This document shows positions 1 through 64,000 of a stretch of DNA of 64,000 nucleotides, one piece after another (position 1 is the stretch's first letter; each line of letters starts with the position of its first letter). This DNA comes from a virus. The notes beneath the pieces were generated by a model. That model was given only the letters and a program-made list of their open reading frames with translations. It did no database searches and had not been told where the DNA came from. The stretch lies in the IMG/VR virus record IMGVR_UViG_3300044611_002466, positions 96,001 through 160,000 of that record; one strand, given 5' to 3'. The position numbers and the translations under genes were made by a program.

Positions 1-1054
1 ACACGCCCAGGGCGCGGCGAACCTCCCCCGCCACGAAGCCCTGTACCTCCGGGTTGTTCAGGCGATCCTTCGTCTGGCCCTGGAACTGTGGGTTCTCCAC
101 GAGCACGTGGATGGCCCCTATGAGGCCTTCCCGGACGTCCTCCGCTTCGACGGCTGGCTTGCGTGGGAGGAGGCCCCGCTCCTCCATGAAGTCGCGCACC
201 GTCGCCGCCACGACGGTCTTCAGGCCTGCGACGTGCGTGCCGCCGTCCCTGGTCGGGATGCCGTTCGCGAAGGCCTGCAAGGTCTCGTCCATCTGCCGGT
301 GGTCCGTGGTCCACGTGAGGGCGACGTGCAGGTTGGCGAGCGTGAGGAGGAAGGGGAACTCCGTCACGCTCGTGAGCTTCTCGTCGACGAGGCGCTCCGT
401 CAGCATGTCCGACAGCCCGCCCTTGAAGCAGAACTCCTCCCCCGCCAGGAGGAAGCGTACTCCCGGATTCAGGTACGCCTTCACCTTGACCCGCTCTCGG
501 ACCAGGGCGCGATCGAACACCTGCTCGCCGAAGATCTGCACGTCGGGAGTGAACGTGGTCTTCGTCCCCCGCCGGGTCGCGCGCCCCGTGCGCGCGATCT
601 TGGCCACGCTGGGGATGCCGCGGCGGTACACCTGCGTGTACGTCTGCTCCCCCCTGCCGATGGTGATCTGCAGGCTGGACGACAACGCGTTCACCACGCT
701 GCTGCCCACGCCATGCAGACCACCCGCGTTCTTGTAGGCACCGCCTCCGAACTTCCCGCCCGAGTGCAGGGTGGTGAGGATCACCTCGACGGCCGGCCTG
801 CCGCTCTTGTGCATGTCGAAGGGGATGCCGCGGCCGTTGTCCGTCACCGTCGCCGAGGTCGCCGTGCTGTCCAGCTCGATCTCTACCTCGGTGGCGTGCC
901 CCGCGATGGCCTCGTCGACGGAGTTGTCGACGATCTCCCACAGCAGGTGGTGGAACCCATCCTTCCCGGTGCCGCCCACGTACATGCCGGGGCGTTTGCG
1001 CACCGGGTCCAGACCCTCGAGAACCTCGATGCTCGAAGCGTCGTAACCGCTCAT
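1..1054 (-). CDS. gyrB: Type IIA topoisomerase subunit B (GyrB/ParE-like), N-terminal ATPase part; runs off the window start
   Basis: Absent from the ORF track (edge-truncated). Hand translation from ATG at 1054: MSGYDASSIEVLEGLDPVRKRPGMYVGG..HHLLWEIVDNSVDEA..DNGRGIP..TTLHSGGKF..GGLHGVGSSVVNALS..FANGIPTRDGGTHVAG..PQFQGQTKDRLNN. GyrB versus ParE not resolved. Confidence 0.95.
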   Translation of the reverse strand, partial: MSGYDASSIEVLEGLDPVRKRPGMYVGGTGKDGFHHLLWEIVDNSVDEAIAGHATEVEIELDSTATSATVTDNGRGIPFDMHKSGRPAVEVILTTLHSGGKFGGGAYKNAGGLHGVGSSVVNALSSSLQITIGRGEQTYTQVYRRGIPSVAKIARTGRATRRGTKTTFTPDVQIFGEQVFDRALVRERVKVKAYLNPGVRFLLAGEEFCFKGGLSDMLTERLVDEKLTSVTEFPFLLTLANLHVALTWTTDHRQMDETLQAFANGIPTRDGGTHVAGLKTVVAATVRDFMEERGLLPRKPAVEAEDVREGLIGAIHVLVENPQFQGQTKDRLNNPEVQGFVAGEVRRALGV

Positions 1055-1380
1055 TGTCGTCGTTCCTTCCACGTGAGGCGTAGTGCGGAGAAGTCCTCGC
1101 TCAGCAGCCAGCGCTGGAAGGCGTCGATGACTTCCCGCTGCGGAATGCCGCGAGTCGCCGCGATCCTCCGAATCTCGGTCTCCCCTCGAAGCCGCTCCTG
1201 CAGTACGCGCTTGTCCTCCTGCAGCTCGGACATCTCCAACATGAGCGCGCCCACCAGGCGGTCGTGGTCGCGCACACGCTGGGATGCGTCCAGCAGCTTA
1301 CGCAACAGCTTCTGCTCGAGCTGGGTGGGGAGTCGTTCCTGGGACGGTGGAGTCGCCTCTCCGTTCGTCACAGCGTCCAT
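1051..1380 (-). CDS. Hypothetical coiled-coil protein
   Basis: 109 aa ORF whose stop overlaps the gyrB start (ATGA coupling). Confidence 0.7.
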   Translation of the reverse strand: MDAVTNGEATPPSQERLPTQLEQKLLRKLLDASQRVRDHDRLVGALMLEMSELQEDKRVLQERLRGETEIRRIAATRGIPQREVIDAFQRWLLSEDFSALRLTWKERRQ

Positions 1381-1586
1381 GAGTCACCCTGGAGCGTGAG
1401 CTCCACGCTGCGGGAGCGCTGGTGGTACTGGACGGTCACGGTGGAACTTCCGAGGGCCTCGATGTCCTTTCGGTCCACCAGCAACCCGTCGGGCTGCCGC
1501 ATGAAGCGCTCACCACCTACGAAGGCGGCGAGAACTTCGGCCTTTGATGTGTAGTCTTGTTCTGGCACTGGAGACAGAGTTGGCAC
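1368..1586 (-). CDS. Hypothetical protein
   Basis: GTG start with GGGAGG RBS, downstream of the GNCATAAG box at 1621. Confidence 0.55.
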   Translation of the reverse strand: MPTLSPVPEQDYTSKAEVLAAFVGGERFMRQPDGLLVDRKDIEALGSSTVTVQYHQRSRSVELTLQGDSWTL

Positions 1587-1630
1587 GGTGCAATCCTCCC
1601 ATTAGTACGGATGCACCATGCTTATGACAC

Positions 1631-2374
1631 CTACCTCGGGATCTTCGTCCAGGCGAGCGCCGCAGGCAGAGCCCGCAACGGCTCTGCGAGGTCCATGAAG
1701 TACGGGTACACGCTCTCGTAGTCAGCGCCCAGCGCCCGTCGGAGCCCGGCCCGGGTGCGCTGACCGCGCACTCCGTCCGGCTCCCCGATGTCGAACCCGG
1801 CGCGCAGGAGCAGCGCCTGAACGAGCCGGACGCTCGACTGCCACTCCCCTGCCTGGCCAACGTCGAGCGCGGCGCAGAGGCAGGCCGTCTCGTATCCCAG
1901 GCGCTGATGCACACCGACCCAGTCGTTCCAGCAGTCGAAGTGCCAGCGCTCGCTCTTCTTCTCATCGGGCATGGCGATGATGGGGCTGAACCCGAAGGGC
2001 GCCCCCGTCTCCCACAGGAGGTCCACCTGTCGAGAGGCGGGCTCGTGCGGGAATGCGTTCAGGGTGGCCAAGTCGACCGCGCGGCCCGCCTGGTGGTTGG
2101 ACCTGCCGGGCTTGTTGGCGGCGGCCACCGCCGCCGGCGCCTTCCCCTTACTGCCTCCGGCCTTCCAGGCGCGGAGCTCGTCGAGGTAGGCGGTGTACTG
2201 GTCCCGAAGGACCTGCTGCTGCGGGCACGTGCGCGTCAGCGAGTTGACGACGAAGCGACCCCCGCGGGCCTCAACCGCGGCCTTCCAGCCGAGCAGCTGG
2301 CCGCGCACATCATCGGCGCAGACGGCGCCCTCACCGAGCTCGGGGATGGGAACGAGGGGACGGAAGGCGGGCAT
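1631..2374 (-). CDS. Endolysin: Zn peptidase M15 (VanY-like) plus C-terminal peptidoglycan-binding domain
   Basis: PGRSNHQAGRAVD (SxHxxGxAxD) and ERWHFD Zn motifs; VQALLLRAGFDIGEPDGVRGQRTRAGL is PG_binding_1-like. Start trimmed to ATG at 2374. Confidence 0.85.
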   Translation of the reverse strand: MPAFRPLVPIPELGEGAVCADDVRGQLLGWKAAVEARGGRFVVNSLTRTCPQQQVLRDQYTAYLDELRAWKAGGSKGKAPAAVAAANKPGRSNHQAGRAVDLATLNAFPHEPASRQVDLLWETGAPFGFSPIIAMPDEKKSERWHFDCWNDWVGVHQRLGYETACLCAALDVGQAGEWQSSVRLVQALLLRAGFDIGEPDGVRGQRTRAGLRRALGADYESVYPYFMDLAEPLRALPAALAWTKIPR

Positions 2375-2445
2375 GGACACTCTCCGGAAGGCAGGGGGGC
2401 TGTACGGGGACTCGGCTTCCCTAACAGCAACCCCCACTTAAAGGA

Positions 2446-2469
2446 ACGGCCCCTCCGAGGAGGGGCCGT
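2446..2469 (-). terminator. Intrinsic terminator hairpin
   Basis: ACGGCCCCTCC-GA-GGAGGGGCCGT perfect 11-bp stem just after the stop of 2473-3030, followed by TCCTTTAAG on the minus strand. Confidence 0.75.
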
Positions 2470-2472
2470 CGC

Positions 2473-3030
2473 TCACCACACAACGGCCTCCCGCGCTTCC
2501 GCTTCCTCGGCGCGGACTGCCTGTCCGTACAGGCCACGGAGATGATCGAGCTCAGGGTCGAGGGAGATCCACCCGCCCGGAGCCCCCAAGGTGCGCCGCC
2601 AGTAGGTGTCGTCCCAGTACCCGATGTCCGAGAAGACCGTCCCAGCCTCCTCAAGGGCACGCTCCAGGTCCGCCCCGCGCGGGATGATCACGGTCTTCTC
2701 GTAGCGGTACCGCTCGCCCCGCTCCCCTTCCACGGGAGCCACCGGCTTGAAGATCCTGACTCGTCGCATCTTCACCTCCTTCGGGGCATCCGCCGCCCCG
2801 TTGCACAACGCGTCCACGTACCAAAACCCGTTATTTTCCCTACTCTTGGCGCGGCTGACACGCTCCTGGAGCGCGTGACCCGGAATCAAGACGCGGTAGA
2901 GAACGACCACTCCTCGGTTGTCCTCCCGCTGCTCTCGGCCCGTCACCGTCCCGACCCCTCCCGGGTCGCCCTTCCTGGCCGTAACCCTGGCAGCATCTCC
3001 CAACTCAAATCGGTACATTTCAGCTCCCAT
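2473..3030 (-). CDS. Hypothetical protein
   Basis: 185 aa ORF between the GNCATAAG box at 3043 and a terminator. Confidence 0.65.
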   Translation of the reverse strand: MGAEMYRFELGDAARVTARKGDPGGVGTVTGREQREDNRGVVVLYRVLIPGHALQERVSRAKSRENNGFWYVDALCNGAADAPKEVKMRRVRIFKPVAPVEGERGERYRYEKTVIIPRGADLERALEEAGTVFSDIGYWDDTYWRRTLGAPGGWISLDPELDHLRGLYGQAVRAEEAEAREAVVW

Positions 3031-3134
3031 ATGAGGTACTTACTTATGACCAGAAGGAGCTCCTTGTGCGCGGCCCCCCGGCCCGGCTACACTCTGCCGG
3101 GTTATCGGACGTCCGCCACAGGAGCTCGCAGTAA

Positions 3135-3539
3135 ATGTCCACCGAGACACCCACTCCCAAGCCCATGGATCCTCTTTCCGAGTGGATGCTCGAGATGACA
3201 GCAGCGCTCGAGCGGCTCTCAGCCCGTGTGCAGGCCACGGAGAAGACGGTGGACCAGCAGGGCATCACGCTGGCAGTCAACACCTCGACTGCCGCGGCCG
3301 CGGCCAGCGCGCTGTTGCGCATCGCCAAGGCGGAAGAGGATCGGCTCGTCTTCGATCGGCAGCAGACGGTCTCGCGGAAAGAGGCCGAGGCGGCGGCGAA
3401 GCTACGGTCAGACCAGTGGTTTCAGCGGTTCTGGGAGTCTCAGGCGGTGCAGCTCTTGTTCCTTGGCATCGTGTTGGCCCTCCTCCAGTATTTGGGAGTC
3501 TCTCAGATGATGAACGAGCTTCATTCGGCAACGCCGTGA
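3135..3539 (+). CDS. Coiled-coil protein with C-terminal transmembrane helix (holin/XhlA-like candidate)
   Basis: Long heptad helix then VQLLFLGIVLALLQYLGV; lone plus-strand gene close to the endolysin. Confidence 0.45.
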   Translation: MSTETPTPKPMDPLSEWMLEMTAALERLSARVQATEKTVDQQGITLAVNTSTAAAAASALLRIAKAEEDRLVFDRQQTVSRKEAEAAAKLRSDQWFQRFWESQAVQLLFLGIVLALLQYLGVSQMMNELHSATP

Positions 3540-3686
3540 GCCGAGCTCTCTTTCTGGCCCAGGAAGCGGTCTCCGCCGTACATGGAACGACGCTCCGCGC
3601 ACGAAGTACCTCCGAGACCGATGATGTCGCGTCGAGCATGGTGACGCGGCTGGTGAGGCTCAGGAGGGGTGCGGAGTTAAAAGAGC

Positions 3687-3707
3687 CCCCCTCCCGTGAG
3701 GAGGGGG
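3687..3707. terminator. Hairpin between convergent genes
   Basis: CCCCCTCC-CGTGA-GGAGGGGG; minus-strand tail CTCTTTTAAC. Confidence 0.65.
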
Positions 3708-3740
3708 AACTCAGCCCCGGCGGCCTACCGACCTGCCCTG

Positions 3741-5231
3741 TCAGAGCTCGAGCTTGAGCCGCTCGATCTGCACCCGCAGGCGCCTCGACACACCGCCGAG
3801 CTTGTCGGCCGAGATGCGCACCTCGTCCTCGATGCTCTGCACCGCGGACTTGATGGTGTCGCACTTCTTGATGACGTTCGCGATGCGCTCCGCGAGCTTC
3901 TCGGCCTCCGCGATGTCGGTATCGATCTTCGCGAAGTCGAACTCGGCAGCGTCCTTCTCCTTCGCCGCCTTGGTGATGAGCGCGGTCGCCACGGAGTGGG
4001 CCGCCTCGAGGTAGACGATCGAGAGGGGGTCGGCCGAGTCCCAGACGACGAGGACCGCGTTGCCGATGCGGCGCAGCGGCTTCATGCTGTGCGGGGCCGT
4101 GCGCTTGCTGAACACGAAGACGCCGACCTCGGCGTTCCGGTTCTTCATCCCGAGCTCGATCTCCGCCAAGGCCTTCGTGTCCCCGTAGGACTGATCCTCC
4201 TTGGCTTCATAGACGATGCGCGCACCCGCACCTACCCGGTCCGGGCCGATGGTGATGACGGCGTCGCCGACCTTGCAGTTGCGCACGGTGCCCGTGGTGG
4301 CGCCCGTGGCATCGAAGAGCTCGCCCGCGCCCTCCGCGATGTTCTCCATCTGCTGGAGGAGCTCGAACTCGAAGGCCATGCCGTGCTGGGTTCCGGTCGC
4401 CGCCACCCGCTTCTTCTCGTCGAAGCGCGCGAGCATCTCCAGGACGTTGTTCTGGAAGGCGAGCTGCTTGTCCCCCAGCTCGGTGAACTGGTCGTCGATG
4501 AGGCGACGCATGCGGGTCATGCCGCTGTCGGCGTTGTCCAAGCTGAACTGGTCCACCGTCAGCTTCTGCGCGGCCTCGACGCGTCCGACCAGCCGCGACA
4601 GCGCCGAGTCCGCGTGGTCCAGGGAGAGCTCGCGGCTGAAGTTGGCGTTGCGCTCCGTGATCGTCAGCACCAAGCGAGACAGCGCCGACTCCGGACGGTC
4701 GAGGCTGAACTCGCGGGCGACCGCGAGCCGCTGCTCCTCGATGTTCCGGGCCACCAGCGCCTCCACCTTCCCGTAGAGGCTCTCCCTCTGCTTGGGGTCG
4801 AGCATCTGGAACAGGGGGCTCCCCGTGCCCACCTGCTTGGCGATGCTCTGCGCCATGGGGCCCGTGTCCCCCAGCAGGGCCTGGATCTTCTTCTCCAAGT
4901 CCTTGACCACCTGGTCCTCGCGCTCGAGGAGGCGCAGGGCGCCCTGCTGGAAGGCCCCCGTCTGCGGGTGCAGGTACTGGGTCAGCGAGTTGCCGACCTG
5001 GGTGGCCACGCTCTGCGCGTGGGTGGTGAGCATCTCCCGCACGCCATGCACGATGGCGGCGCCCTCGCGCTTGATGGCGTCGGCGTCGATGACGCCTTCG
5101 GCGCTGCTCAGGGCGAGGACACCGATGCGCATCGCGGTGAGGGCGCGGACGCGCATTGCCTGCTCATCCACGCCGCCGCGCTCGAGGTAGCGAAGGACTT
5201 CGGGGTCGGTGATGCTGAGAACGAGGTTCAT
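3741..5231 (-). CDS. Coiled-coil protein with C-terminal PD-(D/E)xK nuclease-like domain (RmuC/DUF2130-like)
   Basis: Long helical N-terminus; GMAFEFEL..KVGDAVITI..IVYEAKEDQSY matches a restriction-fold E..D..ExK pattern. Confidence 0.65.
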   Translation of the reverse strand: MNLVLSITDPEVLRYLERGGVDEQAMRVRALTAMRIGVLALSSAEGVIDADAIKREGAAIVHGVREMLTTHAQSVATQVGNSLTQYLHPQTGAFQQGALRLLEREDQVVKDLEKKIQALLGDTGPMAQSIAKQVGTGSPLFQMLDPKQRESLYGKVEALVARNIEEQRLAVAREFSLDRPESALSRLVLTITERNANFSRELSLDHADSALSRLVGRVEAAQKLTVDQFSLDNADSGMTRMRRLIDDQFTELGDKQLAFQNNVLEMLARFDEKKRVAATGTQHGMAFEFELLQQMENIAEGAGELFDATGATTGTVRNCKVGDAVITIGPDRVGAGARIVYEAKEDQSYGDTKALAEIELGMKNRNAEVGVFVFSKRTAPHSMKPLRRIGNAVLVVWDSADPLSIVYLEAAHSVATALITKAAKEKDAAEFDFAKIDTDIAEAEKLAERIANVIKKCDTIKSAVQSIEDEVRISADKLGGVSRRLRVQIERLKLEL

Positions 5232-5500
5232 GGGGTCTCCGGGGGGCTCGGGTAGTCGGACTCGAAGAGGAAGAGGGGCTTGTACTTGTCGACGGAGGGG
5301 CCAGAGCGCACCGTCCCCACGCCGACCTGGCCGATGTAGCCGCAGAGGCAGGTGAAGAAGCTCGGAAGGTCGGGGTTGCTGTCGCAGCTGAGCAGCATGA
5401 CGGCCTTTTCACAGTCAGGGCAGTACGAGCTGCCCATCTCGGTCAAGGCGTAGCGAGGCGGTGTGGGAGGAGTCTCGATGAGTTGGAGGAGCTGATCCAT
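5228..5500 (-). CDS. Small Zn-finger-like hypothetical protein
   Basis: CPDC...CLCG; stop overlaps the start of the next gene. Confidence 0.55.
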   Translation of the reverse strand: MDQLLQLIETPPTPPRYALTEMGSSYCPDCEKAVMLLSCDSNPDLPSFFTCLCGYIGQVGVGTVRSGPSVDKYKPLFLFESDYPSPPETP

Positions 5501-5522
5501 GTCGGTCCCGTGCTTAGAGTGC

Positions 5523-5882
5523 CTACCGCAGCCGGCGAGTCCTTCTCTTTCGGCGGTAAGAGATTGGAATGGTGGAGAGGTCGAGGAGGGAGGGTCCTTC
5601 ATGCGCTTCCTGTATGAGGGTATGTTTCCAGTCGGCGGAAGTGCGCTTCAGTCGCCACTCCACACGAAGTGCGTGTCTCTTGTCGCCGATGAAATGCACG
5701 TAGACGAGCTCGACCGGCCGACGCCTGCTCGTGAAGCGGGCGCCACCGACGATCTCACCATTGTGCTGTCGTACACGTCGTTCCGGGTCGATGGAGGCGC
5801 CACAGTACAGACGTCCGTCCGCACATCGCACCATGTAGACCCACCAACCCGGGGTCACGTAGTGGTCCCGTCCACGTTGCAC
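5523..5882 (-). CDS. GIY-YIG nuclease (YhbQ/SLX1-like)
   Basis: WVYMVRCADGRLYCGASIDPERRVRQHNG..GGARFT..RPVELVY..ALRVEWRLK. Confidence 0.9.
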   Translation of the reverse strand: MQRGRDHYVTPGWWVYMVRCADGRLYCGASIDPERRVRQHNGEIVGGARFTSRRRPVELVYVHFIGDKRHALRVEWRLKRTSADWKHTLIQEAHEGPSLLDLSTIPISYRRKRRTRRLR

Positions 5883-6055
5883 ATGTAGCTGTCCAAGACG
5901 CGGATGCGCCCCGCCTTCTTGGGCGTCAGGTAGATCACGATGCGCAACGCGCGCTCCTCCGTCTCAGCGGCGGAGTCTCGGTGCGCGAGGATGACAGAGG
6001 AGACCTCTGTTGCCGTCGTGAGGTCCTCGAAGCGAACTGCGCGCCACTTCATCAT
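5855..6055 (-). CDS. Hypothetical protein
   Basis: ATG at 6055 overlaps the upstream stop (ATGA). Confidence 0.5.
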   Translation of the reverse strand: MMKWRAVRFEDLTTATEVSSVILAHRDSAAETEERALRIVIYLTPKKAGRIRVLDSYMCNVDGTTT

Positions 6056-6444
6056 GCACGCTCCTTGCTCATCTTCACCCACGGCACCGATTCCGCAGGG
6101 AGCATCGCCCATCGCAACGCGAGGTAGAAGGGGTACTCCTTCATGGAGTAGCTGCCATTGCGGTAGATGGTCCACTGGTCAGGGAGCACGACCTCGCAGA
6201 TCTTCGTGGAACCATCTGGAGAAGTCCAAGTCCACTTGTCTTCATCCGACCGCCAACCAGCCTGTCTCGCAGCAGCCACAGCACTGCGATTGAGGAACCA
6301 GCGACGCTGTCGCTGAAAGACCGACCAGCCAACGGAGACAGCGATGGCCAGCGAGATGGCGCCCAGAACGAGCTGACCGACGACGATGGCCAGTGCGCCG
6401 TAGATGTTGAGGATTGAGACCATCAACGTGTCGTCGCTGCTCAC
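6052..6444 (-). CDS. Membrane protein (N-terminal TM helix)
   Basis: GTGA overlap; ILNIYGALAIVVGQLVLGAISLAIAVSVGW hydrophobic stretch. Confidence 0.55.
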   Translation of the reverse strand: MSSDDTLMVSILNIYGALAIVVGQLVLGAISLAIAVSVGWSVFQRQRRWFLNRSAVAAARQAGWRSDEDKWTWTSPDGSTKICEVVLPDQWTIYRNGSYSMKEYPFYLALRWAMLPAESVPWVKMSKERA

Positions 6445-6929
6445 GACGACTTCGCCTCGAGACGGTCCAACCTGTCCAGCAGGAGGCGCATGTCGTGGAT
6501 CGCGTTTCGACCGTGGCGAGGATCCCGATCGTGGTACCCGAGGTACACGTTCGCCTGTTCGTTCTTCTCGAGGAGGCGTCTCAGCTCCTTGATCGCGGCC
6601 TTCTCCCTCTCGTCCTTGTGGTTCCACCCACAGCGCAGGCAGACATGACGGTCGTCGTCGGACAGCGGAGCCACGAATGAGGTGCACATGGCTGCGGAGC
6701 GCTTTCCACCAGCGTAGGCGTTCTCGCGCAGCCACTTCAGCTGGTCGACGTCGGCTTGGTTGAGGGGATGATAGTCATCCCACTCTCCGAGCTCGAAGGT
6801 CTCCACCTTTCCGACTCTGGGGTGGATGCAGTCGTTGGGGAAGTTGGCGGCATGAAGCTCCTCGACAACTTCCTTGGCGCCGAGGCCGGCGTGGTCGATG
6901 ACGACAGCGGTGAGGATGTGGGCTTTCAT
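6441..6929 (-). CDS. Hypothetical protein
   Basis: ATGA-coupled ORF starting MKAHILTAVVID; internal CLRC. Confidence 0.6.
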   Translation of the reverse strand: MKAHILTAVVIDHAGLGAKEVVEELHAANFPNDCIHPRVGKVETFELGEWDDYHPLNQADVDQLKWLRENAYAGGKRSAAMCTSFVAPLSDDDRHVCLRCGWNHKDEREKAAIKELRRLLEKNEQANVYLGYHDRDPRHGRNAIHDMRLLLDRLDRLEAKSS

Positions 6930-7219
6930 TCGTCGTCCCTCGGTCCCAGACGACGAAGACCACTCGTCGTCATGATGTAGCCGTCCACCGAGAGGGCGTA
7001 AGCGAGCCCATTCCATGGAGCAGGGGGCAGTCGGTCAGCGAGGGCCACCTCGACAGCGCGCAGCCGCAGGCGGAACTCCGTGGCGAGGAACTTCGACACA
7101 TCCTCGTACCCTCCTTTGGGACACGTCGCCCCCGCATCGGGAGGCCCCTCGATGGGCTCGTAGAGGCGTCGCATGGCGTCTGTGACGGGATCTGACTCTG
7201 GCACCATAGGCTCTTTCAT
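6926..7219 (-). CDS. Hypothetical protein
   Basis: ATGA-coupled ORF with GGAG RBS. Confidence 0.5.
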   Translation of the reverse strand: MKEPMVPESDPVTDAMRRLYEPIEGPPDAGATCPKGGYEDVSKFLATEFRLRLRAVEVALADRLPPAPWNGLAYALSVDGYIMTTSGLRRLGPRDDE

Positions 7220-7479
7220 GGGGTCTCCGTTTTGATCATGAAACTCCTGCACCAGCAGGATTCGTCGCGGCACTCGACGTTCCTGGCTGCCGCGTTCTTG
7301 TGTCGACGGCTGATCGCCTCTGGTGTGGCCTCGTGCAGGGCCTCCTCCACACCCATCCATGCGCGAAGGTTGCCGTGCCCAAGCACGGTGATGATCTTCT
7401 TGGGGAGAGCGGGGATCTCCTCGATGAGCAACTCCCCGCTCCCGGCGAAGGTGTAGACCTTTCCAACTTCGAGCTTCAT
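7216..7479 (-). CDS. Hypothetical protein
   Basis: ATGA-coupled on both sides. Confidence 0.6.
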   Translation of the reverse strand: MKLEVGKVYTFAGSGELLIEEIPALPKKIITVLGHGNLRAWMGVEEALHEATPEAISRRHKNAAARNVECRDESCWCRSFMIKTETP

Positions 7480-7976
7480 TCGTCGTCATCCTCTGGGTCT
7501 CTCAGGTCGTAGACATAGATGTCCTGGTCCTTGAAGTTCCGAAGGAGAATGCCCCCGACGACGGACCACTTGCCGCCGGCGAGACCACACCCGAGCCGTG
7601 GCATGCCGATCTTCGGGCGATCTCGCCACGACTCCAGTTGATTGGCGAGTCCTCCGATGGCGCGCTCCAGTGCCACGTAGTCGACTTGCCGGCCCCCACG
7701 CTTCACACCCCGGCCTCCGTAGTTGTACTGGCCGTAGAGGTTCACGACCGTGACGTCGCCATGGCGCTGCGAGCGGTCGACACAGCTGACCATCTCGTAG
7801 GTTCCCAGCTTCGCCATGTCCCCTCTGGTGGTGTTCTGGTCGGCCTCGTAGGCCTCCGGGAACTTGTGTCGGATCTGCAGCGCGATGCCCGCACCGAAGG
7901 CGCAGAAGCAGTTGCAACAGTGGACCATCACGTTGCAGTCCGACTCGAGAAGGTCGCCCACCACGTAGTGAATCAT
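7476..7976 (-). CDS. Macrodomain protein (ADP-ribose binding/hydrolase, Poa1/DarG-like)
   Basis: VVGDLLE..VHCCNCFCAFGAGIALQIRHKFP..VVNLYGQY..IGMPRLGCGLAGGKW; true start is ATG at 7976 (166 aa). Confidence 0.92.
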   Translation of the reverse strand: MIHYVVGDLLESDCNVMVHCCNCFCAFGAGIALQIRHKFPEAYEADQNTTRGDMAKLGTYEMVSCVDRSQRHGDVTVVNLYGQYNYGGRGVKRGGRQVDYVALERAIGGLANQLESWRDRPKIGMPRLGCGLAGGKWSVVGGILLRNFKDQDIYVYDLRDPEDDDE

Positions 7977-8296
7977 TGACGAGCTCCTTTTCCGAGTTTG
8001 CAGTGAGGGTAGCGAGCACGCACGTGCAGCACAGCTCCGGCCCGGCTGTGGCTGCGGAAGGTAAAGTCGATGGCACCGTCTTCGCTCGCGCACCAGTACA
8101 GCGGGGCCCCCAGCCCGAAGTAGGCGCCGTGTTTGTCGTAGCCCTGGCTGTCCAGGCGTACGCGCCGCAGGTACATCTTGCCGTCGTACGGGGCGCTCCC
8201 GGGCGGAGCGACGGCCGGCCTCCCATGTGCTGTGCCTCGGGAGGCCTCGCCCATCCACCCAGCCGGCGCATGGGTCTTGTAGTCCGGCTTGCTCAT
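7973..8296 (-). CDS. Conserved phage hypothetical protein
   Basis: LRRVRLDSQGYDKHGAYFGLGAPLYW resembles a motif recurrent in phage proteins; ATGA-coupled. Confidence 0.6.
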   Translation of the reverse strand: MSKPDYKTHAPAGWMGEASRGTAHGRPAVAPPGSAPYDGKMYLRRVRLDSQGYDKHGAYFGLGAPLYWCASEDGAIDFTFRSHSRAGAVLHVRARYPHCKLGKGARQ

Positions 8297-8748
8297 CGTG
8301 GTCGTGCTCCTGGAAGGCCGAAGTAGTCCTTGATGATCTGCGAGTACTCCCGCTTGGGGGGCGGCGGAAGCTCCCGCTCTTCGCGTCGAGCCGACCTTCC
8401 ATTCCGCACACGAGGGGCCAGATCCTCCACCAGGAGCGCAGGCGTGACGGCGCGGTCGTCGAAGGTCCAGATGCCGTATGGACTCGAGGACTGCTGCAGA
8501 TGAGGAGGCAGCCTCTCAACCAGGGCCGCTTCCGTCTCGAAGACGACGTCAGCCTTCCGCCAGTAGTAGTAGGCGTCGGTGTCGACATGCACGTCGACCG
8601 AGGTACCGAACCAGACCAGCAGACAGGCCGCCAGGTCGCTGGGACCCCTGACGTACACCGCCATGCCGCGCGGAGTCCCCTTCTCGTAGAGGTAGCCTCC
8701 CCAGTTCTGGGTGTACTTGGCCAAGAAGAGCAGGTAGTACGTCTTCAT
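8293..8748 (-). CDS. Hypothetical protein
   Basis: ATG at 8748 with GGAGGAAGG RBS, overlapping the ssb stop. Confidence 0.6.
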   Translation of the reverse strand: MKTYYLLFLAKYTQNWGGYLYEKGTPRGMAVYVRGPSDLAACLLVWFGTSVDVHVDTDAYYYWRKADVVFETEAALVERLPPHLQQSSSPYGIWTFDDRAVTPALLVEDLAPRVRNGRSARREERELPPPPKREYSQIIKDYFGLPGARPR

Positions 8749-9116
8749 CCTTCCTCCAGAGGGGGTGGTTCGCCTGGAACGGGTGCAGCCATCCCCTCGA
8801 CCCACAGGACCGAGGTCACGATCAGGTCCACCCCGTAGTGGGTGTGCCCCTGCGAGTCCGTCCAGCGCTTCGGCGAGATCTTGGCCTCCACCATGATCCC
8901 GCTGCCCTTCCGGACCGACGCCATCTGCTTCGCGATGGCGCCGTAGCCGACGAGCCGGTGCCAGTCTACGTCCTCGATGAACGTGCCACCCACCTTACGT
9001 GTGCGCGGGGTGCAGATCCTCATCTCGCAGACCGGGGCCCCGCTCGGCAGGTTGGCGAGCTCTGCGTCCCGCCCCGTTCGGCCCATCAGATAGGCCTTGT
9101 TCATCCCTGCGAGCAT
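8745..9116 (-). CDS. ssb: Single-stranded DNA-binding protein (OB fold)
   Basis: MNKAYLMGRTGRDAEL..DWHRLVGYG..VRKGSGIMVEAKISPKRWTDSQGHTHYGVDLIV; lacks the acidic DDIPF tail. Confidence 0.88.
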   Translation of the reverse strand: MLAGMNKAYLMGRTGRDAELANLPSGAPVCEMRICTPRTRKVGGTFIEDVDWHRLVGYGAIAKQMASVRKGSGIMVEAKISPKRWTDSQGHTHYGVDLIVTSVLWVEGMAAPVPGEPPPLEEG

Positions 9117-9117
9117 G

Positions 9118-9300
9118 TCAGTGTCGCTCCTTGGCGTGCTCGTTGATCTTGTCCTCGACCACACCGATCAGGATCTCGACCACGTAGTCGATGTCCTCCT
9201 TGTCCAGCTCCGGGTGAAGCTGCGCAACGAGGTGCTCAAGCGCGGCTTTGTAGGAGTAGGTCGCTTGACTCGCCCTATACTTCTCGAGCTTCTTGCCCAT
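9118..9300 (-). CDS. Small hypothetical protein
   Basis: ATG at 9300; amphipathic helices. Confidence 0.5.
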   Translation of the reverse strand: MGKKLEKYRASQATYSYKAALEHLVAQLHPELDKEDIDYVVEILIGVVEDKINEHAKERH

Positions 9301-9592
9301 CGGACTTCCTCGGGGTGACTGGGATGAAACTGTAGACGTCGATGATGTACGCCGGTACGGCCCAAGAGGGCTTCCAGAGCAGTCTGCGGTTGACGAGCCC
9401 ATGCACGACTGCCAACGCAAGCCACCTCCAAGGGAGGACTATCCCTTCGGAGCGCTCCGCCTGCGGCTCCCCACCACGAGGAACGGGCGCTGCGACGATG
9501 ACGTAGTAGGGCGGCTCGAACAACCACAGCCACGCCGGTGGATGGTCCATACGAATGCACCCGTCCTTGACGGTCAGCTTTTGGCCTGCCAC
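9275..9592 (-). CDS. Hypothetical protein
   Basis: GTG start with GGGGGATAG RBS; in operon orientation. Confidence 0.5.
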   Translation of the reverse strand: MAGQKLTVKDGCIRMDHPPAWLWLFEPPYYVIVAAPVPRGGEPQAERSEGIVLPWRWLALAVVHGLVNRRLLWKPSWAVPAYIIDVYSFIPVTPRKSDGQEAREV

Positions 9593-10570
9593 CTATCCCC
9601 CCTTCGGTCCCCGCTTCTGGACCTCGCGGGTTTGCGCATTGATGAAGGCCACCTGCGCCTCCAGGCGCAGATCTCGCATGTCCTCAGAGCGCGTCCACTC
9701 CTCGAGCACCGCCCGCGGGCTCTCCGAGGTGTTCACCCGAAGGCGCCTCCCCAGCTCCCGCGCCAACCGCTCGAGCAGGGGAGGGGCAGTCGTCGGAGTC
9801 AGCATGGTCAGGGCCGTGAGCGCGCACCGCGTGTCCTTCTCGTCCGTCGTGAGCACGTACACCCGAAGCAAGGGCACGTCGTCCGCGCGATCGACGTCGT
9901 AGCTGCCGTACAGGCCCTCGCAGAGCCAGCTCCAGGTGACCTTTGTCCCATCCTCCAGCACGTGTACCAGGTCGGGGAAGTCGATCGGCTCCTTGAACTG
10001 CCCCGACCTGGACTGTCCCGTGGAGACCGTGTGGTCCCTCCAGGACGACTGCCAGGAGTCGTCGAGGTCGTTGGTGTCGTAGTGACCGAAGGTGGGCGCC
10101 TGGGCCCCCTCCGGGGGCGGCGACGACGCGGGCCCAAAGTCGCCGTCATCGGCGTAGTGCTCGGGGTCGAAGAAGTCCGGGGAAGAGTGCTGGGCGGCAA
10201 GGAGCGCCCTCATCTCCTCCACATTCACCAGTCGAGACGTCATGCTCTGCACAGCCGCCGAGTACAAGCCATTTGTGGCCTCTTCGAGGACGACATCCAG
10301 CCCCATGTCAGGCGGAACAGGCTCCTGACTCAGCACCTTGATCACGTAGGTAGTCTCGTAGCGCGCCTCCACGGGGGCATCAGGGTCTTCCCCTTCGCTG
10401 GTGCTAACGAAGACCTCGTCGTAGATGACGCCCTCACGCCCTTGCATGTCAGGCAGGTCGCTCGTGACCGTCAAGTGTCCCTTCTCCACGTCGTACCTGA
10501 ACTCGAAGTGCCCATCCGTGTCGACAAGGCCGACCTCGAGGACGTCACCAGGCCTCAGAAGTACCTTCAT
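9593..10570 (-). CDS. Acidic hypothetical protein (325 aa)
   Basis: Long ORF, ATGA-coupled; no motif recognised. Confidence 0.7.
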   Translation of the reverse strand: MKVLLRPGDVLEVGLVDTDGHFEFRYDVEKGHLTVTSDLPDMQGREGVIYDEVFVSTSEGEDPDAPVEARYETTYVIKVLSQEPVPPDMGLDVVLEEATNGLYSAAVQSMTSRLVNVEEMRALLAAQHSSPDFFDPEHYADDGDFGPASSPPPEGAQAPTFGHYDTNDLDDSWQSSWRDHTVSTGQSRSGQFKEPIDFPDLVHVLEDGTKVTWSWLCEGLYGSYDVDRADDVPLLRVYVLTTDEKDTRCALTALTMLTPTTAPPLLERLARELGRRLRVNTSESPRAVLEEWTRSEDMRDLRLEAQVAFINAQTREVQKRGPKGG

Positions 10571-10836
10571 GAATCACTCTCCATCGGGTTTGGCTGATCG
10601 TTGTGGTCGATCTTGGTGTACCACTCGTGTCCTTCTTCGCACCGGACGAGGCACGCCCCTTCGGCGTCGCACACGGTGCGCTGCCCGTTCCAGTTCATCC
10701 GGGTCTCGTTGGCCCAGGAGGTATACCCGTCCTCATCAGGCTCCTCGAGGAGGGCGACCCCATGGACGGTGTCCACCGTTCCTTCAGGATGAAGCCCGCA
10801 GGTTGGACACTTTGGCTTGTCGATCCGCATCACCAC
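10567..10836 (-). CDS. Zn-ribbon-like hypothetical protein
   Basis: CPTC...CEEGHEW. Confidence 0.55.
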   Translation of the reverse strand: MVMRIDKPKCPTCGLHPEGTVDTVHGVALLEEPDEDGYTSWANETRMNWNGQRTVCDAEGACLVRCEEGHEWYTKIDHNDQPNPMESDS

Positions 10837-11162
10837 TCCTTCGGTATTGTGTCTTCGAGAGATCTGTGCTGCTCGCCCACTGCCACGACATCCGCGTCGA
10901 ACTTACCGTGGTTCACCGCCAGTCTGAGGCGCAAGTTGTGTCCGGGTCCGAGCTGGTTGACGATCCAACCAACACAGGGCTTTTCCTTCCCCATTTCGGT
11001 CTCGTGACAGGCCATCATGGGCCGCTCATCGTTGATGTCGTCCCCCGGCTGCGCCACCGTGTCGCGGAGCTTGACGTGATTCTCCCTCTCGTAGCCATTC
11101 GGGATGTCGTAGGGGTCGACTCCTACCTTCCAGGGACACTTCTCGCACTGTCGGCGTGCCAT
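10830..11162 (-). CDS. Cys/His-rich protein, DUF6283-like
   Basis: QCEKCPWK..MACHET..KPCVGW pattern; family name recalled, not searched. Confidence 0.55.
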   Translation of the reverse strand: MARRQCEKCPWKVGVDPYDIPNGYERENHVKLRDTVAQPGDDINDERPMMACHETEMGKEKPCVGWIVNQLGPGHNLRLRLAVNHGKFDADVVAVGEQHRSLEDTIPKEW

Positions 11163-11216
11163 CCCATCCTCACATACGGGCGTTGCCGTGGTTGCAACGC
11201 CCTTATGACAGCTAAA

Positions 11217-11242
11217 GTAGCAACGGCCTGTGCCGTTGCTAC
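11217..11242 (-). terminator. Intrinsic terminator hairpin
   Basis: GTAGCAACGGC-CTGT-GCCGTTGCTAC perfect 11-bp stem, then TTTAGC and the GTCATAAG box on the minus strand. Confidence 0.75.
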
Positions 11243-11263
11243 CGTCCGCCGCTGCTCCCCGGA

Positions 11264-11608
11264 CTACGCCTCGCCGGGCTCCGGGGAGTGGAAGCCTCGC
11301 ATTCCGGGAAGAGAGGTGGGGTCGCGGTGGGCCGCCACACCAGACTCATCCTCCCCGGACAGCAATCGCTGCGCGGCCGCGTCCAGCGATTCGAGGCTCG
11401 CGGCCAAGATGATGTGCATCTCGCCGCCTCCGCCACTACACGCATGGAGCTGCACGAAGCTCCCCGTGCGCGGGTTGCGGATCTGGCTCAGCCCGGCCGG
11501 CATGCCGTCCCCCGGCACATGCACGAGCGCAGCCATCCGCTGCTGCCCCAGGAGTGCCTCAACAACGCCCCACCACTTCTGCCTTTTTGCCCATTCAACC
11601 AGCATCAT
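11264..11608 (-). CDS. Hypothetical protein
   Basis: Strong GAGGTGA RBS before ATGATG. Confidence 0.6.
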   Translation of the reverse strand: MMLVEWAKRQKWWGVVEALLGQQRMAALVHVPGDGMPAGLSQIRNPRTGSFVQLHACSGGGGEMHIILAASLESLDAAAQRLLSGEDESGVAAHRDPTSLPGMRGFHSPEPGEA

Positions 11609-11663
11609 TCACCTCGGTTGCTTCTTGGTTGACCATCACTTCTGCTTGTCCATCTGAGGTCCA

Positions 11664-11864
11664 CTACTTGAAGACGTAGAGGCCGCGAGAGTTGGCGTAG
11701 CGCTCGGCTGCGTCCTTCGAGGCCCCTGGGGGGCAGTTCAGGATCGTGTCGATCGATGCCCAGACCGCACCTTCGGCCCGCAGGTGGTAGGCCCGAGCCC
11801 CGTCCACCGGAGGCCCCATCGCGACGATGGCCGGCGGCGGGACGATTACCACGAGCTTCTTCAT
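11664..11864 (-). CDS. Small hypothetical protein
   Basis: ATGA-coupled. Confidence 0.5.
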   Translation of the reverse strand: MKKLVVIVPPPAIVAMGPPVDGARAYHLRAEGAVWASIDTILNCPPGASKDAAERYANSRGLYVFK

Positions 11865-12181
11865 TCCGGCTCCCGCAGCATCATCACCTCGAGAGCGTCA
11901 GCCTCGGAGTCGAAGTGATTGTGCCAGCCGTCGGCCCCAAAGGGCCGCCAGCGCCACCCATCGGACGCGTGGCAGACGATGATGAGGCCGGTCCCAGGTG
12001 ACCACCAGGTGCGCGCGGAGTGGACCCTGTATCGAATCCAGCCACGCTGCCTGGCCTTCCTCCGGAGCCGGACCAGCCGCAGCAGGTCCCTGACGGGCTC
12101 CTTCAGGTAGTCCGCCAGGGTCATGGAGACCCCGCCCAGGAAGAGGCCCAGGAGGACGATGAGCATCGGAGAGTTGGGCAT
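11861..12181 (-). CDS. Membrane-anchored hypothetical protein
   Basis: N-terminal LIVLLGLFLGGVSMTL helix followed by a basic patch. Confidence 0.55.
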   Translation of the reverse strand: MPNSPMLIVLLGLFLGGVSMTLADYLKEPVRDLLRLVRLRRKARQRGWIRYRVHSARTWWSPGTGLIIVCHASDGWRWRPFGADGWHNHFDSEADALEVMMLREPE

Positions 12182-12188
12182 GAACCCC

Positions 12189-13325
12189 TCACTTCTTGAT
12201 GAAGATGGTCTTGGTCTTCGGGGGAGGGAGATCCTCCCCCTGCAGGTAGGGCGCGAGCAGGTGCTCGACCAGGTGGAGCTTACCCCCCTTGCCGTCCTTC
12301 TCGGCGAGCACGCGCTCTCCGCCCGGGGAGCTCACCCAGTACCGATGGAAGTGCCCCGAGATGTACTTCGGGTGCTTGAGCTTGCGCACCGGCTCTTCGG
12401 GCCCGGCGGAGCCCCCCGGGCGGGCACTACGCACCTTCTTGCTGAGGCTGAGGACCCGATAGCTGTTCAAGGTCTTGCCCGCGTCCTGGAGGACCCTGGC
12501 TGCCTTCGTCGGACGACGCTTGGCCTCCTTCGTGTTCATGACCGGCGTGACCATCTCGGACAGCACGCTGGTCGTGTTCTTGAGAGCGTAGAGCAGGTTC
12601 ACGATGACCCGCTCCAGCTCGGGAACACCGCCGAACTCGCTCGGAGCCGCGCCCAGGGGGATCTCGGGGCAGAGATGGAAGACCACCAGCGCGTCGTCCC
12701 GCATCTCACGCATCCGCGCGGGCACGGTGCCCTTAGGACGGCCGACTCCCACGCAGGTGATCCCGCGCACGAAGATGTAGTCGGGCGATCCCGAGCTGAC
12801 GATTCTCTGCCCGTCGGCTTTGTTGACCCGTGCCGCCCCCGCAGCGAACGAGGGCTTGCCGTTCACCGCCGGCACGGCGATGACGTCCCACACCAAGTAG
12901 AAGCCCTCGATGGGGTGCTGCTGCCCGCTGTTCGACAAGCAGAAGAGCGGGGGTAGTACGACGTACATGCCGTTGTCGGGAACCGACTCGACTCCTAAGT
13001 CGAAGGTCTTGACCGGAATCTCGGTGAACGTCAGCGTCCGTGCCAGCTCCTCTTCGAGGAAGTACACCGGCTTCCCGTTGTCCTCCCACGCGAGGATTGC
13101 GTGGGTCAGCGCCCCTTGCGCGGTGTCCAGGGGGTCGATCTCATTACCCGCCGCGCTGTGCAGCGCGTGCAAGAAGTGCTCCAGCTGCCCGCTGCTCTTC
13201 ACCCCATCCGGAAAATACTTCCGAATGGTGTCGTACAGCAGCGGGCCATACTCGCCAGTGGTCATGATTTCGGGGTGCTGCATCTTCCGCGCCCCGATGA
13301 CTGCCTGCTTCTTGGTAGACTGCAT
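12189..13325 (-). CDS. Phage hypothetical protein with C-terminal (R/S)GH(W/F)xxYW-type motif
   Basis: 378 aa; YISGHFHRYW..LLAPYLQG; preceded by a GNCATAAG box and GAGGTG RBS. Confidence 0.7.
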   Translation of the reverse strand: MQSTKKQAVIGARKMQHPEIMTTGEYGPLLYDTIRKYFPDGVKSSGQLEHFLHALHSAAGNEIDPLDTAQGALTHAILAWEDNGKPVYFLEEELARTLTFTEIPVKTFDLGVESVPDNGMYVVLPPLFCLSNSGQQHPIEGFYLVWDVIAVPAVNGKPSFAAGAARVNKADGQRIVSSGSPDYIFVRGITCVGVGRPKGTVPARMREMRDDALVVFHLCPEIPLGAAPSEFGGVPELERVIVNLLYALKNTTSVLSEMVTPVMNTKEAKRRPTKAARVLQDAGKTLNSYRVLSLSKKVRSARPGGSAGPEEPVRKLKHPKYISGHFHRYWVSSPGGERVLAEKDGKGGKLHLVEHLLAPYLQGEDLPPPKTKTIFIKK

Positions 13326-13344
13326 GATTCTTCACCTCTATCCC

Positions 13345-13352
13345 CTTATGCC
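13345..13352 (-). promoter_or_regulatory. GNCATAAG box (putative phage promoter -10 element)
   Basis: GGCATAAG 6 nt upstream of the GAGGTG RBS; one of about 20 copies (see findings). Confidence 0.65.
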
Positions 13353-13373
13353 CAAAAGAGGGGCTAAATAGGT

Positions 13374-13391
13374 CCTCCCCGAGTGGGGAGG
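13374..13391 (-). terminator. Hairpin with TTTAGCCC tail
   Basis: CCTCCCC-GAGT-GGGGAGG then ATTTAGCCC on the minus strand. Confidence 0.65.
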
Positions 13392-13414
13392 TACCGCGCC
13401 ACGCGTGCGGCGTC

Positions 13415-13915
13415 TTACTCGGAGGGTGACCCGTCTGCGTTGTGCACGGTGAAGGTGGTCACCGGGGAGCCGTCGAAGCGCAGCGCCTCGAGGACCGTCT
13501 CCATGCTCACCTTCGCCTGCGTGAGGAGGTACTCCTCCCCCGCAACACCACCAGAGCTGTAGTGCTCGAACGCCGACCCAGCGAGGGCCGTCTTCAGGCG
13601 GTTGCCGATGTCCCGGTGCCACCCCTCCTCGACCGTCATCCCGGGTGCGGGGCGATACCGCAATGAGTAGAGCTGCGGGAACACCCGCCGCACCACTTCG
13701 AGCACATCGCCGACCTTCTCCACCTTCACGATGTCACCGTATCGGTAGCCGGTCTCCAGCTTCGGACACCCGTCGATGAGCCTCAGCCTGTCGCCGAGCT
13801 TCCTACACCAGATCCACCTACCACTCGGAAGGCGACAGCGCGTGAGCTGCCACCTTTTGGAGCGCTCGCGGTACTCCGTCTTGATGTACTCGTCGAAGTC
13901 GAACTCCTCTGCCAT
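13415..13915 (-). CDS. Hypothetical protein
   Basis: 166 aa ORF with GGAGG RBS. Confidence 0.65.
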   Translation of the reverse strand: MAEEFDFDEYIKTEYRERSKRWQLTRCRLPSGRWIWCRKLGDRLRLIDGCPKLETGYRYGDIVKVEKVGDVLEVVRRVFPQLYSLRYRPAPGMTVEEGWHRDIGNRLKTALAGSAFEHYSSGGVAGEEYLLTQAKVSMETVLEALRFDGSPVTTFTVHNADGSPSE

Positions 13916-13923
13916 GATGCCTC

Positions 13924-14283
13924 CTACCTGCCGCCCTCGCGGCTGACGATGTTGTCGTAGTCGATCCCGGCCGCTACCGTTTCAGCGCTCGTTGGCCTCT
14001 TCGACGTCACATCCGTGAACCGAGCCCACACCCAGTAGTTCCGAGTGTGAGCTCGTCTCCATGGGTTCGAGAAGCCGCTGATCTCGTGCCCCCTCGAGCG
14101 CTTCCACTCGGCGCACAGAAGGTCCCAGGCGGTGCCCTTGTTCGGCACCACAGCCATGCCGACCTTGATCATGTGCGTCTTGGCGAAGCACTGCACCTCG
14201 AGACAGGGTCGCTCTGGGTCTTCCCCGCGCTGCAGAGGCTCTCGTACCTCCTCCGGAAGATCGGCCCAGTTCACCTTACTCAC
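13924..14283 (-). CDS. Hypothetical protein
   Basis: GTG start with GAGGTG RBS. Confidence 0.55.
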   Translation of the reverse strand: MSKVNWADLPEEVREPLQRGEDPERPCLEVQCFAKTHMIKVGMAVVPNKGTAWDLLCAEWKRSRGHEISGFSNPWRRAHTRNYWVWARFTDVTSKRPTSAETVAAGIDYDNIVSREGGR

Positions 14284-14743
14284 TTGGCACCTCAGTGGGT
14301 TCCTTCCAGCACCCCACCACGTAGAGCGCATCGCCTTGAAGGTCCGGGAACTTGGCGTCGAGTCGGCGCGAGATCAGACGCACTTTCACCGCCTTTTCCT
14401 CATTCAGCCGTCGTTCCTGCAGTACGACCGCTCTTCTCGCTTTGTCGAGTTCGACCCGCCGGTCGTTCTGCGCCTGTTGCAGCTCCAGGAGCTCCTTTCT
14501 CGCCAAGATGAAGTCGTCCTGGAACAGCCGATCCTTCTCGTTATATTCAACGCCGAGGACCTTGAGCTGGGCGTCGAGCTGCGGAATGCCCTCTTCCTCA
14601 TACAGCTGTCGTTCGCATTCCACTCTTTCGATATGTCTCGTCTCCCAGCGCTTCTTCTTCGCCGATTTGGCGGCTTTGTTGTGCGCTTTCTCCTCTTCCG
14701 TCTGCTTCTTGACCATGTGGTACCTCTCAGTGTCGCCGCCCAA
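14276..14743 (-). CDS. Charged coiled-coil hypothetical protein
   Basis: K/E/R-rich heptads. Confidence 0.6.
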   Translation of the reverse strand: MGGDTERYHMVKKQTEEEKAHNKAAKSAKKKRWETRHIERVECERQLYEEEGIPQLDAQLKVLGVEYNEKDRLFQDDFILARKELLELQQAQNDRRVELDKARRAVVLQERRLNEEKAVKVRLISRRLDAKFPDLQGDALYVVGCWKEPTEVPSE

Positions 14744-14772
14744 CGATGACGGTCCTCGCGTTCGGAGCCAGT

Positions 14773-15387
14773 CTACTGCGGGAACGAGAACGGCTCCGAG
14801 ATGGCAGGCGGGATGGGGATGTGCTGACGGATGATGTTTGCAATCTCGTCGAGGTCTATGTGCTTCTCCTGGCGCATGTACATGCGGTCAGAGTACCCCG
14901 CATTGTGGACGAGATCGGAGAGGCGCGTCTGTTGGTTGCCGTCGAGCGGTCTCGGAGTCTGATAGTACCGCTTATCGACGAGCAGTATCCCATACTGGAT
15001 CCACCGCGGATACATCCGCCATTTACCCGTGCCGCCGGTGAATCCAAACTCGATCCAAAGCTCAGAGCGTGCACTGTCGTTGGAGAAGTGCGGGTCGATA
15101 GCGGCCCAGCGCTCCAGGAACCTCGCCACCTTTTCCTCCTCGACGTCATTCCTGATGTTGAGCAGGCGGATGATGTCCGATGCGATTCGCACGAGGGGGA
15201 TGAGGTCCATCGGCTTGCAGAGCCACGCGATTGCCCATGCCATCCAGTCGCCGCGCGAACAGGCATCCCACGCCTCTACGAGAGTGTCGTACTCGTTGCT
15301 CTTCACCCACTCGAAGGCCTCGTCGCACGCTCCTGCACGCCGAATAGATTCCAGAAGATTGGCATGTTCAGGGATTGTTGCACTCAT
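14773..15387 (-). CDS. Phage hypothetical protein (GACxEAxxW..CxRGDWM motif)
   Basis: IRRAGACDEAFEWV..AWDACSRGDWMAW resembles a motif recurrent in phages. Confidence 0.65.
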   Translation of the reverse strand: MSATIPEHANLLESIRRAGACDEAFEWVKSNEYDTLVEAWDACSRGDWMAWAIAWLCKPMDLIPLVRIASDIIRLLNIRNDVEEEKVARFLERWAAIDPHFSNDSARSELWIEFGFTGGTGKWRMYPRWIQYGILLVDKRYYQTPRPLDGNQQTRLSDLVHNAGYSDRMYMRQEKHIDLDEIANIIRQHIPIPPAISEPFSFPQ

Positions 15388-15698
15388 ACGTTGCTCCTGG
15401 CCTTCCAGCGCTTCCAGCTCTCGCAGAGCGCCGGGATGTAACAGTGGTACATGGACTGCCTGGGGCCGTTGATGGCCGCCAAGCTCTCATCCCAGCAGCG
15501 GTCGGACAGCGTCATGGACGCGTAGTCCGGTCCGTTGTTGCCGAAGCGTGCGATGCAACAGGTGTGCGGCCCCTCGTCGGTGACGAGGCTATCCGCACAC
15601 CTGTAGTGGTCGAGAATCCGCCCATCGCTCTCCGACTGGCCGAGGTACACGCAGGCCTCGCAGTCGTGGGTGTAGGCGGGAAGCTGTTCTACCGCCAT
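15384..15698 (-). CDS. Hypothetical protein
   Basis: HDCEACVYLG..RFGNNGPDYAS; coupled to neighbours. Confidence 0.6.
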   Translation of the reverse strand: MAVEQLPAYTHDCEACVYLGQSESDGRILDHYRCADSLVTDEGPHTCCIARFGNNGPDYASMTLSDRCWDESLAAINGPRQSMYHCYIPALCESWKRWKARSNV

Positions 15699-16039
15699 TC
15701 GATGTGCGCTCCCGCAGCCATCAGCCGCTGCACGACCAAGTTGGTCAGGTGGTACTTCCCGAGGCAGAAGGGCAGGGGGTTGTCCTCCACCATGGCCTTG
15801 ATTTGCGTCAGTCCTTCCTCAGGGCGGAGCTCTCGGAGCAGAGCGATGGCCTCCACTTTGCCGACCATGTAGCGGCGAGAGTTCGGCAGGGGCAGGCGGT
15901 GGTGCACGTTGGGGGGCAGCGCCAGAAGCCACAGCTCCATCCGAGGGTCCGTCTCGTTCAGTAGGGAGAGCACTTCGGTCCGCAGGTTGTTCAGTCCCGC
16001 CAAGAGCTCCTGGAGCTTCTTCTTCTGCTCATCGGTCAT
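15689..16039 (-). CDS. Protein with ribosomal protein bL12 C-terminal-domain-like fold
   Basis: KVEAIALLRELRPEEGLTQIKAMVEDNP..VVQRLMAAGAHIEWR aligns by eye with bL12 KIAVIKAVR..GLKEAKDLVESAP..LEEAGAEVEVK. Confidence 0.6.
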   Translation of the reverse strand: MTDEQKKKLQELLAGLNNLRTEVLSLLNETDPRMELWLLALPPNVHHRLPLPNSRRYMVGKVEAIALLRELRPEEGLTQIKAMVEDNPLPFCLGKYHLTNLVVQRLMAAGAHIEWR

Positions 16040-16061
16040 GATGTCATTTACCTCCGCACTT

Positions 16062-16069
16062 CTTATGTC
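16062..16069 (-). promoter_or_regulatory. GNCATAAG box
   Basis: GACATAAG 7 nt upstream of GAGGT. Confidence 0.65.
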
Positions 16070-16139
16070 CAAAACGACGCAGAGCTAAAGAAACAGGGCC
16101 CGAAGTGCCCTGCCTCCCCGAAGACCAGCGGCGGGTCCT

Positions 16140-16826
16140 CTACTCCTTGGGAGGGTGCTTGATGAAGCGCGCCTCGAGCACATGGGCGGTGCGGAACTCT
16201 CCCTCCGTGCGTGGGAGCAGGAAGCGCGGGGTGCCGCCCTCGGTCTCTTCGTCGAGGAGCCGCAGGATGGTCTCCAGGTCCCGACCCTGGATGACCTGAG
16301 CGGGGTCGACCCCTGCCCATAGGGGAACTCCGTTGGCGCCACCCATGTCGAACATGCCCACTCGAGGGGCACTGGACTCCACTCCCACTGCGAACACGTA
16401 GCGCCGCCCTCGCCAGTTCGGGTCTCCTCCGCTGAAGAGCACCTCCATGATCGCGTCCTTGCGGGTGACCATGAGGCTGTCCGGGCCCCTCGAGTGGTGA
16501 GTCCGCCAGCGTCCCTTCACCATCTCGCGCCAGCCGTCGCCGGGCATGATGAATCCGCAGCCCCCCTTATTCGTGCGACCCCGGGTGTTCACGCGTACGG
16601 CCACCCCCTTGGTCTGTGGTTTGCTCAGAGAGAAGGCGTCGATGTGCATGTACGCCTCTCCCTCGTCAACGAGCTCCCCCAGGAGCCCTCCTGCGGAGTA
16701 GTTGCAGATCCGAATCTCGGTACCACCAGCCGTTCCCGCGTCGCCGAATGTCGACGTGCGCTGAACGAGGTCATCCACCGGGACGCCCGTGGTGATGCCG
16801 TACGGCTCAGCCGTGTAGAAGTGCAT
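16140..16826 (-). CDS. Hypothetical protein
   Basis: ATG at 16826 with GGAGG RBS (track ORF is over-extended). Confidence 0.6.
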   Translation of the reverse strand: MHFYTAEPYGITTGVPVDDLVQRTSTFGDAGTAGGTEIRICNYSAGGLLGELVDEGEAYMHIDAFSLSKPQTKGVAVRVNTRGRTNKGGCGFIMPGDGWREMVKGRWRTHHSRGPDSLMVTRKDAIMEVLFSGGDPNWRGRRYVFAVGVESSAPRVGMFDMGGANGVPLWAGVDPAQVIQGRDLETILRLLDEETEGGTPRFLLPRTEGEFRTAHVLEARFIKHPPKE

Positions 16827-16869
16827 TTCGCCTCCAGATAGTGGAAGGCCTCGCTGACACGCAGAGCCC

Positions 16870-17184
16870 CTATGGCCTGCGCTCCGCGGCGACCTTGTCG
16901 TAGTACCGTTCCTTGCAGCGCAGGGCCTTCTGCGCCCGCCCCAGCAGCGCCTCGAGCCCGGCCTCGTCGAGTTCAGGGGGACAGCTCGAGGAGCGGTGGA
17001 CGATGCCCCTCCAGATACCCCAGTGGGGCGGCCTGGTGACTTCACCTGCCCGCGCCTTCCACTGCCCCGTCGCGTTGACTGTGAAGGCGACCAGCCCGTG
17101 GTCGAAGGCGATCACCTCGAACCCACCCTCCCGATACGTGGGCCGCTTGGTGCCCTCGATGATAGCGCCCGTTGGAGTCGTCAT
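16870..17184 (-). CDS. Hypothetical protein
   Basis: ATGA-coupled start at 17184. Confidence 0.5.
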   Translation of the reverse strand: MTTPTGAIIEGTKRPTYREGGFEVIAFDHGLVAFTVNATGQWKARAGEVTRPPHWGIWRGIVHRSSSCPPELDEAGLEALLGRAQKALRCKERYYDKVAAERRP

Positions 17185-17507
17185 ACCGGGTCTCGTCCCC
17201 AGGCCTCGAGCTCGACATGAAGCGAGAGCACCTGCGAGTCGGGCCGTCGGATCCATCCGCGCTTGCTCACCTCGAACCAAGGGACCTGCTCAACTACCCG
17301 CAGATGCTGGGCGCTGACCGCGTGCTGTATGCAGACCAACCCGAGCAAGTCGGGCGTCATGAACATGTCCCCCACCATGGGCACCGTGTCGAAGTCCACC
17401 TGAGTCACGGCGGTGCGCACGTGCCCGAAGTTCTCGAGCTCGCGGGGCCACCTGCGCACCAAGTCCTTTCGTACGTGCATGCTCAACCAGATACTGTTCT
17501 TCAGCAT
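17181..17507 (-). CDS. Hypothetical protein
   Basis: GGAGGAAGAAG RBS; coupled. Confidence 0.55.
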   Translation of the reverse strand: MLKNSIWLSMHVRKDLVRRWPRELENFGHVRTAVTQVDFDTVPMVGDMFMTPDLLGLVCIQHAVSAQHLRVVEQVPWFEVSKRGWIRRPDSQVLSLHVELEAWGRDPV

Positions 17508-17992
17508 GTCTCTTCTTCCTCCTCCTCTTCCCCCTCTTCATCCCCGTAAGGGGCGGGCGGCGGCTGCCACGTCGCTTCGAGGAGCTCCCGGAGCTTGATC
17601 ATCTCCTTCAGGGCCTTCTCGGTCTGCGCGATGATCTCGTCACTGGCGCGGCCGCAGTCGTAGGGGTCGTTGTTCCGCCCAGTGAAGATTCGCGCATTCT
17701 CTCCCCAGATCTGTCCGACGAGCTTCTTCGCTCCCGCCCGCCTCTTGCGGTCCTCGTCGACTTCACCGATACGGAGGTCGAGGAGACCGTCCGGTGCCGG
17801 CACCCACTCTGGGGACGGCCGGATCGTCCAGACACGTCGGCCGTCTTCTGCAAACAGGCCCCCGCCAACTCGGTAGACAGGAAGACCCTCGAACAGCCGC
17901 CCCTTTCTGGCGAGCTTCGCCACGTCGAAGGTCACGACGTCCCTCACACTTTCCACCTGATATTCTTTTCCTTCTTGGATCTTCACGTTCAC
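17501..17992 (-). CDS. Hypothetical protein with acidic tail
   Basis: Downstream of the GNCATAAG box at 18004 and a GAGGTGA RBS. Confidence 0.65.
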   Translation of the reverse strand: MNVKIQEGKEYQVESVRDVVTFDVAKLARKGRLFEGLPVYRVGGGLFAEDGRRVWTIRPSPEWVPAPDGLLDLRIGEVDEDRKRRAGAKKLVGQIWGENARIFTGRNNDPYDCGRASDEIIAQTEKALKEMIKLRELLEATWQPPPAPYGDEEGEEEEEEETC

Positions 17993-18076
17993 CTCTCGAG
18001 GTTCTTATGCCCCATTCCATCGCATTTCACGGGGCTAAGAGACAGAGCCCGTCTTGACGACGAGCCCTGTCAGTAC

Positions 18077-18634
18077 TCACCCCCCGCGAGGAACGGCGTC
18101 GAACTGCACCAGCCTGTGTACGCTGAAGCATCGACCTTCGTGGCCGGGCTCGAGATTGCAGGCCAGGGCGCGCTCGTCATCGACCCCGCAGCAGTACACC
18201 CGCACACGCAGTCCTACCTCGGCGCGTATCGAGACCCGTGCTCCCTCGGGAGTGTTCGCGCGCAGCCACTCACGGAAGGACGCCTCCAGCGCGGCCTCCA
18301 TGTCTTTCGCAGGGACGTCCGCCGCGACCGCAGGACGGCTGTTGAGTTGCCCTTGAAGTCGCTCGACCTCCTCCACCAGAGCCTGCACGTCGTGCGGAGC
18401 GGTGTGAACGTAGCTCGACCACGCCCTGGCCCTGCTGAGCCGAGCCGCCTCTGCGGGGCAGTCCTTCTGGTGCCACCAGGGGTGGCCATAGCGGCAGCCA
18501 CAGGCCACGCAGACGCCTTCCCCCTTGGGCCGCCCAGGCAGCACCCTGAGCTTGGGCTGGCCTTCGTCGAGGTACTCGGAGGGCCCGATGGAGGCCAGCC
18601 GCGCCTTAATCTCGTCGAGGTTGAAGTCAGCCAT
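18077..18634 (-). CDS. Hypothetical protein (CxxC/H motifs)
   Basis: ATG at 18634 overlaps the upstream stop; CVACGC..HQKDC. Confidence 0.55.
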   Translation of the reverse strand: MADFNLDEIKARLASIGPSEYLDEGQPKLRVLPGRPKGEGVCVACGCRYGHPWWHQKDCPAEAARLSRARAWSSYVHTAPHDVQALVEEVERLQGQLNSRPAVAADVPAKDMEAALEASFREWLRANTPEGARVSIRAEVGLRVRVYCCGVDDERALACNLEPGHEGRCFSVHRLVQFDAVPRGG

Positions 18635-19077
18635 CAGCTGATTTCGTCGACGAAGAGAGCGACGTCGAGCGCCCCCGGCACGAGCTCCACGCGGGACGTG
18701 CCCTCGGTGATCTCGATGATGTCGACGTACACCACCCCGATCCGCGGGCTCACCGTCCGGACGAAGAGCATGCCGTCGATCTCCTGCGCCCAGAGCGGCA
18801 TGTTCAGTTTGTTCCACATGGGGGCGTCCCCTCCCGCCCAGATCCGGATAGGGAGCTTGCTCGAGCTCTTCGACTCGCCCGGCACCCTGGCGCACATGTT
18901 GAAGCCCCTCGGCATCCCCAGCGCGAGGGTGTGGCGGAAGTCCATCGTCGTCCCGCACACGTGACTGTCGCAGCTGAGGCCATATGCCGTGCTCGGCTTG
19001 TACTCCCCGCAGTCCGTATTGCTGCCGCACACGCAGCCGGGACACACGTACTTCTCAAGAATCGACTTCGCGTCCAT
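18634..19077 (-). CDS. Cys-rich hypothetical protein
   Basis: CPGCVCGSNTDC..CDSHVCGT. Confidence 0.6.
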   Translation of the reverse strand: MDAKSILEKYVCPGCVCGSNTDCGEYKPSTAYGLSCDSHVCGTTMDFRHTLALGMPRGFNMCARVPGESKSSSKLPIRIWAGGDAPMWNKLNMPLWAQEIDGMLFVRTVSPRIGVVYVDIIEITEGTSRVELVPGALDVALFVDEIS

Positions 19078-19562
19078 CAGGTCTTCTCCTTGGGTGGCGC
19101 ACTCTGCGCCTGTTGTTGTATTCGGGCTTGCTCGCGGAACTCCTCTGTGGTGAAGAGGTAGTACCCGTTGTGGACCAGCACGTTCGGGGTCGACCCCCAG
19201 GTGGCTGGGATCCAGTCTTCGCGCGGGTCGAGGCGACCGGCGTCAAACTCGCGGTCTTGGTAAGAGGCGCACGACTCGCCCACTTCACGCACCACAAGCT
19301 CGCCAAGGACGTTGACGATCTCGTAGATCATGCCCGCCTTCAGCAGGCCCTGGACGTTCTTGCCCAGGATGAGCTGACCGTCCGAGCGCACGGCCAGGCG
19401 CGCGACCGCAGCCTCTTGGCCCTTGGCCGGGGCGCGCTGACTCCCTCCACACGCCGGGCAGGTCTCCCAGCCGCGGCCCCAGCCGATGAACACCATGCCG
19501 GCTGGATGGTTGACCTCACCCGCCCTCGGTGCACAGCTCTGACACTGCCCTTTGTCCTTCAT
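19077..19562 (-). CDS. Hypothetical protein with CxxC..CxxCxG motif
   Basis: CQSC..CPACGGS. Confidence 0.55.
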   Translation of the reverse strand: MKDKGQCQSCAPRAGEVNHPAGMVFIGWGRGWETCPACGGSQRAPAKGQEAAVARLAVRSDGQLILGKNVQGLLKAGMIYEIVNVLGELVVREVGESCASYQDREFDAGRLDPREDWIPATWGSTPNVLVHNGYYLFTTEEFREQARIQQQAQSAPPKEKT

Positions 19563-19572
19563 AGTGACCCCC

Positions 19573-19929
19573 TCAATACATGATCTGGCGCCAAGCGCGC
19601 TCGGCCGTGAGACGGGAGAGCGCGTCCTTCTGGTGTTCATGGTGCAGCGCCTTCACCGCATTGGCCCGCGCCACCTCCCAGGTCTGGCTGAACAGCTCCT
19701 TGCCGTGCATCCTGAGCAGGGCACGGCTGTTCTCGGGCGTGGCGATCTCGGGAGGCAGCTCCGCCTTCGCGAGCAGCTGCATGACGGCCTCTCGAGCCGA
19801 ACTCGGGTCTACGACCTCTCCGTGGTTCTCGTAGTGTGCGGCGATCAGACGAATCACTGCCCACCCCGCCATCACGCCCACGAACCGCTCGAAGGTCTTG
19901 ACATCCCGCAGGATCTCTTCGTTCATCAT
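19573..19929 (-). CDS. Hypothetical helical protein
   Basis: Coupled ORF. Confidence 0.55.
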   Translation of the reverse strand: MMNEEILRDVKTFERFVGVMAGWAVIRLIAAHYENHGEVVDPSSAREAVMQLLAKAELPPEIATPENSRALLRMHGKELFSQTWEVARANAVKALHHEHQKDALSRLTAERAWRQIMY

Positions 19930-20189
19930 CGTACCGCCTCGAACGTGCCTTTCACTCGGTGGACCTGTATGGTACGCGACAGCAGATGCACCTTGCCGTT
20001 GTCGATACTGACGACGAGCCGCAGCTCCTTGGTGATGATGTCGTTGAGGCCCTTCACGCTCTCCGGGTTCAACGGCATGTAGATCCGGTTTGCTTCCTCG
20101 CGTACATTCACATGCTGCAGCCTAAACGTGTCTCCATCGTCAAGATCGCTGAGCAGGAGTCCGGGGTTTGTCTTGAAGGTGACGTCCAT
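19926..20189 (-). CDS. Hypothetical protein
   Basis: GAGGAAGG RBS, TAATG overlap. Confidence 0.55.
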   Translation of the reverse strand: MDVTFKTNPGLLLSDLDDGDTFRLQHVNVREEANRIYMPLNPESVKGLNDIITKELRLVVSIDNGKVHLLSRTIQVHRVKGTFEAVR

Positions 20190-20431
20190 TAGTCCTTCCT
20201 CTTGGTGGTCTTCTCTTCGGTCTCGGCCCACAGCTCCTCGAGCTTGTGGCGCAGGGGGATGTCACAGCCCTTGTTCATGGGCTCGATCTTCATGATGAGG
20301 CCATCGCCTCGGGAGGGGACGAGCACACCTCTGGCGATGAAGCCGTAGTTCTCTTCCTTCAGGTACTTGCGGAGGTTCGAGTCCTCGATGATCAAGTACT
20401 TCGGCCCCTCTTCTCCGCTTTCGTCCGTCAT
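20189..20431 (-). CDS. Hypothetical protein
   Basis: ATGA-coupled start at 20431. Confidence 0.5.
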   Translation of the reverse strand: MTDESGEEGPKYLIIEDSNLRKYLKEENYGFIARGVLVPSRGDGLIMKIEPMNKGCDIPLRHKLEELWAETEEKTTKRKD

Positions 20432-20733
20432 GACGACACCCCCGCAGCTTCGCACAGAGCGTCCCAGCTGGCGTCGAACATGTGACTCGCGTCCAGGCGG
20501 CGGTACGCCTGGCGCATCTTGCTCTCGTTGGGAGCGTACATCTTGCGCGCCTGCTCGTCTGTGGCGAGCACGAACTGTGCGCAGGAACAGCTGGCGTTCA
20601 GGCACTGTCGCTCAGTCTGCGGACTCGGCATGTTCTTGATGTGATCGACGTACGCGTGCCCGCAGGCACACATCGACACGCCCATAGGAGCGCCGTTGTC
20701 CGCGATGGGGTTCCTCTTCAGCTTCGGCATCAC
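20428..20733 (-). CDS. Cys-rich hypothetical protein
   Basis: CACGHAYVDH..CLNASCSC; GNCATAAG box at 20749 and GGAGGTGA RBS. Confidence 0.6.
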   Translation of the reverse strand: MMPKLKRNPIADNGAPMGVSMCACGHAYVDHIKNMPSPQTERQCLNASCSCAQFVLATDEQARKMYAPNESKMRQAYRRLDASHMFDASWDALCEAAGVSS

Positions 20734-20808
20734 TTCACCTCCGTGATGCTTATGACCGTGAGTTTCACAGGGTTAATGAACAGAGCCCGCCACGGGTTGT
20801 TCAAGCAC

Positions 20809-21357
20809 TCAGCCCTTCTTCGCCGTCCGCGCGTGGTTCTCCACGTGCGCGTGGAAGCAGCGGGCGTGCTCTTCTTGCATGAACAGGGCCCAGGAGACCT
20901 TCATCCCGCGGTCGTCCGTTCCTCCTCTGCTCTGCTTCGAGTAGGCCCACCATCCGTCGGTGGGCCGTGGCCGCATGTCATCCCCCGCGCCCAGCCGCTG
21001 CCGAAGGTAGAGGGGCTCGCAGAAGCGGTAGAGCGGGTGCTCCTTCAGCTGGTCCTCGATGAGGTCCTCGGCCTCCCGCCGCTGGTCGGGCATCCCCACG
21101 TACCAGAGCTCCTGGACGATCTTGCTCTCCGCCGGCAGAGAGATCTTGTCCACGATCAGGTTCTCGAGCTCCCGGGCAAGCGCGTCCATCTGAGCGCCGA
21201 CCGTGCCGAACTCGAACTCCGCAGCACCCATCCACTCGATCTCGAAGTTCTGCCCGAGTCGGCCCTTGTAGCGGTTGTCCGGCTCCTCGCGCCACGTCAG
21301 GCGCTGTACCAAGTAGGGCCGTGCAGTCGTTGTCGTCATCGCAGCTCCCATGCTCAT
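20809..21357 (-). CDS. Phage hypothetical protein (MGxAEFEFG motif)
   Basis: IEWMGAAEFEFG resembles a motif recurrent in phage hypotheticals. Confidence 0.65.
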   Translation of the reverse strand: MSMGAAMTTTTARPYLVQRLTWREEPDNRYKGRLGQNFEIEWMGAAEFEFGTVGAQMDALARELENLIVDKISLPAESKIVQELWYVGMPDQRREAEDLIEDQLKEHPLYRFCEPLYLRQRLGAGDDMRPRPTDGWWAYSKQSRGGTDDRGMKVSWALFMQEEHARCFHAHVENHARTAKKG

Positions 21358-21396
21358 GAAGAGGCCACTATGGCCTCGTTGTTGAAGTCGAAGGCG

Positions 21397-21723
21397 TTAC
21401 TGCTCTTCAAGGACGATGCCGAGGTCTTCTCCGCACAGCGCGGCTACCTCAGCAACCGCGGCCCACCAGCACGCACGATCTTCGTCGTCTTGCTCAGTCG
21501 GTTTGAGCCAATACCGCGCCCAGTCCGGCATGGCCTTTTCGTGCGGAGTGGGCATCCGTATGCGCCCGTAACCATCGGCATCTTCTCGCCGACCACACTC
21601 CTTGCACTTCGCGTAGAACTCGATGTTGTAGCCGAACGTGGCGTGGTCGTCGGCATACTGCTCACTGCCCTGCTCCCACACACCGCTGCACTCCACAGTG
21701 CGAAACCCGACGTGCCTGGTCAT
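21397..21723 (-). CDS. Hypothetical protein (CKEC)
   Basis: 108 aa ORF in operon orientation. Confidence 0.55.
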   Translation of the reverse strand: MTRHVGFRTVECSGVWEQGSEQYADDHATFGYNIEFYAKCKECGRREDADGYGRIRMPTPHEKAMPDWARYWLKPTEQDDEDRACWWAAVAEVAALCGEDLGIVLEEQ

Positions 21724-21729
21724 CTCGCC

Positions 21730-22041
21730 CTACCAGACGTGCACGTGGTACCAGCGCTCCTCGCGCTTACCGTTGGCGAAGGTGATGTGACAGCGCTGCA
21801 CCACCTTCGGCTTCCACAACCGTCCTTCCTGGGTCAAACGACGAAGAAGCTCGAGCATGTGCATGCCGCGCGTCTCGCTAAGACGAGGCTCATCGTGCTT
21901 CCCGAACTGCGCGCGCTCCTCCTCTGACAGCAGATGCAGAACGTCGCCGCCCGACATGCCTCCATCAGAGTGCTTGCGCTCGCCGTGTTGAACGAGGAAC
22001 AAGACACGCTCTTCCATGCCACTCTCGATACCACCCATCAT
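21730..22041 (-). CDS. Hypothetical, possible winged-helix protein
   Basis: GAGGTGA RBS; helix-helix-wing pattern (LRRLTQEGRLWK). Confidence 0.5.
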   Translation of the reverse strand: MMGGIESGMEERVLFLVQHGERKHSDGGMSGGDVLHLLSEEERAQFGKHDEPRLSETRGMHMLELLRRLTQEGRLWKPKVVQRCHITFANGKREERWYHVHVW

Positions 22042-22259
22042 TCACCTCGGTTGTTGGGGACGATCATGCCTGTCGGCTGAGATTCTCCACTCGTATCCGA
22101 AACGCGCAGTGCTCACAGGGCTCCACGTCTGGATGGCCCAGCAGCTTTGCGCAGTACCACTCTGGCGTGGGTCGGATGTCTGCCGCAGAAGAGCTGCAGT
22201 TCCCAGGTGGCGGAAGATGCACCCGGATGTGCATGTCGATGGAGCGAGAACCGCGCCGG

Positions 22260-23321
22260 TCAACGCCCATCGGGCTTTCGCGGCAGCACGAAGCCACGGT
22301 TGCCGAGTCCCTCCCAGCCCATGGGAACGCCATTGGCGTCGAACCACGTCCTCGTCTCATGCGGGAAGAGTCCGTTGTTGTACTCGTGGGTTCCTTCCGG
22401 CCACGTCTGCCGGCACACATGCGCGAGCATGCCGAAGGGATGGGCGTCGGTGATCAGGACACGCTCCCGACCACTCTCGTTCACCCGCTTGTTGTAGATG
22501 TCCACGACCTCGTTTCTGAGGAACAGCTCGAACGTGAGGGCTCGTGCCGCAACGCGTCTGAGCCACTCGATCGTTTGCGGTCCCTGCACCCGCGGCCACT
22601 TGGTCTTCGCGGAGTCTCCCTCCCCACGCACCCACTGCGTCCAGTACTCGACCATCGCATCCACCGCATCCTTGCGCGTCCACACGTCGGTGGACATGAC
22701 GTTGAACACAGCGGCGACTTCACCACGTGGCACACGCGTGGGCGGGTCCAGCTCCTCGGCGGCTCGCAGCTTGTGCCGAATATCCATCTTGCAGCGCGAC
22801 ACGGTCGACGCTTGGATCTTCAGCAGCTCGGCGAGTCGCTGCGTGCACCCGCGCCCTGACAGGACCTCGTTGACGATGGTGCGCTCGACTTCGTCCAACT
22901 CGGGGAGGATTCGAGCCAGCCGCATCCCGATGTTCGTGTAGCCGCCTGAGCGCAGCGCCTCGTGCTCCCACAAGAGCGCCGTATCCGGAGCGTTCTTGAT
23001 GACGAAGCGGCGCAGCCCCCGCAGCTGCATGTGGATGTGCGTCCACAGCGTGCTGCGCCCAGGCACCCACGTCTCACACGCCACGTGAACCAGCTGCCAC
23101 GCGTACATGTTCAGACTGCTCTCTTCCACCCTGCTCGCCTTGTACTTTTCGATCTCCGCACCAACTCGCGCGGAGAAGTGCTCGACCAGCGCATCGGACA
23201 GCCCATCCTTCGTCACACTCCACACCCCCCAGACCGCAGCGTCATGCACATGCGCCAGAACGCGCGCCTTCTCTTCTTCCACTTCCATCTCTTCCACGAC
23301 CTGCTCTGACGACTGATACAT
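22260..23321 (-). CDS. Divergent sigma70-like protein (region 2 and region 4 HTH) with C-terminal extension
   Basis: AWQLVHVACETWVPGRSTLWTHIHMQLRGLRRF has 13/33 gapless identities to the sigma at 56493; LPELDEVERTIV..LAELLKIQASTVSRCKMDIRHKL is region-4-like. Confidence 0.55.
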   Translation of the reverse strand: MYQSSEQVVEEMEVEEEKARVLAHVHDAAVWGVWSVTKDGLSDALVEHFSARVGAEIEKYKASRVEESSLNMYAWQLVHVACETWVPGRSTLWTHIHMQLRGLRRFVIKNAPDTALLWEHEALRSGGYTNIGMRLARILPELDEVERTIVNEVLSGRGCTQRLAELLKIQASTVSRCKMDIRHKLRAAEELDPPTRVPRGEVAAVFNVMSTDVWTRKDAVDAMVEYWTQWVRGEGDSAKTKWPRVQGPQTIEWLRRVAARALTFELFLRNEVVDIYNKRVNESGRERVLITDAHPFGMLAHVCRQTWPEGTHEYNNGLFPHETRTWFDANGVPMGWEGLGNRGFVLPRKPDGR

Positions 23322-23337
23322 CTTCACCTCCGTCACC

Positions 23338-23345
23338 CTTATGAC
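23338..23345 (-). promoter_or_regulatory. GNCATAAG box upstream of the sigma-like gene
   Basis: GTCATAAG-GGTGACG-GAGGTGAAG-ATG. Confidence 0.65.
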
Positions 23346-23409
23346 GTGCATTCCTTGGAGCTAAGAACAGGGCCCCCTGTGAGGGGGATGTTCTTGCGTC
23401 ACGTAGGTC

Positions 23410-23712
23410 TCATTCTGCGTACAGCGAAAACACCCAGAGTCCGCCTTCATCGTCTTCGTGATACCGCCACTCCACGATGTCACAGCGCAGCACCAGAGTG
23501 CATTTCTGCGCAAACAGCTCGACCAACTCGTCGGTGGTCCAGTCCCCGCGCTCTCCATCCACGGTCCAATACGCGGCGTCGAGCTCTCCCTCTTCATCGT
23601 AGGTGGTGAAGTTGGAGAACTTTCCCATGTTCAGACGTTTGTTGACCAACGGGTACAGGTCGTTATCGTTGGAGAGCTTGGCCTTGCTGTCATCCGAAAA
23701 TACAACCAACAT
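23410..23712 (-). CDS. Acidic hypothetical protein
   Basis: ATG at 23712 after GAGGTGA RBS and the box at 23731; the track's longer N-terminus runs into non-coding DNA. Confidence 0.55.
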   Translation of the reverse strand: MLVVFSDDSKAKLSNDNDLYPLVNKRLNMGKFSNFTTYDEEGELDAAYWTVDGERGDWTTDELVELFAQKCTLVLRCDIVEWRYHEDDEGGLWVFSLYAE

Positions 23713-23739
23713 GATGTTCACCTCAATCTCCTTATGACC

Positions 23740-24660
23740 AACTACATCGACAAGTTCCGCAACAGCCGTAGTAGCAACGAATCGCCCAAGTCCTCGAAGC
23801 ACATGTACCCCCAGAGGGAGCAACCCATACCTGTGCAGGGAGTGTGCTGAGGGAGAGTGTGTAGATGGGAGGTGTGCGTGGTGTGAATGGTGGAAGGTGT
23901 ACATGTGCGACTGGTGGGTAGAATAGGGTAAACTACGTGTTGATGAGAAACGTAGATGGCCTCTTCTATGTGCGTTTACGCAAGAATAGCATGTATATAG
24001 CACTTCTTGTGTGTAAGAGTGGCATGTATGTGGCACTTCTTGCATATACGTGATGTCCTAAAAGTGCCTTTATTCTCACGAATACGCGCAATATAGTGTG
24101 TGGTAGACTTCGCGCGGTACCGATTTAGGGTCTTTTAAGACATGCGCTATTACGAGGACTCTTGTACATAGCCAATATGGCACTTCTTGCGCACAACACC
24201 GCTACGGGTTAATACGACGACGCCACCACGGGACGCCACCCCCTTGCGAGGGCTGCGTGGTGGGAGTTGGACCCACAGTTCGCCGTTAGCTCTTATGCGC
24301 GTAAATCATGGTGTTTTGCATGAATGCTGAAATGAGCGCAGATAACCCTAAAAGTGCACTAATCCTCGAAGTAGCGTGTAGGTCCTTAGGGCCAGAGGAA
24401 AGACATCTGGGTGGAAAAGGGGGCCACAGAGGTATCCAAGACCCCGGCACCATTTTGGTATCTCTTAAAACCGACACTTTCACAGGTATCCAAAACTCCA
24501 CCCATATTTTAGTCGTTCTTAAATGGCCCCTCCAGCTATCAATCTACGCACTCAGATATCCAAACCCTGGCATCATTTTGGTCGTTCTTAAAACAGCGTT
24601 AAGGACGCCCCCATTAGTTCCATCCCTAAAACAGGTCGTTTTAAGATGCGGGCTAAAAGG
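23740..24660. repeat. AT-rich non-coding island with two sets of direct repeats (candidate replication origin)
   Basis: GCATGTAT(A/G)T(A/G)GCACTTCTTG at 23989 and 24022, GCACTTCTTG again at 24180; three degenerate G(G/A)TATCCAA..ATTTT..CTTAAA units at 24431, 24485, 24555. Confidence 0.6.
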
Positions 24661-24691
24661 ACGTGCCCCCTGCGGAGCACACCCCGGATCC

Positions 24692-24937
24692 TCAGATCCA
24701 CTTGAGCCGTTCCGCGAGCCGCAGCCCGCAGAAGGTCAAGACCCCCCAGACCGCGAAGATGCCGGAAGCCTTCAAGCTGGCCACCACCGACTGCCACGCG
24801 GTCTGGTTCCAGACGTACTCGAAGGCGTCTGGGACCAGGAACCAGGCGACAACTGAGGGTGGTATGCACCAGAGCGTCCACCAAAGGTAGACCGGCGACA
24901 GGAGGGACGACACGGGAAGACATTGGTTCTTGGACAT
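24692..24937 (-). CDS. Small membrane protein (2 TM)
   Basis: Two hydrophobic stretches; box at 24955 and GAGGTGA RBS. Confidence 0.6.
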   Translation of the reverse strand: MSKNQCLPVSSLLSPVYLWWTLWCIPPSVVAWFLVPDAFEYVWNQTAWQSVVASLKASGIFAVWGVLTFCGLRLAERLKWI

Positions 24938-24972
24938 TGGTTCACCTCAACGTCCTTATGACCCTTTTGGCC

Positions 24973-25338
24973 CTACTCTTGCACCTGTACCTGGATCTTG
25001 AGGAAGTCCTTCGCGGGCATGACCCGCGAGAAGTGCTTGATGTTGGCGGCCCTGTTCGCCTCGTAGGTGCCAGTATCGGCCACCGAGCCGATACTCCACA
25101 TGCCCCGCCGGCGGTACGCATCGACCGCTTCCCGATCTCCGGTCCTGGGCGTGATTGGGAACACCTGCAGGACCTCGCGGCCGTACTTGCCAAAGACCAC
25201 GATACACCACTCATTGAGCGGCACGGAACCGCCATCCTCCTTGTCGCCGAGGGAACACAGGATGCCTCCCTCGTCGAACTTGTCCTCACCCGCTTCTTCG
25301 GCACCATCATCACTCTCGTTCAAGAACGGCATCTTCAC
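24973..25338 (-). CDS. Hypothetical protein
   Basis: Box at 25349 and GGAGGTGAAG RBS. Confidence 0.65.
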   Translation of the reverse strand: MKMPFLNESDDGAEEAGEDKFDEGGILCSLGDKEDGGSVPLNEWCIVVFGKYGREVLQVFPITPRTGDREAVDAYRRRGMWSIGSVADTGTYEANRAANIKHFSRVMPAKDFLKIQVQVQE

Positions 25339-25349
25339 CTCCGCTCTTC

Positions 25350-25835
25350 TTATGTCGATTTGACTACCACTCTTGCGGCCTCACCAGGTCGTAGTGCGTA
25401 CCCGCCATCGCGGAGCTCGGGCCACAGGTACGGAAGGTCGTTTGGGACGTCGGACCAGAACACGCCATAATGCCCCTGATCTTTGCGCAGCAGGTTTGAG
25501 CGGTGTGCGCGATGGAACCGCGCGTCCCCGAGCCACGGAGGTGCCGCCGACTCCACTTCAGGGAGGAGCTCGAGCCGTTGTCGGATCTTCTCCGCACAGG
25601 TGTCAGCGTACCCGCGCGCACTCCAGACCTCGCACACGACGAGCCCGTAGAAGCAGAGCGCGCGACGATGCCCGGACCACATGCGCGCCGCAGGATGATT
25701 GCGCCACCCGGCACCAGCGAAGCCGCCGAGTGCGTTGAGCAGCTGGAGGACTTCCACACGCTGCTTGCCCAAGCGCTGCCGGTCCAGGACAGCAGCAGAC
25801 TCGTCGAACGAGGGGTACGGAAGGAAGGTTTGCAT
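25350..25835 (-). CDS. Pyrimidine-dimer DNA glycosylase family protein (DenV/MSMEG_6728-like)
   Basis: MQTFLPYPSF..LDRQRLGKQRVE..GWRNHPAARMW..PPWLGD..HRAHRSNLLRKD. Confidence 0.9.
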   Translation of the reverse strand: MQTFLPYPSFDESAAVLDRQRLGKQRVEVLQLLNALGGFAGAGWRNHPAARMWSGHRRALCFYGLVVCEVWSARGYADTCAEKIRQRLELLPEVESAAPPWLGDARFHRAHRSNLLRKDQGHYGVFWSDVPNDLPYLWPELRDGGYALRPGEAARVVVKST

Positions 25836-25886
25836 GATAGGCCTCTAAGTACCCACTTATGGCCAAAATCAGCGATCGGGCTAAAA

Positions 25887-25920
25887 GGGGACCCACGGCA
25901 CAGTTGTGACGCGGGTCCCC
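25887..25920 (-). terminator. Hairpin with TTTTAGCCC tail
   Basis: GGGGACCC...GGGTCCCC stem after the stop at 25924. Confidence 0.6.
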
Positions 25921-25923
25921 GGC

Positions 25924-26175
25924 CTAATCCGAGGAGAAGCGCGTGTAGCTGGGGTCATCCCAGGGCCACACGTTCTCCCATCGACCGTCGTGCAGCATCG
26001 CCTCCTCCGTGTCGCAGTTGATCTGCCACGTCCGGAGCACGCGAAGCACGCACGAGTCACAGGTCATCTCCGACGGCTTCTTGGCCGCAGTCCGGCCCTC
26101 CTTGCCGCTGATGCGCACCCGACAGACGCACTTGTCGCCGTCGCCATGCGGATGCAGCGCATGTACGCTACCCAC
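25924..26175 (-). CDS. Cys-rich small hypothetical protein
   Basis: CVCRVR..CDSCV..C. Confidence 0.5.
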   Translation of the reverse strand: MGSVHALHPHGDGDKCVCRVRISGKEGRTAAKKPSEMTCDSCVLRVLRTWQINCDTEEAMLHDGRWENVWPWDDPSYTRFSSD

Positions 26176-26512
26176 CGAGCATCCTCAGGTAGTTCTCCCA
26201 GGTCACGCCTTCCGGCGTCTCCACATCGGCCTTGAACTTGAGGAAGGGCAGGGGCCCCTCGAAGTGGGCGAACTCGTCGAGCCGCGGCGGTTCGACGAGC
26301 GCCCTCATGCTCTCCACCTCCTTCGGCCCGAGGAGCGCGTTGTGACTCGAGTAGAAGGAGTGCATGTAGGGAGTCGACAAGGCCGTGTTCCAGTCCCAGA
26401 CACGACGTGCGGCCGCCGCCGGCGTGTCCCAGCCCAGGAGGACCAGGAACGCGACGGGGCTGACCGCGAGGCGGAAGCCCTCCCGACCCCAGTACCAGTG
26501 CGCCGACCTCAC
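26168..26512 (-). CDS. Hypothetical protein
   Basis: GTGA-coupled start at 26512. Confidence 0.5.
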   Translation of the reverse strand: MRSAHWYWGREGFRLAVSPVAFLVLLGWDTPAAAARRVWDWNTALSTPYMHSFYSSHNALLGPKEVESMRALVEPPRLDEFAHFEGPLPFLKFKADVETPEGVTWENYLRMLGG

Positions 26513-26901
26513 AGGCCCCCCTGCTGCCCGGCCGGCAGCTTCAGCTTGGGAGCGCGGCACCCTTCGTTGCCGTAGCCCTGGAGGTTGAAGCCGGCGGCGC
26601 ACTCCACCGCGACCGAGCCGATCGCACCATCGCCCTGCGGGTAGGCGATCGTGCAGGAGACGTAGCCGTCGTTGTCGGTGTCCCACTTCGTACAGGTCAC
26701 CGACGGAGAGGGGTACTTCAACTTCTGGGCGTGCTCCAGAGCCTGACGCTCCGCCTCCACCTGGACGTCGTCGCCCTTGACCGCCTTGAGCCCCTGGCAG
26801 CTCCCGCCGAGGATGAAGAGGAAGACGAGGATGATGACGGCGACGATCGCAACTTCGATGACCGTGGCGCCCTTTCGGGCGCGGATGCGGATGGAGTTCA
26901 T
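26509..26901 (-). CDS. Type IV prepilin-like N-terminus (class III signal) with Cys-containing domain
   Basis: RARKG|ATVIEVAIVAVIILVFLFIL has a basic leader, G at -1, E at +5 and a hydrophobic helix; C..DTDNDGYVSC..C..C. Confidence 0.6.
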   Translation of the reverse strand: MNSIRIRARKGATVIEVAIVAVIILVFLFILGGSCQGLKAVKGDDVQVEAERQALEHAQKLKYPSPSVTCTKWDTDNDGYVSCTIAYPQGDGAIGSVAVECAAGFNLQGYGNEGCRAPKLKLPAGQQGGL

Positions 26902-27068
26902 GGGGTTCCTGTGGGTGCGCCACTGAGAAGGGCGACAGCGGTGTCGAGGAGACGGAAGACGAGGACGAAGAGAAAGAAGGCGCTCACGCCAGCGCCGGAG
27001 ACCACCATGATGAGGGACTCGATCTCATTCCAGCGCGTGATCTCGGTCTTGTTCGTGGTGTTGTTCAT
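26898..27068 (-). CDS. Small membrane protein
   Basis: ATGA-coupled; single long TM. Confidence 0.5.
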   Translation of the reverse strand: MNNTTNKTEITRWNEIESLIMVVSGAGVSAFFLFVLVFRLLDTAVALLSGAPTGTP

Positions 27069-27232
27069 GGGATCCCTGTCAGGGTGCTGAGGAGAAGGAA
27101 GCCGGCAACGAAGCCGAGGGCGGCCACGACGATGACACCTGCGCCCGTGATGAAGGCCGCCAGGATGAACGACCGCATGGCCGACAGAAGCTCCTCCGCG
27201 TAGCCAGGCTCGTCCGAGGTGTCTTCGCTCAC
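27065..27232 (-). CDS. Small membrane protein
   Basis: GTGA-coupled; C-terminal hydrophobic helix. Confidence 0.5.
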   Translation of the reverse strand: MSEDTSDEPGYAEELLSAMRSFILAAFITGAGVIVVAALGFVAGFLLLSTLTGIP

Positions 27233-27498
27233 GCCGGGTCCCCCACCCAGCTCGTCGACTCGTAGGGGGCGGCCACGGGGGTGTAGGGGGCGGCCACGGG
27301 GGCATGGTCCACGTTGAAGAGCTGCCGCACCACGGGGGGTAGGCACAGCATGTGCGCATCGGCCCCAACCACGACGTACTTGCGGCCGTCGCCGTCGGGG
27401 AGGGGGCGAATGGCCTCGACCTTGAAGCGATACTCATCGTCCCCGATGAGCCCCGAGCACACGTCGCAGGTCCGGATTGTCTGGTGAACCGTACTCAT
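27229..27498 (-). CDS. Hypothetical protein (CDVC)
   Basis: GGAGGT RBS before ATG at 27498. Confidence 0.55.
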   Translation of the reverse strand: MSTVHQTIRTCDVCSGLIGDDEYRFKVEAIRPLPDGDGRKYVVVGADAHMLCLPPVVRQLFNVDHAPVAAPYTPVAAPYESTSWVGDPA

Positions 27499-27539
27499 TT
27501 GACCTCCGTGCACCTTGGAAAGGGCGGTGCACATTGTAC

Positions 27540-27980
27540 TTATGACGTGAACGGCATCTCGCTGACCAGCCCATCTGGCCAGACGATGAGGACCAACATG
27601 CCGCGCTTCCTCGCGTGCCGAATCGTGGCCCAGGTGCCGGACCGGAGCTCCTCCTCGAAACCACCGGGCGTCGCGAGGAGGATGTCCGATAGCGCGACGA
27701 TGCCGTGGTTCCGCTTCAGCGGAGGCCGGGGGGCGTACACCACCTCGACCCCCGCGCGTTTCTTGGCTGCGCAGTGCGCCCGCTTCTCTACGATGTCGCA
27801 GGGGTGGTGGTGCCTGCGGATTCCATGCACCGAGCAGAGGAGGTCGAAGTCGTCATCCGCACCGATGCAGTCCCCGTGGTGCGCCAGGCGAATCTTGGTG
27901 TCCGCGAGCATCAGCCCGACCTGCACCTTCTGCGCGTCGGTCATCCCTTTCTGCGTCCCTGTGAAACCTACGACGATCAT
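27540..27980 (-). CDS. SLOG-superfamily (DprA/YspA-like) nucleotide-binding protein
   Basis: VGFTGTQKG..HHGDCIGADD..LKRNHGIVALSDILLATP..RSGTWATIRHARK. Confidence 0.75.
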   Translation of the reverse strand: MIVVGFTGTQKGMTDAQKVQVGLMLADTKIRLAHHGDCIGADDDFDLLCSVHGIRRHHHPCDIVEKRAHCAAKKRAGVEVVYAPRPPLKRNHGIVALSDILLATPGGFEEELRSGTWATIRHARKRGMLVLIVWPDGLVSEMPFTS

Positions 27981-28007
27981 GCCGACCTCCTTAGCGGTGC
28001 GCCTGGC

Positions 28008-28694
28008 TCAGTGACCGAGGTCGACGAACCCGGCGATGATCTCCAGCTTTTGGCTGCTCTCCCGGGACCACTTCTCGACGCCCCGTATGATGTCCATGGA
28101 CGCGTCGTGGTAGTCCACCTCCGCGAAGACGCGCACGAGCCGCGTGGCATCCTTCGGGACGTCTTCCCCGTCGCCCGGCTCGATGCGGATCTTGAGACTG
28201 GCACCGCCGTGGATGATGGTCTCCCACTCGAAGGGCGTGTACCTCTTCGTCGACTTCTTGAGGGGGAGCTGGTTCTGCTCCGGCGTGACTGCGGCGGGCG
28301 CGGAGTCACTCAAGATGCCGCCCATCCTACTGGGGGCCGTCGGGTGCTTGAGGTTGGAGAGGAACTCCCGCGCCTGGGCGGGGGTGGCGACCCAGGTCGC
28401 CTTGTAGAGCCCCTCCACGTCCGAGGTCTTGTTGATGTAGCCGTGCCCCGAGGACAGGGCCTGTCCGTGCGGGATCCGAATCCGCACCACCGACTCCGCC
28501 GACTTGACGATGTCGGTGGCGGGATACAGGAGCTCCCGGCGGAGGAAGGTGATGGTCGTGCGGAGCTCCGTCATCTCGTAGAAGATCCTGGTCGGGCTGT
28601 AGGCCCCCAGGAGGAGGAGAAGGGATCCCAGTCGCGAGTGCACCCTGCTGGGGTGGAGCACGATATCGAGGTTGGGGGGCGTGGGGATGGCCAT
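28008..28694 (-). CDS. Hypothetical protein
   Basis: 228 aa ORF downstream of the box at 28733. Confidence 0.6.
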   Translation of the reverse strand: MAIPTPPNLDIVLHPSRVHSRLGSLLLLLGAYSPTRIFYEMTELRTTITFLRRELLYPATDIVKSAESVVRIRIPHGQALSSGHGYINKTSDVEGLYKATWVATPAQAREFLSNLKHPTAPSRMGGILSDSAPAAVTPEQNQLPLKKSTKRYTPFEWETIIHGGASLKIRIEPGDGEDVPKDATRLVRVFAEVDYHDASMDIIRGVEKWSRESSQKLEIIAGFVDLGH

Positions 28695-28772
28695 GAGCTC
28701 TCCGTGGTGAGTAGTTGAGTCTACCCAAGGCGCTTATGTCGTGAATACGTCCGGTCTGTGCGGGCTAAAACG

Positions 28773-28799
28773 ACGTCGACTGCAGGAGGCAGTCGACGT
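28773..28799 (-). terminator. Hairpin with TTTTAGCCC tail
   Basis: ACGTCGACTGC-AGGAG-GCAGTCGACGT perfect 11-bp stem 4 nt after the stop at 28803. Confidence 0.75.
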
Positions 28800-28802
28800 G
28801 GC

Positions 28803-29294
28803 TCATCGACTCTGCGATCTCGTCCACCGGACGATCGCCGCAAGGCCCTCTTCCATCTCCGCCGTGTAGAGGCGGTTGCGGCACGACTCCCACAGCGCCG
28901 GGACCACAGCCCCCACCTCACGCGCCGACCAGGAGCAGACCGGGTCTCGGGAGTCTGCGCGACGCAAGTGGACCCAGAGCCCCTCGGTGGGGCGCTGCGT
29001 CAGCTCGAGGTAGAACACGCAGTCGTCGTCAAGACCGAGCGCGATCTCACCCTGCATGTTTCCCAAGGGGGAGACATGCCCGGCGTCGACGGCGTCCTTC
29101 AGAACCTCCAGCAAGGACCGCAACTCGTGCGGGCCGTTCAGGAAGGACTTCACGGCCTTCCCGCGACGTGGTCGGCCTTCCACTGTACGATCAGCTGGTC
29201 CACCTTCACCGAGTCCAACAGGACCCAGAGCGCCAGGAAGGCTCCGATGGCGGCCATGAGAATGAACCCCACAAGCTCGTCTTTCATTGAACAC
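28803..29294 (-). CDS. Hypothetical protein
   Basis: Single-gene unit: box at 29307, GGAGGTG RBS, terminator. Confidence 0.6.
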   Translation of the reverse strand: MFNERRACGVHSHGRHRSLPGALGPVGLGEGGPADRTVEGRPRRGKAVKSFLNGPHELRSLLEVLKDAVDAGHVSPLGNMQGEIALGLDDDCVFYLELTQRPTEGLWVHLRRADSRDPVCSWSAREVGAVVPALWESCRNRLYTAEMEEGLAAIVRWTRSQSR

Positions 29295-29381
29295 ACCTCC
29301 AGTCCTCTTATGACGGCGTCCGCCCGGTAGTTTGGGCTAAAAGCCGGGCCCCGAAGGGCAGCCCGACCCGATCCTTCTGGT

Positions 29382-29972
29382 CTACGAACGCGGTGCGTGA
29401 GCCCTCATGGCGCGCTCCATGGCGTCAGATCGACGCACACAGAGAGGAGCCTTCACGACGGCGCTGTAGAGGAGCAGGGCGGTCCGCACGCGGTCCTCCG
29501 CATGCAAGACCCGCTGCAGCTGGGGAGCGTCAACGAGGGCACCGTCGAGGATGTCCCGGAAGGGCTGCGCCTCCGGAAGCGCGAGCAGCGCCTCCAGGGC
29601 CTGGAGCTCCCGGACGCGGTCCGGACTCTCCACATACCACGCGCGAAGGCCCGCCTTTGCCTCTTGGAGCTCCTCGTGGCGTCGGCGGACCAACGCGTGC
29701 GAGTCATCCAGCACCGGCTCGGTCCGAGCGGTCGCCACGAGGAACTGACACGCGCACGGTTCCTTGAGGTAGAGGTCCTTCCACGTGCTGAGGATCTGCT
29801 CGGCCTCGAGCTGCTCGACGTCGAGCAGATCCATGACCTCCTTCTCGGGGGGCCCACTGTCGTCGCTGCTGAGAGTAGCGAACATCACCACCCAGGGCAG
29901 CCGCGGGTGCATCGCGGCGAGGAACTTGAAGCTGTCGGGATGCGTGGTGGTGTCGTCGGCCATTGTCGTCAT
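29382..29972 (-). CDS. Helical hypothetical protein (possible HTH)
   Basis: PPEKEVMDLLDVEQLEAEQIL; box at 30016. Confidence 0.6.
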   Translation of the reverse strand: MTTMADDTTTHPDSFKFLAAMHPRLPWVVMFATLSSDDSGPPEKEVMDLLDVEQLEAEQILSTWKDLYLKEPCACQFLVATARTEPVLDDSHALVRRRHEELQEAKAGLRAWYVESPDRVRELQALEALLALPEAQPFRDILDGALVDAPQLQRVLHAEDRVRTALLLYSAVVKAPLCVRRSDAMERAMRAHAPRS

Positions 29973-30106
29973 GGGAGCGCTCCGTGTAGTGTGCGGTGAG
30001 ATGTACGCACACCAACTTATGGCGCATTTACCTCAGTTTTAGAACGGAAACCCCCTAAAGAAAACAGGCCCTGAGGGCGCCTGTCTTCCGACCGCACGTG
30101 CTGTGC

Positions 30107-30631
30107 TCACAGCAGCGTGCTACACCCCGCACCGATGGTGCCGGATGCGCCGCGGTTCGCCGCGGTGCGCATCATCTGGGCGCTGGTGGAGAGGCTCTTC
30201 TGCGCGTCCCAGAAGCGCCAGAGCGCCTCCGGGACCACCTGCTCCGCCAGGGCCGCGGGGTTGTGCAGCTTCAGGATCTGCAGCGTGTCCGCGTGGAGGC
30301 GGTCGAGTGCGGTGCCGCCGAGGTACCAGTCCCTGAGCACGACCGCGGCCTCTTCGATGCCCTGGACATGCTTCTGGACGTAGGGGAGGAGGTCGGAGGG
30401 GGTGATCCCGGCCTCCGCCATCAGCGCGCAGTAGCACTGCTCCACGTGGAGCGCATCATAGGCAGCACTCAGCGCGGTCGCCGTGGCGGCTTCGTCGAGG
30501 CCGAGCTCCGGAAACGACACCGGTGTTGCCAGGGGGTCCCGCGCTGCCGCGAGGACGAACTCGCGGGGCAGTGCGGGGTGGATGCCGAAGAGGACCGAGA
30601 ACGTGGCGGAGCGGGAATGGGGCATGTTCAC
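30107..30631 (-). CDS. Hypothetical protein
   Basis: GAGGTGA RBS; box at 30664; terminator at 30064-30084. Confidence 0.6.
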   Translation of the reverse strand: MNMPHSRSATFSVLFGIHPALPREFVLAAARDPLATPVSFPELGLDEAATATALSAAYDALHVEQCYCALMAEAGITPSDLLPYVQKHVQGIEEAAVVLRDWYLGGTALDRLHADTLQILKLHNPAALAEQVVPEALWRFWDAQKSLSTSAQMMRTAANRGASGTIGAGCSTLL

Positions 30632-30695
30632 CTCGAAGGAAGGGATGGTTCTGCTGACCCTTCCTTATGACCCCCTTCCCGCCCAACTTTAGGCC

Positions 30696-31013
30696 TCAGA
30701 CCTCCTCGTAGTTGTCCTTGTCATTCTTGGCGTACTTCACCACCAAGTCGCCCTTGGGGCGCAGGATGGTGTCGATGTCCGCCAGGAAGGGCAGGGGCAG
30801 CGTTCCGTTCTCGAGGAGCTTCGGGATGGGGGTGTCCCCGAGCTCGGAAGCGCGCCCGATCAGGAGGACGAACTTGATCTCCTTGGTGGTCTTGGGGTCC
30901 ACGTAGACCCCCGCGCGTACACACTCCCAGGAGACCTTGTCGTTCTCGTCGACGAGGATGTCGCCGGACTTGGGGAAGAACTTCTTGCGGCTGAGAACAC
31001 CCACTTTGGGCAT
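30696..31013 (-). CDS. Hypothetical protein
   Basis: ATG at 31013; last gene before the strand switch. Confidence 0.55.
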   Translation of the reverse strand: MPKVGVLSRKKFFPKSGDILVDENDKVSWECVRAGVYVDPKTTKEIKFVLLIGRASELGDTPIPKLLENGTLPLPFLADIDTILRPKGDLVVKYAKNDKDNYEEV

Positions 31014-31075
31014 GGAAGACTCCAGAGAGTTGGGAAGAGGCGGCACCGTTACCGCGGTCTTATAACGCTTCTTGC

Positions 31076-31110
31076 GTGTGAGTACAAGCCCCTTGCGCGC
31101 GTACTCACAC
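31076..31110. promoter_or_regulatory. Inverted pair of GTGTGAGTAC boxes at the divergent strand switch
   Basis: GTGTGAGTAC-N15-GTACTCACAC. Confidence 0.6.
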
Positions 31111-31127
31111 GTGGATAGGGCCCGAAC

Positions 31128-31508
31128 ATGCCAATCTTGCACGTACCAGCCACGGGAGGAGGCCTTCAGGAGACCCGGGTCTCCGCAGGGCAGTCCCTGG
31201 CCTCCGCTCTTCGCGAGCTGGGGCTCCTCGGCTTGGCGGCCCAGCGCGGCATGGAACGCCAGACCCCGGCCGGCTGGGCACGAGTCGACACCTCGCGTAC
31301 GCTTCGCTCTCAGGACGTCGTACGAATGCGGCCTCCGGTACAGCAGGAAGGCAAGGGCCAGGGCGTTGGACTCGCAAACACCCTGGTGAAGTTGGCCGAA
31401 TCACTCACCCGCAGGAAGGACCCCAATGACGGCACTACTCGAGCTGGTGTTCGAGGGCGGAGAAATCCTCGACCACAGCCTCGCATTCCAAAGGGAGAGC
31501 CTTCGTGA
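31128..31508 (+). CDS. Small protein with ThiS/MoaD/ubiquitin-like beta-grasp pattern
   Basis: RVSAGQSLASALRELGL..VDTSRTLRSQDVVRMRP; no C-terminal GG; overlaps the next gene by 83 nt. Confidence 0.4.
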   Translation: MPILHVPATGGGLQETRVSAGQSLASALRELGLLGLAAQRGMERQTPAGWARVDTSRTLRSQDVVRMRPPVQQEGKGQGVGLANTLVKLAESLTRRKDPNDGTTRAGVRGRRNPRPQPRIPKGEPS

Positions 31509-32319
31509 ACGGCTGGGGTCCGACTTTGTGAGCGTAGACCTGCGCTCCAAGACCGCTCTCGAGCGCAAGGCTCTGCTGCAGACGACGCTGGTCCGGGGCA
31601 AGACGTTCAAGAACGTCCTGATTCGGGGACTCTCCGGCCTCCTGGAAGCGTCGCAGGTCTTCAGGACGTCGTCTCTCTTCCTGGACGCCTTGGGGAGGTC
31701 GGAGCTCCCGGCCTCGCGGGAGTTCTCCCAGTGGGCGTTCCGCACGAAGCGCGCCTTCGTCTACAGCGACCTGATGATGCAGGCGGTCCGCGCCGCCGGC
31801 ATCGGCGCCATATCGAGGCACCAAGGCCCGTATCTCCCGCGGATCAACCTGGGCACGGAAGACGTCTCGAACTCCATCGGGGTCCTGAGCCTGGGGCGGG
31901 GATTCACCCCCGTGCTGGGCCAGCTCAAGCGTCGGTGGGAGCAGGAGGGGCTGAAGTTCGACTTGGTCACGACGATGGCCGTCGCCGGGGCCACGCGCGT
32001 GGGTTCGGTGTTCGAGGTCGCGGAGCGCTGCGGACTCCTCATCGCGCCCTACGAGGAAATGGACCGGGGTGGGCCGCACGAAGCTGCGCTGCTCGCGTTG
32101 AGCACCGGCCGCGTGCTCTGCACCTCCGCGACCAGCGCGCTCTACAGCCTGCCCATGGGAGAGAAGCAGCTGCTCCAGGCGGCGTGCTATGAGAGGAACT
32201 CCTACGCGGATGCGGCGTTGGACTACGAGGGCATCGAGGTGCACTCCAAGAACTGGAAGGACCCCTACGCCGACAACGACGCGCTCTCCGTCCCGGACGA
32301 GATCCTCAGGAGACTTTGA
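31426..32319 (+). CDS. GT-B fold glycosyltransferase-like protein (GT4-like, divergent)
   Basis: RAFVYSDLMMQAVRAAGI and LLIAPYEEMDRGGPHEAALLALSTGRVLCTS echo the GT4 PS..E.FG..LEAMA.G.PVI.S motif. Confidence 0.5.
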   Translation: MTALLELVFEGGEILDHSLAFQRESLRERLGSDFVSVDLRSKTALERKALLQTTLVRGKTFKNVLIRGLSGLLEASQVFRTSSLFLDALGRSELPASREFSQWAFRTKRAFVYSDLMMQAVRAAGIGAISRHQGPYLPRINLGTEDVSNSIGVLSLGRGFTPVLGQLKRRWEQEGLKFDLVTTMAVAGATRVGSVFEVAERCGLLIAPYEEMDRGGPHEAALLALSTGRVLCTSATSALYSLPMGEKQLLQAACYERNSYADAALDYEGIEVHSKNWKDPYADNDALSVPDEILRRL

Positions 32320-32549
32320 TGCTCGCGACCGAAGCGTACAGCTCCATCCCCGTGAACAGGGGCGTGCGCCGCCGCCTCATGCGCGCTGCCCGGCTCGGTA
32401 CACGCCCCGTGAAGACGGTACCGAACATCGGTGACGCGGCCCGAGCTGTCGACGCCGTGGCGGCCGTCTGGACGGGCTGGAGTAGCAGCACCGACCCGTT
32501 CCCGGCCGCGGTGAAGCAGGCGTGGTCTGTTCGCGAGGAGAGACCGTAG
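32316..32549 (+). CDS. Small hypothetical protein
   Basis: Coupled to both neighbours. Confidence 0.45.
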   Translation: MMLATEAYSSIPVNRGVRRRLMRAARLGTRPVKTVPNIGDAARAVDAVAAVWTGWSSSTDPFPAAVKQAWSVREERP

Positions 32550-32728
32550 TGCCCGCGCCGCGCCTCATCCCCCTGAACCAAGCCACGTGCCCGCATTGCC
32601 GGGGGAAGGAAACCAAGCGCGTCGGGTACGCTCCGGAGGCCGAAGGTTCGGTCTGGAGGTGCGAGGGACCAGAGTGCGGCAAGAGCTTTGTCGTCCGCGC
32701 GTTGGCCCTCGTGAAGAAACCCGGTTGA
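32549..32728 (+). CDS. Zn-ribbon protein
   Basis: CPHC..CEGPECGKSF. Confidence 0.6.
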   Translation: MPAPRLIPLNQATCPHCRGKETKRVGYAPEAEGSVWRCEGPECGKSFVVRALALVKKPG

Positions 32729-32738
32729 CAGGACCCGC

Positions 32739-32751
32739 GGGATGTGAGTAC
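32739..32751 (+). promoter_or_regulatory. GGGATGTGAGTAC box, preceded by TTGACA
   Basis: Identical 13-mer at 40141 and 40174; TTGACA(32726)-N17-TACAAG(32749). Confidence 0.55.
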
Positions 32752-32759
32752 AAGAGCAC

Positions 32760-33230
32760 ATGACCTGGCCGCTCGACCAATCCCCGATCCCAGAGCCCGA
32801 TGAAGACGGAACCGCATCCGGCGCCGTCGATGACACCCCTCGATTCGCGAAAACCGCCGGGCCCTCGGAGGGACGGCGAACGAATGCAGACGACGTCCTC
32901 GATGCGATCTCCGGGCGTGCCCCCGCGAAGAAGTGGGATCGCATCCACTGCCCGCTCTGCGGCGCAGATACGAAGCTACGGGCTGCATCCTTGGGGGTCC
33001 AGACCAACACGCGTCGGTGCCAGAACCCCAAGTGCAAGAACGAGTTCCCGGTCGCCTCTGTACGAAACAACCTCGACGTCCCGCCCCCGCCGCCGAACCC
33101 ACTGCTGCTCGGAGGGCCCTTCAAGGGAGGACCCGACCGCGGTGTTGGACGTCCCCCGATCGACATCAATGAGCCCATCCAACGTCGCATAGCCGAAGTG
33201 GTACGCCGGAGCGCGAATGAAGACGACTGA
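32760..33230 (+). CDS. Zn-ribbon (Ogr/Delta-like pattern) protein with Pro-rich tail
   Basis: CPLCG..RRCQNPKCKNEF. Confidence 0.55.
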   Translation: MTWPLDQSPIPEPDEDGTASGAVDDTPRFAKTAGPSEGRRTNADDVLDAISGRAPAKKWDRIHCPLCGADTKLRAASLGVQTNTRRCQNPKCKNEFPVASVRNNLDVPPPPPNPLLLGGPFKGGPDRGVGRPPIDINEPIQRRIAEVVRRSANEDD

Positions 33231-34125
33231 CCCGGTTCCCCTGCAGAGGGAGGACAACGTAGCGAACGCCGGGGCAGAGGCCCGGCGCAAGATCCTCGAG
33301 CGGGCGAAGGCCAACGCGGAGAAGGGTGGATCTCGACCTGGTCCGATGGAGGGAGTCCCGCGCTTCGACGAGGTCGACCGCGAGTCCAAGACCATGAAGC
33401 CCGCCCCCGGGCACGCCACCCCGCCGCCGGGGCTGTCCAGGACCACGCTCGACGCGCTCAACGCGGTCGCCGCAGCCAACGTGGGGAGGGCCGACGTCCC
33501 GCCCGAGGTCGCTCCGGAGGCAGAGCCCGCCACGGCAGAGCCCCTGACGCGCGAGACGATCGCGATCCTCCTCGACATCTCGAAGGAGCAGGCCAGCGAA
33601 GTCCTGGCCATCGTGCGTCCGGGAGACAGCATCTCGACGCGGAAGCGCATCGAAGCACGCCTGTCCCCCATCGACATCGGCGAGTTCCTCATGAGCTCGC
33701 ACGCGACGCAGGCGGTCCCCCTGATCCCTCCCACCGAGTCCCTGCGGAAGGGTCTCACGATCACCTACCAGTCCGTGACTGAGGCCGTGGAGGCCGCGGT
33801 GGACCGTCGCCTCTCCACGGAGGCGGCCAGCATCCGGAAGGAGCGCGACGGCACCGGCTTCATCGACGTCGAGATGTCCCAGCGCGAGTACGTTCGTCGG
33901 CAGAACGAGTACGCCCTCGCGGTGCACGTCCAGGCCTATGGAGACCAGCGGTGGCCCGTCCTCCTGACGGCGGCCGGCGCAGTCGACGAGGGCAACCTCG
34001 ACCTCCGCATGGCCAAGGTCCGACAGATCCCCGCGGCCATCTTCGCGATGGCCATCCAGAACCTCGCGTGGTTCCTGGACCGTGTACAGCGCACCCTGGA
34101 GGTAGCAGTCCTGGGAAATGGATGA
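33217..34125 (+). CDS. Putative tail assembly chaperone (gpG-like)
   Basis: Ends ..VLGNG* on an in-frame G GGA AAT slippery heptamer; the downstream ORF is in the -1 frame. Confidence 0.6.
   Translation: MKTTDPVPLQREDNVANAGAEARRKILERAKANAEKGGSRPGPMEGVPRFDEVDRESKTMKPAPGHATPPPGLSRTTLDALNAVAAANVGRADVPPEVAPEAEPATAEPLTRETIAILLDISKEQASEVLAIVRPGDSISTRKRIEARLSPIDIGEFLMSSHATQAVPLIPPTESLRKGLTITYQSVTEAVEAAVDRRLSTEAASIRKERDGTGFIDVEMSQREYVRRQNEYALAVHVQAYGDQRWPVLLTAAGAVDEGNLDLRMAKVRQIPAAIFAMAIQNLAWFLDRVQRTLEVAVLGNG
34098..34119 (+). promoter_or_regulatory. Programmed -1 ribosomal frameshift signal
   Basis: GGAGGT (34098-34103), 9 nt spacer, then G GGA AAT (34113-34119); the -1 frame reads GKWMRTPLGW. Confidence 0.7.
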
Positions 34126-34562
34126 GGACTCCGTTGGGTTGGGCGAGGGCCCAGCTGATCTATGATCACCTGGACAAGCCCCCGTCTTACGGGTCCCTCC
34201 TCGAGTTGATGTGCCTGGTCGTCCAACGCGAACGAGCACAGCTTTCGGTTTTGGGTGCGCGTGCCCAGGCGCAAGCGGCGCTGGGAGGCGATGCGGCAGA
34301 GGCCGCCTTCAAGGACTTCGTCAACGCGAACAACCGCGTGGAGACTGAGGACGTGAAGAAGCGCATGCAGGCGCAGCTGGAGAAGCTCAAGGAGATCAAG
34401 GAGATTCGGGTCACCCCGCTGGCGTCTACCGAGAAGCGGGTCAAACTGCCCACCATCACCGCCGGACAGCTCAGGGCCTCCGGGGTCCTCGTAGATCAGA
34501 TGAGACCAGAGGGACTACCACAGCGTCCGGCACGGGCGCGAGCACAGAGGAGTAGCAGATGA
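34122..34562 (+). CDS. Putative gpT-like tail chaperone extension
   Basis: -1 frame continuation of 33217-34125; own ATG lacks a well-spaced SD. Confidence 0.55.
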   Translation: MRTPLGWARAQLIYDHLDKPPSYGSLLELMCLVVQRERAQLSVLGARAQAQAALGGDAAEAAFKDFVNANNRVETEDVKKRMQAQLEKLKEIKEIRVTPLASTEKRVKLPTITAGQLRASGVLVDQMRPEGLPQRPARARAQRSSR

Positions 34563-34882
34563 GACTCGGCCTTCTGGTACTGGGTGTAGGGGAGTTTCGA
34601 TCCTTTCAGGACGACGTACAGGACTCCGTCTTCTTCGTGCGCCTCATGCAAGAGGGCGGCGACACCTTCGAGCTGTCGATCTCCGAGGACCAGCTCTCCC
34701 AGTTGGTCTCCCGCTTCGCGGAGCAGGCTGCTGCGGCACCCCCGGATGATCCACCGCCTCCCCGCAGCCAGCCTGCGACGCGGCCTCCTCCTGCACCCCT
34801 TGCACCTTTCTGGACTCCTCCGGAGGACGACGGGGATGACGGCCCCGTGGTTGTCTTCCAGGCCGCGGACGGCGGTCTATGA
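34559..34882 (+). CDS. Hypothetical protein with Pro-rich/acidic tail
   Basis: ATGA-coupled. Confidence 0.6.
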   Translation: MRLGLLVLGVGEFRSFQDDVQDSVFFVRLMQEGGDTFELSISEDQLSQLVSRFAEQAAAAPPDDPPPPRSQPATRPPPAPLAPFWTPPEDDGDDGPVVVFQAADGGL

Positions 34883-35208
34883 GTCCGAGTGAGTCCCTCG
34901 CGTTGATTCGGATCGAGCACAAGCTCGACTTGATCCTCGAGTCCCTTTCGACGCGGGACCCTGTCCTTGCCGCGCTGCTCAACGAAGGCACCGGACTCAG
35001 CGCCTACTCCGGGGATGTTTGCCCCACGTGTCTTGGAGACGTCCGAATCATCTCCGACCTGACCACAGAGACCTACACGCGAACCTGCGATTGTAAGCCG
35101 AACATGCCGATCGTTGTCGGCATCAAGAAGCTGAACGAAGGCGTCCCCGCCAAGAAGACGCCCACCACGACCCCCGATCAGGAGGAAGACCCCCATGCCG
35201 AGAGCTGA
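34879..35208 (+). CDS. Hypothetical Zn-binding protein
   Basis: CPTC..CDC; ATGA-coupled. Confidence 0.55.
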   Translation: MSPSESLALIRIEHKLDLILESLSTRDPVLAALLNEGTGLSAYSGDVCPTCLGDVRIISDLTTETYTRTCDCKPNMPIVVGIKKLNEGVPAKKTPTTTPDQEEDPHAES

Positions 35209-35536
35209 AGTCCGTGCGCGCGCCGCCATCGGACTGTTTCAGTGTGTCATCTACGACTCCAACTCGACGAAGCGCGTCATCGCAGTCGCCGCCTGCGGGG
35301 ACGACGTGAAGTGGGCCCCGAACTTCTTCGGGCTGTTCGACCGCAACATCGCGGCCTCGGCTCCCAAGTGGCTGAGGGACCAGATCATGAGTCTCCCGGC
35401 GGACATCGCCGACCTGGACTTCCGTGGACAGCCCCTCGACGGCAGCCAGCCCGTCGCCGGCGACGGACGTGCGGTCGTCCACATGAAGGAAGGCGAGCAC
35501 CTCGGTGACGAGTCCGCCATCCCGCAGGGGGGTTGA
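35195..35536 (+). CDS. Hypothetical protein
   Basis: GGAGG RBS. Confidence 0.55.
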   Translation: MPRAEVRARAAIGLFQCVIYDSNSTKRVIAVAACGDDVKWAPNFFGLFDRNIAASAPKWLRDQIMSLPADIADLDFRGQPLDGSQPVAGDGRAVVHMKEGEHLGDESAIPQGG

Positions 35537-35539
35537 GTC

Positions 35540-35911
35540 ATGTACGACGTGAGCCAGATCCGCCCCCAGCCTGGCTGGGCCCTCTGCCGTACGCTGAAGC
35601 CGACCACCGCGACGAACAGCGGCATCCTCAAGTCCGCGGGGGACATGGAGGACGGGAAGACCACCGAGGCAGTCGCCGAGGTGATCAGCGTCACGCCTGC
35701 CCGGCTTCCTGATGGAGGGCAGATCGATCCGAACTTCGGCGCCGGCGACCTCATCGTCATCCGCGACTTCCTGAAGAGCGCCAACCCGCTCGGAGATCGT
35801 GTGGGGGCGGATCGCAGTGACCGCGTCTTCCTGCTGCACTATACGGATGCGCTCGCAGTCGTGAGCGGCACGGGCGTGCTCGGTTACGACGGCGAGTACC
35901 ACATCGGGTAG
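35540..35911 (+). CDS. groES: GroES-like co-chaperonin (Cpn10)
   Basis: IRPQPGWALCR..TATNSGIL..AEVISVTPARLPDG..FGAGDLIVI..VFLLHYTDALAVV follows the GroES strand pattern. Confidence 0.78.
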   Translation: MYDVSQIRPQPGWALCRTLKPTTATNSGILKSAGDMEDGKTTEAVAEVISVTPARLPDGGQIDPNFGAGDLIVIRDFLKSANPLGDRVGADRSDRVFLLHYTDALAVVSGTGVLGYDGEYHIG

Positions 35912-35922
35912 GGAGAGGGGCC

Positions 35923-36162
35923 ATGGCCGACAACAAGGACGAGCGGCTCCAGCTTCGGATGGAGCCGGATCTGAAGGAGTGGTTCAAGGTCGATGCCGCC
36001 TCTGACGGGGGCATGAGTCACGTTGTCCGTCAATGCGTCGTAACTCGCTACGAGACGAAGACCGGTAAGCAGTGGAAGGGAGGGTCCGATGGACAGACAG
36101 AGGATGGTCCTGGTAACGGAGTCGAGGCAGATTGCGCGCGCCACGGTGCCGGGACTGCTTGA
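35923..36162 (+). CDS. Ribbon-helix-helix DNA-binding protein
   Basis: KDERLQLRMEPDLKEWFK..GGMSHVVRQCV is Arc/CopG-like. Confidence 0.6.
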   Translation: MADNKDERLQLRMEPDLKEWFKVDAASDGGMSHVVRQCVVTRYETKTGKQWKGGSDGQTEDGPGNGVEADCARHGAGTA

Positions 36163-36622
36163 GGCGTTTCAGGATGCCTTTCGACACCCGTACAAGGTGG
36201 AGCTCCTCTTGTACAAGCGCGGGGAGCCCACGTTCACCGTGGAGCGTCTCGTGCCGGAGGCCTCCATTCCAAAGGAGGACGGGGACCCCACGGTAGCATT
36301 CCTCACCCCCTTCCAGATGATTCGACAGCACGCAGAGCTCGAGATTCAGGAGGAGTCCAGTGTGTCTCTCCTGGAGAGGATCAGCCACGCGGTGCAGTCC
36401 CTCACAGTGCGCGGGTTCAAGTTCACGATGCTCGTCTGCGGCGACAAGATGCAGTTGCGGCGGGCGACCCCGCTGCTGCGCGTCGAGGATGTCTGGCAGG
36501 TGCAGCTCTACGAGGACCCGGAGGCGCCCGTCGACAAGGTCTTCGTCATCGGGTCCAAGAGTGGGGCGCAGCTCCAAGACATCGAGACCGCAGTCCTGTG
36601 TTCCTTCGAGGTGGTACCTTGA
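36089..36622 (+). CDS. Hypothetical protein
   Basis: 177 aa; GGAGG RBS. Confidence 0.6.
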   Translation: MDRQRMVLVTESRQIARATVPGLLEAFQDAFRHPYKVELLLYKRGEPTFTVERLVPEASIPKEDGDPTVAFLTPFQMIRQHAELEIQEESSVSLLERISHAVQSLTVRGFKFTMLVCGDKMQLRRATPLLRVEDVWQVQLYEDPEAPVDKVFVIGSKSGAQLQDIETAVLCSFEVVP

Positions 36623-37314
36623 TCTCCGAAGCGTGCACGTCCGACATCTTCTCAGTCGTGTCGGAGGACATCAACGCTGAGGAGCAGCACGGGAAGCTCG
36701 TCCTTCGCGTCGCGGACGAGAAGCTCTGGATCCGCCTGCTGCAGGATCTCCTGCGAGCAGCGAACGTGGGGGAGCACTTCGGGCTCGAGGCGCACAAGGT
36801 CTTCCACCTGGACCAGTCCGCAGAGGTCTGCTACACGTGGATCTTGGTGCTGTGGGGAGACCCGGTCCCCCTCCTACCGACGCTGGCCCCCATCCTGGGA
36901 CGCAAGGCGGTGTCCTCAGCGAAGCCGCCTCCCTTTGCCCTCGGGCGCCCCCCCAGCGCACCTCGACACACCCCCGCGGTAGCGAAGACGGCTGCTGCGG
37001 TAAGGACCGCCCCACAACAGCCGAGGAGCCCTCAAGGGTCCGACGATGAAGACGCACCTCTTCCGGAGGTACGCTTGGCGCTTCGCGAGGGAGTGCACAA
37101 CATTCGGAAGGTGGAGCGCGTCAATAACGGTGTCACCAACATGCGGACGACAGTCCGGCTCGCGCATATCCGCGGAGAGCGTTTCGCGGGCAACTCAGAT
37201 CCGCACGAGACCATTACCCTCAGCACGGGGTCGGGACGGTTCAAGGCCGTGGTTCAGCCCCTCCAGTCAGAAGACGGATTTCAAGCTCGCCGTACCGGCG
37301 GGGGGTCCCTATGA
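36619..37314 (+). CDS. Hypothetical protein
   Basis: TTGA-coupled; Pro/Ala linker between two domains. Confidence 0.6.
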   Translation: MISEACTSDIFSVVSEDINAEEQHGKLVLRVADEKLWIRLLQDLLRAANVGEHFGLEAHKVFHLDQSAEVCYTWILVLWGDPVPLLPTLAPILGRKAVSSAKPPPFALGRPPSAPRHTPAVAKTAAAVRTAPQQPRSPQGSDDEDAPLPEVRLALREGVHNIRKVERVNNGVTNMRTTVRLAHIRGERFAGNSDPHETITLSTGSGRFKAVVQPLQSEDGFQARRTGGGSL

Positions 37315-38105
37315 CAAGCGCCGCAGAACGCAGAAGCAAGATCAGCAGCCTGAGCTCGGGGCGGATCCCGAACTTCCTGCTATCGGCAGCCCCCACCCGT
37401 AATACCCCGTCCCTGCCAACGCCGGAGATCTCCAGCTGGGATCCCGATTTGACGGCTGCTGGGGCTGCTGCCATGGACCGGCTGATCGAGCTCGAGCCGT
37501 TGGAGAAGCTCGAGAAGGCGGGAAAGTACTCCAGGGCCAAGTGGAAGATCCAGATCTGGATCAAGTCCGGGCGGAGCATCTCCAAGCCGCTCGCGTTCTC
37601 GCTCTCCTTCTGGGAGTCCGGGAAGCGACTGCACGGAGGCGGCGACGAGTCGGCCTTCGTCTGCCGCCGGAACCACAACGCCCCGAAGCCGGCGAGGCCG
37701 CCATTTCTCGCCCTCGGGTTCTCGCCATTCGAGAACAAGGCGAGCCCCGACGGGTGCGGGGGCATCATTCTCGGGGAGGCCAGCGTGAACGGCTTCGCGG
37801 TCTGCCCGCACTGTGGGGTGCGATGGGACACGGAACACATCGCAGACTCCATCTACTACAACCTCCCGGTGGAGGTTGCGGCCACCACGATCGCTACGTG
37901 GTTCAGGACGCTGGGTAGCGACTGCGACCTCTACATCAAGTACCGGGACGACGACATCCGCGTCAAGATGATGGCGCAGACGTACGGACTGGCCGAGGCG
38001 ATTCGCCACAAGGGCTTGATGATCTACTCGCTGGCGCGGCTCGTGCAGGACATGAGTGCAGGGGCTACACTGGAGTCGCGGGTTAAGGCGGTCCTCCTGG
38101 CGTGA
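37311..38105 (+). CDS. Hypothetical Zn-finger protein
   Basis: CRRNH..GCGG..CPHCG; ATGA-coupled. Confidence 0.65.
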   Translation: MTSAAERRSKISSLSSGRIPNFLLSAAPTRNTPSLPTPEISSWDPDLTAAGAAAMDRLIELEPLEKLEKAGKYSRAKWKIQIWIKSGRSISKPLAFSLSFWESGKRLHGGGDESAFVCRRNHNAPKPARPPFLALGFSPFENKASPDGCGGIILGEASVNGFAVCPHCGVRWDTEHIADSIYYNLPVEVAATTIATWFRTLGSDCDLYIKYRDDDIRVKMMAQTYGLAEAIRHKGLMIYSLARLVQDMSAGATLESRVKAVLLA

Positions 38106-38138
38106 GGCTTGCCGCGTACACGGAGTAGGCTCTTTCCC

Positions 38139-38813
38139 ATGATCGACCAGAACCAGGTACGCGTCTGCTTCACCGAGATCACCAAGAGCGCCGGCGTACC
38201 AAGCCCCTTGGCACGCGCAGGAGCGGGGGCCGCCATCGGCGCCCTCGCTGATGGCGGCCAGGCGACGCTGCACGCCCTCCGAGCGCGCTCAGACGTGGCC
38301 CAGCTTCGCGCAGCCGGCGGCATCTCCCCAGAGGAGGAGAAGGCCTTCGGCGCACGCCAGCGGTCTCACGTCGGGTCGCGTACCCTGCGCGGGGCGCTCG
38401 TCGGCGGTGTTAGCGGGGCCGTGCTCCCGCACGCAGCCGCGGCGGTGAAGAAGTACTCTGGCGAGGCGGCGCAGCACCTGGGCAGGGAGTTCGGGCGTGG
38501 GGCCGCTGAGCACGTCGCACCGGCGGCCAGGGCCGCGATGCACGAGGCCGCCTTTGCGGCCCCTGCTGTGGGGCGCGCAGCTGCCGCGGGGGCGGCGGAG
38601 CACGTCGCGCCGGCGGTCAGAGCTGCGATGCACGAGGTCGCCTCTGCGGCTCCCGCGGTAGGCCGCGCTGCTGCTGCGGGGGCTGCCGAGTCTGCGGGGA
38701 CCGCCGGGGAGCGCGCAGCCCGGGGAGCTGTTCGCGGTGCGAAGGACGCCCTAACTCCCTCCTGGGCCGGCAAGCTCAAGGGGCTCGCCACGCGCCTCAT
38801 CAAGGAGGAGTAG
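38139..38813 (+). CDS. Ala/Gly-rich probable head-internal protein with 30-aa tandem repeat
   Basis: N-terminal FTEITKSA motif; (AAEHVAPA.RAAMHE.A.AAPAVGRAAAAG)x2. Confidence 0.55.
   Translation: MIDQNQVRVCFTEITKSAGVPSPLARAGAGAAIGALADGGQATLHALRARSDVAQLRAAGGISPEEEKAFGARQRSHVGSRTLRGALVGGVSGAVLPHAAAAVKKYSGEAAQHLGREFGRGAAEHVAPAARAAMHEAAFAAPAVGRAAAAGAAEHVAPAVRAAMHEVASAAPAVGRAAAAGAAESAGTAGERAARGAVRGAKDALTPSWAGKLKGLATRLIKEE
38500..38690 (+). repeat. In-frame 90-bp tandem repeat (two copies plus a partial third)
   Basis: GGGCCGCTGAGCACGTCGC at 38500, GGGCGGCGGAGCACGTCGC at 38590, GGGCTGCCGAG at 38680. Confidence 0.8.
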
Positions 38814-38817
38814 TCCC

Positions 38818-40149
38818 ATGCCTACGGACGCGCGAGGGGTGTTGACGGTCATGGGTCCTCCCGGGGAGTGGTCGGGGGCAGTCGCGTCGAGCGTCTCCCC
38901 CGAGCAGCGGCAGGACCTCTTGCGTGCCTGGCGTGCGATGTCCGCCGAGGAGCGGAACGAGATCGTCTCGAAGTGGCGCAAGCACTTCGAGACGCCGGAC
39001 GACAAGACGGCGGCCGTCGAGTACCGAGGGCACACGTTCCCTGGCTACAACCAACCCGTCGAGTCCGATCAGAGGGACAAGAAGATGATGGTCCTGGCGA
39101 AGAAGGGGGACGAGGTCCGCCTTCTTCACTTCGGACAGAAGGGCTACAAGCACAACTACAGTCCAGACGCGAAGAAGGACTACCTCACCCGCTCGGCTGG
39201 CATCCGCAACGGGAGTGGTGAGCTGACCAAAGACGATCCCTTCAGCCCGAACTACTGGGCACGACGCGTGCTCTGGCCCGCTGGAAGGACGGGGAACGGC
39301 GAGAGCGGACCGACCAAGACGGCCGCGCTTATGGGGTCGAAGGAGCATCGACAGGCGACACACCGCGTCGACGCGCACTTCCGCAGCAGCGATCCCGAGA
39401 AGTGGAGCACCCTCATGGACAGTGTGAAGCGCAAGTCCTTCGTGGCCGCCGTGAAGCAGGACACCCGCGCGGATCCCAAGTTCGAGCGCCACGTCGATCA
39501 GATGAACCGGCTCCTCACGGGCACCAAGGTCGACCAAGTCAGCGTCGGCGACGGCGTGAAGTACGACATCATGCGTCTGCGTGGCGGCGGGTACGGGTGT
39601 ACCTGCCCAGACTGGCGCTACAAGAAGTCCGTCGCCTCCGAAGGAGCTCAGGACTGCAAGCACATCGTCGCCTGGAAGGGGATGCGCTCGTTCAAGAAGA
39701 CCGCCTCGGTCCTCTCCACGCTGGCCGCTCACCCGAAGAGCCTCTTCACTGCGGGCACGGCCGCTGGCGTGGGCGCCCTGGCCCTGGGCCTGCGCCACAA
39801 CGCCAAGAGCACCCAGTTCACGCCAGCACAGAAGCAGATGCGAAGCACCGCCATGCACGAGGTCGCCGGTCTCGGGATGCTGGCCAGTCCCTACGTCGTC
39901 GGCTTGGCTGAGGCTGGGGCGGAGGCCCTGGGGTCGCGCTCGGGGCGTGTGGGCATGGCAGCGCGCGCCGCCCACAGCGTACTCCAGCCCCTCTCCCACG
40001 TGATGCACGGCGAGGGTCACGCCGCCCCCGTCCTTCACCGCGCGAACGAGCTCCTCGGGCTGGGCGTTCTGATGCGACCCGCGCTGCAAGAGATGCACCA
40101 CCTGGGCGCACGCGCAAAGAAGCACGCCAGCCTGCTCGCGGGGATGTGA
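38818..40149 (+). CDS. Multidomain protein: DUF5754-like domain, SWIM Zn finger and Gly/Ala-rich membrane-like tail
   Basis: KKMMVLAKKG..LLHFGQKGY..YLTRS..SPNYWARRVLW; CTCPDW..CKHI (SWIM); domains separated by KTAA/KTAA/KKTAS. Confidence 0.65.
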   Translation: MPTDARGVLTVMGPPGEWSGAVASSVSPEQRQDLLRAWRAMSAEERNEIVSKWRKHFETPDDKTAAVEYRGHTFPGYNQPVESDQRDKKMMVLAKKGDEVRLLHFGQKGYKHNYSPDAKKDYLTRSAGIRNGSGELTKDDPFSPNYWARRVLWPAGRTGNGESGPTKTAALMGSKEHRQATHRVDAHFRSSDPEKWSTLMDSVKRKSFVAAVKQDTRADPKFERHVDQMNRLLTGTKVDQVSVGDGVKYDIMRLRGGGYGCTCPDWRYKKSVASEGAQDCKHIVAWKGMRSFKKTASVLSTLAAHPKSLFTAGTAAGVGALALGLRHNAKSTQFTPAQKQMRSTAMHEVAGLGMLASPYVVGLAEAGAEALGSRSGRVGMAARAAHSVLQPLSHVMHGEGHAAPVLHRANELLGLGVLMRPALQEMHHLGARAKKHASLLAGM

Positions 40150-40188
40150 GTACTTTCCAGTTGCGTCGGCAGGGGGATGTGAGTACAA
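40141..40188 (+). promoter_or_regulatory. Tandem GGGATGTGAGTAC boxes
   Basis: 13-mer at 40141 and 40174; the second is preceded by TTGCGT-N17-TACAAC. Confidence 0.55.
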
Positions 40189-40334
40189 CAGGCAGGGCTA
40201 AGAAGAACCGCCAACTCGCTTTCGTCGACCATCGACTACGCCCGAGCTGGGTGCCTACTCCCGACGCTGGCCTGCAGGTCTGAACACCGGCAGTTTCAAC
40301 ACGTACCCCTTATCACCCTTTTCCTGGGGTTTGT

Positions 40335-40595
40335 ATGCCAACTCTCGGCGACTCTATAAGCCAAGTGCGCGACATGGAGGACCGAGCTGCTGTGCTGCGA
40401 ACGGCGGTCTCACACCTCCGTACGAAGTACGTCTCTCGTGACTCGACCCCCGCGTTGGCGCAGATGCGCACGCAGGCCGGCTTCCCGGTCAACGAGTCCG
40501 TGATCGTGAACACCGCGCTCGAGCTCGAGCGGGAGGCCAAGGAGCTCGAGGACGCGGTCAAGGCCGCCAAGGCCACGGAGCTCGGAGATGTCTGA
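40335..40595 (+). CDS. Small coiled-coil hypothetical protein
   Basis: Helical; overlaps the start of the next gene. Confidence 0.55.
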   Translation: MPTLGDSISQVRDMEDRAAVLRTAVSHLRTKYVSRDSTPALAQMRTQAGFPVNESVIVNTALELEREAKELEDAVKAAKATELGDV

Positions 40596-41115
40596 GAAGA
40601 ACGGCACGAGGAAGGAGCGCGCGGATAGCAGGCGCCGGAAGATCCTGGAGTCCCTCACGAACGACGCGATGACGGAGAGCTGGGCCACCGCGACCAATCC
40701 GGTGAAGCGTCGAATCGGTCGGCTCGAGGTCGCGTGGCGGGACGGCATTCAGTGGTTGGCGGAGGACATCCGCAAGATGTTCCTCAACTTCACCACCATC
40801 GCCGACGCCTACGACATCGCCGATGTGAACCTCGCCGCGATCAAGAGCCTCTGCATCGACAAGGGGATCTTCACGGACGAGGACTTCGAGGTACGCAGGG
40901 CGGTGATCATGAAGTTCGTCGACGAGGACCGCCAGCGGCGCCAAGCGGAGCTGGACGAGCTCACCGCAGCCGCCGCGGCCCGGACGGAGGAGGCCGAGGC
41001 GGCGGAGACCAGCCTGCCCGTCCGCGGGCTCGATCGCGAGGCGGTCACCATCCGCGATGCAGTGCTGGCCTCAAAGGACGAGTCCCACATCCCGAAGAGC
41101 GCCACCCTCTTCTGA
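40588..41115 (+). CDS. Hypothetical helical protein
   Basis: 175 aa; GGAG RBS; ends at the convergent terminator. Confidence 0.6.
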   Translation: MSEKNGTRKERADSRRRKILESLTNDAMTESWATATNPVKRRIGRLEVAWRDGIQWLAEDIRKMFLNFTTIADAYDIADVNLAAIKSLCIDKGIFTDEDFEVRRAVIMKFVDEDRQRRQAELDELTAAAAARTEEAEAAETSLPVRGLDREAVTIRDAVLASKDESHIPKSATLF

Positions 41116-41125
41116 GGGCTAAAGG

Positions 41126-41152
41126 GGCGGCCGACCGGGTGGGTCGGCCGCC
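41126..41152. terminator. Terminator hairpin at the convergent strand switch
   Basis: GGCGGCCGACC-GGGTG-GGTCGGCCGCC perfect 11-bp stem; minus-strand tail CCTTTAGCCC. Confidence 0.8.
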
Positions 41153-41156
41153 TTGC

Positions 41157-42035
41157 TCACGTATCCTCGAAGATGGCGGGACCGTCGATGAGGTCCTCAT
41201 CGGCAGGAAGCGTCTCGAGCTCCGCGGAGAGGGCATCCGCGTCCACCACGACCTTCTGAAGGAACCCCACGAACTCGATGTCGAGCCCCTGCTCCTTGAT
41301 GAAGCGACAGCAGAGCTGCTTCATCGCGGTCTCGTCCCAGCGCTCATCCAGAAGATCAGAGAGGAGGACCTCCGGGTCTTCGACCTCGTTGTTGAGCGTC
41401 CGGATCGCCCGGACTGAGCCGTCCTCCGCGTGGGTCCAGTGCACGGAGTCCCTGGTGACGACGGCGCTCCAGCCCCCGAAGCCGTCCGGACGCATCCTCG
41501 AGCAGGTCATCGCTGCGTTCACCTGGATGTAGTCCAGGTCCGGCAGCTGTGTGAGGAGCCACTGCAAGATCGACATGACGTCATCGTCGAAGCCGTCATC
41601 CCAGGAGATGTAGAGCTTGACGCCGGCGTCCTCCGTCGCGTCAACGATGATGGTGGCGCTCATAGCAGCGACCTCGCGCTCATCGTTCAGGACCCACTCG
41701 AGGTAGAGCACCGCGAGCGAGCCGCTGTAGGGGCCCACAAGCGAGCCATTGTCGTCGAGGATGTTCCCGTGCTCGTCGACGCTGTTACCGCTGGCGGAGA
41801 GGTATTCCGCACGCAGCCGCTCGTCGTCGAAGGTCCTGACGTCCTCGATGATGCCGTACTTGAGCAGGCCTGCGAGGGCAGCCTCCCGCGCGTCGTCATC
41901 GATCTCTTCCAGGTAGGAGTCCACCGCGACCCGCCCCGCGCCGTTGCTGAGCCTGCTGAGGAGCTCGCACACGGACACAGGGACGTTCTCGAGGGGGCCG
42001 TTGGCGATTACGGCCTGCGTGGTGTAGTGTGACAT
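41157..42035 (-). CDS. Acidic hypothetical protein
   Basis: 292 aa, D/E-rich. Confidence 0.65.
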   Translation of the reverse strand: MSHYTTQAVIANGPLENVPVSVCELLSRLSNGAGRVAVDSYLEEIDDDAREAALAGLLKYGIIEDVRTFDDERLRAEYLSASGNSVDEHGNILDDNGSLVGPYSGSLAVLYLEWVLNDEREVAAMSATIIVDATEDAGVKLYISWDDGFDDDVMSILQWLLTQLPDLDYIQVNAAMTCSRMRPDGFGGWSAVVTRDSVHWTHAEDGSVRAIRTLNNEVEDPEVLLSDLLDERWDETAMKQLCCRFIKEQGLDIEFVGFLQKVVVDADALSAELETLPADEDLIDGPAIFEDT

Positions 42036-42039
42036 CTTG

Positions 42040-42453
42040 TCAGTCTTCCAGGGGTGGAACGAGTTGGAGAACCGACCTGGGTCGGCTCGGGGCGGGCGCC
42101 GGCGGCGCAGGGACCGCGGGGATGCTGATCATGGCGACGATCATGCAGATGGCGCTGTAGGGGATCTGGACCGCGTACAGCGTGTCGAAGCTGAGCTGGC
42201 AGGACAGGTGGTACTCACCGAGCTCCACACGCATGCGATCGAAGAAGTCCGCATTCAGGTCCAGCTGGAGCACGCGCTCCCACTTCGGGTCCGAGATGAC
42301 TTCCTCCGGGAACCCGTGCTCCGGGTGGGCACGGAGGACATCCGTCTTCAGGAGCAGTTGCACCGAGATGTCGCTCTCGAAGATCGGCTCGAGCAGGGCG
42401 CGGACTGCCTGCATGGAAGGAGAGGGAGGCGGAGGTCTTGGTGGGATGATCAT
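42040..42453 (-). CDS. SspB-like (ClpXP adaptor) protein
   Basis: RALLEPIF..VLQLDLN..HLSCQLSF..VQIPYSAICMI follows the SspB core; Pro linker and SRPRSVLQLV resemble the RPALRVVK ClpX-binding tail. Confidence 0.6.
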   Translation of the reverse strand: MIIPPRPPPPSPSMQAVRALLEPIFESDISVQLLLKTDVLRAHPEHGFPEEVISDPKWERVLQLDLNADFFDRMRVELGEYHLSCQLSFDTLYAVQIPYSAICMIVAMISIPAVPAPPAPAPSRPRSVLQLVPPLED

Positions 42454-42647
42454 GTTTCCTCGCCGCTGGCGGTGTTGATCTCCACGACACCGAGCTTGTC
42501 GTAGAGGTAGAGCCCGACCGAGTCGGTCTCCGGGTCGGTGGTGGAGAGGCGTTCGCGCGCCAGGGTCAGCGCCTCGTCGCGGTCGTTGAGGATCTCGGGC
42601 GCCTCGACGATGCCCCGCACAGACACGCAGATGACGTACAGCGTCAT
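42450..42647 (-). CDS. Small hypothetical protein
   Basis: ATGA-coupled. Confidence 0.5.
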   Translation of the reverse strand: MTLYVICVSVRGIVEAPEILNDRDEALTLARERLSTTDPETDSVGLYLYDKLGVVEINTASGEET

Positions 42648-43201
42648 GCCGACTCCTCGATGACGAACCCAGCGCTGATCTCGAAGCACCGGGGGATGTT
42701 GACGAGCTCCGGCCCGCCTCGGTCCTTGTCGGTGCACAGGGTGATCGTCCTGTCCTGCCTCACGATCGTGAAGACCGCGGTGGCCTTCAGGAAGAGTCGG
42801 GTGATCAGCTCCGCGTCGCGGCCCGTGCCGTAGTTCCCCGGACGCCTCCCTTCGGGTCGGAGAAGGATCACGGGATTCTCCTCACCGTCGACGAGGGCAT
42901 TGCCTCCCACGAGAGCCCCCAGGAGTTGAATCGTGTGGACCTCGAGGTCGAGGACCATCGCGTTGAACTCGGTCAGACGCCGCACGCTGGCGACCCCGGC
43001 CACCATGTCGCAGAACTTGGACTGACCGACGGAGTCGTCGACCACCTTGTCTCGCAGCTCTTGTGGAAGCCATCGCTGTGCGCCGGGCACGTCGTCTGTC
43101 ACGAGGAGCACGGACTTGCCGGCCTCCGTCAGCTTTCGATAGAAGAACGCCGCCAGTGCGGTCCGTCCGGAGTTGTAGGGTCCAGAGATGATCGTGAGCA
43201 T
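42644..43201 (-). CDS. Degenerate P-loop NTPase-fold protein
   Basis: IISGPYNSGRT (K to R Walker A variant), GKSVLLVT, AMVLD (Walker B-like). Confidence 0.5.
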   Translation of the reverse strand: MLTIISGPYNSGRTALAAFFYRKLTEAGKSVLLVTDDVPGAQRWLPQELRDKVVDDSVGQSKFCDMVAGVASVRRLTEFNAMVLDLEVHTIQLLGALVGGNALVDGEENPVILLRPEGRRPGNYGTGRDAELITRLFLKATAVFTIVRQDRTITLCTDKDRGGPELVNIPRCFEISAGFVIEESA

Positions 43202-43202
43202 G

Positions 43203-43667
43203 TCAGGGTTTCTCCTCCTTCTTCTGTTCCTGTTGATTGACCAAGTAGGCGAGGGCCTGCCGCTCAGTCCAGCCGGAGATGCCCGGCAGCAGCGGGTCCA
43301 GGACCTCAAGCAGTTCCTGCCGAAGTACGAGGAACTGCGGGATATTGTCACGTCCCCACAGACCACGCTCCTGGCAGATGAGGCGCAGCGTGGCCCGCTT
43401 GGCCGGCAGGTCCAGCGGATCTGTCGGGGCAACAGCCTCGCACTCCTCGAGCAGATTCCTCAGATCACTGCGCATCTCCGGAGACACCAAGAGGGCCTCC
43501 TTCAGGCAGATCAGCGCGTCGCCCCATCCGAGGATGGCCGCTTTCCTGCCGCCCTTCGGCACGAGGATTCCATCCGGATGTGCCTCTGACTGTTTCAGTG
43601 CGGTGTGCAGGGTGGCCGATAGCACCACTTCGCTGCGCTTCACACCGTAGTAGCGGACGAGCTTCAT
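43203..43667 (-). CDS. Hypothetical protein
   Basis: GGAGGAG RBS; TGATG overlap. Confidence 0.55.
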   Translation of the reverse strand: MKLVRYYGVKRSEVVLSATLHTALKQSEAHPDGILVPKGGRKAAILGWGDALICLKEALLVSPEMRSDLRNLLEECEAVAPTDPLDLPAKRATLRLICQERGLWGRDNIPQFLVLRQELLEVLDPLLPGISGWTERQALAYLVNQQEQKKEEKP

Positions 43668-44104
43668 CACTCCTCCCCGTCGCGCCAGTGGTAGTCCTGC
43701 TGCGTCCAGTTGACGCACGCGATCTTACGAATCAGCCGATGCTCCAGCGCGGCGTAGTTGAGGCCAGGGAAGAAACTCCGGAGCTTGATGTGGCTCTTGT
43801 GGATAATCGTGCGGATCCGACTGCCCTCCTCCGTGCGGGGCATCGGAATGTTCTGCAGCGGCGGTCCGGCTCGATACCGGCGGCGATCCAGAACCCGCAT
43901 CTCCGGGGGGAGCGTTACTGGGAGCTGCTTCACGAAGCTACGCATCTTCTGCAGGACCGCGTCCATCTTGGCCCGGTCCTCTGACGAGAGCGGGGGCAGG
44001 TCTTTCATCACCAGGCTGATGCTGTCGTGGATCTCGAAGGAGTCGGTGTTGTACAAACGCTGTGGTTCCCCAAACACGCGCTCAAAGGCATCTTTACCGG
44101 ACAT
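43667..44104 (-). CDS. Hypothetical protein
   Basis: ATG at 44104. Confidence 0.55.
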   Translation of the reverse strand: MSGKDAFERVFGEPQRLYNTDSFEIHDSISLVMKDLPPLSSEDRAKMDAVLQKMRSFVKQLPVTLPPEMRVLDRRRYRAGPPLQNIPMPRTEEGSRIRTIIHKSHIKLRSFFPGLNYAALEHRLIRKIACVNWTQQDYHWRDGEE

Positions 44105-44106
44105 CT

Positions 44107-44445
44107 CTACTTCTCCGCGGTGACCGAGCTCTGCTGCTCGGGTAGCTTGATCTTTCCGTTGACGAACGCATCTGCCAGGGTCTTGACCCAGCCGCGCCCC
44201 GTGAACTCGCCCCACACACCCAGGCGCCTCGTCTTCCAGTGGACGCCCTCGCGCCACCAGAGCTTGACGAACCCATCAGCTCTGGTGAGTCGGAACGTGC
44301 GCACCGTCTCCGCAGACCCTGGAATAGCCTGGATTCCGCCGCCGATGGCGCTGGGGTCCGTGTACCACCGGACACCCGGGATGGTGGAGGCGGCTCCGCA
44401 TGCGTTGAGGAGCTCGCAGAGCTGTACCTGCTGTAGGGGGGTCAT
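44107..44445 (-). CDS. Hypothetical protein
   Basis: ATGA-coupled. Confidence 0.5.
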   Translation of the reverse strand: MTPLQQVQLCELLNACGAASTIPGVRWYTDPSAIGGGIQAIPGSAETVRTFRLTRADGFVKLWWREGVHWKTRRLGVWGEFTGRGWVKTLADAFVNGKIKLPEQQSSVTAEK

Positions 44446-44460
44446 TCGGATCTCGATGCC

Positions 44461-44883
44461 TCAGATTCGGGGGTTGGCATCAGCTTCTTCCCTCGCGCTG
44501 GCCCACGCGACCTCGTTCGGGGTGCCGGGCGCAGTCTCGTCCGCCGGAAGCTGGATGGGATGGCACTTTCGATCGACGAGGATGTCCTCGTTGAAGTAGT
44601 CCCCGGTACTGTCGGGGAGCTCGAGATTCCAGGACGCCTCGCACGAGCGGTCGCTACAGGACGCCCCTTCAGCGGAGCGGTTGTGTACGATGGTGCCGCT
44701 CTTGCAACGCGGACAGAGGGCTTCGTCCTCCGGAAGAACGGCGTACAGCGGCTCCATCCACACCTTGGGCACGCAGTCGCATGCGTGGGTGCGCTCACTG
44801 TTGTCGTAGAGCCACACCATGCCATCGACCTCGACGACGAAGAACTCGTAGGGCACCTCCCTGGGCGCATTGAGCCTGCCCAT
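44461..44883 (-). CDS. Hypothetical protein with Zn-ribbon insert
   Basis: CPRCKSG..CSDRSC; GGAGGAG RBS. Confidence 0.55.
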   Translation of the reverse strand: MGRLNAPREVPYEFFVVEVDGMVWLYDNSERTHACDCVPKVWMEPLYAVLPEDEALCPRCKSGTIVHNRSAEGASCSDRSCEASWNLELPDSTGDYFNEDILVDRKCHPIQLPADETAPGTPNEVAWASAREEADANPRI

Positions 44884-45164
44884 CACTCCTCCTTCGCGGG
44901 AAGCACTTCCAGGAAGCGCGCCTTGGTCCTGTCCGTGCCGCCTCCGTAGCGGACCCGACCTCCGCACTTCACCACGACACAGCACACGGGGTCATTGTCC
45001 AGAACACCGACGCCTTCGTTCTCGTCGCCCTCCTCTACTTTGACCCACATGGACTCCCCAGAGACGGGACTGCCTTTGGGTACGGGGAAGCTGATGACCT
45101 TCACGTACGTCGTCTTCCCGGCGCTATCGACGTACTTGTACGGGGGATTGCCTACTGGGATCAT
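44883..45164 (-). CDS. Hypothetical protein (DUF2314-like ESMWV motif)
   Basis: GESMWVKVEEGD..GVLDNDPV. Confidence 0.5.
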   Translation of the reverse strand: MIPVGNPPYKYVDSAGKTTYVKVISFPVPKGSPVSGESMWVKVEEGDENEGVGVLDNDPVCCVVVKCGGRVRYGGGTDRTKARFLEVLPAKEE

Positions 45165-45175
45165 GGGGGGATTCC

Positions 45176-46543
45176 TCACAGTTTTGGGTTGACACACTCG
45201 TCGTGTGTCTTGTTGGTGCGGATGCCGAGCACCCGCGGGTAGGTGAGGGCGTTGGTCTTCTCGTCCTCAGACTTGTAGGTGCGCGCCGTGTACTCCACCT
45301 GGAGCACCAGCGGATAGTCCGTCGGTCGAGAGTACTTTTCGCGGAAGGTGTCGTCGATGCCTCCACCGCACTCGCAGATGTAGACGAGCTCGCCCTGCGC
45401 GCTGTACTGGTAGAGGCTGACCGAGCCGACCATGCCCCGGTTGTTCCCGGCACCCCACTTCCCGGCGTGTCCGAGGCCAAGGCTGTTGTCGGGGTCGAAT
45501 CTCGCGACGAAGTCGTCCTCGTACGCAGGCTTCAGCTTTCCGCAGAAGCGGCCCGGTCGGTCGGTCTTGCCGCGGAAGTTGTAGGCCTTATCGCCGTAGA
45601 CACCCTCGGCGTCGACGACGACCCAGCCCTCCCACCCTTTCATCTTGGACACAGCCTTGGCGAACTCTACGTCATCCTGGATGGCCTCCGCGGGGATGCC
45701 CACGAAGTCGAGCCGCAGCTGAGAGATCTCCCACGCCTCCACGGGGAGAAACCAGCTGCTGCAGTAACGGTCCTCCCAGGCCCCGAAGACGTCCCAGATG
45801 ATCCCGTAGCGCTCCCCGACGGGCACCGTGCTCACCAAGTCGACCCCGCCCCAGAACGGTACATCCCAGACGTAGAGGAAAGGCGCAGGCATTCCGATCG
45901 CCTCGGGCGTGAGGCTCTTCATGAACGACGCGATGCTCCAGCGCGTGTCGTCCTTCTGGTCTCCAACGAGATCGCCCAGGAGGATCGAGCAGTTCGGAAC
46001 ATCCGTGCGGCGCTCGAGCTCCCGAACCAGCGACATCAGGCGGTCGCGCCACTCGAACCGCCCGACCTCGAGATGGTGACCGCGCAACATCGTCCGGGAG
46101 TAGACGTCGACGATCCCGTCGGGGCCCTTCACGAAGACGAGGCACTCTCCGTCCCGCTTGCGTCCCAGCCAGGCAGTCCGGAGCTCGATCTTCTTCAGCA
46201 GCGCCGTGCTGAGGGAGTTGTCCGGCTTGTAGAAGCGGAGGTTGACCGGCAACGCGGCGTTCCAGTCGATGCAGGTGGCGCGCTCCGAGCCCTCTTCGGT
46301 GTAGCCCGCGCGCGTCTTCTTCAGGATCGCGCGCCCGGCTTCGTACAGCGCGTCCTCCTCGGGGGTGACCTCGTTGGAGCGGCCGCGGTTCTTCCCGACT
46401 CCGAGGTCAACGACAGTCTGCAGCTTCCCGCCCTCCTCGCCGTAGGAGGATCGGATCTCGGCCCCCACGACCTCGATGGTCCAGATGTGGGTCTTACCTG
46501 TTCGCGCTCTCTGGCGGAACTCTCGCTTCTTCACGTTGCACAC
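45176..46543 (-). CDS. lig: ATP-dependent DNA ligase with N-terminal WGR-like domain
   Basis: Motif I RKRDG; ILLGDLV; LYVWDV; GWEGWVV; GKLKP; OB fold ..VLQVEY..LTYPRVLGIRTNK; N-terminal WTIEV..SYGEEGGK..KNRGRSNE..KKTRAGY. Confidence 0.9.
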   Translation of the reverse strand: MCNVKKREFRQRARTGKTHIWTIEVVGAEIRSSYGEEGGKLQTVVDLGVGKNRGRSNEVTPEEDALYEAGRAILKKTRAGYTEEGSERATCIDWNAALPVNLRFYKPDNSLSTALLKKIELRTAWLGRKRDGECLVFVKGPDGIVDVYSRTMLRGHHLEVGRFEWRDRLMSLVRELERRTDVPNCSILLGDLVGDQKDDTRWSIASFMKSLTPEAIGMPAPFLYVWDVPFWGGVDLVSTVPVGERYGIIWDVFGAWEDRYCSSWFLPVEAWEISQLRLDFVGIPAEAIQDDVEFAKAVSKMKGWEGWVVVDAEGVYGDKAYNFRGKTDRPGRFCGKLKPAYEDDFVARFDPDNSLGLGHAGKWGAGNNRGMVGSVSLYQYSAQGELVYICECGGGIDDTFREKYSRPTDYPLVLQVEYTARTYKSEDEKTNALTYPRVLGIRTNKTHDECVNPKL

Positions 46544-46546
46544 TCC

Positions 46547-46555
46547 GTACTCACA
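46547..46555 (-). promoter_or_regulatory. TGTGAGTAC box upstream of the ligase gene
   Basis: Reverse complement GTACTCACA lies 4 nt from the annotated GTG start. Confidence 0.5.
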
Positions 46556-46661
46556 AGGATAGTTGATCGCATGCCCATCACCGTCTCAGGCCCCGGCCCG
46601 TCCGACATCCCCGCCATGAAGGTCGCCGTCGAGCAGGAGCTCGTGGACTTCGAGGCATTCT

Positions 46662-47132
46662 TCATGCGCCCTGTTTCCGGCGGCGGCGCGGGGAACTTGG
46701 ACCCGCTCCTTCCGTTGGAGAAGGCCCTGCTGCGGACCTACCTCCTTGCGCGGCTTTCAGGGAGATTTTCTCCCCCAGAGGGGAGCTGAACATCTGCTCC
46801 CGTAGACGCACCAGCTCTCCTGGCGCCCCGCGAACTGGGAGCGGAACTGTGCGTAGGACTCGCGCCTCGGAGTAGGTACCGATCCGCGTGGAGCTGACGA
46901 CCCCCGTACGACGGCCTGCTGCGTCGACGCGCCAGACGGCGTGAGACGCGCTGTAGTGCTCCAGCTCCGGCACCCACGTCATGTAGACGCCGCTCACGGT
47001 AGCGTCTTCCACCTCGGCGAAGCTCAGCGCCCAGAAGTCCACCGGGCCTGCCCCGCACTCCGGACACTGGTGTACTCCTGTCGCAATCTGTACCATGTGG
47101 TGGGAAGACACAACAGGACAATGGATCGGCAC
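46662..47132 (-). CDS. Hypothetical protein (CPECG)
   Basis: Operon orientation; box at 47213 upstream. Confidence 0.5.
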   Translation of the reverse strand: MPIHCPVVSSHHMVQIATGVHQCPECGAGPVDFWALSFAEVEDATVSGVYMTWVPELEHYSASHAVWRVDAAGRRTGVVSSTRIGTYSEARVLRTVPLPVRGAPGELVRLREQMFSSPLGEKISLKAAQGGRSAAGPSPTEGAGPSSPRRRRKQGA

Positions 47133-47252
47133 GTGTATTCCCCACTAAGAAGGAGGCCTCGCGAACTTCGTAGGTCCGCCAAAGAGGCCGATGATACCGC
47201 GGTCTCAGAGTCCTTATGCGGCATTTTCGAGCACAGTTAAAGGGCCGCCCCC

Positions 47253-47615
47253 TCAAGAGGAGGCAGCCGCCGTCTGGTTGTATATCTGTGCAAGGAGCGC
47301 ATACGCCCCCGCGTTGTCCCCGCGTTCCAGCGCCTCGCTCACCATGTCTACCTGGGCGTCGGTGGCCAGGTAGACGCTGTCGCCGATGGTGACGGCGCGG
47401 AAGGGCGAGACGCCCTCCGCCCCAAACCGGGCGGTCACCACCGCTGCGACTCGTTCTGGACACCCCGGCGACTGCGCCACGTATCCCATTAGTTTGGCCA
47501 TCTCCCTCATCTTCTTTCGCCGCTCGACGGCCCAGCCGGCGGCCACGAGGACCGACTGGACAGCTGCTGCGGCGGGAAGCGCCGCCAGGACAACGAACAC
47601 CATGCGCACCTCCAA
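47253..47615 (-). CDS. Membrane-anchored hypothetical protein
   Basis: N-terminal hydrophobic helix; box at 47620 and GGAGGTG RBS suggest a start at ATG 47603. Confidence 0.55.
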   Translation of the reverse strand: MEVRMVFVVLAALPAAAAVQSVLVAAGWAVERRKKMREMAKLMGYVAQSPGCPERVAAVVTARFGAEGVSPFRAVTIGDSVYLATDAQVDMVSEALERGDNAGAYALLAQIYNQTAAASS

Positions 47616-47668
47616 CCTACTTATGACCCGGAAGGGCGCCCTCTTGCGCGGGCTGCTATGCTACCGGC

Positions 47669-50600
47669 ATGCTGGTGTACCCCGGTCAGATGCAGGGAGG
47701 TCCTGGAGGGCAGATGCCTGGCGCGGTGCCTGTGCCGGGTCCGTCGGTCTACCCCCCGCAGTTCACCTACGGCATCCCGCAGGGCTACGGAGGGGGTGCC
47801 GGAGCAGCGATGGCGTCGGGCATGGCCGCAGGCGTCGGAAGCCTTCCCTCGGCGCTGAGCACCGTCGGTATGGCAGCCGGTGTCGGCTCCTTCTTCGCGC
47901 CTTCCCCGATGATGCGGGGGTTGTCGTTTCTCGACCCCACGGCGGCGGGCTTCGAGGCCGCGTCGGCGCGCTTCGCGGCCTCGCGGGCGGCCGGGGCCGG
48001 GATGGGGTCAGCCCTCGGGTCTGGCATGATGACGGGCCTTCCCGTGATGGCAGCCGGCATGGCTGCCTTCGAGGGCATGCGGTACACCGGCCAGCAGTTC
48101 ATGACGGGGGCTCGTGAGCAGCAGATGCTGGGCGCTCAGCTGAGCGGCATCGGCTTCGCCAACGCCGGGTCCGCAAGCGGGCGTGGCTTCGGGTTTGGAC
48201 AGCAGCGTCAGATCGGCCAGATGATGCGTGAGATCGACGCGGCCGACCCGTTCACCACGATGCGGGACCTGAGCAAGTCCATGGACCAGTTCACGGGTCT
48301 GGGGATGCACCGCGGCATCGAGGACGCGAAGGAGTTCGCCAAGAAGTTCTCCGAGTTCGCCAAGACGACGAAGGAGATGGCCAAGATCATGGGGAAGACC
48401 CAGGAGGAGGCCGGGGCCATCTTCGGGCAGATGCGTACCGCCGGGTTCTACACGGCCAACGACGTGATGGGGAACACCCGCTCGATGAACGTCGCGCGGG
48501 GCATGGGCATGGAAGAGCAGATGTTCCACGCCATGCAGGGCCAGGGGGCCGGCACTGCACGGGCCCAGGGTATGCGCGGCAGGGCCGGGGCGGTCACGTC
48601 GTCCCGCTTCGCCTCCGACCTCATGCTTGGTGCCGCAAGTCGCTCCTCCGGGGGCGTTGGCGCCTTCTCCGACGCGGAGCTCATGGACATCACGGGCGCC
48701 GGGACGGGCGCCGACGCCGCGGCCCAGCTGGGCACCCAGATGTCCGCCATGATGGGCAACTTCCTGACGAACACGGCGGCGGGTCGAGGGTTCACCTCCG
48801 TGCTTGGGGAGAAGCGCGGCGGGCGTTACACCGGGGGCGTGGACCAGGAGATGCTCGCCAAGATGGGTGGCGGAGGGGTCGCCTTCCACGACCTTGCCGG
48901 CCTGGGCGGTGCGAAGATGGGGGACGCCGCTGGGCGGGCATCCTTCGTTGCCGGGCAGAACAAGATCGCGTCCTCCATCATGGAGAGCGACGGCGGTATC
49001 GACGCCCTCCTGCGTGCCGTTGAGGGGGAGGCTGATCGCTGGGGCAGACAGAACGGTGTCCTCGAGGACGACCGGTTCTCGGTCTTCACGAAGAAGGTCC
49101 TGGGCGACGACGAGCGAGTGCTCGAGAAGCTCAAGGAGATGCAGAAGCACAAGCTGGAGCTGCGAACCGCCCAGCTTCGCAAGATGCGTGAGGAGAACGC
49201 GGCCGCGGCCTACGCTGTGGACATGCAGCAGAACTACACCGTCGGAGGTGTGGCCCGGCAAGCGGGGGAGGGCCTCTACAACCTCACCGGGATGCAGAGC
49301 GTCCGCCAAGCCGGCGCCGGCCTCGTCTCCTCCATGCAGGAGAGCGGGCAGAGCGCGTGGGACACCTTCACCGGGACGGAGCGCCTGAACATCTCGGACG
49401 CCAGCTCGAGGCAGAGCCTACTGCGCCTGGCGTCTGGGAGGGGCGGCGGAGCTGGCCTCGGTACGGCTGCATCGGCGAGCGACTTCAGGAGCGGCACCGC
49501 CGCGGCGCAGAGCAGGGGACTTGGCGACGCCGGAGTGGCGCGCGAACTCGGGATTCAGCAGGCGCTCGCCGGGACCGGCCGCTACGACCAGAGCAACGAG
49601 AACTGGGGGAACGGGGAAGGGGCCGCGCTCGATGCGTTCATGAGCACAGCCGCGGGGGCCACGGCGGCGCAGCACATCATGTCCGCGCGAGCCCTGCGGG
49701 CCGCGGGGGACACCGCGGGGGCAGAGGAGGCTCTCGGACGTGCGAGCGCGCTGATCGAGTCCGACCCGGCGCTGCGAGCTGGCTCCATCACGCGCCAGTC
49801 TTCCATGATTGACGGCCCGGACATCAGCCAAGCCAACACGGGACGCCGGGACAAGATCCTGGCGGCCGCGATGTCGCGTGCGGGGGACGGCACGGGGGCC
49901 GCACGTCTTCGCAGCAAAGGAGGGGTCAAGTCCCACGCATACGGCGACCTGAAGAGTGCGCGGGAGGCGGCCGAGGGAGCCTGGGGACCTGGGTCCGTGT
50001 TCGGCAGCGATCTGGAGCGCGCCAAGAAGGCTCTCGCCACCGGTGGCGTCGGGTCGGACTTGTTCATCGCGATGACTCAGGACACCGCCCTCCAGAAGAG
50101 CGGCAGTGCTCACCAAGGGCTGCGTGTGCTGGCCGACTCGATGAAGGAGGAGCTGCGCGACGTGGAGGAGGGCTCCGACCAGTACTACGACATCCTGGCG
50201 CGCGGGGCACACGACAGATTCGGCGGCACCTACTCCAGAGAGTCGGTGAAGGCGGTCGCCGGAGTAGAGGCCGAAGAGTCGAAGTTCTACGACAAGAAGT
50301 ACTTCGCATCTGGCGGCTCACAGTCTGCCGCGGCCCGCAAGGAGCAGTCCGAGCTCTACGCGAAGGCCGGGCTGGCTGCCAAGGACTACCAGGACTACGC
50401 GATCAGCTCCACCTCCGCACGTGGGCTGTCCGGCGTGCTCGGCGGAGCGCCGGCGGAGATCAAACAGGCACTGGGCGCGGACTTCGACAAGGCGCTCGCC
50501 TCGATGGACCGCCTGAGTCGCGGAGGCGGGACCGCGAACTCCCAGGCCGCGTTCGACGACCTATCGCAGTTGATCACGGCGGTCGGCGGAAAGGACCTCA

Positions 50601-51001
50601 GCGGGATGGCGGGAGGGAAGGAGCTCATGCTCCTCGCCCAGCGCAAGAAGTCCGGGCTCACGGCGGCCGCTACGGGTAGCCTCGAGGCCACAGCCACCGC
50701 GATGGGCGTGAGCGTTGAAGATCTGCAGGCGGTCACAGGCAACAAGGGCCCGCTCAGCAACGAAGACCTCGTCAAGGCGGTCAATCAGATGAGCGGAGTA
50801 CAGGCAGCAGAGGCACTCGGGTCTTCCCAGGGCGGAGGGATCTTCCGCAGGGGCGAGACGGTCGAGGCGCAGATGCTGATGAACCTGGAGTCCCTCGCCA
50901 AGACCGTGAAGCAGGGGTCAGAGAACACGGCGATCCTCGCCTTCAACATCAAGGAAGGCAAGGGACTCAGCATCCCGCCTGGCTGGACGGCAACGCAATG
51001 A
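47669..51001 (+). CDS. Tail tape measure protein (putative)
   Basis: 1110 aa, A/G/M/S-rich helical protein with a Gly-rich N-terminus, directly upstream of tail/baseplate genes. Confidence 0.7.
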   Translation: MLVYPGQMQGGPGGQMPGAVPVPGPSVYPPQFTYGIPQGYGGGAGAAMASGMAAGVGSLPSALSTVGMAAGVGSFFAPSPMMRGLSFLDPTAAGFEAASARFAASRAAGAGMGSALGSGMMTGLPVMAAGMAAFEGMRYTGQQFMTGAREQQMLGAQLSGIGFANAGSASGRGFGFGQQRQIGQMMREIDAADPFTTMRDLSKSMDQFTGLGMHRGIEDAKEFAKKFSEFAKTTKEMAKIMGKTQEEAGAIFGQMRTAGFYTANDVMGNTRSMNVARGMGMEEQMFHAMQGQGAGTARAQGMRGRAGAVTSSRFASDLMLGAASRSSGGVGAFSDAELMDITGAGTGADAAAQLGTQMSAMMGNFLTNTAAGRGFTSVLGEKRGGRYTGGVDQEMLAKMGGGGVAFHDLAGLGGAKMGDAAGRASFVAGQNKIASSIMESDGGIDALLRAVEGEADRWGRQNGVLEDDRFSVFTKKVLGDDERVLEKLKEMQKHKLELRTAQLRKMREENAAAAYAVDMQQNYTVGGVARQAGEGLYNLTGMQSVRQAGAGLVSSMQESGQSAWDTFTGTERLNISDASSRQSLLRLASGRGGGAGLGTAASASDFRSGTAAAQSRGLGDAGVARELGIQQALAGTGRYDQSNENWGNGEGAALDAFMSTAAGATAAQHIMSARALRAAGDTAGAEEALGRASALIESDPALRAGSITRQSSMIDGPDISQANTGRRDKILAAAMSRAGDGTGAARLRSKGGVKSHAYGDLKSAREAAEGAWGPGSVFGSDLERAKKALATGGVGSDLFIAMTQDTALQKSGSAHQGLRVLADSMKEELRDVEEGSDQYYDILARGAHDRFGGTYSRESVKAVAGVEAEESKFYDKKYFASGGSQSAAARKEQSELYAKAGLAAKDYQDYAISSTSARGLSGVLGGAPAEIKQALGADFDKALASMDRLSRGGGTANSQAAFDDLSQLITAVGGKDLSGMAGGKELMLLAQRKKSGLTAAATGSLEATATAMGVSVEDLQAVTGNKGPLSNEDLVKAVNQMSGVQAAEALGSSQGGGIFRRGETVEAQMLMNLESLAKTVKQGSENTAILAFNIKEGKGLSIPPGWTATQ

Positions 51002-51210
51002 ACCGCCGAGAGGTCTCCTTCACCATCCAGACTGAGGGCGGTCCCAAGACCGTCACGGTGCTCAGCGCGGTCTCGGTGGACGACGTGACGCGGGTCGCCC
51101 TCGGCAGCTACGTGCACGGCGTGCGGAACGGCGCCGAGTACGCCACCCCCTTCACGCGAGACATCCGGGACCTGCTGGTACGCACCCGTGTCGCGCAGCG
51201 GAGCTCCTGA
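50998..51210 (+). CDS. Small hypothetical protein in the tail module
   Basis: ATGA and TGATG coupling. Confidence 0.55.
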   Translation: MNRREVSFTIQTEGGPKTVTVLSAVSVDDVTRVALGSYVHGVRNGAEYATPFTRDIRDLLVRTRVAQRSS

Positions 51211-52499
51211 TGGCCGACATCCAGGGGGCTGGGGCACCGGTGGCCGTGCTGATCGAGACCGACCTCTCCGTCGTGGCGGCCTCCAAGAGCCCCACGCTGA
51301 ACGAGAGCACCACCGGCGCGGCCGGGCAGCAGCGGATGGTCCGGCGCCCTATGCGCGGGATTCAGCTCAAGTCGGAGACGTTCGCGACGCTGGCCCTGTC
51401 CTCGTCGGTCCTCAACTTGAAGAACTCGAGCGCCCCCTCCACCGGGGCCAGCTTCACGTCCAACTTCCTCCTTCAGTCCGTCTCAGAAGGCCGGCAGGAG
51501 AAGTTCCAGACCGTCCCCACCTTCGGCGCCACGTACGGGTTCTTCTACGGAGAGCAGCCGCGTATCGTCTCCTGCCAGGCGATCCTCCTCAACACCGCGG
51601 ACTTCCAGTGGGAGGCTGAGTGGTGGGAGAACTACGACCAGTACTTGCGCGGGACACGTCTGGTGGATCGAGGGATGACCGTGACCCTGACGTATGAAGA
51701 CGTGGTGCTCGAGGGGTACCTCGTGAGCGCCAGCGTCTCGAAGGGGGAGCCCAACCCCTGGGCCGTGAACCTCTCCTTCAACATGTGGGTGACGCGGGTC
51801 ACGTACCTGATCTCGCCGGTGGGAGCCGGGAACATCGACCCGATTCACCTGCGTGCGACGCAGACCCAGTACGACGAGTTCGAGTCCAGCGAGGGGCTCG
51901 GCAGCGCGCCTTCCATGTTGGCGGAGGTCCGCGCCCGGAACATCGCGTCGCTCGCCTCAGGGGAGGCCACGGGGCTCCTCGGGGCCCTGGCTCGTGCAGC
52001 GCACGCGGTACAAGAGCTCTCCGATAGGGTGAGCACCGCTGTGGACAACGCGCTGGACTGGCTCTACGGCCGGAACATGGTCATCCCGGTGGGGTTCGCC
52101 ACGTCGGACGACCAGCCCGGCGTCGCCATGATGGCAGACGGGTCGGGAATGGTGCTGCTGCCCAACGGACTCACCGCGGGCACCGCGACCATCCGGGCTC
52201 CCATACGCGTCGCCCCGCTGGTTCAGGTGGTGGGCGACTTCAACTACTTCGACCACAACGTCGACGAGTACCCGGCTCGGTTCCAGGCAGGGGTGCAGTT
52301 GCTCGACATCTCCGTGATGGAATCAGCAGATCCGGCCATTGCCTTCGCGGAGAAGATGTTCAAGAACTTCGGCATCGACGTCAGCAATGACGAGGGACAG
52401 CAGACGAGTGCCGTGATGCAGGCCCTCGGGCGCGTCACCTTCGCTGCGATCTCCTACACCGCCACAGTGATTACGTCGTCCGACACGGAAGGCACATGA
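51210..52499 (+). CDS. Tail tube-fold/baseplate initiator-like protein (putative)
   Basis: Beta-rich N-domain FLLQSVSE..EKFQ..TFG..FFYGEQPR..LEGYLVS..LSFNMWV; position after the tape measure gene. Confidence 0.45.
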   Translation: MADIQGAGAPVAVLIETDLSVVAASKSPTLNESTTGAAGQQRMVRRPMRGIQLKSETFATLALSSSVLNLKNSSAPSTGASFTSNFLLQSVSEGRQEKFQTVPTFGATYGFFYGEQPRIVSCQAILLNTADFQWEAEWWENYDQYLRGTRLVDRGMTVTLTYEDVVLEGYLVSASVSKGEPNPWAVNLSFNMWVTRVTYLISPVGAGNIDPIHLRATQTQYDEFESSEGLGSAPSMLAEVRARNIASLASGEATGLLGALARAAHAVQELSDRVSTAVDNALDWLYGRNMVIPVGFATSDDQPGVAMMADGSGMVLLPNGLTAGTATIRAPIRVAPLVQVVGDFNYFDHNVDEYPARFQAGVQLLDISVMESADPAIAFAEKMFKNFGIDVSNDEGQQTSAVMQALGRVTFAAISYTATVITSSDTEGT

Positions 52500-55400
52500 G
52501 TCAGATCGGAAGAGCGGAACCGCTGCACCTACGGCTCTTCATAGAGGGCGTAGAAGTGCCGGTTATCAGCGCCGTCGTCAGCGCGAACGAAGGTGCTCCG
52601 GCGAGCGCGCAGATCGAGGTGGTCCCCGCCAACTCCGGCCTGCATCTCGTCGCGCGGAGCAAGGTCAACCTCTTCTTCTACGACGGAGGCGACGGGATAG
52701 CCATCCCCGACGCCGACATCGCTGCCAACGCTAAGGGCACGCGCATGCCCTCCGACGAGCGGAGCCTCCTGGGGAGCGGCTACTACCAGCTGTTCTCCGG
52801 GGAGCTCTTCTCGCTCACCTACTCGAAGTCGGGGGCAGGAGCCCGGAGCCTGGTGCTCCAGTGTCTGGATGACAGCAACAACTGGGACACGTCCTTTCTG
52901 TACACGCTGCGCTACTCCGCCGATGCCGAAGAGGGTGCCGTTGCGGGCAGCACGATGAACATGATGGGGATCAGCGCGCCCACGTCTGATGACATCATCA
53001 CCGACCCCGCATCGATCATCAGTACGATCTCCAAGCGTCAGCAGGCGCTCAACCCCTCCGTGGCAGGATCCAAGGGGATGCTCGGGGGGCTGCTTGGGAT
53101 CTTGGAGTTGATCGGCGGCGTAGCTGGGCAATACGCAGGGATGACAGCTTGGCACACCATCCAGGAGGTACGCGTCCGCCTGATGGACCAGATCGCAGCC
53201 GACGACGGCAACACCGCGGTCGAGGTCTTCAACGAGACAGCGTTCGATCACTGGCTCTTGGCGGGGGTCTCCGACCTCGGCACGGTCGTCAGCTTCCGAA
53301 CTGTCGTCGACCTGATCAACCAGTTCATCTACTACACGGTCTCACCGAATCCGGTGGGTGTGTACGTCCCCGGGGATGGTGGAGTCCCGAAGTGGCCGGA
53401 CGGCCTCTTCGACAAGGCGGAGTCGGTCTCCAAGGACAGCGAGACGGGGGTGGACGCCGGCCTTGATCCGGACTTTGCCACTCTCAAGAACGCCATCTTG
53501 GCGTACTTGATCAACGACCTGGGGTGGAACGGTGCGGTGGGCGGCAAGCCAAAGGCCCGCATGTCCAGCGGGTTTCGGAATAGCGCCGAGCAGGCAGCCC
53601 TTACGCAGGGCACGGAACGGGAGGGACAGACACCAAGCAGCGCGCACATGGTCGGGTTTGCGGCTGACTTCAGCACAGCAGCGGGAATCGGGTTCTGCTA
53701 CAAGAACAAGCCGTCCGACTCCAAGGGTGCGAGCCTTCACAGACGCCTGATCTGGGCGGCGACCAAGTATGGACTCTCGGACGCCCAGAGCATCTACACG
53801 AAGGGGGTGGAGAAGGGGCTTCTGACTCTCGAGGAGGTCGGGCGCGCGAAGCAGATGGTCGACTTCTACAGGGACCTGCAGAAGGCCGTCAGAGAGCGCG
53901 GGCAGGGGAAGGTGACCTGGGGCGGTGACTGGGACTCGTCGGACGCGTGGCTGTCGTTGTACGGGCTCGGCGGTGACTGTGTGCACACCGAGATGACGGG
54001 CTGGCGGAACAAGGTCAAGAACAAGGAGGGGTCGACCACTTCACCGGCCGATCTCAGCGGCTACTACTCCGGCCTCATGAACCGCGAGCGCCTCTTCACG
54101 CAGTTCTTCCATCCGGACATCTGGTTTGCCTCTCCGCCAGCGTGCAACGTGATCTTCCCGGAGGAGGTCACCACGCTCTCGTTCAGCCGCGACTTCATGC
54201 GGGAGACGACGCGCCTGCAGCTCTCGACCGTCAACGCGATTGTCGGGGACTCGACTCTCCTGAACCAGAACTTCTTCGCACCGAAGGTCGACGCGGCCCT
54301 CAACCTGACCAGCGGCGGACTTGGTACGGCGGCGCGCGCCTTCATCCTGCCGCACGAGAAGTTCTCGGGCATCGTCCCGAAGCTCGAGAAGCTCTCCGAC
54401 CTCTCCCTCTACGTCAGGCTCTCGGAGGAGCAGCACCACGAAGAGGCGCACGCTGATGTCGCTGAAACGACGAAGGCCGCCGCGGAGCCCTCCGCCGAGA
54501 AGAAGGAGACCGAGCTCGAGGTCTGGGCCGACCGCACGGCGGCCTTCACCTTCCTCTCGCATCGGTATGACGCGCGCTCCCTGTCCGTGTCGATGAAGTT
54601 CACCCCGCGCCTGGCGGTGGGGTTCCCCGCGCTGGTCATCGACCGCACGAACCCGGAGACCACGGAGGACGAGCAGGCGGCCCCCTCTACGAGCGCGTTC
54701 TCGCCGAACCACTTCCTCGGCACCATCCGGGCGCTGACGCACTCTGTCACGCAGGATGGAGGAGCCACGTCGGTTCAGCTGAGCCACGTGCGGCTCCACA
54801 AGGCGTCGATGGATGACCTGTTCGCATCGGGAACCTACGCGAACAAGGGGATCATGTCCGTGCAGGTGGTCCCGGCTCCAGCCTCGCCGCGCACGATCAA
54901 GAACACTGACACCATGACCACGCAGACCCTCAAGTGGATTGTGGGGGTACACGAGGCGATGAGCCGGTACAAGCTCGACATCGCCAAGCCAGACATGGCA
55001 GGTCCGGCAGGCCGGCCGCTGCAAGGCGCGATCACCATCGTGAAGGTGCTGCCCGAGGGCAGCCTCGTGACGTGGTCCACGAACGACGGCGGTCCTGGCA
55101 GCTTCGCGGGCCCCCGGATCGAGGAGTCCCTGCCCTTCTCCAGCATCACCTTCACGGAGCCGGACGGGGACCCGGCCTACCTACCGCTCGAGGAGGCGAT
55201 CAAGCCAGCCTGGATGTCGGAGACCTACTCGAACAAGCTCATCGGTGGCTTCTACCGTCAGATCCTCGGTTGTGGTTCGATTCACGACCTGTACCCGAAC
55301 GTCCCCCCGGGCAAGGCCCCGGACGGCACACCCTACGCGAGCACGAGCGTAGAGCGTGTGACGGAAGCGCTGGTTGCGGAGTACACGTCGCAGTCCGATG

Positions 55401-55723
55401 GCGGGTACCTGGGGCACACCTTCATCCACGGCAAGACGCGGCGCAGCTACGCCAGCATCGCGCAGGTGTTCGGCTACTGGACGGGGACCGGGGAGGCCCG
55501 CAAGCATGTGCAGGGGTTCTACACGCAGTCCATCGGCTGGGACGAGGGGTACTCCCGGCTTGCGAAGGACCGCTGGGAGTGGATGGCGAACGCCGCCGGT
55601 ACGCTGGTGAACACGACGGAGCCCAACCAGATTCGTCCCGAGCTCGACCCCCGCAGAGGGCGATACGGCCCTGCGCTCGCCTACCGTGACGAGTTGGCGC
55701 GGGCCCTGGGGCGCCGAGGGTAG
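52496..55723 (+). CDS. Baseplate hub-like protein with inserted M15 (L-Ala-D-Glu-type) peptidase domain
   Basis: LRLFIEGVEVPV hub-type N-terminus; SSGFRNSAEQ..SAHMVGFAADF..TWGGDW..DCVHTEM M15 motifs. Confidence 0.7.
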   Translation: MSQIGRAEPLHLRLFIEGVEVPVISAVVSANEGAPASAQIEVVPANSGLHLVARSKVNLFFYDGGDGIAIPDADIAANAKGTRMPSDERSLLGSGYYQLFSGELFSLTYSKSGAGARSLVLQCLDDSNNWDTSFLYTLRYSADAEEGAVAGSTMNMMGISAPTSDDIITDPASIISTISKRQQALNPSVAGSKGMLGGLLGILELIGGVAGQYAGMTAWHTIQEVRVRLMDQIAADDGNTAVEVFNETAFDHWLLAGVSDLGTVVSFRTVVDLINQFIYYTVSPNPVGVYVPGDGGVPKWPDGLFDKAESVSKDSETGVDAGLDPDFATLKNAILAYLINDLGWNGAVGGKPKARMSSGFRNSAEQAALTQGTEREGQTPSSAHMVGFAADFSTAAGIGFCYKNKPSDSKGASLHRRLIWAATKYGLSDAQSIYTKGVEKGLLTLEEVGRAKQMVDFYRDLQKAVRERGQGKVTWGGDWDSSDAWLSLYGLGGDCVHTEMTGWRNKVKNKEGSTTSPADLSGYYSGLMNRERLFTQFFHPDIWFASPPACNVIFPEEVTTLSFSRDFMRETTRLQLSTVNAIVGDSTLLNQNFFAPKVDAALNLTSGGLGTAARAFILPHEKFSGIVPKLEKLSDLSLYVRLSEEQHHEEAHADVAETTKAAAEPSAEKKETELEVWADRTAAFTFLSHRYDARSLSVSMKFTPRLAVGFPALVIDRTNPETTEDEQAAPSTSAFSPNHFLGTIRALTHSVTQDGGATSVQLSHVRLHKASMDDLFASGTYANKGIMSVQVVPAPASPRTIKNTDTMTTQTLKWIVGVHEAMSRYKLDIAKPDMAGPAGRPLQGAITIVKVLPEGSLVTWSTNDGGPGSFAGPRIEESLPFSSITFTEPDGDPAYLPLEEAIKPAWMSETYSNKLIGGFYRQILGCGSIHDLYPNVPPGKAPDGTPYASTSVERVTEALVAEYTSQSDGGYLGHTFIHGKTRRSYASIAQVFGYWTGTGEARKHVQGFYTQSIGWDEGYSRLAKDRWEWMANAAGTLVNTTEPNQIRPELDPRRGRYGPALAYRDELARALGRRG

Positions 55724-55760
55724 GTTACGGGGTATCCTACCCCCTCGACCCCGAGGTCCC

Positions 55761-55970
55761 ATGCCCACCACCCCGCTCTCGCTCGACACGCTTCGCTCCT
55801 TCTCCGCCGAGGTACAGAAGGAGGCTGCCGCCACGCTCCCGGACAAATGGACCGCGGCGGCCCTCATGGGCGGAGGGGCCGTAGGGGCTCATGTGCTCCA
55901 GAAGGCGTTCAAGGACTGGAAGAACGGCCGCCAGCTGCGAGTGCAGCAGTCCGGCTACGGGGGGTTCTGA
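55761..55970 (+). CDS. Small probable virion/internal protein
   Basis: LRSFSAEVQKEAA motif then AAALMGGGAVGA hydrophobic helix. Confidence 0.5.
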   Translation: MPTTPLSLDTLRSFSAEVQKEAAATLPDKWTAAALMGGGAVGAHVLQKAFKDWKNGRQLRVQQSGYGGF

Positions 55971-56488
55971 TGGACACACCGCAGAAGAAGGTAGACCTCA
56001 AAGATTCCCCGGCGCTGGCGGCGTACGCCAAGTGGCGGCCACGACTGCGTCGCGCTGCTTCGTGGGCGTTTCCCGCCGCGGCGGTAGGCAAGGCGGTTGG
56101 AGTCGCAACGAACCCCATCATCGGTCTTACGATCGGCGCGGGGCTCGCTGGCGCGGCGGATGCCACGCTCGAGGAGAAGCTCAGGCAGCTGAAGGACCAC
56201 AAGGCGCGGACCCTCGTGCAACGCGGATTCGAGGAGACCCACATGGGCAAGAAGGCTGGCATCGACGTCGACCCGTTCACCACCTCGGCCATCACCGCCG
56301 CAGAGCTCGAGACGAACCTCGCGCTCACAGGCCTCACGCGCAAGAGAGACGAGTTCGCCTCCCGGGCGAGCAGTCAGCTGTCGGACTACTTCCCGGCCGC
56401 GGGCGGCCAGGTGAGCGGCTACGGGCGCGGCCTGCGCCTGTCGACCGGACAGGGCTCGATCGCGCAGATGCTCGCTGGTTTGAGGTAG
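55970..56488 (+). CDS. Probable virion/internal protein
   Basis: TGATG overlap; Gly/Ala hydrophobic helices; GFEETHMGKKAG motif. Confidence 0.5.
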   Translation: MDTPQKKVDLKDSPALAAYAKWRPRLRRAASWAFPAAAVGKAVGVATNPIIGLTIGAGLAGAADATLEEKLRQLKDHKARTLVQRGFEETHMGKKAGIDVDPFTTSAITAAELETNLALTGLTRKRDEFASRASSQLSDYFPAAGGQVSGYGRGLRLSTGQGSIAQMLAGLR

Positions 56489-56492
56489 GACG

Positions 56493-57368
56493 ATGGGGCT
56501 CCTGCTGCGCGCCTTCGAGAAGCGGGCAACGTCGGTGGAGACACCTGCCGTACCGGCGCTCGTTGTACCGCAGCCGCCTCCGCCGGCCGAGCAGTGGCAT
56601 CCCGAGTGGGCGCCGCAGGCCGGATGGCACGGCGAGGGGAACCCCGGGGGCTGGAGGCGTCCGGCTCTTGAGGCGCGGCGGAAGGAGCTCTTCCTGTGGG
56701 ATCAGTGGAAGAAGGGGGGCCAGACCCCCGAGCTCTCCGCCCCTCTCATGAAGTCCCTGCGGCCGGTCATCTACTCGCAAGGGGTGCGTGCCTGGATCAA
56801 CCGAGTGCCGGTGCAGCCCGCCGTCCTCGAGTCCAAGGCGGTGCAGCTGGCGCTGGGCGCGCTGGAGTCGTACAACCCGGCAGCGGCACAGCTCAACACC
56901 CACCTCACGATCACCCTGAAGGGGATGCACCGATTCGCCACGTCACGGCAGAACATGACGCGGCTGACGGAGGCCCGCCGTCGCCTGGTCGGTCCTTACC
57001 AGCGCGCCCTCGCGCGCCTGAAGGACAAGCTGGAGCGAGAGCCGAGCGTCCTCGAGCTCGCGGACGAGATGAAGGAGACTCCGGACAACGTGGAGAAGCT
57101 CCTGCTGGAGATGAAGGACGACCTCATGTCCTCCGGGACGATGAACGACCCCTTCCTCGACGAGACGCCGGAGTCCCGCCTCAAGCTGCTGCTCATCCGA
57201 TACAGCTTGACCCCCGAAGAGGGGACCGTGTTCGACTACCTCATGGGTCAGGGCGGCAAGCCCCGCGTCGAGAGCCCTGGCGAAATCGCAAAGCGTGAGG
57301 GGTGGTCCAGCTCCAAGGTCTCCCAGCTGAAGAACGCGATCATGCGGAAGTGGAAGGGCGTCGCATGA
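56493..57368 (+). CDS. Sigma70-family RNA polymerase sigma factor (FliA/SigF-like, regions 2, 3 and 4)
   Basis: ALESYNPAAAQLNTHL (r2), LKDKLEREPSVLELADEM (r3), LTPEEGTVF..EIAKREGWSSSKVSQLKNAIMRK (r4); about 60-aa N-terminal leader beginning LLRAFEKRA. Confidence 0.8.
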   Translation: MGLLLRAFEKRATSVETPAVPALVVPQPPPPAEQWHPEWAPQAGWHGEGNPGGWRRPALEARRKELFLWDQWKKGGQTPELSAPLMKSLRPVIYSQGVRAWINRVPVQPAVLESKAVQLALGALESYNPAAAQLNTHLTITLKGMHRFATSRQNMTRLTEARRRLVGPYQRALARLKDKLEREPSVLELADEMKETPDNVEKLLLEMKDDLMSSGTMNDPFLDETPESRLKLLLIRYSLTPEEGTVFDYLMGQGGKPRVESPGEIAKREGWSSSKVSQLKNAIMRKWKGVA

Positions 57369-57604
57369 GTAGCCCCGAGCTTCAGACGTTCGTCGGCGAG
57401 CTCGAGACGGCGCTGCTCGAGCACCTCGACGCGGAGACCGACCGCGTCAAGAGCGAGCGCGACTTCCTCCTCGCGGTGTACAACGGACGCACGGACGGGG
57501 CCACCACCGAGGATGCCTCGACCGGGTTCGTGATGCGATACTTGACGGGCATGTTCAACGGGTACGTGCTCGTCGAGAGAGATGTGAGCGCCCCCAGCAG
57601 CTGA
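57365..57604 (+). CDS. Small hypothetical protein
   Basis: ATGA-coupled to the sigma gene. Confidence 0.55.
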   Translation: MSSPELQTFVGELETALLEHLDAETDRVKSERDFLLAVYNGRTDGATTEDASTGFVMRYLTGMFNGYVLVERDVSAPSS

Positions 57605-57620
57605 GGGACGGGGACCGACC

Positions 57621-58316
57621 ATGCCGGAGCGCGTACTGAACTTCGAGATCACGACAGCGCTGTCCGTGCGTCAGAGGGACGCGGACGGCGTCTCGACGCT
57701 CGTCGACGCGGATGAGCTCCCCACCCTGCAGATCGTGCAGGACGGCGTCGCGGTGAACACGACGGAGTCCGAGACAGTGGTCTCGGAGGAGACGGGGGTG
57801 TACACCTGCACGTGGACCCCTCGGCTCATCGGACGCCACGTCCTGACGTGGACCTTCTCGGTAGGCGGGACGGAGTTCACGTCAGAGGAGAAGGTCGACA
57901 TCGTCGCGGACGTCGGGGGCGAGTCGGACTCCTCACTGCCGGCGGAAACGACCACCCCTGTCCCGGACTTGGGGGCGTCCAAGACCTGCTTGGTGGTGGG
58001 GCAGTTCTACGATGCGAGCGGGAACGCCATCTCTGGGATCTACGTGCGTTTCACTCCAGATCGCGCGACCACATCCTTCCTGGCGTCTGGTATCGTGGCC
58101 GCCGAGGTCACGGCGGAGAGCGACGAGAACGGCGCGATAGAGCTGTACTTGGTACGCGGCACCACAGGGATCCTCGCCATCACCGGCATCGGCGTCGTCA
58201 AGCGAGTCACGATCCCGGCCACCGGTCGGATCGACATCAAGGACTTGGCGGACAGCGGAGGCGACCTCTTTGAGGTGCAGGCCCCCGTGTTTTACATGCT
58301 TCCAAGGCGGTCTTAA
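57621..58316 (+). CDS. Two-domain Ig-like/transthyretin-like virion protein
   Basis: TGVYTCTWTP..GRHVLTWTF; GQFYDASGNAISGIYVRF..SDENGAIELYLVRG. Confidence 0.55.
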   Translation: MPERVLNFEITTALSVRQRDADGVSTLVDADELPTLQIVQDGVAVNTTESETVVSEETGVYTCTWTPRLIGRHVLTWTFSVGGTEFTSEEKVDIVADVGGESDSSLPAETTTPVPDLGASKTCLVVGQFYDASGNAISGIYVRFTPDRATTSFLASGIVAAEVTAESDENGAIELYLVRGTTGILAITGIGVVKRVTIPATGRIDIKDLADSGGDLFEVQAPVFYMLPRRS

Positions 58317-59242
58317 TGGTGTCTGTCACGCTCAGCGTTATCGACGACTCCATCGCACGGGTTCCGGTGGCCGACGTCGTCGTGCGCTTCTACAACGAGG
58401 ACGGCAGCGTCTTCGTCACCCAGGCGCAGACCGACGAGGACGGGGAGCTCGTTCTCGATCTCGAAGCTGCGACCACCTACTGGGTGCGCTTCTTCAAGAT
58501 CGGGTACCAGTTCGCGTCGCGGCTCGCCATCTACGTGGACGAGTCGGAGTCGTCGAACACGTTCGACGTACAGGCGGTGGACCTCACGGTGCTGCCGCCG
58601 GCGACATCTCCGATCCTCTGCCGCGCATCCGGCTTCGTGTCCGGCGGGGACCTCATCCCGCGCAAGGGCGTCACGTTCACCTTCATGCTCACCGGGAGCC
58701 CTCGCATTGCCGCGGGGCGCGCGATGGTCAGCCAGGACCTCGTCGTCGTCAGCGACAAGGATGGGTGGGTGGAAGTCGATCTGGTTCGGGGTGGGGTGTA
58801 CGACTGCGTCGTGGGAGGACAGGACGACGTCGTGCACCGGGTCAAGGTGCCAGACCGCACGTCGATCGACATCACCGACTTGGTCTGGCCGTACTTGGTC
58901 AAACTCGCCTACCAGCAGGAGGGGCTGGATGTGGCCTCGGTTGCTGTGTCCGTGGGCGAGACGATCGAAGTCGACACGTACGTGCTGTTCTCCAGCTTCG
59001 TGTCGACGCCCTTCAAGTACGACGGGGACGTCACGTGGCGGGACGTCAGCAACTACGTGACGCTCGTGATGGCGGACAACGGGATCGCAACCTGCACACT
59101 GGCGAAGGGGGTGCTGACGATCTCGGGCATCGCCGCAGGCACGACCACCCTCGACGCGGAGCTCATCGAGGGCCTGGAAGCCGCGCGCCTTCCTGAGCCG
59201 ACCAGGACTCTGCCTACGCTGACCATCGTCGTCACGGAGTAG
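58316..59242 (+). CDS. Carboxypeptidase-regulatory-like/Ig-like repeat virion protein
   Basis: PVADVVVRFY..TDEDGELVLDL..YWVRFFKIGY; SDKDGWVEVDLVRG. Confidence 0.55.
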   Translation: MVSVTLSVIDDSIARVPVADVVVRFYNEDGSVFVTQAQTDEDGELVLDLEAATTYWVRFFKIGYQFASRLAIYVDESESSNTFDVQAVDLTVLPPATSPILCRASGFVSGGDLIPRKGVTFTFMLTGSPRIAAGRAMVSQDLVVVSDKDGWVEVDLVRGGVYDCVVGGQDDVVHRVKVPDRTSIDITDLVWPYLVKLAYQQEGLDVASVAVSVGETIEVDTYVLFSSFVSTPFKYDGDVTWRDVSNYVTLVMADNGIATCTLAKGVLTISGIAAGTTTLDAELIEGLEAARLPEPTRTLPTLTIVVTE

Positions 59243-59245
59243 CCC

Positions 59246-60670
59246 ATGGGCATCAAGGAGTCCGCTCTACTCGCCGCCGCTGCGCGGACATCCAGCGCGC
59301 CGGCGGGGGCCTCCAGGGGCCCGGGAGGGTACCGCTCGGTGGACAACGAGTGGGAGAAGATGCGCGGCACGTTGGCGCGCGCCTTGGTGTCAGACCCGGA
59401 CTTGGTGATGTACTTCGCCTATCTGGTGTCCAACCGGGCGTGTACTCTGGCTCAGAAGGCCGCCGCCCAGCTGTGCGACATGGCGGTCTCCGTGGAGGGT
59501 TGGAAGTACCCGCAGGCCGCCGCCGCACCCCCAACGCAGCTGCAGAAGACGCTGGCCACCGTGACGTCCCGGAACGTGCTCAGCGCAGCGGACGCCGCCA
59601 GGCTCTCGGACGAGGTGACCTCCTACGTCACGACGGAACTGCTGCCGAAGATCACCAAGGGGGGAAGGATGCAGCCGCGTGGTGTCGAGGCCTACGCCAA
59701 CTACCGCGCGACGCGAGACGAGCTCGTCGGTACGTGGAAGAGGCTGCGGCAGGCGCTCGCCGACGCGTCGGGTACCCGCTTCTGCACCGAGGTGCCGCTG
59801 CGGAATGTGGCCCTCGGGGTGCCGCTCGCGGCACTGAACGCCACGAGCGGCCTGCTCGACCAAGGGAAGCTGACCGACTTCACGATACAGCTCGCCGCGG
59901 CCGGCGCGGCGGTGGCGGCGATGGGCAGGCGCGTGAGCCTCAAGGTGCGGCTTCGTACAGGACCAGAGGAGTTCCCCGGGGGCGGAGCGACCGCCAGCGC
60001 GGTGACCGAGGGCGGAGTCGTCGTGCGGATCCAGACATCCCCCGCGCCGACACTGCTGGGCATCAAACCCGGGGACGCAGTAGTCTCCGCAGACGGCAAG
60101 ACAGCCACCGTGTCGACGGTGGGCGAGGCCGAGTTCTCGCTCTCGAGCTCCACCCTCACGTCCATCGAAGGAGGCGTGTCTGTGCTCTCCGCCGCCTACG
60201 TGCAGTGGGAGGCGTTCTCGACAGCGCTGAACGTCCCCTACGGGGAGATGCCGGCGGAGGCCCAGCTCCTCTCGGAGGTGCGGCGGAAGGAGAGTGCCAG
60301 CCCGGCGAGGATCCGCGGCTTGATGGAGTTCCTCTGCCGCACCGCAGCGATCCTGGACACCGTGTCCACGGAGGCGACGTCGGCGCTTGCCCGCGTCGCG
60401 GGGGACCTGTACGTGTACCCCGCGAAGTCGGTGGCGCTCTTGCTGCGCGAGTTCGCGCCGACCTTCGACTCCAAGACGCGTGCCACGGGAGACCGGCTGC
60501 TTTCCGAGTTGGAGAGCGGCGGGTTCGACTACGCGGTCGAGCTCCTCTACCGGGGGGAGGTGGACTTGGTGATGCTCCTCGATGCCTCTTCCGTCTCTCG
60601 TGCGGGACGCGTGGACACCGCGGCCGCAGCGCTGAGCACCTACGCCGGAGGCGCCCGTGGGCTGGGATGA
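59246..60670 (+). CDS. Putative virion structural protein
   Basis: 474 aa ORF in the baseplate operon; no motif recognised. Confidence 0.6.
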   Translation: MGIKESALLAAAARTSSAPAGASRGPGGYRSVDNEWEKMRGTLARALVSDPDLVMYFAYLVSNRACTLAQKAAAQLCDMAVSVEGWKYPQAAAAPPTQLQKTLATVTSRNVLSAADAARLSDEVTSYVTTELLPKITKGGRMQPRGVEAYANYRATRDELVGTWKRLRQALADASGTRFCTEVPLRNVALGVPLAALNATSGLLDQGKLTDFTIQLAAAGAAVAAMGRRVSLKVRLRTGPEEFPGGGATASAVTEGGVVVRIQTSPAPTLLGIKPGDAVVSADGKTATVSTVGEAEFSLSSSTLTSIEGGVSVLSAAYVQWEAFSTALNVPYGEMPAEAQLLSEVRRKESASPARIRGLMEFLCRTAAILDTVSTEATSALARVAGDLYVYPAKSVALLLREFAPTFDSKTRATGDRLLSELESGGFDYAVELLYRGEVDLVMLLDASSVSRAGRVDTAAAALSTYAGGARGLG

Positions 60671-60986
60671 GGCCCGCGCTCAAACCGCCAACGCGCTTGT
60701 CTCCATGCACGCGCGTCGGGTCGCGACGCACGCCACGAACACGACCTTCGAGCTCGCACTCCTGGAGGGAATCGTGGCCCTGGACTCCGCACAGCCCGAC
60801 GCGTTCGCCCTTGGAGCCGGGAGCTCCGTGCAGCACACGGATGACGGGAACGTACGCCCTGGACAGCTGCAGCAGCTGGAGGCGATGCGCGCGACGTTCT
60901 TCGGAGACGGCGCATCCGGTAGGAAGGGACTCCTCGACATGATGCGAGAGATGCCAGATCCCTCCGAGCCCTCGGAGCAGCCGTGA
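60657..60986 (+). CDS. Hypothetical protein in the baseplate operon
   Basis: Overlaps both neighbours. Confidence 0.5.
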   Translation: MGWDEARAQTANALVSMHARRVATHATNTTFELALLEGIVALDSAQPDAFALGAGSSVQHTDDGNVRPGQLQQLEAMRATFFGDGASGRKGLLDMMREMPDPSEPSEQP

Positions 60987-61630
60987 GCGCCGCCGACTTC
61001 CAGGTACTCTCCTTCAAGGACCTCGCCCCCGTTACAAGCGTGGGTTTCTACTCGCAGAAGCCCCTCACTCTCGATGTGCGCGGGACCTCCTTCGTGGGCG
61101 TGGCCGCCGTGAACGTGAACGGGACGCCGGCGGCAGAGTACATCGTGCTCTCCCCCACGCGCATTCTTGTGCAGGTGCCGGAGATTGAGCTGCGCTCCCA
61201 GCTCCGATCTGTGCGGGTCATCCTGGCACGAACCGGCATGGGGGACACAGCGCTCGTCTCCTTCGACGCCATCGTTCCGGGGGCCCGTGCGACGGGCTTC
61301 ACGAAGCTGATGCAGTCGTACCTCCGCGTCCTCTTCACGAACCCGGGAGAGGACCTTGCCTACCCCTGGCTGGGCGGAGGGCTACAGCGGTTGGTGGGGA
61401 GCGCTGCATCCCCGAGCGAGCTCCGCTCCATGACGTCCACCGGAGTGAGCACCGCGGCTCAGCACCTGATCCGCCTTCAGGTCAGGAATCCTGTACTCAC
61501 AGACGCGGAGAAGTTACGGTCTGCCACGCTGCTGCAGGCTGAGCACAACGCCTCGACCGCTTCCGTCAGCGTGCGCGTCGCTCTGACCGCCGTAGACGGC
61601 ACCACCGGCAACCCCCTCGTGAGCGTGTAA
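60983..61630 (+). CDS. IPT/TIG-like domain plus gp25-like baseplate wedge protein
   Basis: LDVRGTSF..VNVNG..VLSPTRILVQVP (IPT); KLMQSYLRVLFTNPGE..PWLGGGLQRLVG (gp25/GPW-like). Confidence 0.65.
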   Translation: MSAADFQVLSFKDLAPVTSVGFYSQKPLTLDVRGTSFVGVAAVNVNGTPAAEYIVLSPTRILVQVPEIELRSQLRSVRVILARTGMGDTALVSFDAIVPGARATGFTKLMQSYLRVLFTNPGEDLAYPWLGGGLQRLVGSAASPSELRSMTSTGVSTAAQHLIRLQVRNPVLTDAEKLRSATLLQAEHNASTASVSVRVALTAVDGTTGNPLVSV

Positions 61631-64000
61631 TGGCGAACGTCAACTCCCAGGCAGAGGCCATCCGGGACTTCCTCGTAGGACGCCTCGAGGTCTTCGATGC
61701 GAGTCTGGACACCTCCGAGGGCTCGGCGCTCTGGTCGCAAGTGGTCGCCCCCCTGTTCGAGCTCCTGGGCACGGACCCGTTCGACACCGACATCCGCACC
61801 TTCTTGAAGGACCGGGTCACGCAGGCGTTCCCCCTCGTCTCGGCACAGGACGGGGACGCGCTTGTCGACCTGCTCATCACGCCGCTCGAGGTGCTGCTCG
61901 AGCCGCTCAAGCGGGAGATTCAGATCATCCGCAAGGGCCAGTCGGTCCGGTCTTCGGAGCTGCGCCTGGAGGATGCACGCGACTTGGCGGGCAACTTCTT
62001 CGTCGACTGGCGTAGCGGAACGCGAGCCAGCGGGTCCGTGCGCATCTACTACGCGGCGCCGACGCATCTGACCATCCTGCCTACCGCCGAGTTCTCGACC
62101 GCGGGCGGGCTGCTGTTCTACCCCACACGCGCCCTGACGATGCGCCCGGAGTCGATGCTCCTCAACAAGTCGGGGGTGGAGTACTACGCCGACGTTCCGC
62201 TCACCGCGGGAACCCCGGCGCTCTCGCACAACATCGCGAAGGGCGCGATCACCAGCGTCCGGGGGGTGACCGGGTTCACCCGCCTCACCAACCTGCGCGC
62301 CTTCGAGGGAGGTGCGGATCCGGAGACCGCCGCCGAGCTGCTGGCGCGGTCCGAGACCAGCCTGACCGAGCGCACCCTCAACGTGCGTCGAGGCATCGTG
62401 GCCCGTCTCGCGAAGGACTTCGCTTCGATCGTGGATACCGAGGTCGTCGGGTACGGCGACCCGGAGATGTCGCGGGACATCATCACGGGCAGCGGCGAGG
62501 GTTCCGTCGTGGCGAGCGGCGTCTGCTTCATCGTCGGCCAGTTCGTGCTGATGTTCAGCACGTTCGAGAACCGAGGCAGGGAGGGGTCCTCGCAGATCTC
62601 GGAAGGGGACGAGATCGAGCTCAACTTCTGGAGTTTCCTGTACCAGACGGAGCTCGGGAGCGCGAACGAGAAGTTCAGGATCAACAACATCCTTTTCGAC
62701 TCCCGCAACAGCATCTCGGAGCTGCCGTCGGTTCTGCTGTTCCGGATGGACGGGGTGCCTTCAGTGGTGGCCCCCATCGCGGGCACCCTCCCGGGAGTGC
62801 TGCCCGGAGTCTTCGCAGTGGTGCGGTCCACCGGCAAGCTCGAGATCTCCGGCATCCCCGGCGGTATCCTCGACCCGGATACCCTGCGCGGGACCATCGA
62901 GATCAACGACAATGAGGTGCACATCGGAGGTCACTACGACGTGTGGCTTCGCGCTGCGACCGCCACCACCGACACGGCAACGCATGAGGCCGTGCGTTCC
63001 GAGACCGCCATCCTCGAGGGCAATGATCTGGTGTTTTCGGGAGGTAGCACCTCGTATCGACACATCGCGCACAGGCCGTACACCGTCGACAGCACGGCGT
63101 CGTTCCAGCTTGGACAGACCTTGTTCTGCGCGAGCAGCAAGGCGTCTGCGGTGATCGCCGAGGTCAGCCGGGTCGGCTCCGTCAACACGTACTACCTCTG
63201 GGAGATGAACGGGCTGGAGTTCGCCACCGGCGACTCCGTCACGGACGGGACCACCGCAGGGACGCTGCTGAGCGCGTCTTCAGTCCAGTGGGCGGACTAC
63301 GGGGTCAAGCGCGGCATGGTGCTTGCCCTGCCAGGAGGCAACGAGGAGGGCTCCTACCGCATCCTCAAGGTGGACGGGCCCTTCCTCTACTTGGACATCA
63401 ACCTCACGACCACCGGGCGTGGGCAGCTCTTCCGAGTGCTCTCGGAGGTGTCGGTCAACATCTTCGCTCCGAGGACCATCCTCATCCCGTTTGGAGCCGC
63501 CGACGGAGGGGACCTCCGGACTGTCATCGGCTCCAAGACCGCGCGCACCGCCATCAACCTGCAGGATTACGGGGTTCTCATCGGAGACACTCTCGAGATC
63601 CTCACGGGCGATGATGTGGGGTCCTACACCATCTCGGCGTGGGACACGACGTACGGCGGGCAGGGGGCTGTGCTCAGCTCCACCATGACGGCGACGAACT
63701 CATCGGTGCACTACCAGGTGTACCGGATGCAACAGCCGGTACAACGACCGCTGCTGCGGGTAATGCCTGATGGAGTCGTGCTTCTGGATCGGGACGGACA
63801 GGACAGCGGCTACAAGATCCCGAATGCGACCCCCGTAGACGTGCGCCCCGTGCATGCGTTCTCGGGAGCGAAGCCCATCTCCGAGGGCCTCAACGGCTTC
63901 GTGTTGATGGATCCCGGCAGCGGGTGGGCCCCCAGCGCGGACTACACCGTCGACATCGACACGTACGACTGGGCTGGCTGGACGGGCGGGGACTTCGAGT
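61630..64000 (+). CDS. Baseplate wedge subunit (baseplate J/gp6-like), runs off the window end
   Basis: Absent from the ORF track; TAATG overlap; DLAGNFFVDWRSGTRASGSVRIYY..GAITSV..LTNLRAFEGGADPETAAELLAR..DTEVVGYGDPEM. Confidence 0.8.
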   Translation, partial: MANVNSQAEAIRDFLVGRLEVFDASLDTSEGSALWSQVVAPLFELLGTDPFDTDIRTFLKDRVTQAFPLVSAQDGDALVDLLITPLEVLLEPLKREIQIIRKGQSVRSSELRLEDARDLAGNFFVDWRSGTRASGSVRIYYAAPTHLTILPTAEFSTAGGLLFYPTRALTMRPESMLLNKSGVEYYADVPLTAGTPALSHNIAKGAITSVRGVTGFTRLTNLRAFEGGADPETAAELLARSETSLTERTLNVRRGIVARLAKDFASIVDTEVVGYGDPEMSRDIITGSGEGSVVASGVCFIVGQFVLMFSTFENRGREGSSQISEGDEIELNFWSFLYQTELGSANEKFRINNILFDSRNSISELPSVLLFRMDGVPSVVAPIAGTLPGVLPGVFAVVRSTGKLEISGIPGGILDPDTLRGTIEINDNEVHIGGHYDVWLRAATATTDTATHEAVRSETAILEGNDLVFSGGSTSYRHIAHRPYTVDSTASFQLGQTLFCASSKASAVIAEVSRVGSVNTYYLWEMNGLEFATGDSVTDGTTAGTLLSASSVQWADYGVKRGMVLALPGGNEEGSYRILKVDGPFLYLDINLTTTGRGQLFRVLSEVSVNIFAPRTILIPFGAADGGDLRTVIGSKTARTAINLQDYGVLIGDTLEILTGDDVGSYTISAWDTTYGGQGAVLSSTMTATNSSVHYQVYRMQQPVQRPLLRVMPDGVVLLDRDGQDSGYKIPNATPVDVRPVHAFSGAKPISEGLNGFVLMDPGSGWAPSADYTVDIDTYDWAGWTGGDFE

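What the first reader, a model, noticed from the sequence alone, without database searches (positions are those of the whole stretch)
56493..57368. Sigma factor inside the baseplate operon with a virion-protein-type N-terminal leader: possibly a packaged, injected sigma
Seen: an ORF with sigma70 regions 2, 3 and 4 lies between two small probable virion proteins and the Ig-like/baseplate genes, and is coupled to the next gene. It has a ~60-aa Pro-rich leader starting MGLLLRAFEKRA, the same F/E..K-x-A motif found in neighbouring probable head proteins (FSAEVQKEAA, FTEITKSA, FKKTAS). Known: jumbo phages such as phiKZ package protease-processed transcription machinery, and T4/SPO1 use phage sigmas in cascades. 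Inference: this sigma is made late, packaged, clipped at K-x-A and delivered with the DNA to redirect host RNA polymerase to early promoters. I do not know of a described virion-borne sigma working with host core RNAP.
Basis: partly seen in the sequence, partly recalled or inferred. Interest (0 to 1): 0.82.

Follow-up and report, generated by a model that had tools for sequence, protein, structure and literature searches.

The report
Phage sigma factor paired with phage polymerase
A 188-kb lake-water phage carries a genuine sigma factor inside its tail-gene operon; it most likely steers the phage's own bacterial-type RNA polymerase, not the host's, and probably travels in the virus particle, a combination that current reviews say does not exist.

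Summary
The ORF at 56493-57368 (+) is real. It encodes a complete sigma70-family protein (sigma2-sigma3-sigma4), fused by overlapping junctions into a long late tail operon. The genome encodes a 2,973-aa single-chain bacterial-type beta-beta' RNA polymerase, and 12 of 14 related phage contigs with this sigma also carry that polymerase; the two without it are 32% and 55% complete.

The packaging idea gains support. In the only cultured relative, Salmonella phage Arash, the syntenic sigma (gp10) was found in purified particles at a peptide density equal to beta and beta'.

The N-terminal tag is also real. Across 112 family representatives, hydrophobic-x-K-x-A-[AGST] is 41-fold denser in leaders than in the sigma core, and it marks joints in sigma fusions. 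No cleavage has been measured.

A rigid G-N-(C/T)ATAAG promoter drives replication genes on the strand opposite sigma, polymerase and virion genes. This holds in most of the relatives, including Arash.

Best reading (confidence about 0.55): a virion-delivered holoenzyme of phage polymerase plus sigma starts infection from these promoters. Other windows of this scan had already noted the K-x-A motif, the fused polymerase and the promoter. I re-derived each independently. This is a new variant of a known kind.

The parts
56493..57368 (+). Sigma70-family gene (291 aa), conserved across the clade
   Evidence: homologues in 14 related phage loci in the same position; 978 cluster representatives at E<=1e-3
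56493..56531 (+). N-terminal tag, residues 1-13: predicted amphipathic helix (residues 2-12) ending in F-E-K-R-A-T, the only hydrophobic-x-K-x-A site in the protein
56532..56669 (+). Pro/Trp-rich flexible linker, residues 14-59. The Pro/Ala part varies in sequence and length. The WHPEW..GW..GWR block is conserved only in the closest relatives
56670..57365 (+). Sigma core: sigma2 (about 60-153), sigma3 (166-207), low-confidence linker (208-225), sigma4 (226-290)
56482..56485 (+). Shine-Dalgarno GAGG, overlapping the end of the upstream gene (TAG at 56486-56488)
57365..57604 (+). Small downstream ORF (79 aa), translationally coupled by an ATGA overlap; conserved in close relatives
55970..56488 (+). 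Upstream small ORF (172 aa) with hydrophobic segments; conserved in L020-L022
55761..55970 (+). Upstream small ORF (69 aa) with an N-terminal V-Q-K-E-A-A tag and a Gly-rich hydrophobic C-terminus
52496..55723 (+). Tail-associated cell-wall hydrolase-like protein (1,075 aa). It is a homologue of Arash gp8, which was detected in particles, and anchors the conserved synteny
47620..47627 (-). Nearest example of the G-N-CATAAG promoter class. There are 21 copies in the window, all on the - strand, and none precedes sigma

Best explanation
The gene encodes the promoter-specificity (sigma) subunit of the phage's own single-chain beta-beta' RNA polymerase. It is translated from the long late tail operon. 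It carries a short N-terminal amphipathic tag ending in hydrophobic-x-K-x-A, then a flexible Pro-rich linker, then a full sigma2-sigma3-sigma4 core. Sigma and polymerase are most likely loaded into the particle and delivered with the DNA. The holoenzyme can then fire the rigid G-N-(C/T)ATAAG promoters that drive the replication and accessory genes on the opposite strand. The tag is probably a cargo-loading or protease-processing signal shared with head-assembly proteins. Shown: sigma identity, operon context, co-occurrence with the phage polymerase, the clade-wide promoter class, and the motif statistics. From the literature: the Arash homologue is present in purified particles. Inferred: the sigma-polymerase pairing, packaging in this phage, the sigma-promoter pairing, and cleavage.
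For: (1) It is a full sigma70 fold and profile. (2) The genome encodes one bacterial-type beta-beta' fusion, E 2e-86 to bacterial beta'. Its beta' part keeps the clamp coiled-coil that docks sigma2 and an intact NADFDGD motif. No alpha subunit was found. (3) 12 of 14 relatives with this sigma have the fused RNAP; the two misses are 32% and 55% complete contigs. (4) The synteny hydrolase - small ORFs - sigma - Ig-like genes holds down to 27-31% identity. (5) Arash particles were purified on a sucrose gradient and pelleted. Sigma gp10 gave 24 unique peptides for 234 aa and 467 spectra, beta 128 for 1,525 aa, and beta' 40 for 606 aa. Evident contaminants gave 2-11 peptides. (6) CATAAG occurs 29 times on the - strand and once on the + strand in this genome. 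It sits upstream of DNA polymerase, topoisomerase and helicase genes. Sigma, RNAP, terminase, sheath and protease genes are on the + strand with no such site. (7) The same promoter, in its C or T variant, is strand-specific and opposite sigma in G001, G004, G005, G006, G007, G010, G011, G012, G013 and Arash (2 forward, 34 reverse). The G that replaces the T(-7) of sigma70 promoters is part of every copy of the hexamer that is enriched and strand-specific. (8) One of Arash's two forward copies lies just upstream of gp9 and sigma gp10. (9) Tag statistics: hydrophobic-x-K-x-A-[AGST] occurs 37 times in leaders against 3.2+-1.8 expected, with 1 for the reversed motif. In the core it occurs 4 times against 11.5+-3.1 expected. 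In the ligase-sigma fusion P0139 its only site is at the joint.
Against: There is no proteome, transcriptome or biochemistry for this phage. The Arash particle preparation reported 116 of 272 proteins, so carry-over is possible, as its authors say. Arash gp10 and the L029/L030 sigmas lack the tag. No RNAP in 11 relatives has the tag. So the tag is not a universal loading requirement, and how the polymerase would be loaded is unexplained. (C/T)ATAAG is 4-5 of 6 matches to the universal TATAAT, with an extended -10-like G, so host primary sigma is not excluded. No sigma residue tracks the C and T variants. No late (+ strand) promoter was found, so it is unknown what transcribes sigma and the polymerase. 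This genome also has a second, genome-specific sigma-like gene on the early strand.
Confidence: 0.55

Rival explanations
1. Intracellular late sigma. The sigma pairs with the phage polymerase, but only inside the infected cell, to transcribe late (+ strand) genes, itself included. The YATAAG promoters are read by host primary-sigma holoenzyme early in infection. The Arash signal in particles is carry-over of an abundant DNA-bound enzyme.
For: The sigma sits in a late operon. YATAAG resembles an extended -10 TGnTATAAT promoter. The Arash preparation contained many non-structural enzymes. The tag is missing in Arash gp10.
Against: Sigma, beta and beta' have peptide densities equal to or above bona fide structural proteins and far above the evident contaminants. 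The G at the position of T(-7), and the near-invariance of all eight bases across hosts, are atypical of host-sigma70 phage promoters. No late promoter class was found that this sigma could read. In Arash the RNAP gene sits directly after the portal gene, in the head module.
Confidence: 0.25
2. First reader's model. The sigma is packaged and injected, and it binds the host core RNA polymerase to redirect it to phage early promoters.
For: It has a sigma70 fold with a conserved region 2.2-like Y-D-P-x-K-G motif that could in principle dock any bacterial beta'. It is present in particles in Arash.
Against: The phage encodes its own complete catalytic core with an intact sigma-docking coiled-coil. 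Sigma and this core are co-inherited across genomes of 53-65% GC, and Arash infects Salmonella while the hosts of the others are unknown. Beta and beta' are in Arash particles at a per-residue spectral count similar to sigma's.
Confidence: 0.1
3. The N-terminal motif is not a processing or loading signal. It is instead a docking or regulatory helix, for example autoinhibition like region 1.1 or contact with the polymerase.
For: It is a predicted helix at residues 2-12. It is missing in some functional-looking homologues. The sigma-pyrophosphatase fusion P0134 has no K-x-A at its joint.
Against: The same directional motif is enriched in late proteins of this genome (20, against 4-13 for controls), including four copies in the scaffold-position ORF. 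It occurs at residues 25-32 of both major capsid proteins. It is enriched in the Arash head region, 33 against 8 reversed. It punctuates joints between unrelated modules fused to sigma and is depleted in the folded core.
Confidence: 0.1

Closest known systems
Salmonella phage Arash gp10 (with RNAP gp206 + gp216), OQ632216, PMC10585845
   Same: It is a homologous sigma (27% identity over residues 64-287) in the same tail-module position. The phage encodes a bacterial-type RNAP. The same GG(T)ATAAG promoter lies on the opposite strand. Sigma, beta and beta' were detected in purified particles.
   Different: Arash gp10 lacks the about 60-aa leader and tag. Its RNAP is split into two genes rather than one intein-bearing chain. 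The paper lists the proteins but does not analyse sigma-RNAP pairing, promoters or packaging.
phiKZ/AR9 virion and non-virion multisubunit RNAPs (nvRNAP factors gp68 / gp226)
   Same: These phages encode beta/beta'-like polymerases. One set is made late, packaged and injected to transcribe early genes independently of the host. A dedicated subunit confers promoter specificity.
   Different: phiKZ-type enzymes are split into 4-5 highly diverged polypeptides, there are two separate enzymes, and they have no sigma70-family homologue (PMC7824862, PMC13282480). Here there is one close-to-bacterial single-chain core plus a canonical sigma2-3-4 protein.
Phage late sigmas that hijack host core (T4 gp55, SPO1 gp28/gp34, sigma genes of RNAP-less jumbo phages)
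   Same: They are phage-encoded sigma70-family proteins that impose phage-specific promoter recognition.
   Different: Those phages have no polymerase of their own, and the sigmas are early or middle genes, not known particle components. Here the phage has its own core, and the sigma lies inside a structural operon.
T4 internal proteins with capsid-targeting sequence, cut by prohead protease gp21
   Same: A short N-terminal peptide sits on otherwise unrelated cargo proteins. The motif is shared with scaffold and capsid proteins and is avoided in the mature domains.
   Different: The T4 sites are L/I-x-E and the phiKZ sites are S/A/G-x-E. Here the motif is hydrophobic-x-K-x-A-[AGST], and neither targeting nor cleavage has been demonstrated.

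Membership tests
Sigma70 family | Sigma2 domain (regions 2.1-2.4), including the core-binding 2.2 segment | tested here: met
   The family profile aligns to SigA and RpoS from region 2 onward, E 3.7e-17. The Y-D/N-P-x-K-G-x-x-L-x-T-H block is conserved. The fold matches sigma chains. The Pfam Sigma70_r2 model itself does not score on this protein.
Sigma70 family | Sigma3 domain | tested here: met
   Pfam Sigma70_r3 scores 28.7 bits against a cut-off of 25.3, residues 169-206.
Sigma70 family | Sigma4 helix-turn-helix | tested here: met
   The profile alignment runs through region 4.2 of SigA. PHROG 351 covers residues 155-288. The model has helices at 226-290.
Sigma70 family | Aromatic melting residues of region 2.3 (E. 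coli Y430/W433 equivalents) | tested here: not met
   The aligned segment reads T-H-L-T-I-T-L-K where RpoS has T-Y-A-T-W-W-I-R. This suggests a non-canonical way of opening the -10 element. It does not remove family membership by homology.
Sigma70 family | Binds RNAP core and confers promoter-specific initiation | not testable with these tools
   Only indirect evidence: the docking coiled-coil is kept in the phage beta', and the sigma co-occurs with the phage core.
FliA/WhiG (sigma28) subfamily | Score above the NCBIfam TIGR02479 cut-off | tested here: not met
   18.7 bits against a cut-off of 189.6. The upstream promoter box is weak, with only an A at -19 in 22 of 29 sites.
Virion-delivered transcription machinery (phiKZ vRNAP, N4 vRNAP type) | Gene lies in a late or structural transcription unit | tested here: met
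   Overlapping junctions inside the tail operon, with no promoter or terminator signal above chance. It is co-oriented with terminase, protease and sheath genes.
Virion-delivered transcription machinery (phiKZ vRNAP, N4 vRNAP type) | Protein present in purified particles | not testable with these tools
   This phage is uncultured. The homologue gp10 was detected in Arash particles (PMC10585845).
Virion-delivered transcription machinery (phiKZ vRNAP, N4 vRNAP type) | Early transcription independent of the host polymerase | not testable with these tools
   No data. No RNA run is listed.
Protease-processed capsid cargo (T4 CTS type) | Conserved N-terminal signal shared with head-assembly proteins and avoided in mature domains | tested here: met
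   Leader density is 6.46 per 1000 aa against 0.16 in the core. The scaffold-position ORF has four copies. The major capsid proteins carry the motif at residues 25-32.
Protease-processed capsid cargo (T4 CTS type) | Cleavage at the motif by the prohead protease | not testable with these tools
   Only a weak protease call, phrog_18299 at E 5e-5. Arash major capsid protein coverage of 86.6% is compatible with cleavage but not diagnostic.
Host-core-hijacking phage sigma (T4 gp55 type) | Phage lacks a polymerase of its own | tested here: not met
   A 2,973-aa beta-beta' ORF is present.

The most novel reading that the evidence does not exclude
A whole clade of about 150-200 kb phages injects a ready-made, bacterial-type holoenzyme: a single-chain beta-beta' core plus a canonical sigma70-family factor. 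This holoenzyme fires a rigid G-N-(C/T)ATAAG regulon. Sigma is loaded into the particle through a hydrophobic-x-K-x-A cargo tag that the head protease removes. That would be the first virion-delivered sigma factor and the first phage polymerase shown to use a true sigma.
Probability: 0.4. Interest if true: 0.88.

Novelty: new variant of a known kind. Interest (0 to 1): 0.76.

Why it matters
Reviews up to 2026 (PMC7824862, PMC13282480) divide large phages into two groups. One group has its own multisubunit polymerase and no sigma homologue. The other has sigma genes and no polymerase.

This clade has both, and its only cultured member shows both in particles. If the pairing holds, it is the simplest known bacterial-type transcription system: one catalytic chain plus one sigma, with no alpha. 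It would come with a defined 8-bp promoter and a natural example of sigma delivery between cells.

It would also give a tractable model (Arash in Salmonella) for how sigma-core recognition and promoter melting work without the canonical aromatic residues.

Finally, it points to a cargo tag, hydrophobic-x-K-x-A, that could explain how enzymes are loaded into capsids.

Tried and rejected
1. 'One tag per holoenzyme'. Arash RNAP begins M-P-K-S-A-S while its sigma has no tag. However, the RNAPs of 11 relatives start M-P-N-L-N-P-E with no tag, and G011 has a tag on neither protein. Rejected.

2. Sigma-residue co-variation with the C and T promoter variants. No discriminating column was found. Inconclusive.

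3. Late (+ strand) promoter search. ACATCGC is coding sequence, with 33 sites on the + strand and 20 on the - strand. TTGGCAC (17:0) lies in coding and repeat sequence. No second enriched k-mer was found upstream of starts. Nothing found.

4. Sigma cascade through a second sigma. A sigma-like paralogue exists at window 22260-23321 (-), but it is unique to this genome. It cannot explain the clade.

5. FliA/sigma28 membership. Not met.

6. Strand-asymmetric k-mers alone did not reveal promoters in G006 or G013. Enrichment upstream of Shine-Dalgarno plus start sites did.

7. An alpha subunit (PF01000) and Rpb1_1 (PF04997) were not detected.

8. No RNA holder is listed among public runs, so there is no expression evidence either way.

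9. The search for related loci with the 42-sequence alignment failed for lack of a conserved stretch. A 13-sequence alignment worked.

10. Two PDB searches with thresholds that were too strict returned nothing.

Full report
OBSERVATION

The window is bases 96001-160000 of a 188,230-bp viral record that CheckV rates complete. DNA holders are lake-water metagenomes.

The ORF at 56493-57368 (+) encodes 291 aa beginning MGLLLRAFEKRA. The upstream gene ends in TAG four bases before the ATG, with a GAGG ribosome-binding site. The sigma stop overlaps the next gene's start as ATGA. Between 47 and 64 kb there is no sigma70-type promoter or intrinsic terminator above shuffled expectation. The gene is therefore an internal member of one long + strand operon.

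That operon begins with a 1,110-aa tape-measure-like protein, followed by a 1,075-aa cell-wall-hydrolase-like protein. It continues into weakly Ig-like and large conserved tail proteins.

IS IT A SIGMA?

Yes. The evidence:
- Pfam Sigma70_r3 passes its cut-off, 28.7 against 25.3 bits.
- PHROG 351 covers residues 155-288.
- phmmer against 1.8 billion representatives finds 978 relatives at E<=1e-3 and 481 at E<=1e-10, with a conserved core at residues about 60-288.
- A 42-sequence profile hits solved SigA, SigB and RpoS structures from region 2 through region 4.2, best E 3.7e-17.
- An AlphaFold model (pLDDT 85.6) is all-helical, with sigma2, sigma3 and sigma4 separated by a low-confidence linker. 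Its best Foldseek matches are all sigma chains.

It belongs to no curated bacterial subfamily. FliA/WhiG scores 18.7 bits against a 189.6 cut-off. Where primary sigmas have the aromatic melting residues of region 2.3, this family has T-H-(L/V)-T-x-x-L-K.

THE PARTNER: A PHAGE POLYMERASE

The genome has one 2,973-aa ORF (G000 14146-23067, + strand). It carries Rpb2_6 (222 bits), Rpb2_3, Rpb1_2 and Rpb1_5 domains and is interrupted by a LAGLIDADG intein. It matches bacterial beta' and beta at E 2e-86 and 1e-81.

Its beta' segment aligns without breaks to E. coli beta' 160-466. That span includes the clamp coiled-coil that docks sigma region 2, and the NADFDGD catalytic motif is intact. No alpha subunit was detected.

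THE CLADE

Two IMG/VR contigs carry 78% and 70% identical sigmas. Eleven more carry 31-48% identical ones. Among cultured phages only Salmonella phage Arash has a homologue, at 27% identity.

In all 14 loci the sigma lies downstream of the homologues of g51210 and the hydrolase, in most of them ahead of the Ig-like genes and/or g61630. Twelve of the 14 records encode the long beta(-beta') ORF. The two that do not are 32% and 55% complete.

Sigma and polymerase are therefore co-inherited across genomes of 53-65% GC.

PARTICLES

The Arash paper (PMC10585845) purified particles by sucrose gradient and pelleting and reported LC-MS.

| Protein | Unique peptides | Length (aa) | Spectra |
|---|---|---|---|
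| Sigma gp10 | 24 | 234 | 467 |
| Beta gp206 | 128 | 1,525 | 3,516 (highest of all) |
| Beta' gp216 | 40 | 606 | 1,210 |

Sigma gp10 had 100% sequence coverage. Spectra per residue, by my calculation, are 2.0, 2.3 and 2.0, which is compatible with a 1:1:1 complex. Ribonucleotide reductase and other evident carry-over enzymes have 2-11 peptides.

The authors raise early transcription as one possibility and carry-over as the other. They discuss neither promoters nor sigma-core pairing. In Arash the polymerase gene directly follows the portal gene.

PROMOTERS

CATAAG occurs 29 times on the - strand of this genome and once on the + strand. GNCATAAG occurs 26 times, all on the - strand, against about 11.5 expected over both strands. 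The sites lie 10-15 nt before a Shine-Dalgarno sequence and start codon. A G two bases upstream is conserved in 26 of 29, like an extended -10 element, and there is a weak A-rich box near -19.

The - strand encodes DNA polymerase, topoisomerase II, DnaB-like helicase and another helicase. The + strand encodes terminase, a head-protease-like protein, the sheath, the polymerase and sigma. No + strand copy lies near sigma or the polymerase.

The motif is clade-wide, in two variants.

| Variant | Genome | Forward / reverse counts |
|---|---|---|
| C (GNCATAAG) | G001 | 0/32 |
| C | G004 | 2/29 |
| C | G005 | 17/3 |
| C | G012 | 0/10 |
| T (GNTATAAG) | G006 | 29/5 |
| T | G007 | 11/1 |
| T | G010 | 10/2 |
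| T | G011 | 1/16 |
| T | G013 | 5/13 |
| T | Arash | 2/34 |

In every case the promoters are on the strand opposite the sigma gene. An independent enrichment test upstream of start sites recovers CATAAG in G000 (16 against 0.8 expected) and GGTATAAG in G006 (20 against 0.8).

The hexamer ends in G where primary-sigma promoters have their critical T(-7). That rigidity across different genomes favours a phage-borne specificity factor. The only sigma conserved across the clade is this one.

One of Arash's two forward copies sits 4 nt before gp9, about 300 nt upstream of sigma gp10. This hints at autoregulation.

Caveats: the element is still 4-5 of 6 matches to TATAAT. No sigma residue tracks the C and T variants. 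I found no late promoter.

THE LEADER

Residues 2-12 are a predicted helix, and residues 13-59 are a Pro/Trp-rich low-confidence segment. Among clade members the N-termini are otherwise unalignable. Most still carry a hydrophobic helix ending in hydrophobic-x-K-x-A. Arash and L029/L030 lack it.

Across 112 family representatives, none more than 50% identical to another:
- Hydrophobic-x-K-x-A-[AGST] occurs 37 times in 5,727 pre-core residues. Shuffling gives 3.2+-1.8, and the reversed motif occurs once.
- In 25,540 core residues it occurs 4 times. Shuffling gives 11.5+-3.1, and the reversed motif occurs 17 times.
- That is a 41-fold difference in density.
- 38 of 81 short leaders have the motif, against 4 with the reversed motif.

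Long variants fuse sigma to unrelated enzymes. P0139 is LigD phosphoesterase plus DNA ligase plus sigma, and its only motif copy in 682 aa sits at the joint. P0064, P0142 and P0088 have 4 copies each, and P0084 has 3 by the strict pattern, or 5 counting every K-x-A. P0134, a sigma-pyrophosphatase fusion, has none at its joint.

In this genome the forward motif hydrophobic-[EDQ]-K-x-A is enriched in + strand proteins, 20 against 4-13 for permuted controls. It is not enriched in - strand proteins. F-[EDQ]-K-x-A is 6:0. The ORF in the scaffold position has four copies. The G000 major capsid candidate and the Arash major capsid protein both carry a K-x-A site within residues 25-32. The Arash head region shows 33 forward copies against 8 reversed.

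This is the signature expected of a loading or processing signal, but no cleavage has been measured. The polymerase has no such leader in any of 11 relatives, so how it would be loaded is open.

SYNTHESIS

The sigma identity is secure. Pairing with the phage polymerase is the parsimonious reading, at roughly 0.75. Functional packaging is about 0.55. Recognition of the YATAAG promoters is about 0.5. Cleavage at the tag is about 0.4.

The main rival is an intracellular late sigma, with host-read YATAAG promoters.

Reviews state that phage multisubunit polymerases lack sigma homologues and that sigma-encoding large phages lack polymerases. I found no paper that describes this combination beyond the Arash gene list.

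EARLIER NOTES OF THIS SCAN

A look-up showed that other windows of the same genome had already been noted for the K-x-A motif, the fused polymerase and the promoter. I had found the polymerase and the promoter bias before the look-up. I tested the motif independently on the sigma family. Those notes are AI leads and are not counted as evidence.

Noticed in passing
window 22260-23321 (-): A second, highly diverged sigma-like gene (353 aa). The family profile scores E 1.8e-12 and hhalign gives 95.9% over sigma2 plus an HTH. It lies directly behind a GNCATAAG site (window 23343). It has no homologue in 14 relatives or in the 5.8-billion-protein collection.
   Followed up: partly
G000 14146-23067 (+), outside the window (L004:6-8927): A single-chain beta-beta' RNA polymerase of 2,973 aa with a LAGLIDADG intein at about residues 1511-1923. 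Relatives have 2,030-2,889-aa versions. From the alignment with relatives, the true start is probably the M-P-N-L-N-P-E codon, six codons into the ORF.
   Followed up: partly
window 1626-47625 (-), 21 sites (for example 47625, 23343, 13350): G-N-CATAAG promoter-like elements occur only on the - strand, often just after a terminator-like hairpin and a TTTAGCC box. The T variant GGTATAAG replaces it in Arash and in more distant relatives.
   Followed up: yes
L002 (Arash) 11588-11595 (+): One of only two forward-strand GGTATAAG copies in Arash lies 4 nt before the gp9 start, about 300 nt upstream of sigma gp10. This may be sigma autoregulation or a leaderless gp9 transcript.
   Followed up: partly
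P0139, P0134, P0084 (sigma family members from metagenomes): Sigma is fused to unrelated enzymes: LigD phosphoesterase plus ATP-dependent DNA ligase, inorganic pyrophosphatase, and a P-loop domain. The context of P0084 (L033) is a run of large co-oriented ORFs without Pfam hits.
   Followed up: partly
G000 49307-50377 (+), outside the window: The ORF in the scaffold position, after the protease-like gene, has a repeated F-(Q/D)-K-x-A-A-A-E-G-(I/L)-D-L unit and four hydrophobic-[EDQ]-K-x-A sites.
   Followed up: no
window 55761-55970 and 55970-56488 (+): Two small ORFs lie between the hydrolase and sigma. The first has a V-Q-K-E-A-A tag and a Gly-rich hydrophobic tail. The second has hydrophobic segments. 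They may be membrane-active ejection proteins. Only the second is widely conserved among close relatives.
   Followed up: no
G000 178653-178938, outside the window: Tandem-like repeats (they contain the TTGGCAC word) encode a repetitive Pro/Ala/Glu-rich peptide on the - strand.
   Followed up: no
G000 68147-70207 (+), outside the window: A 686-aa protein with an inorganic pyrophosphatase domain (132 bits) has an N-terminal A-F-A-D-E-L-G-K-Q-A-A motif. This resembles the tag of the small ORF at window 55761. The same domain is fused to sigma in P0134.
   Followed up: no
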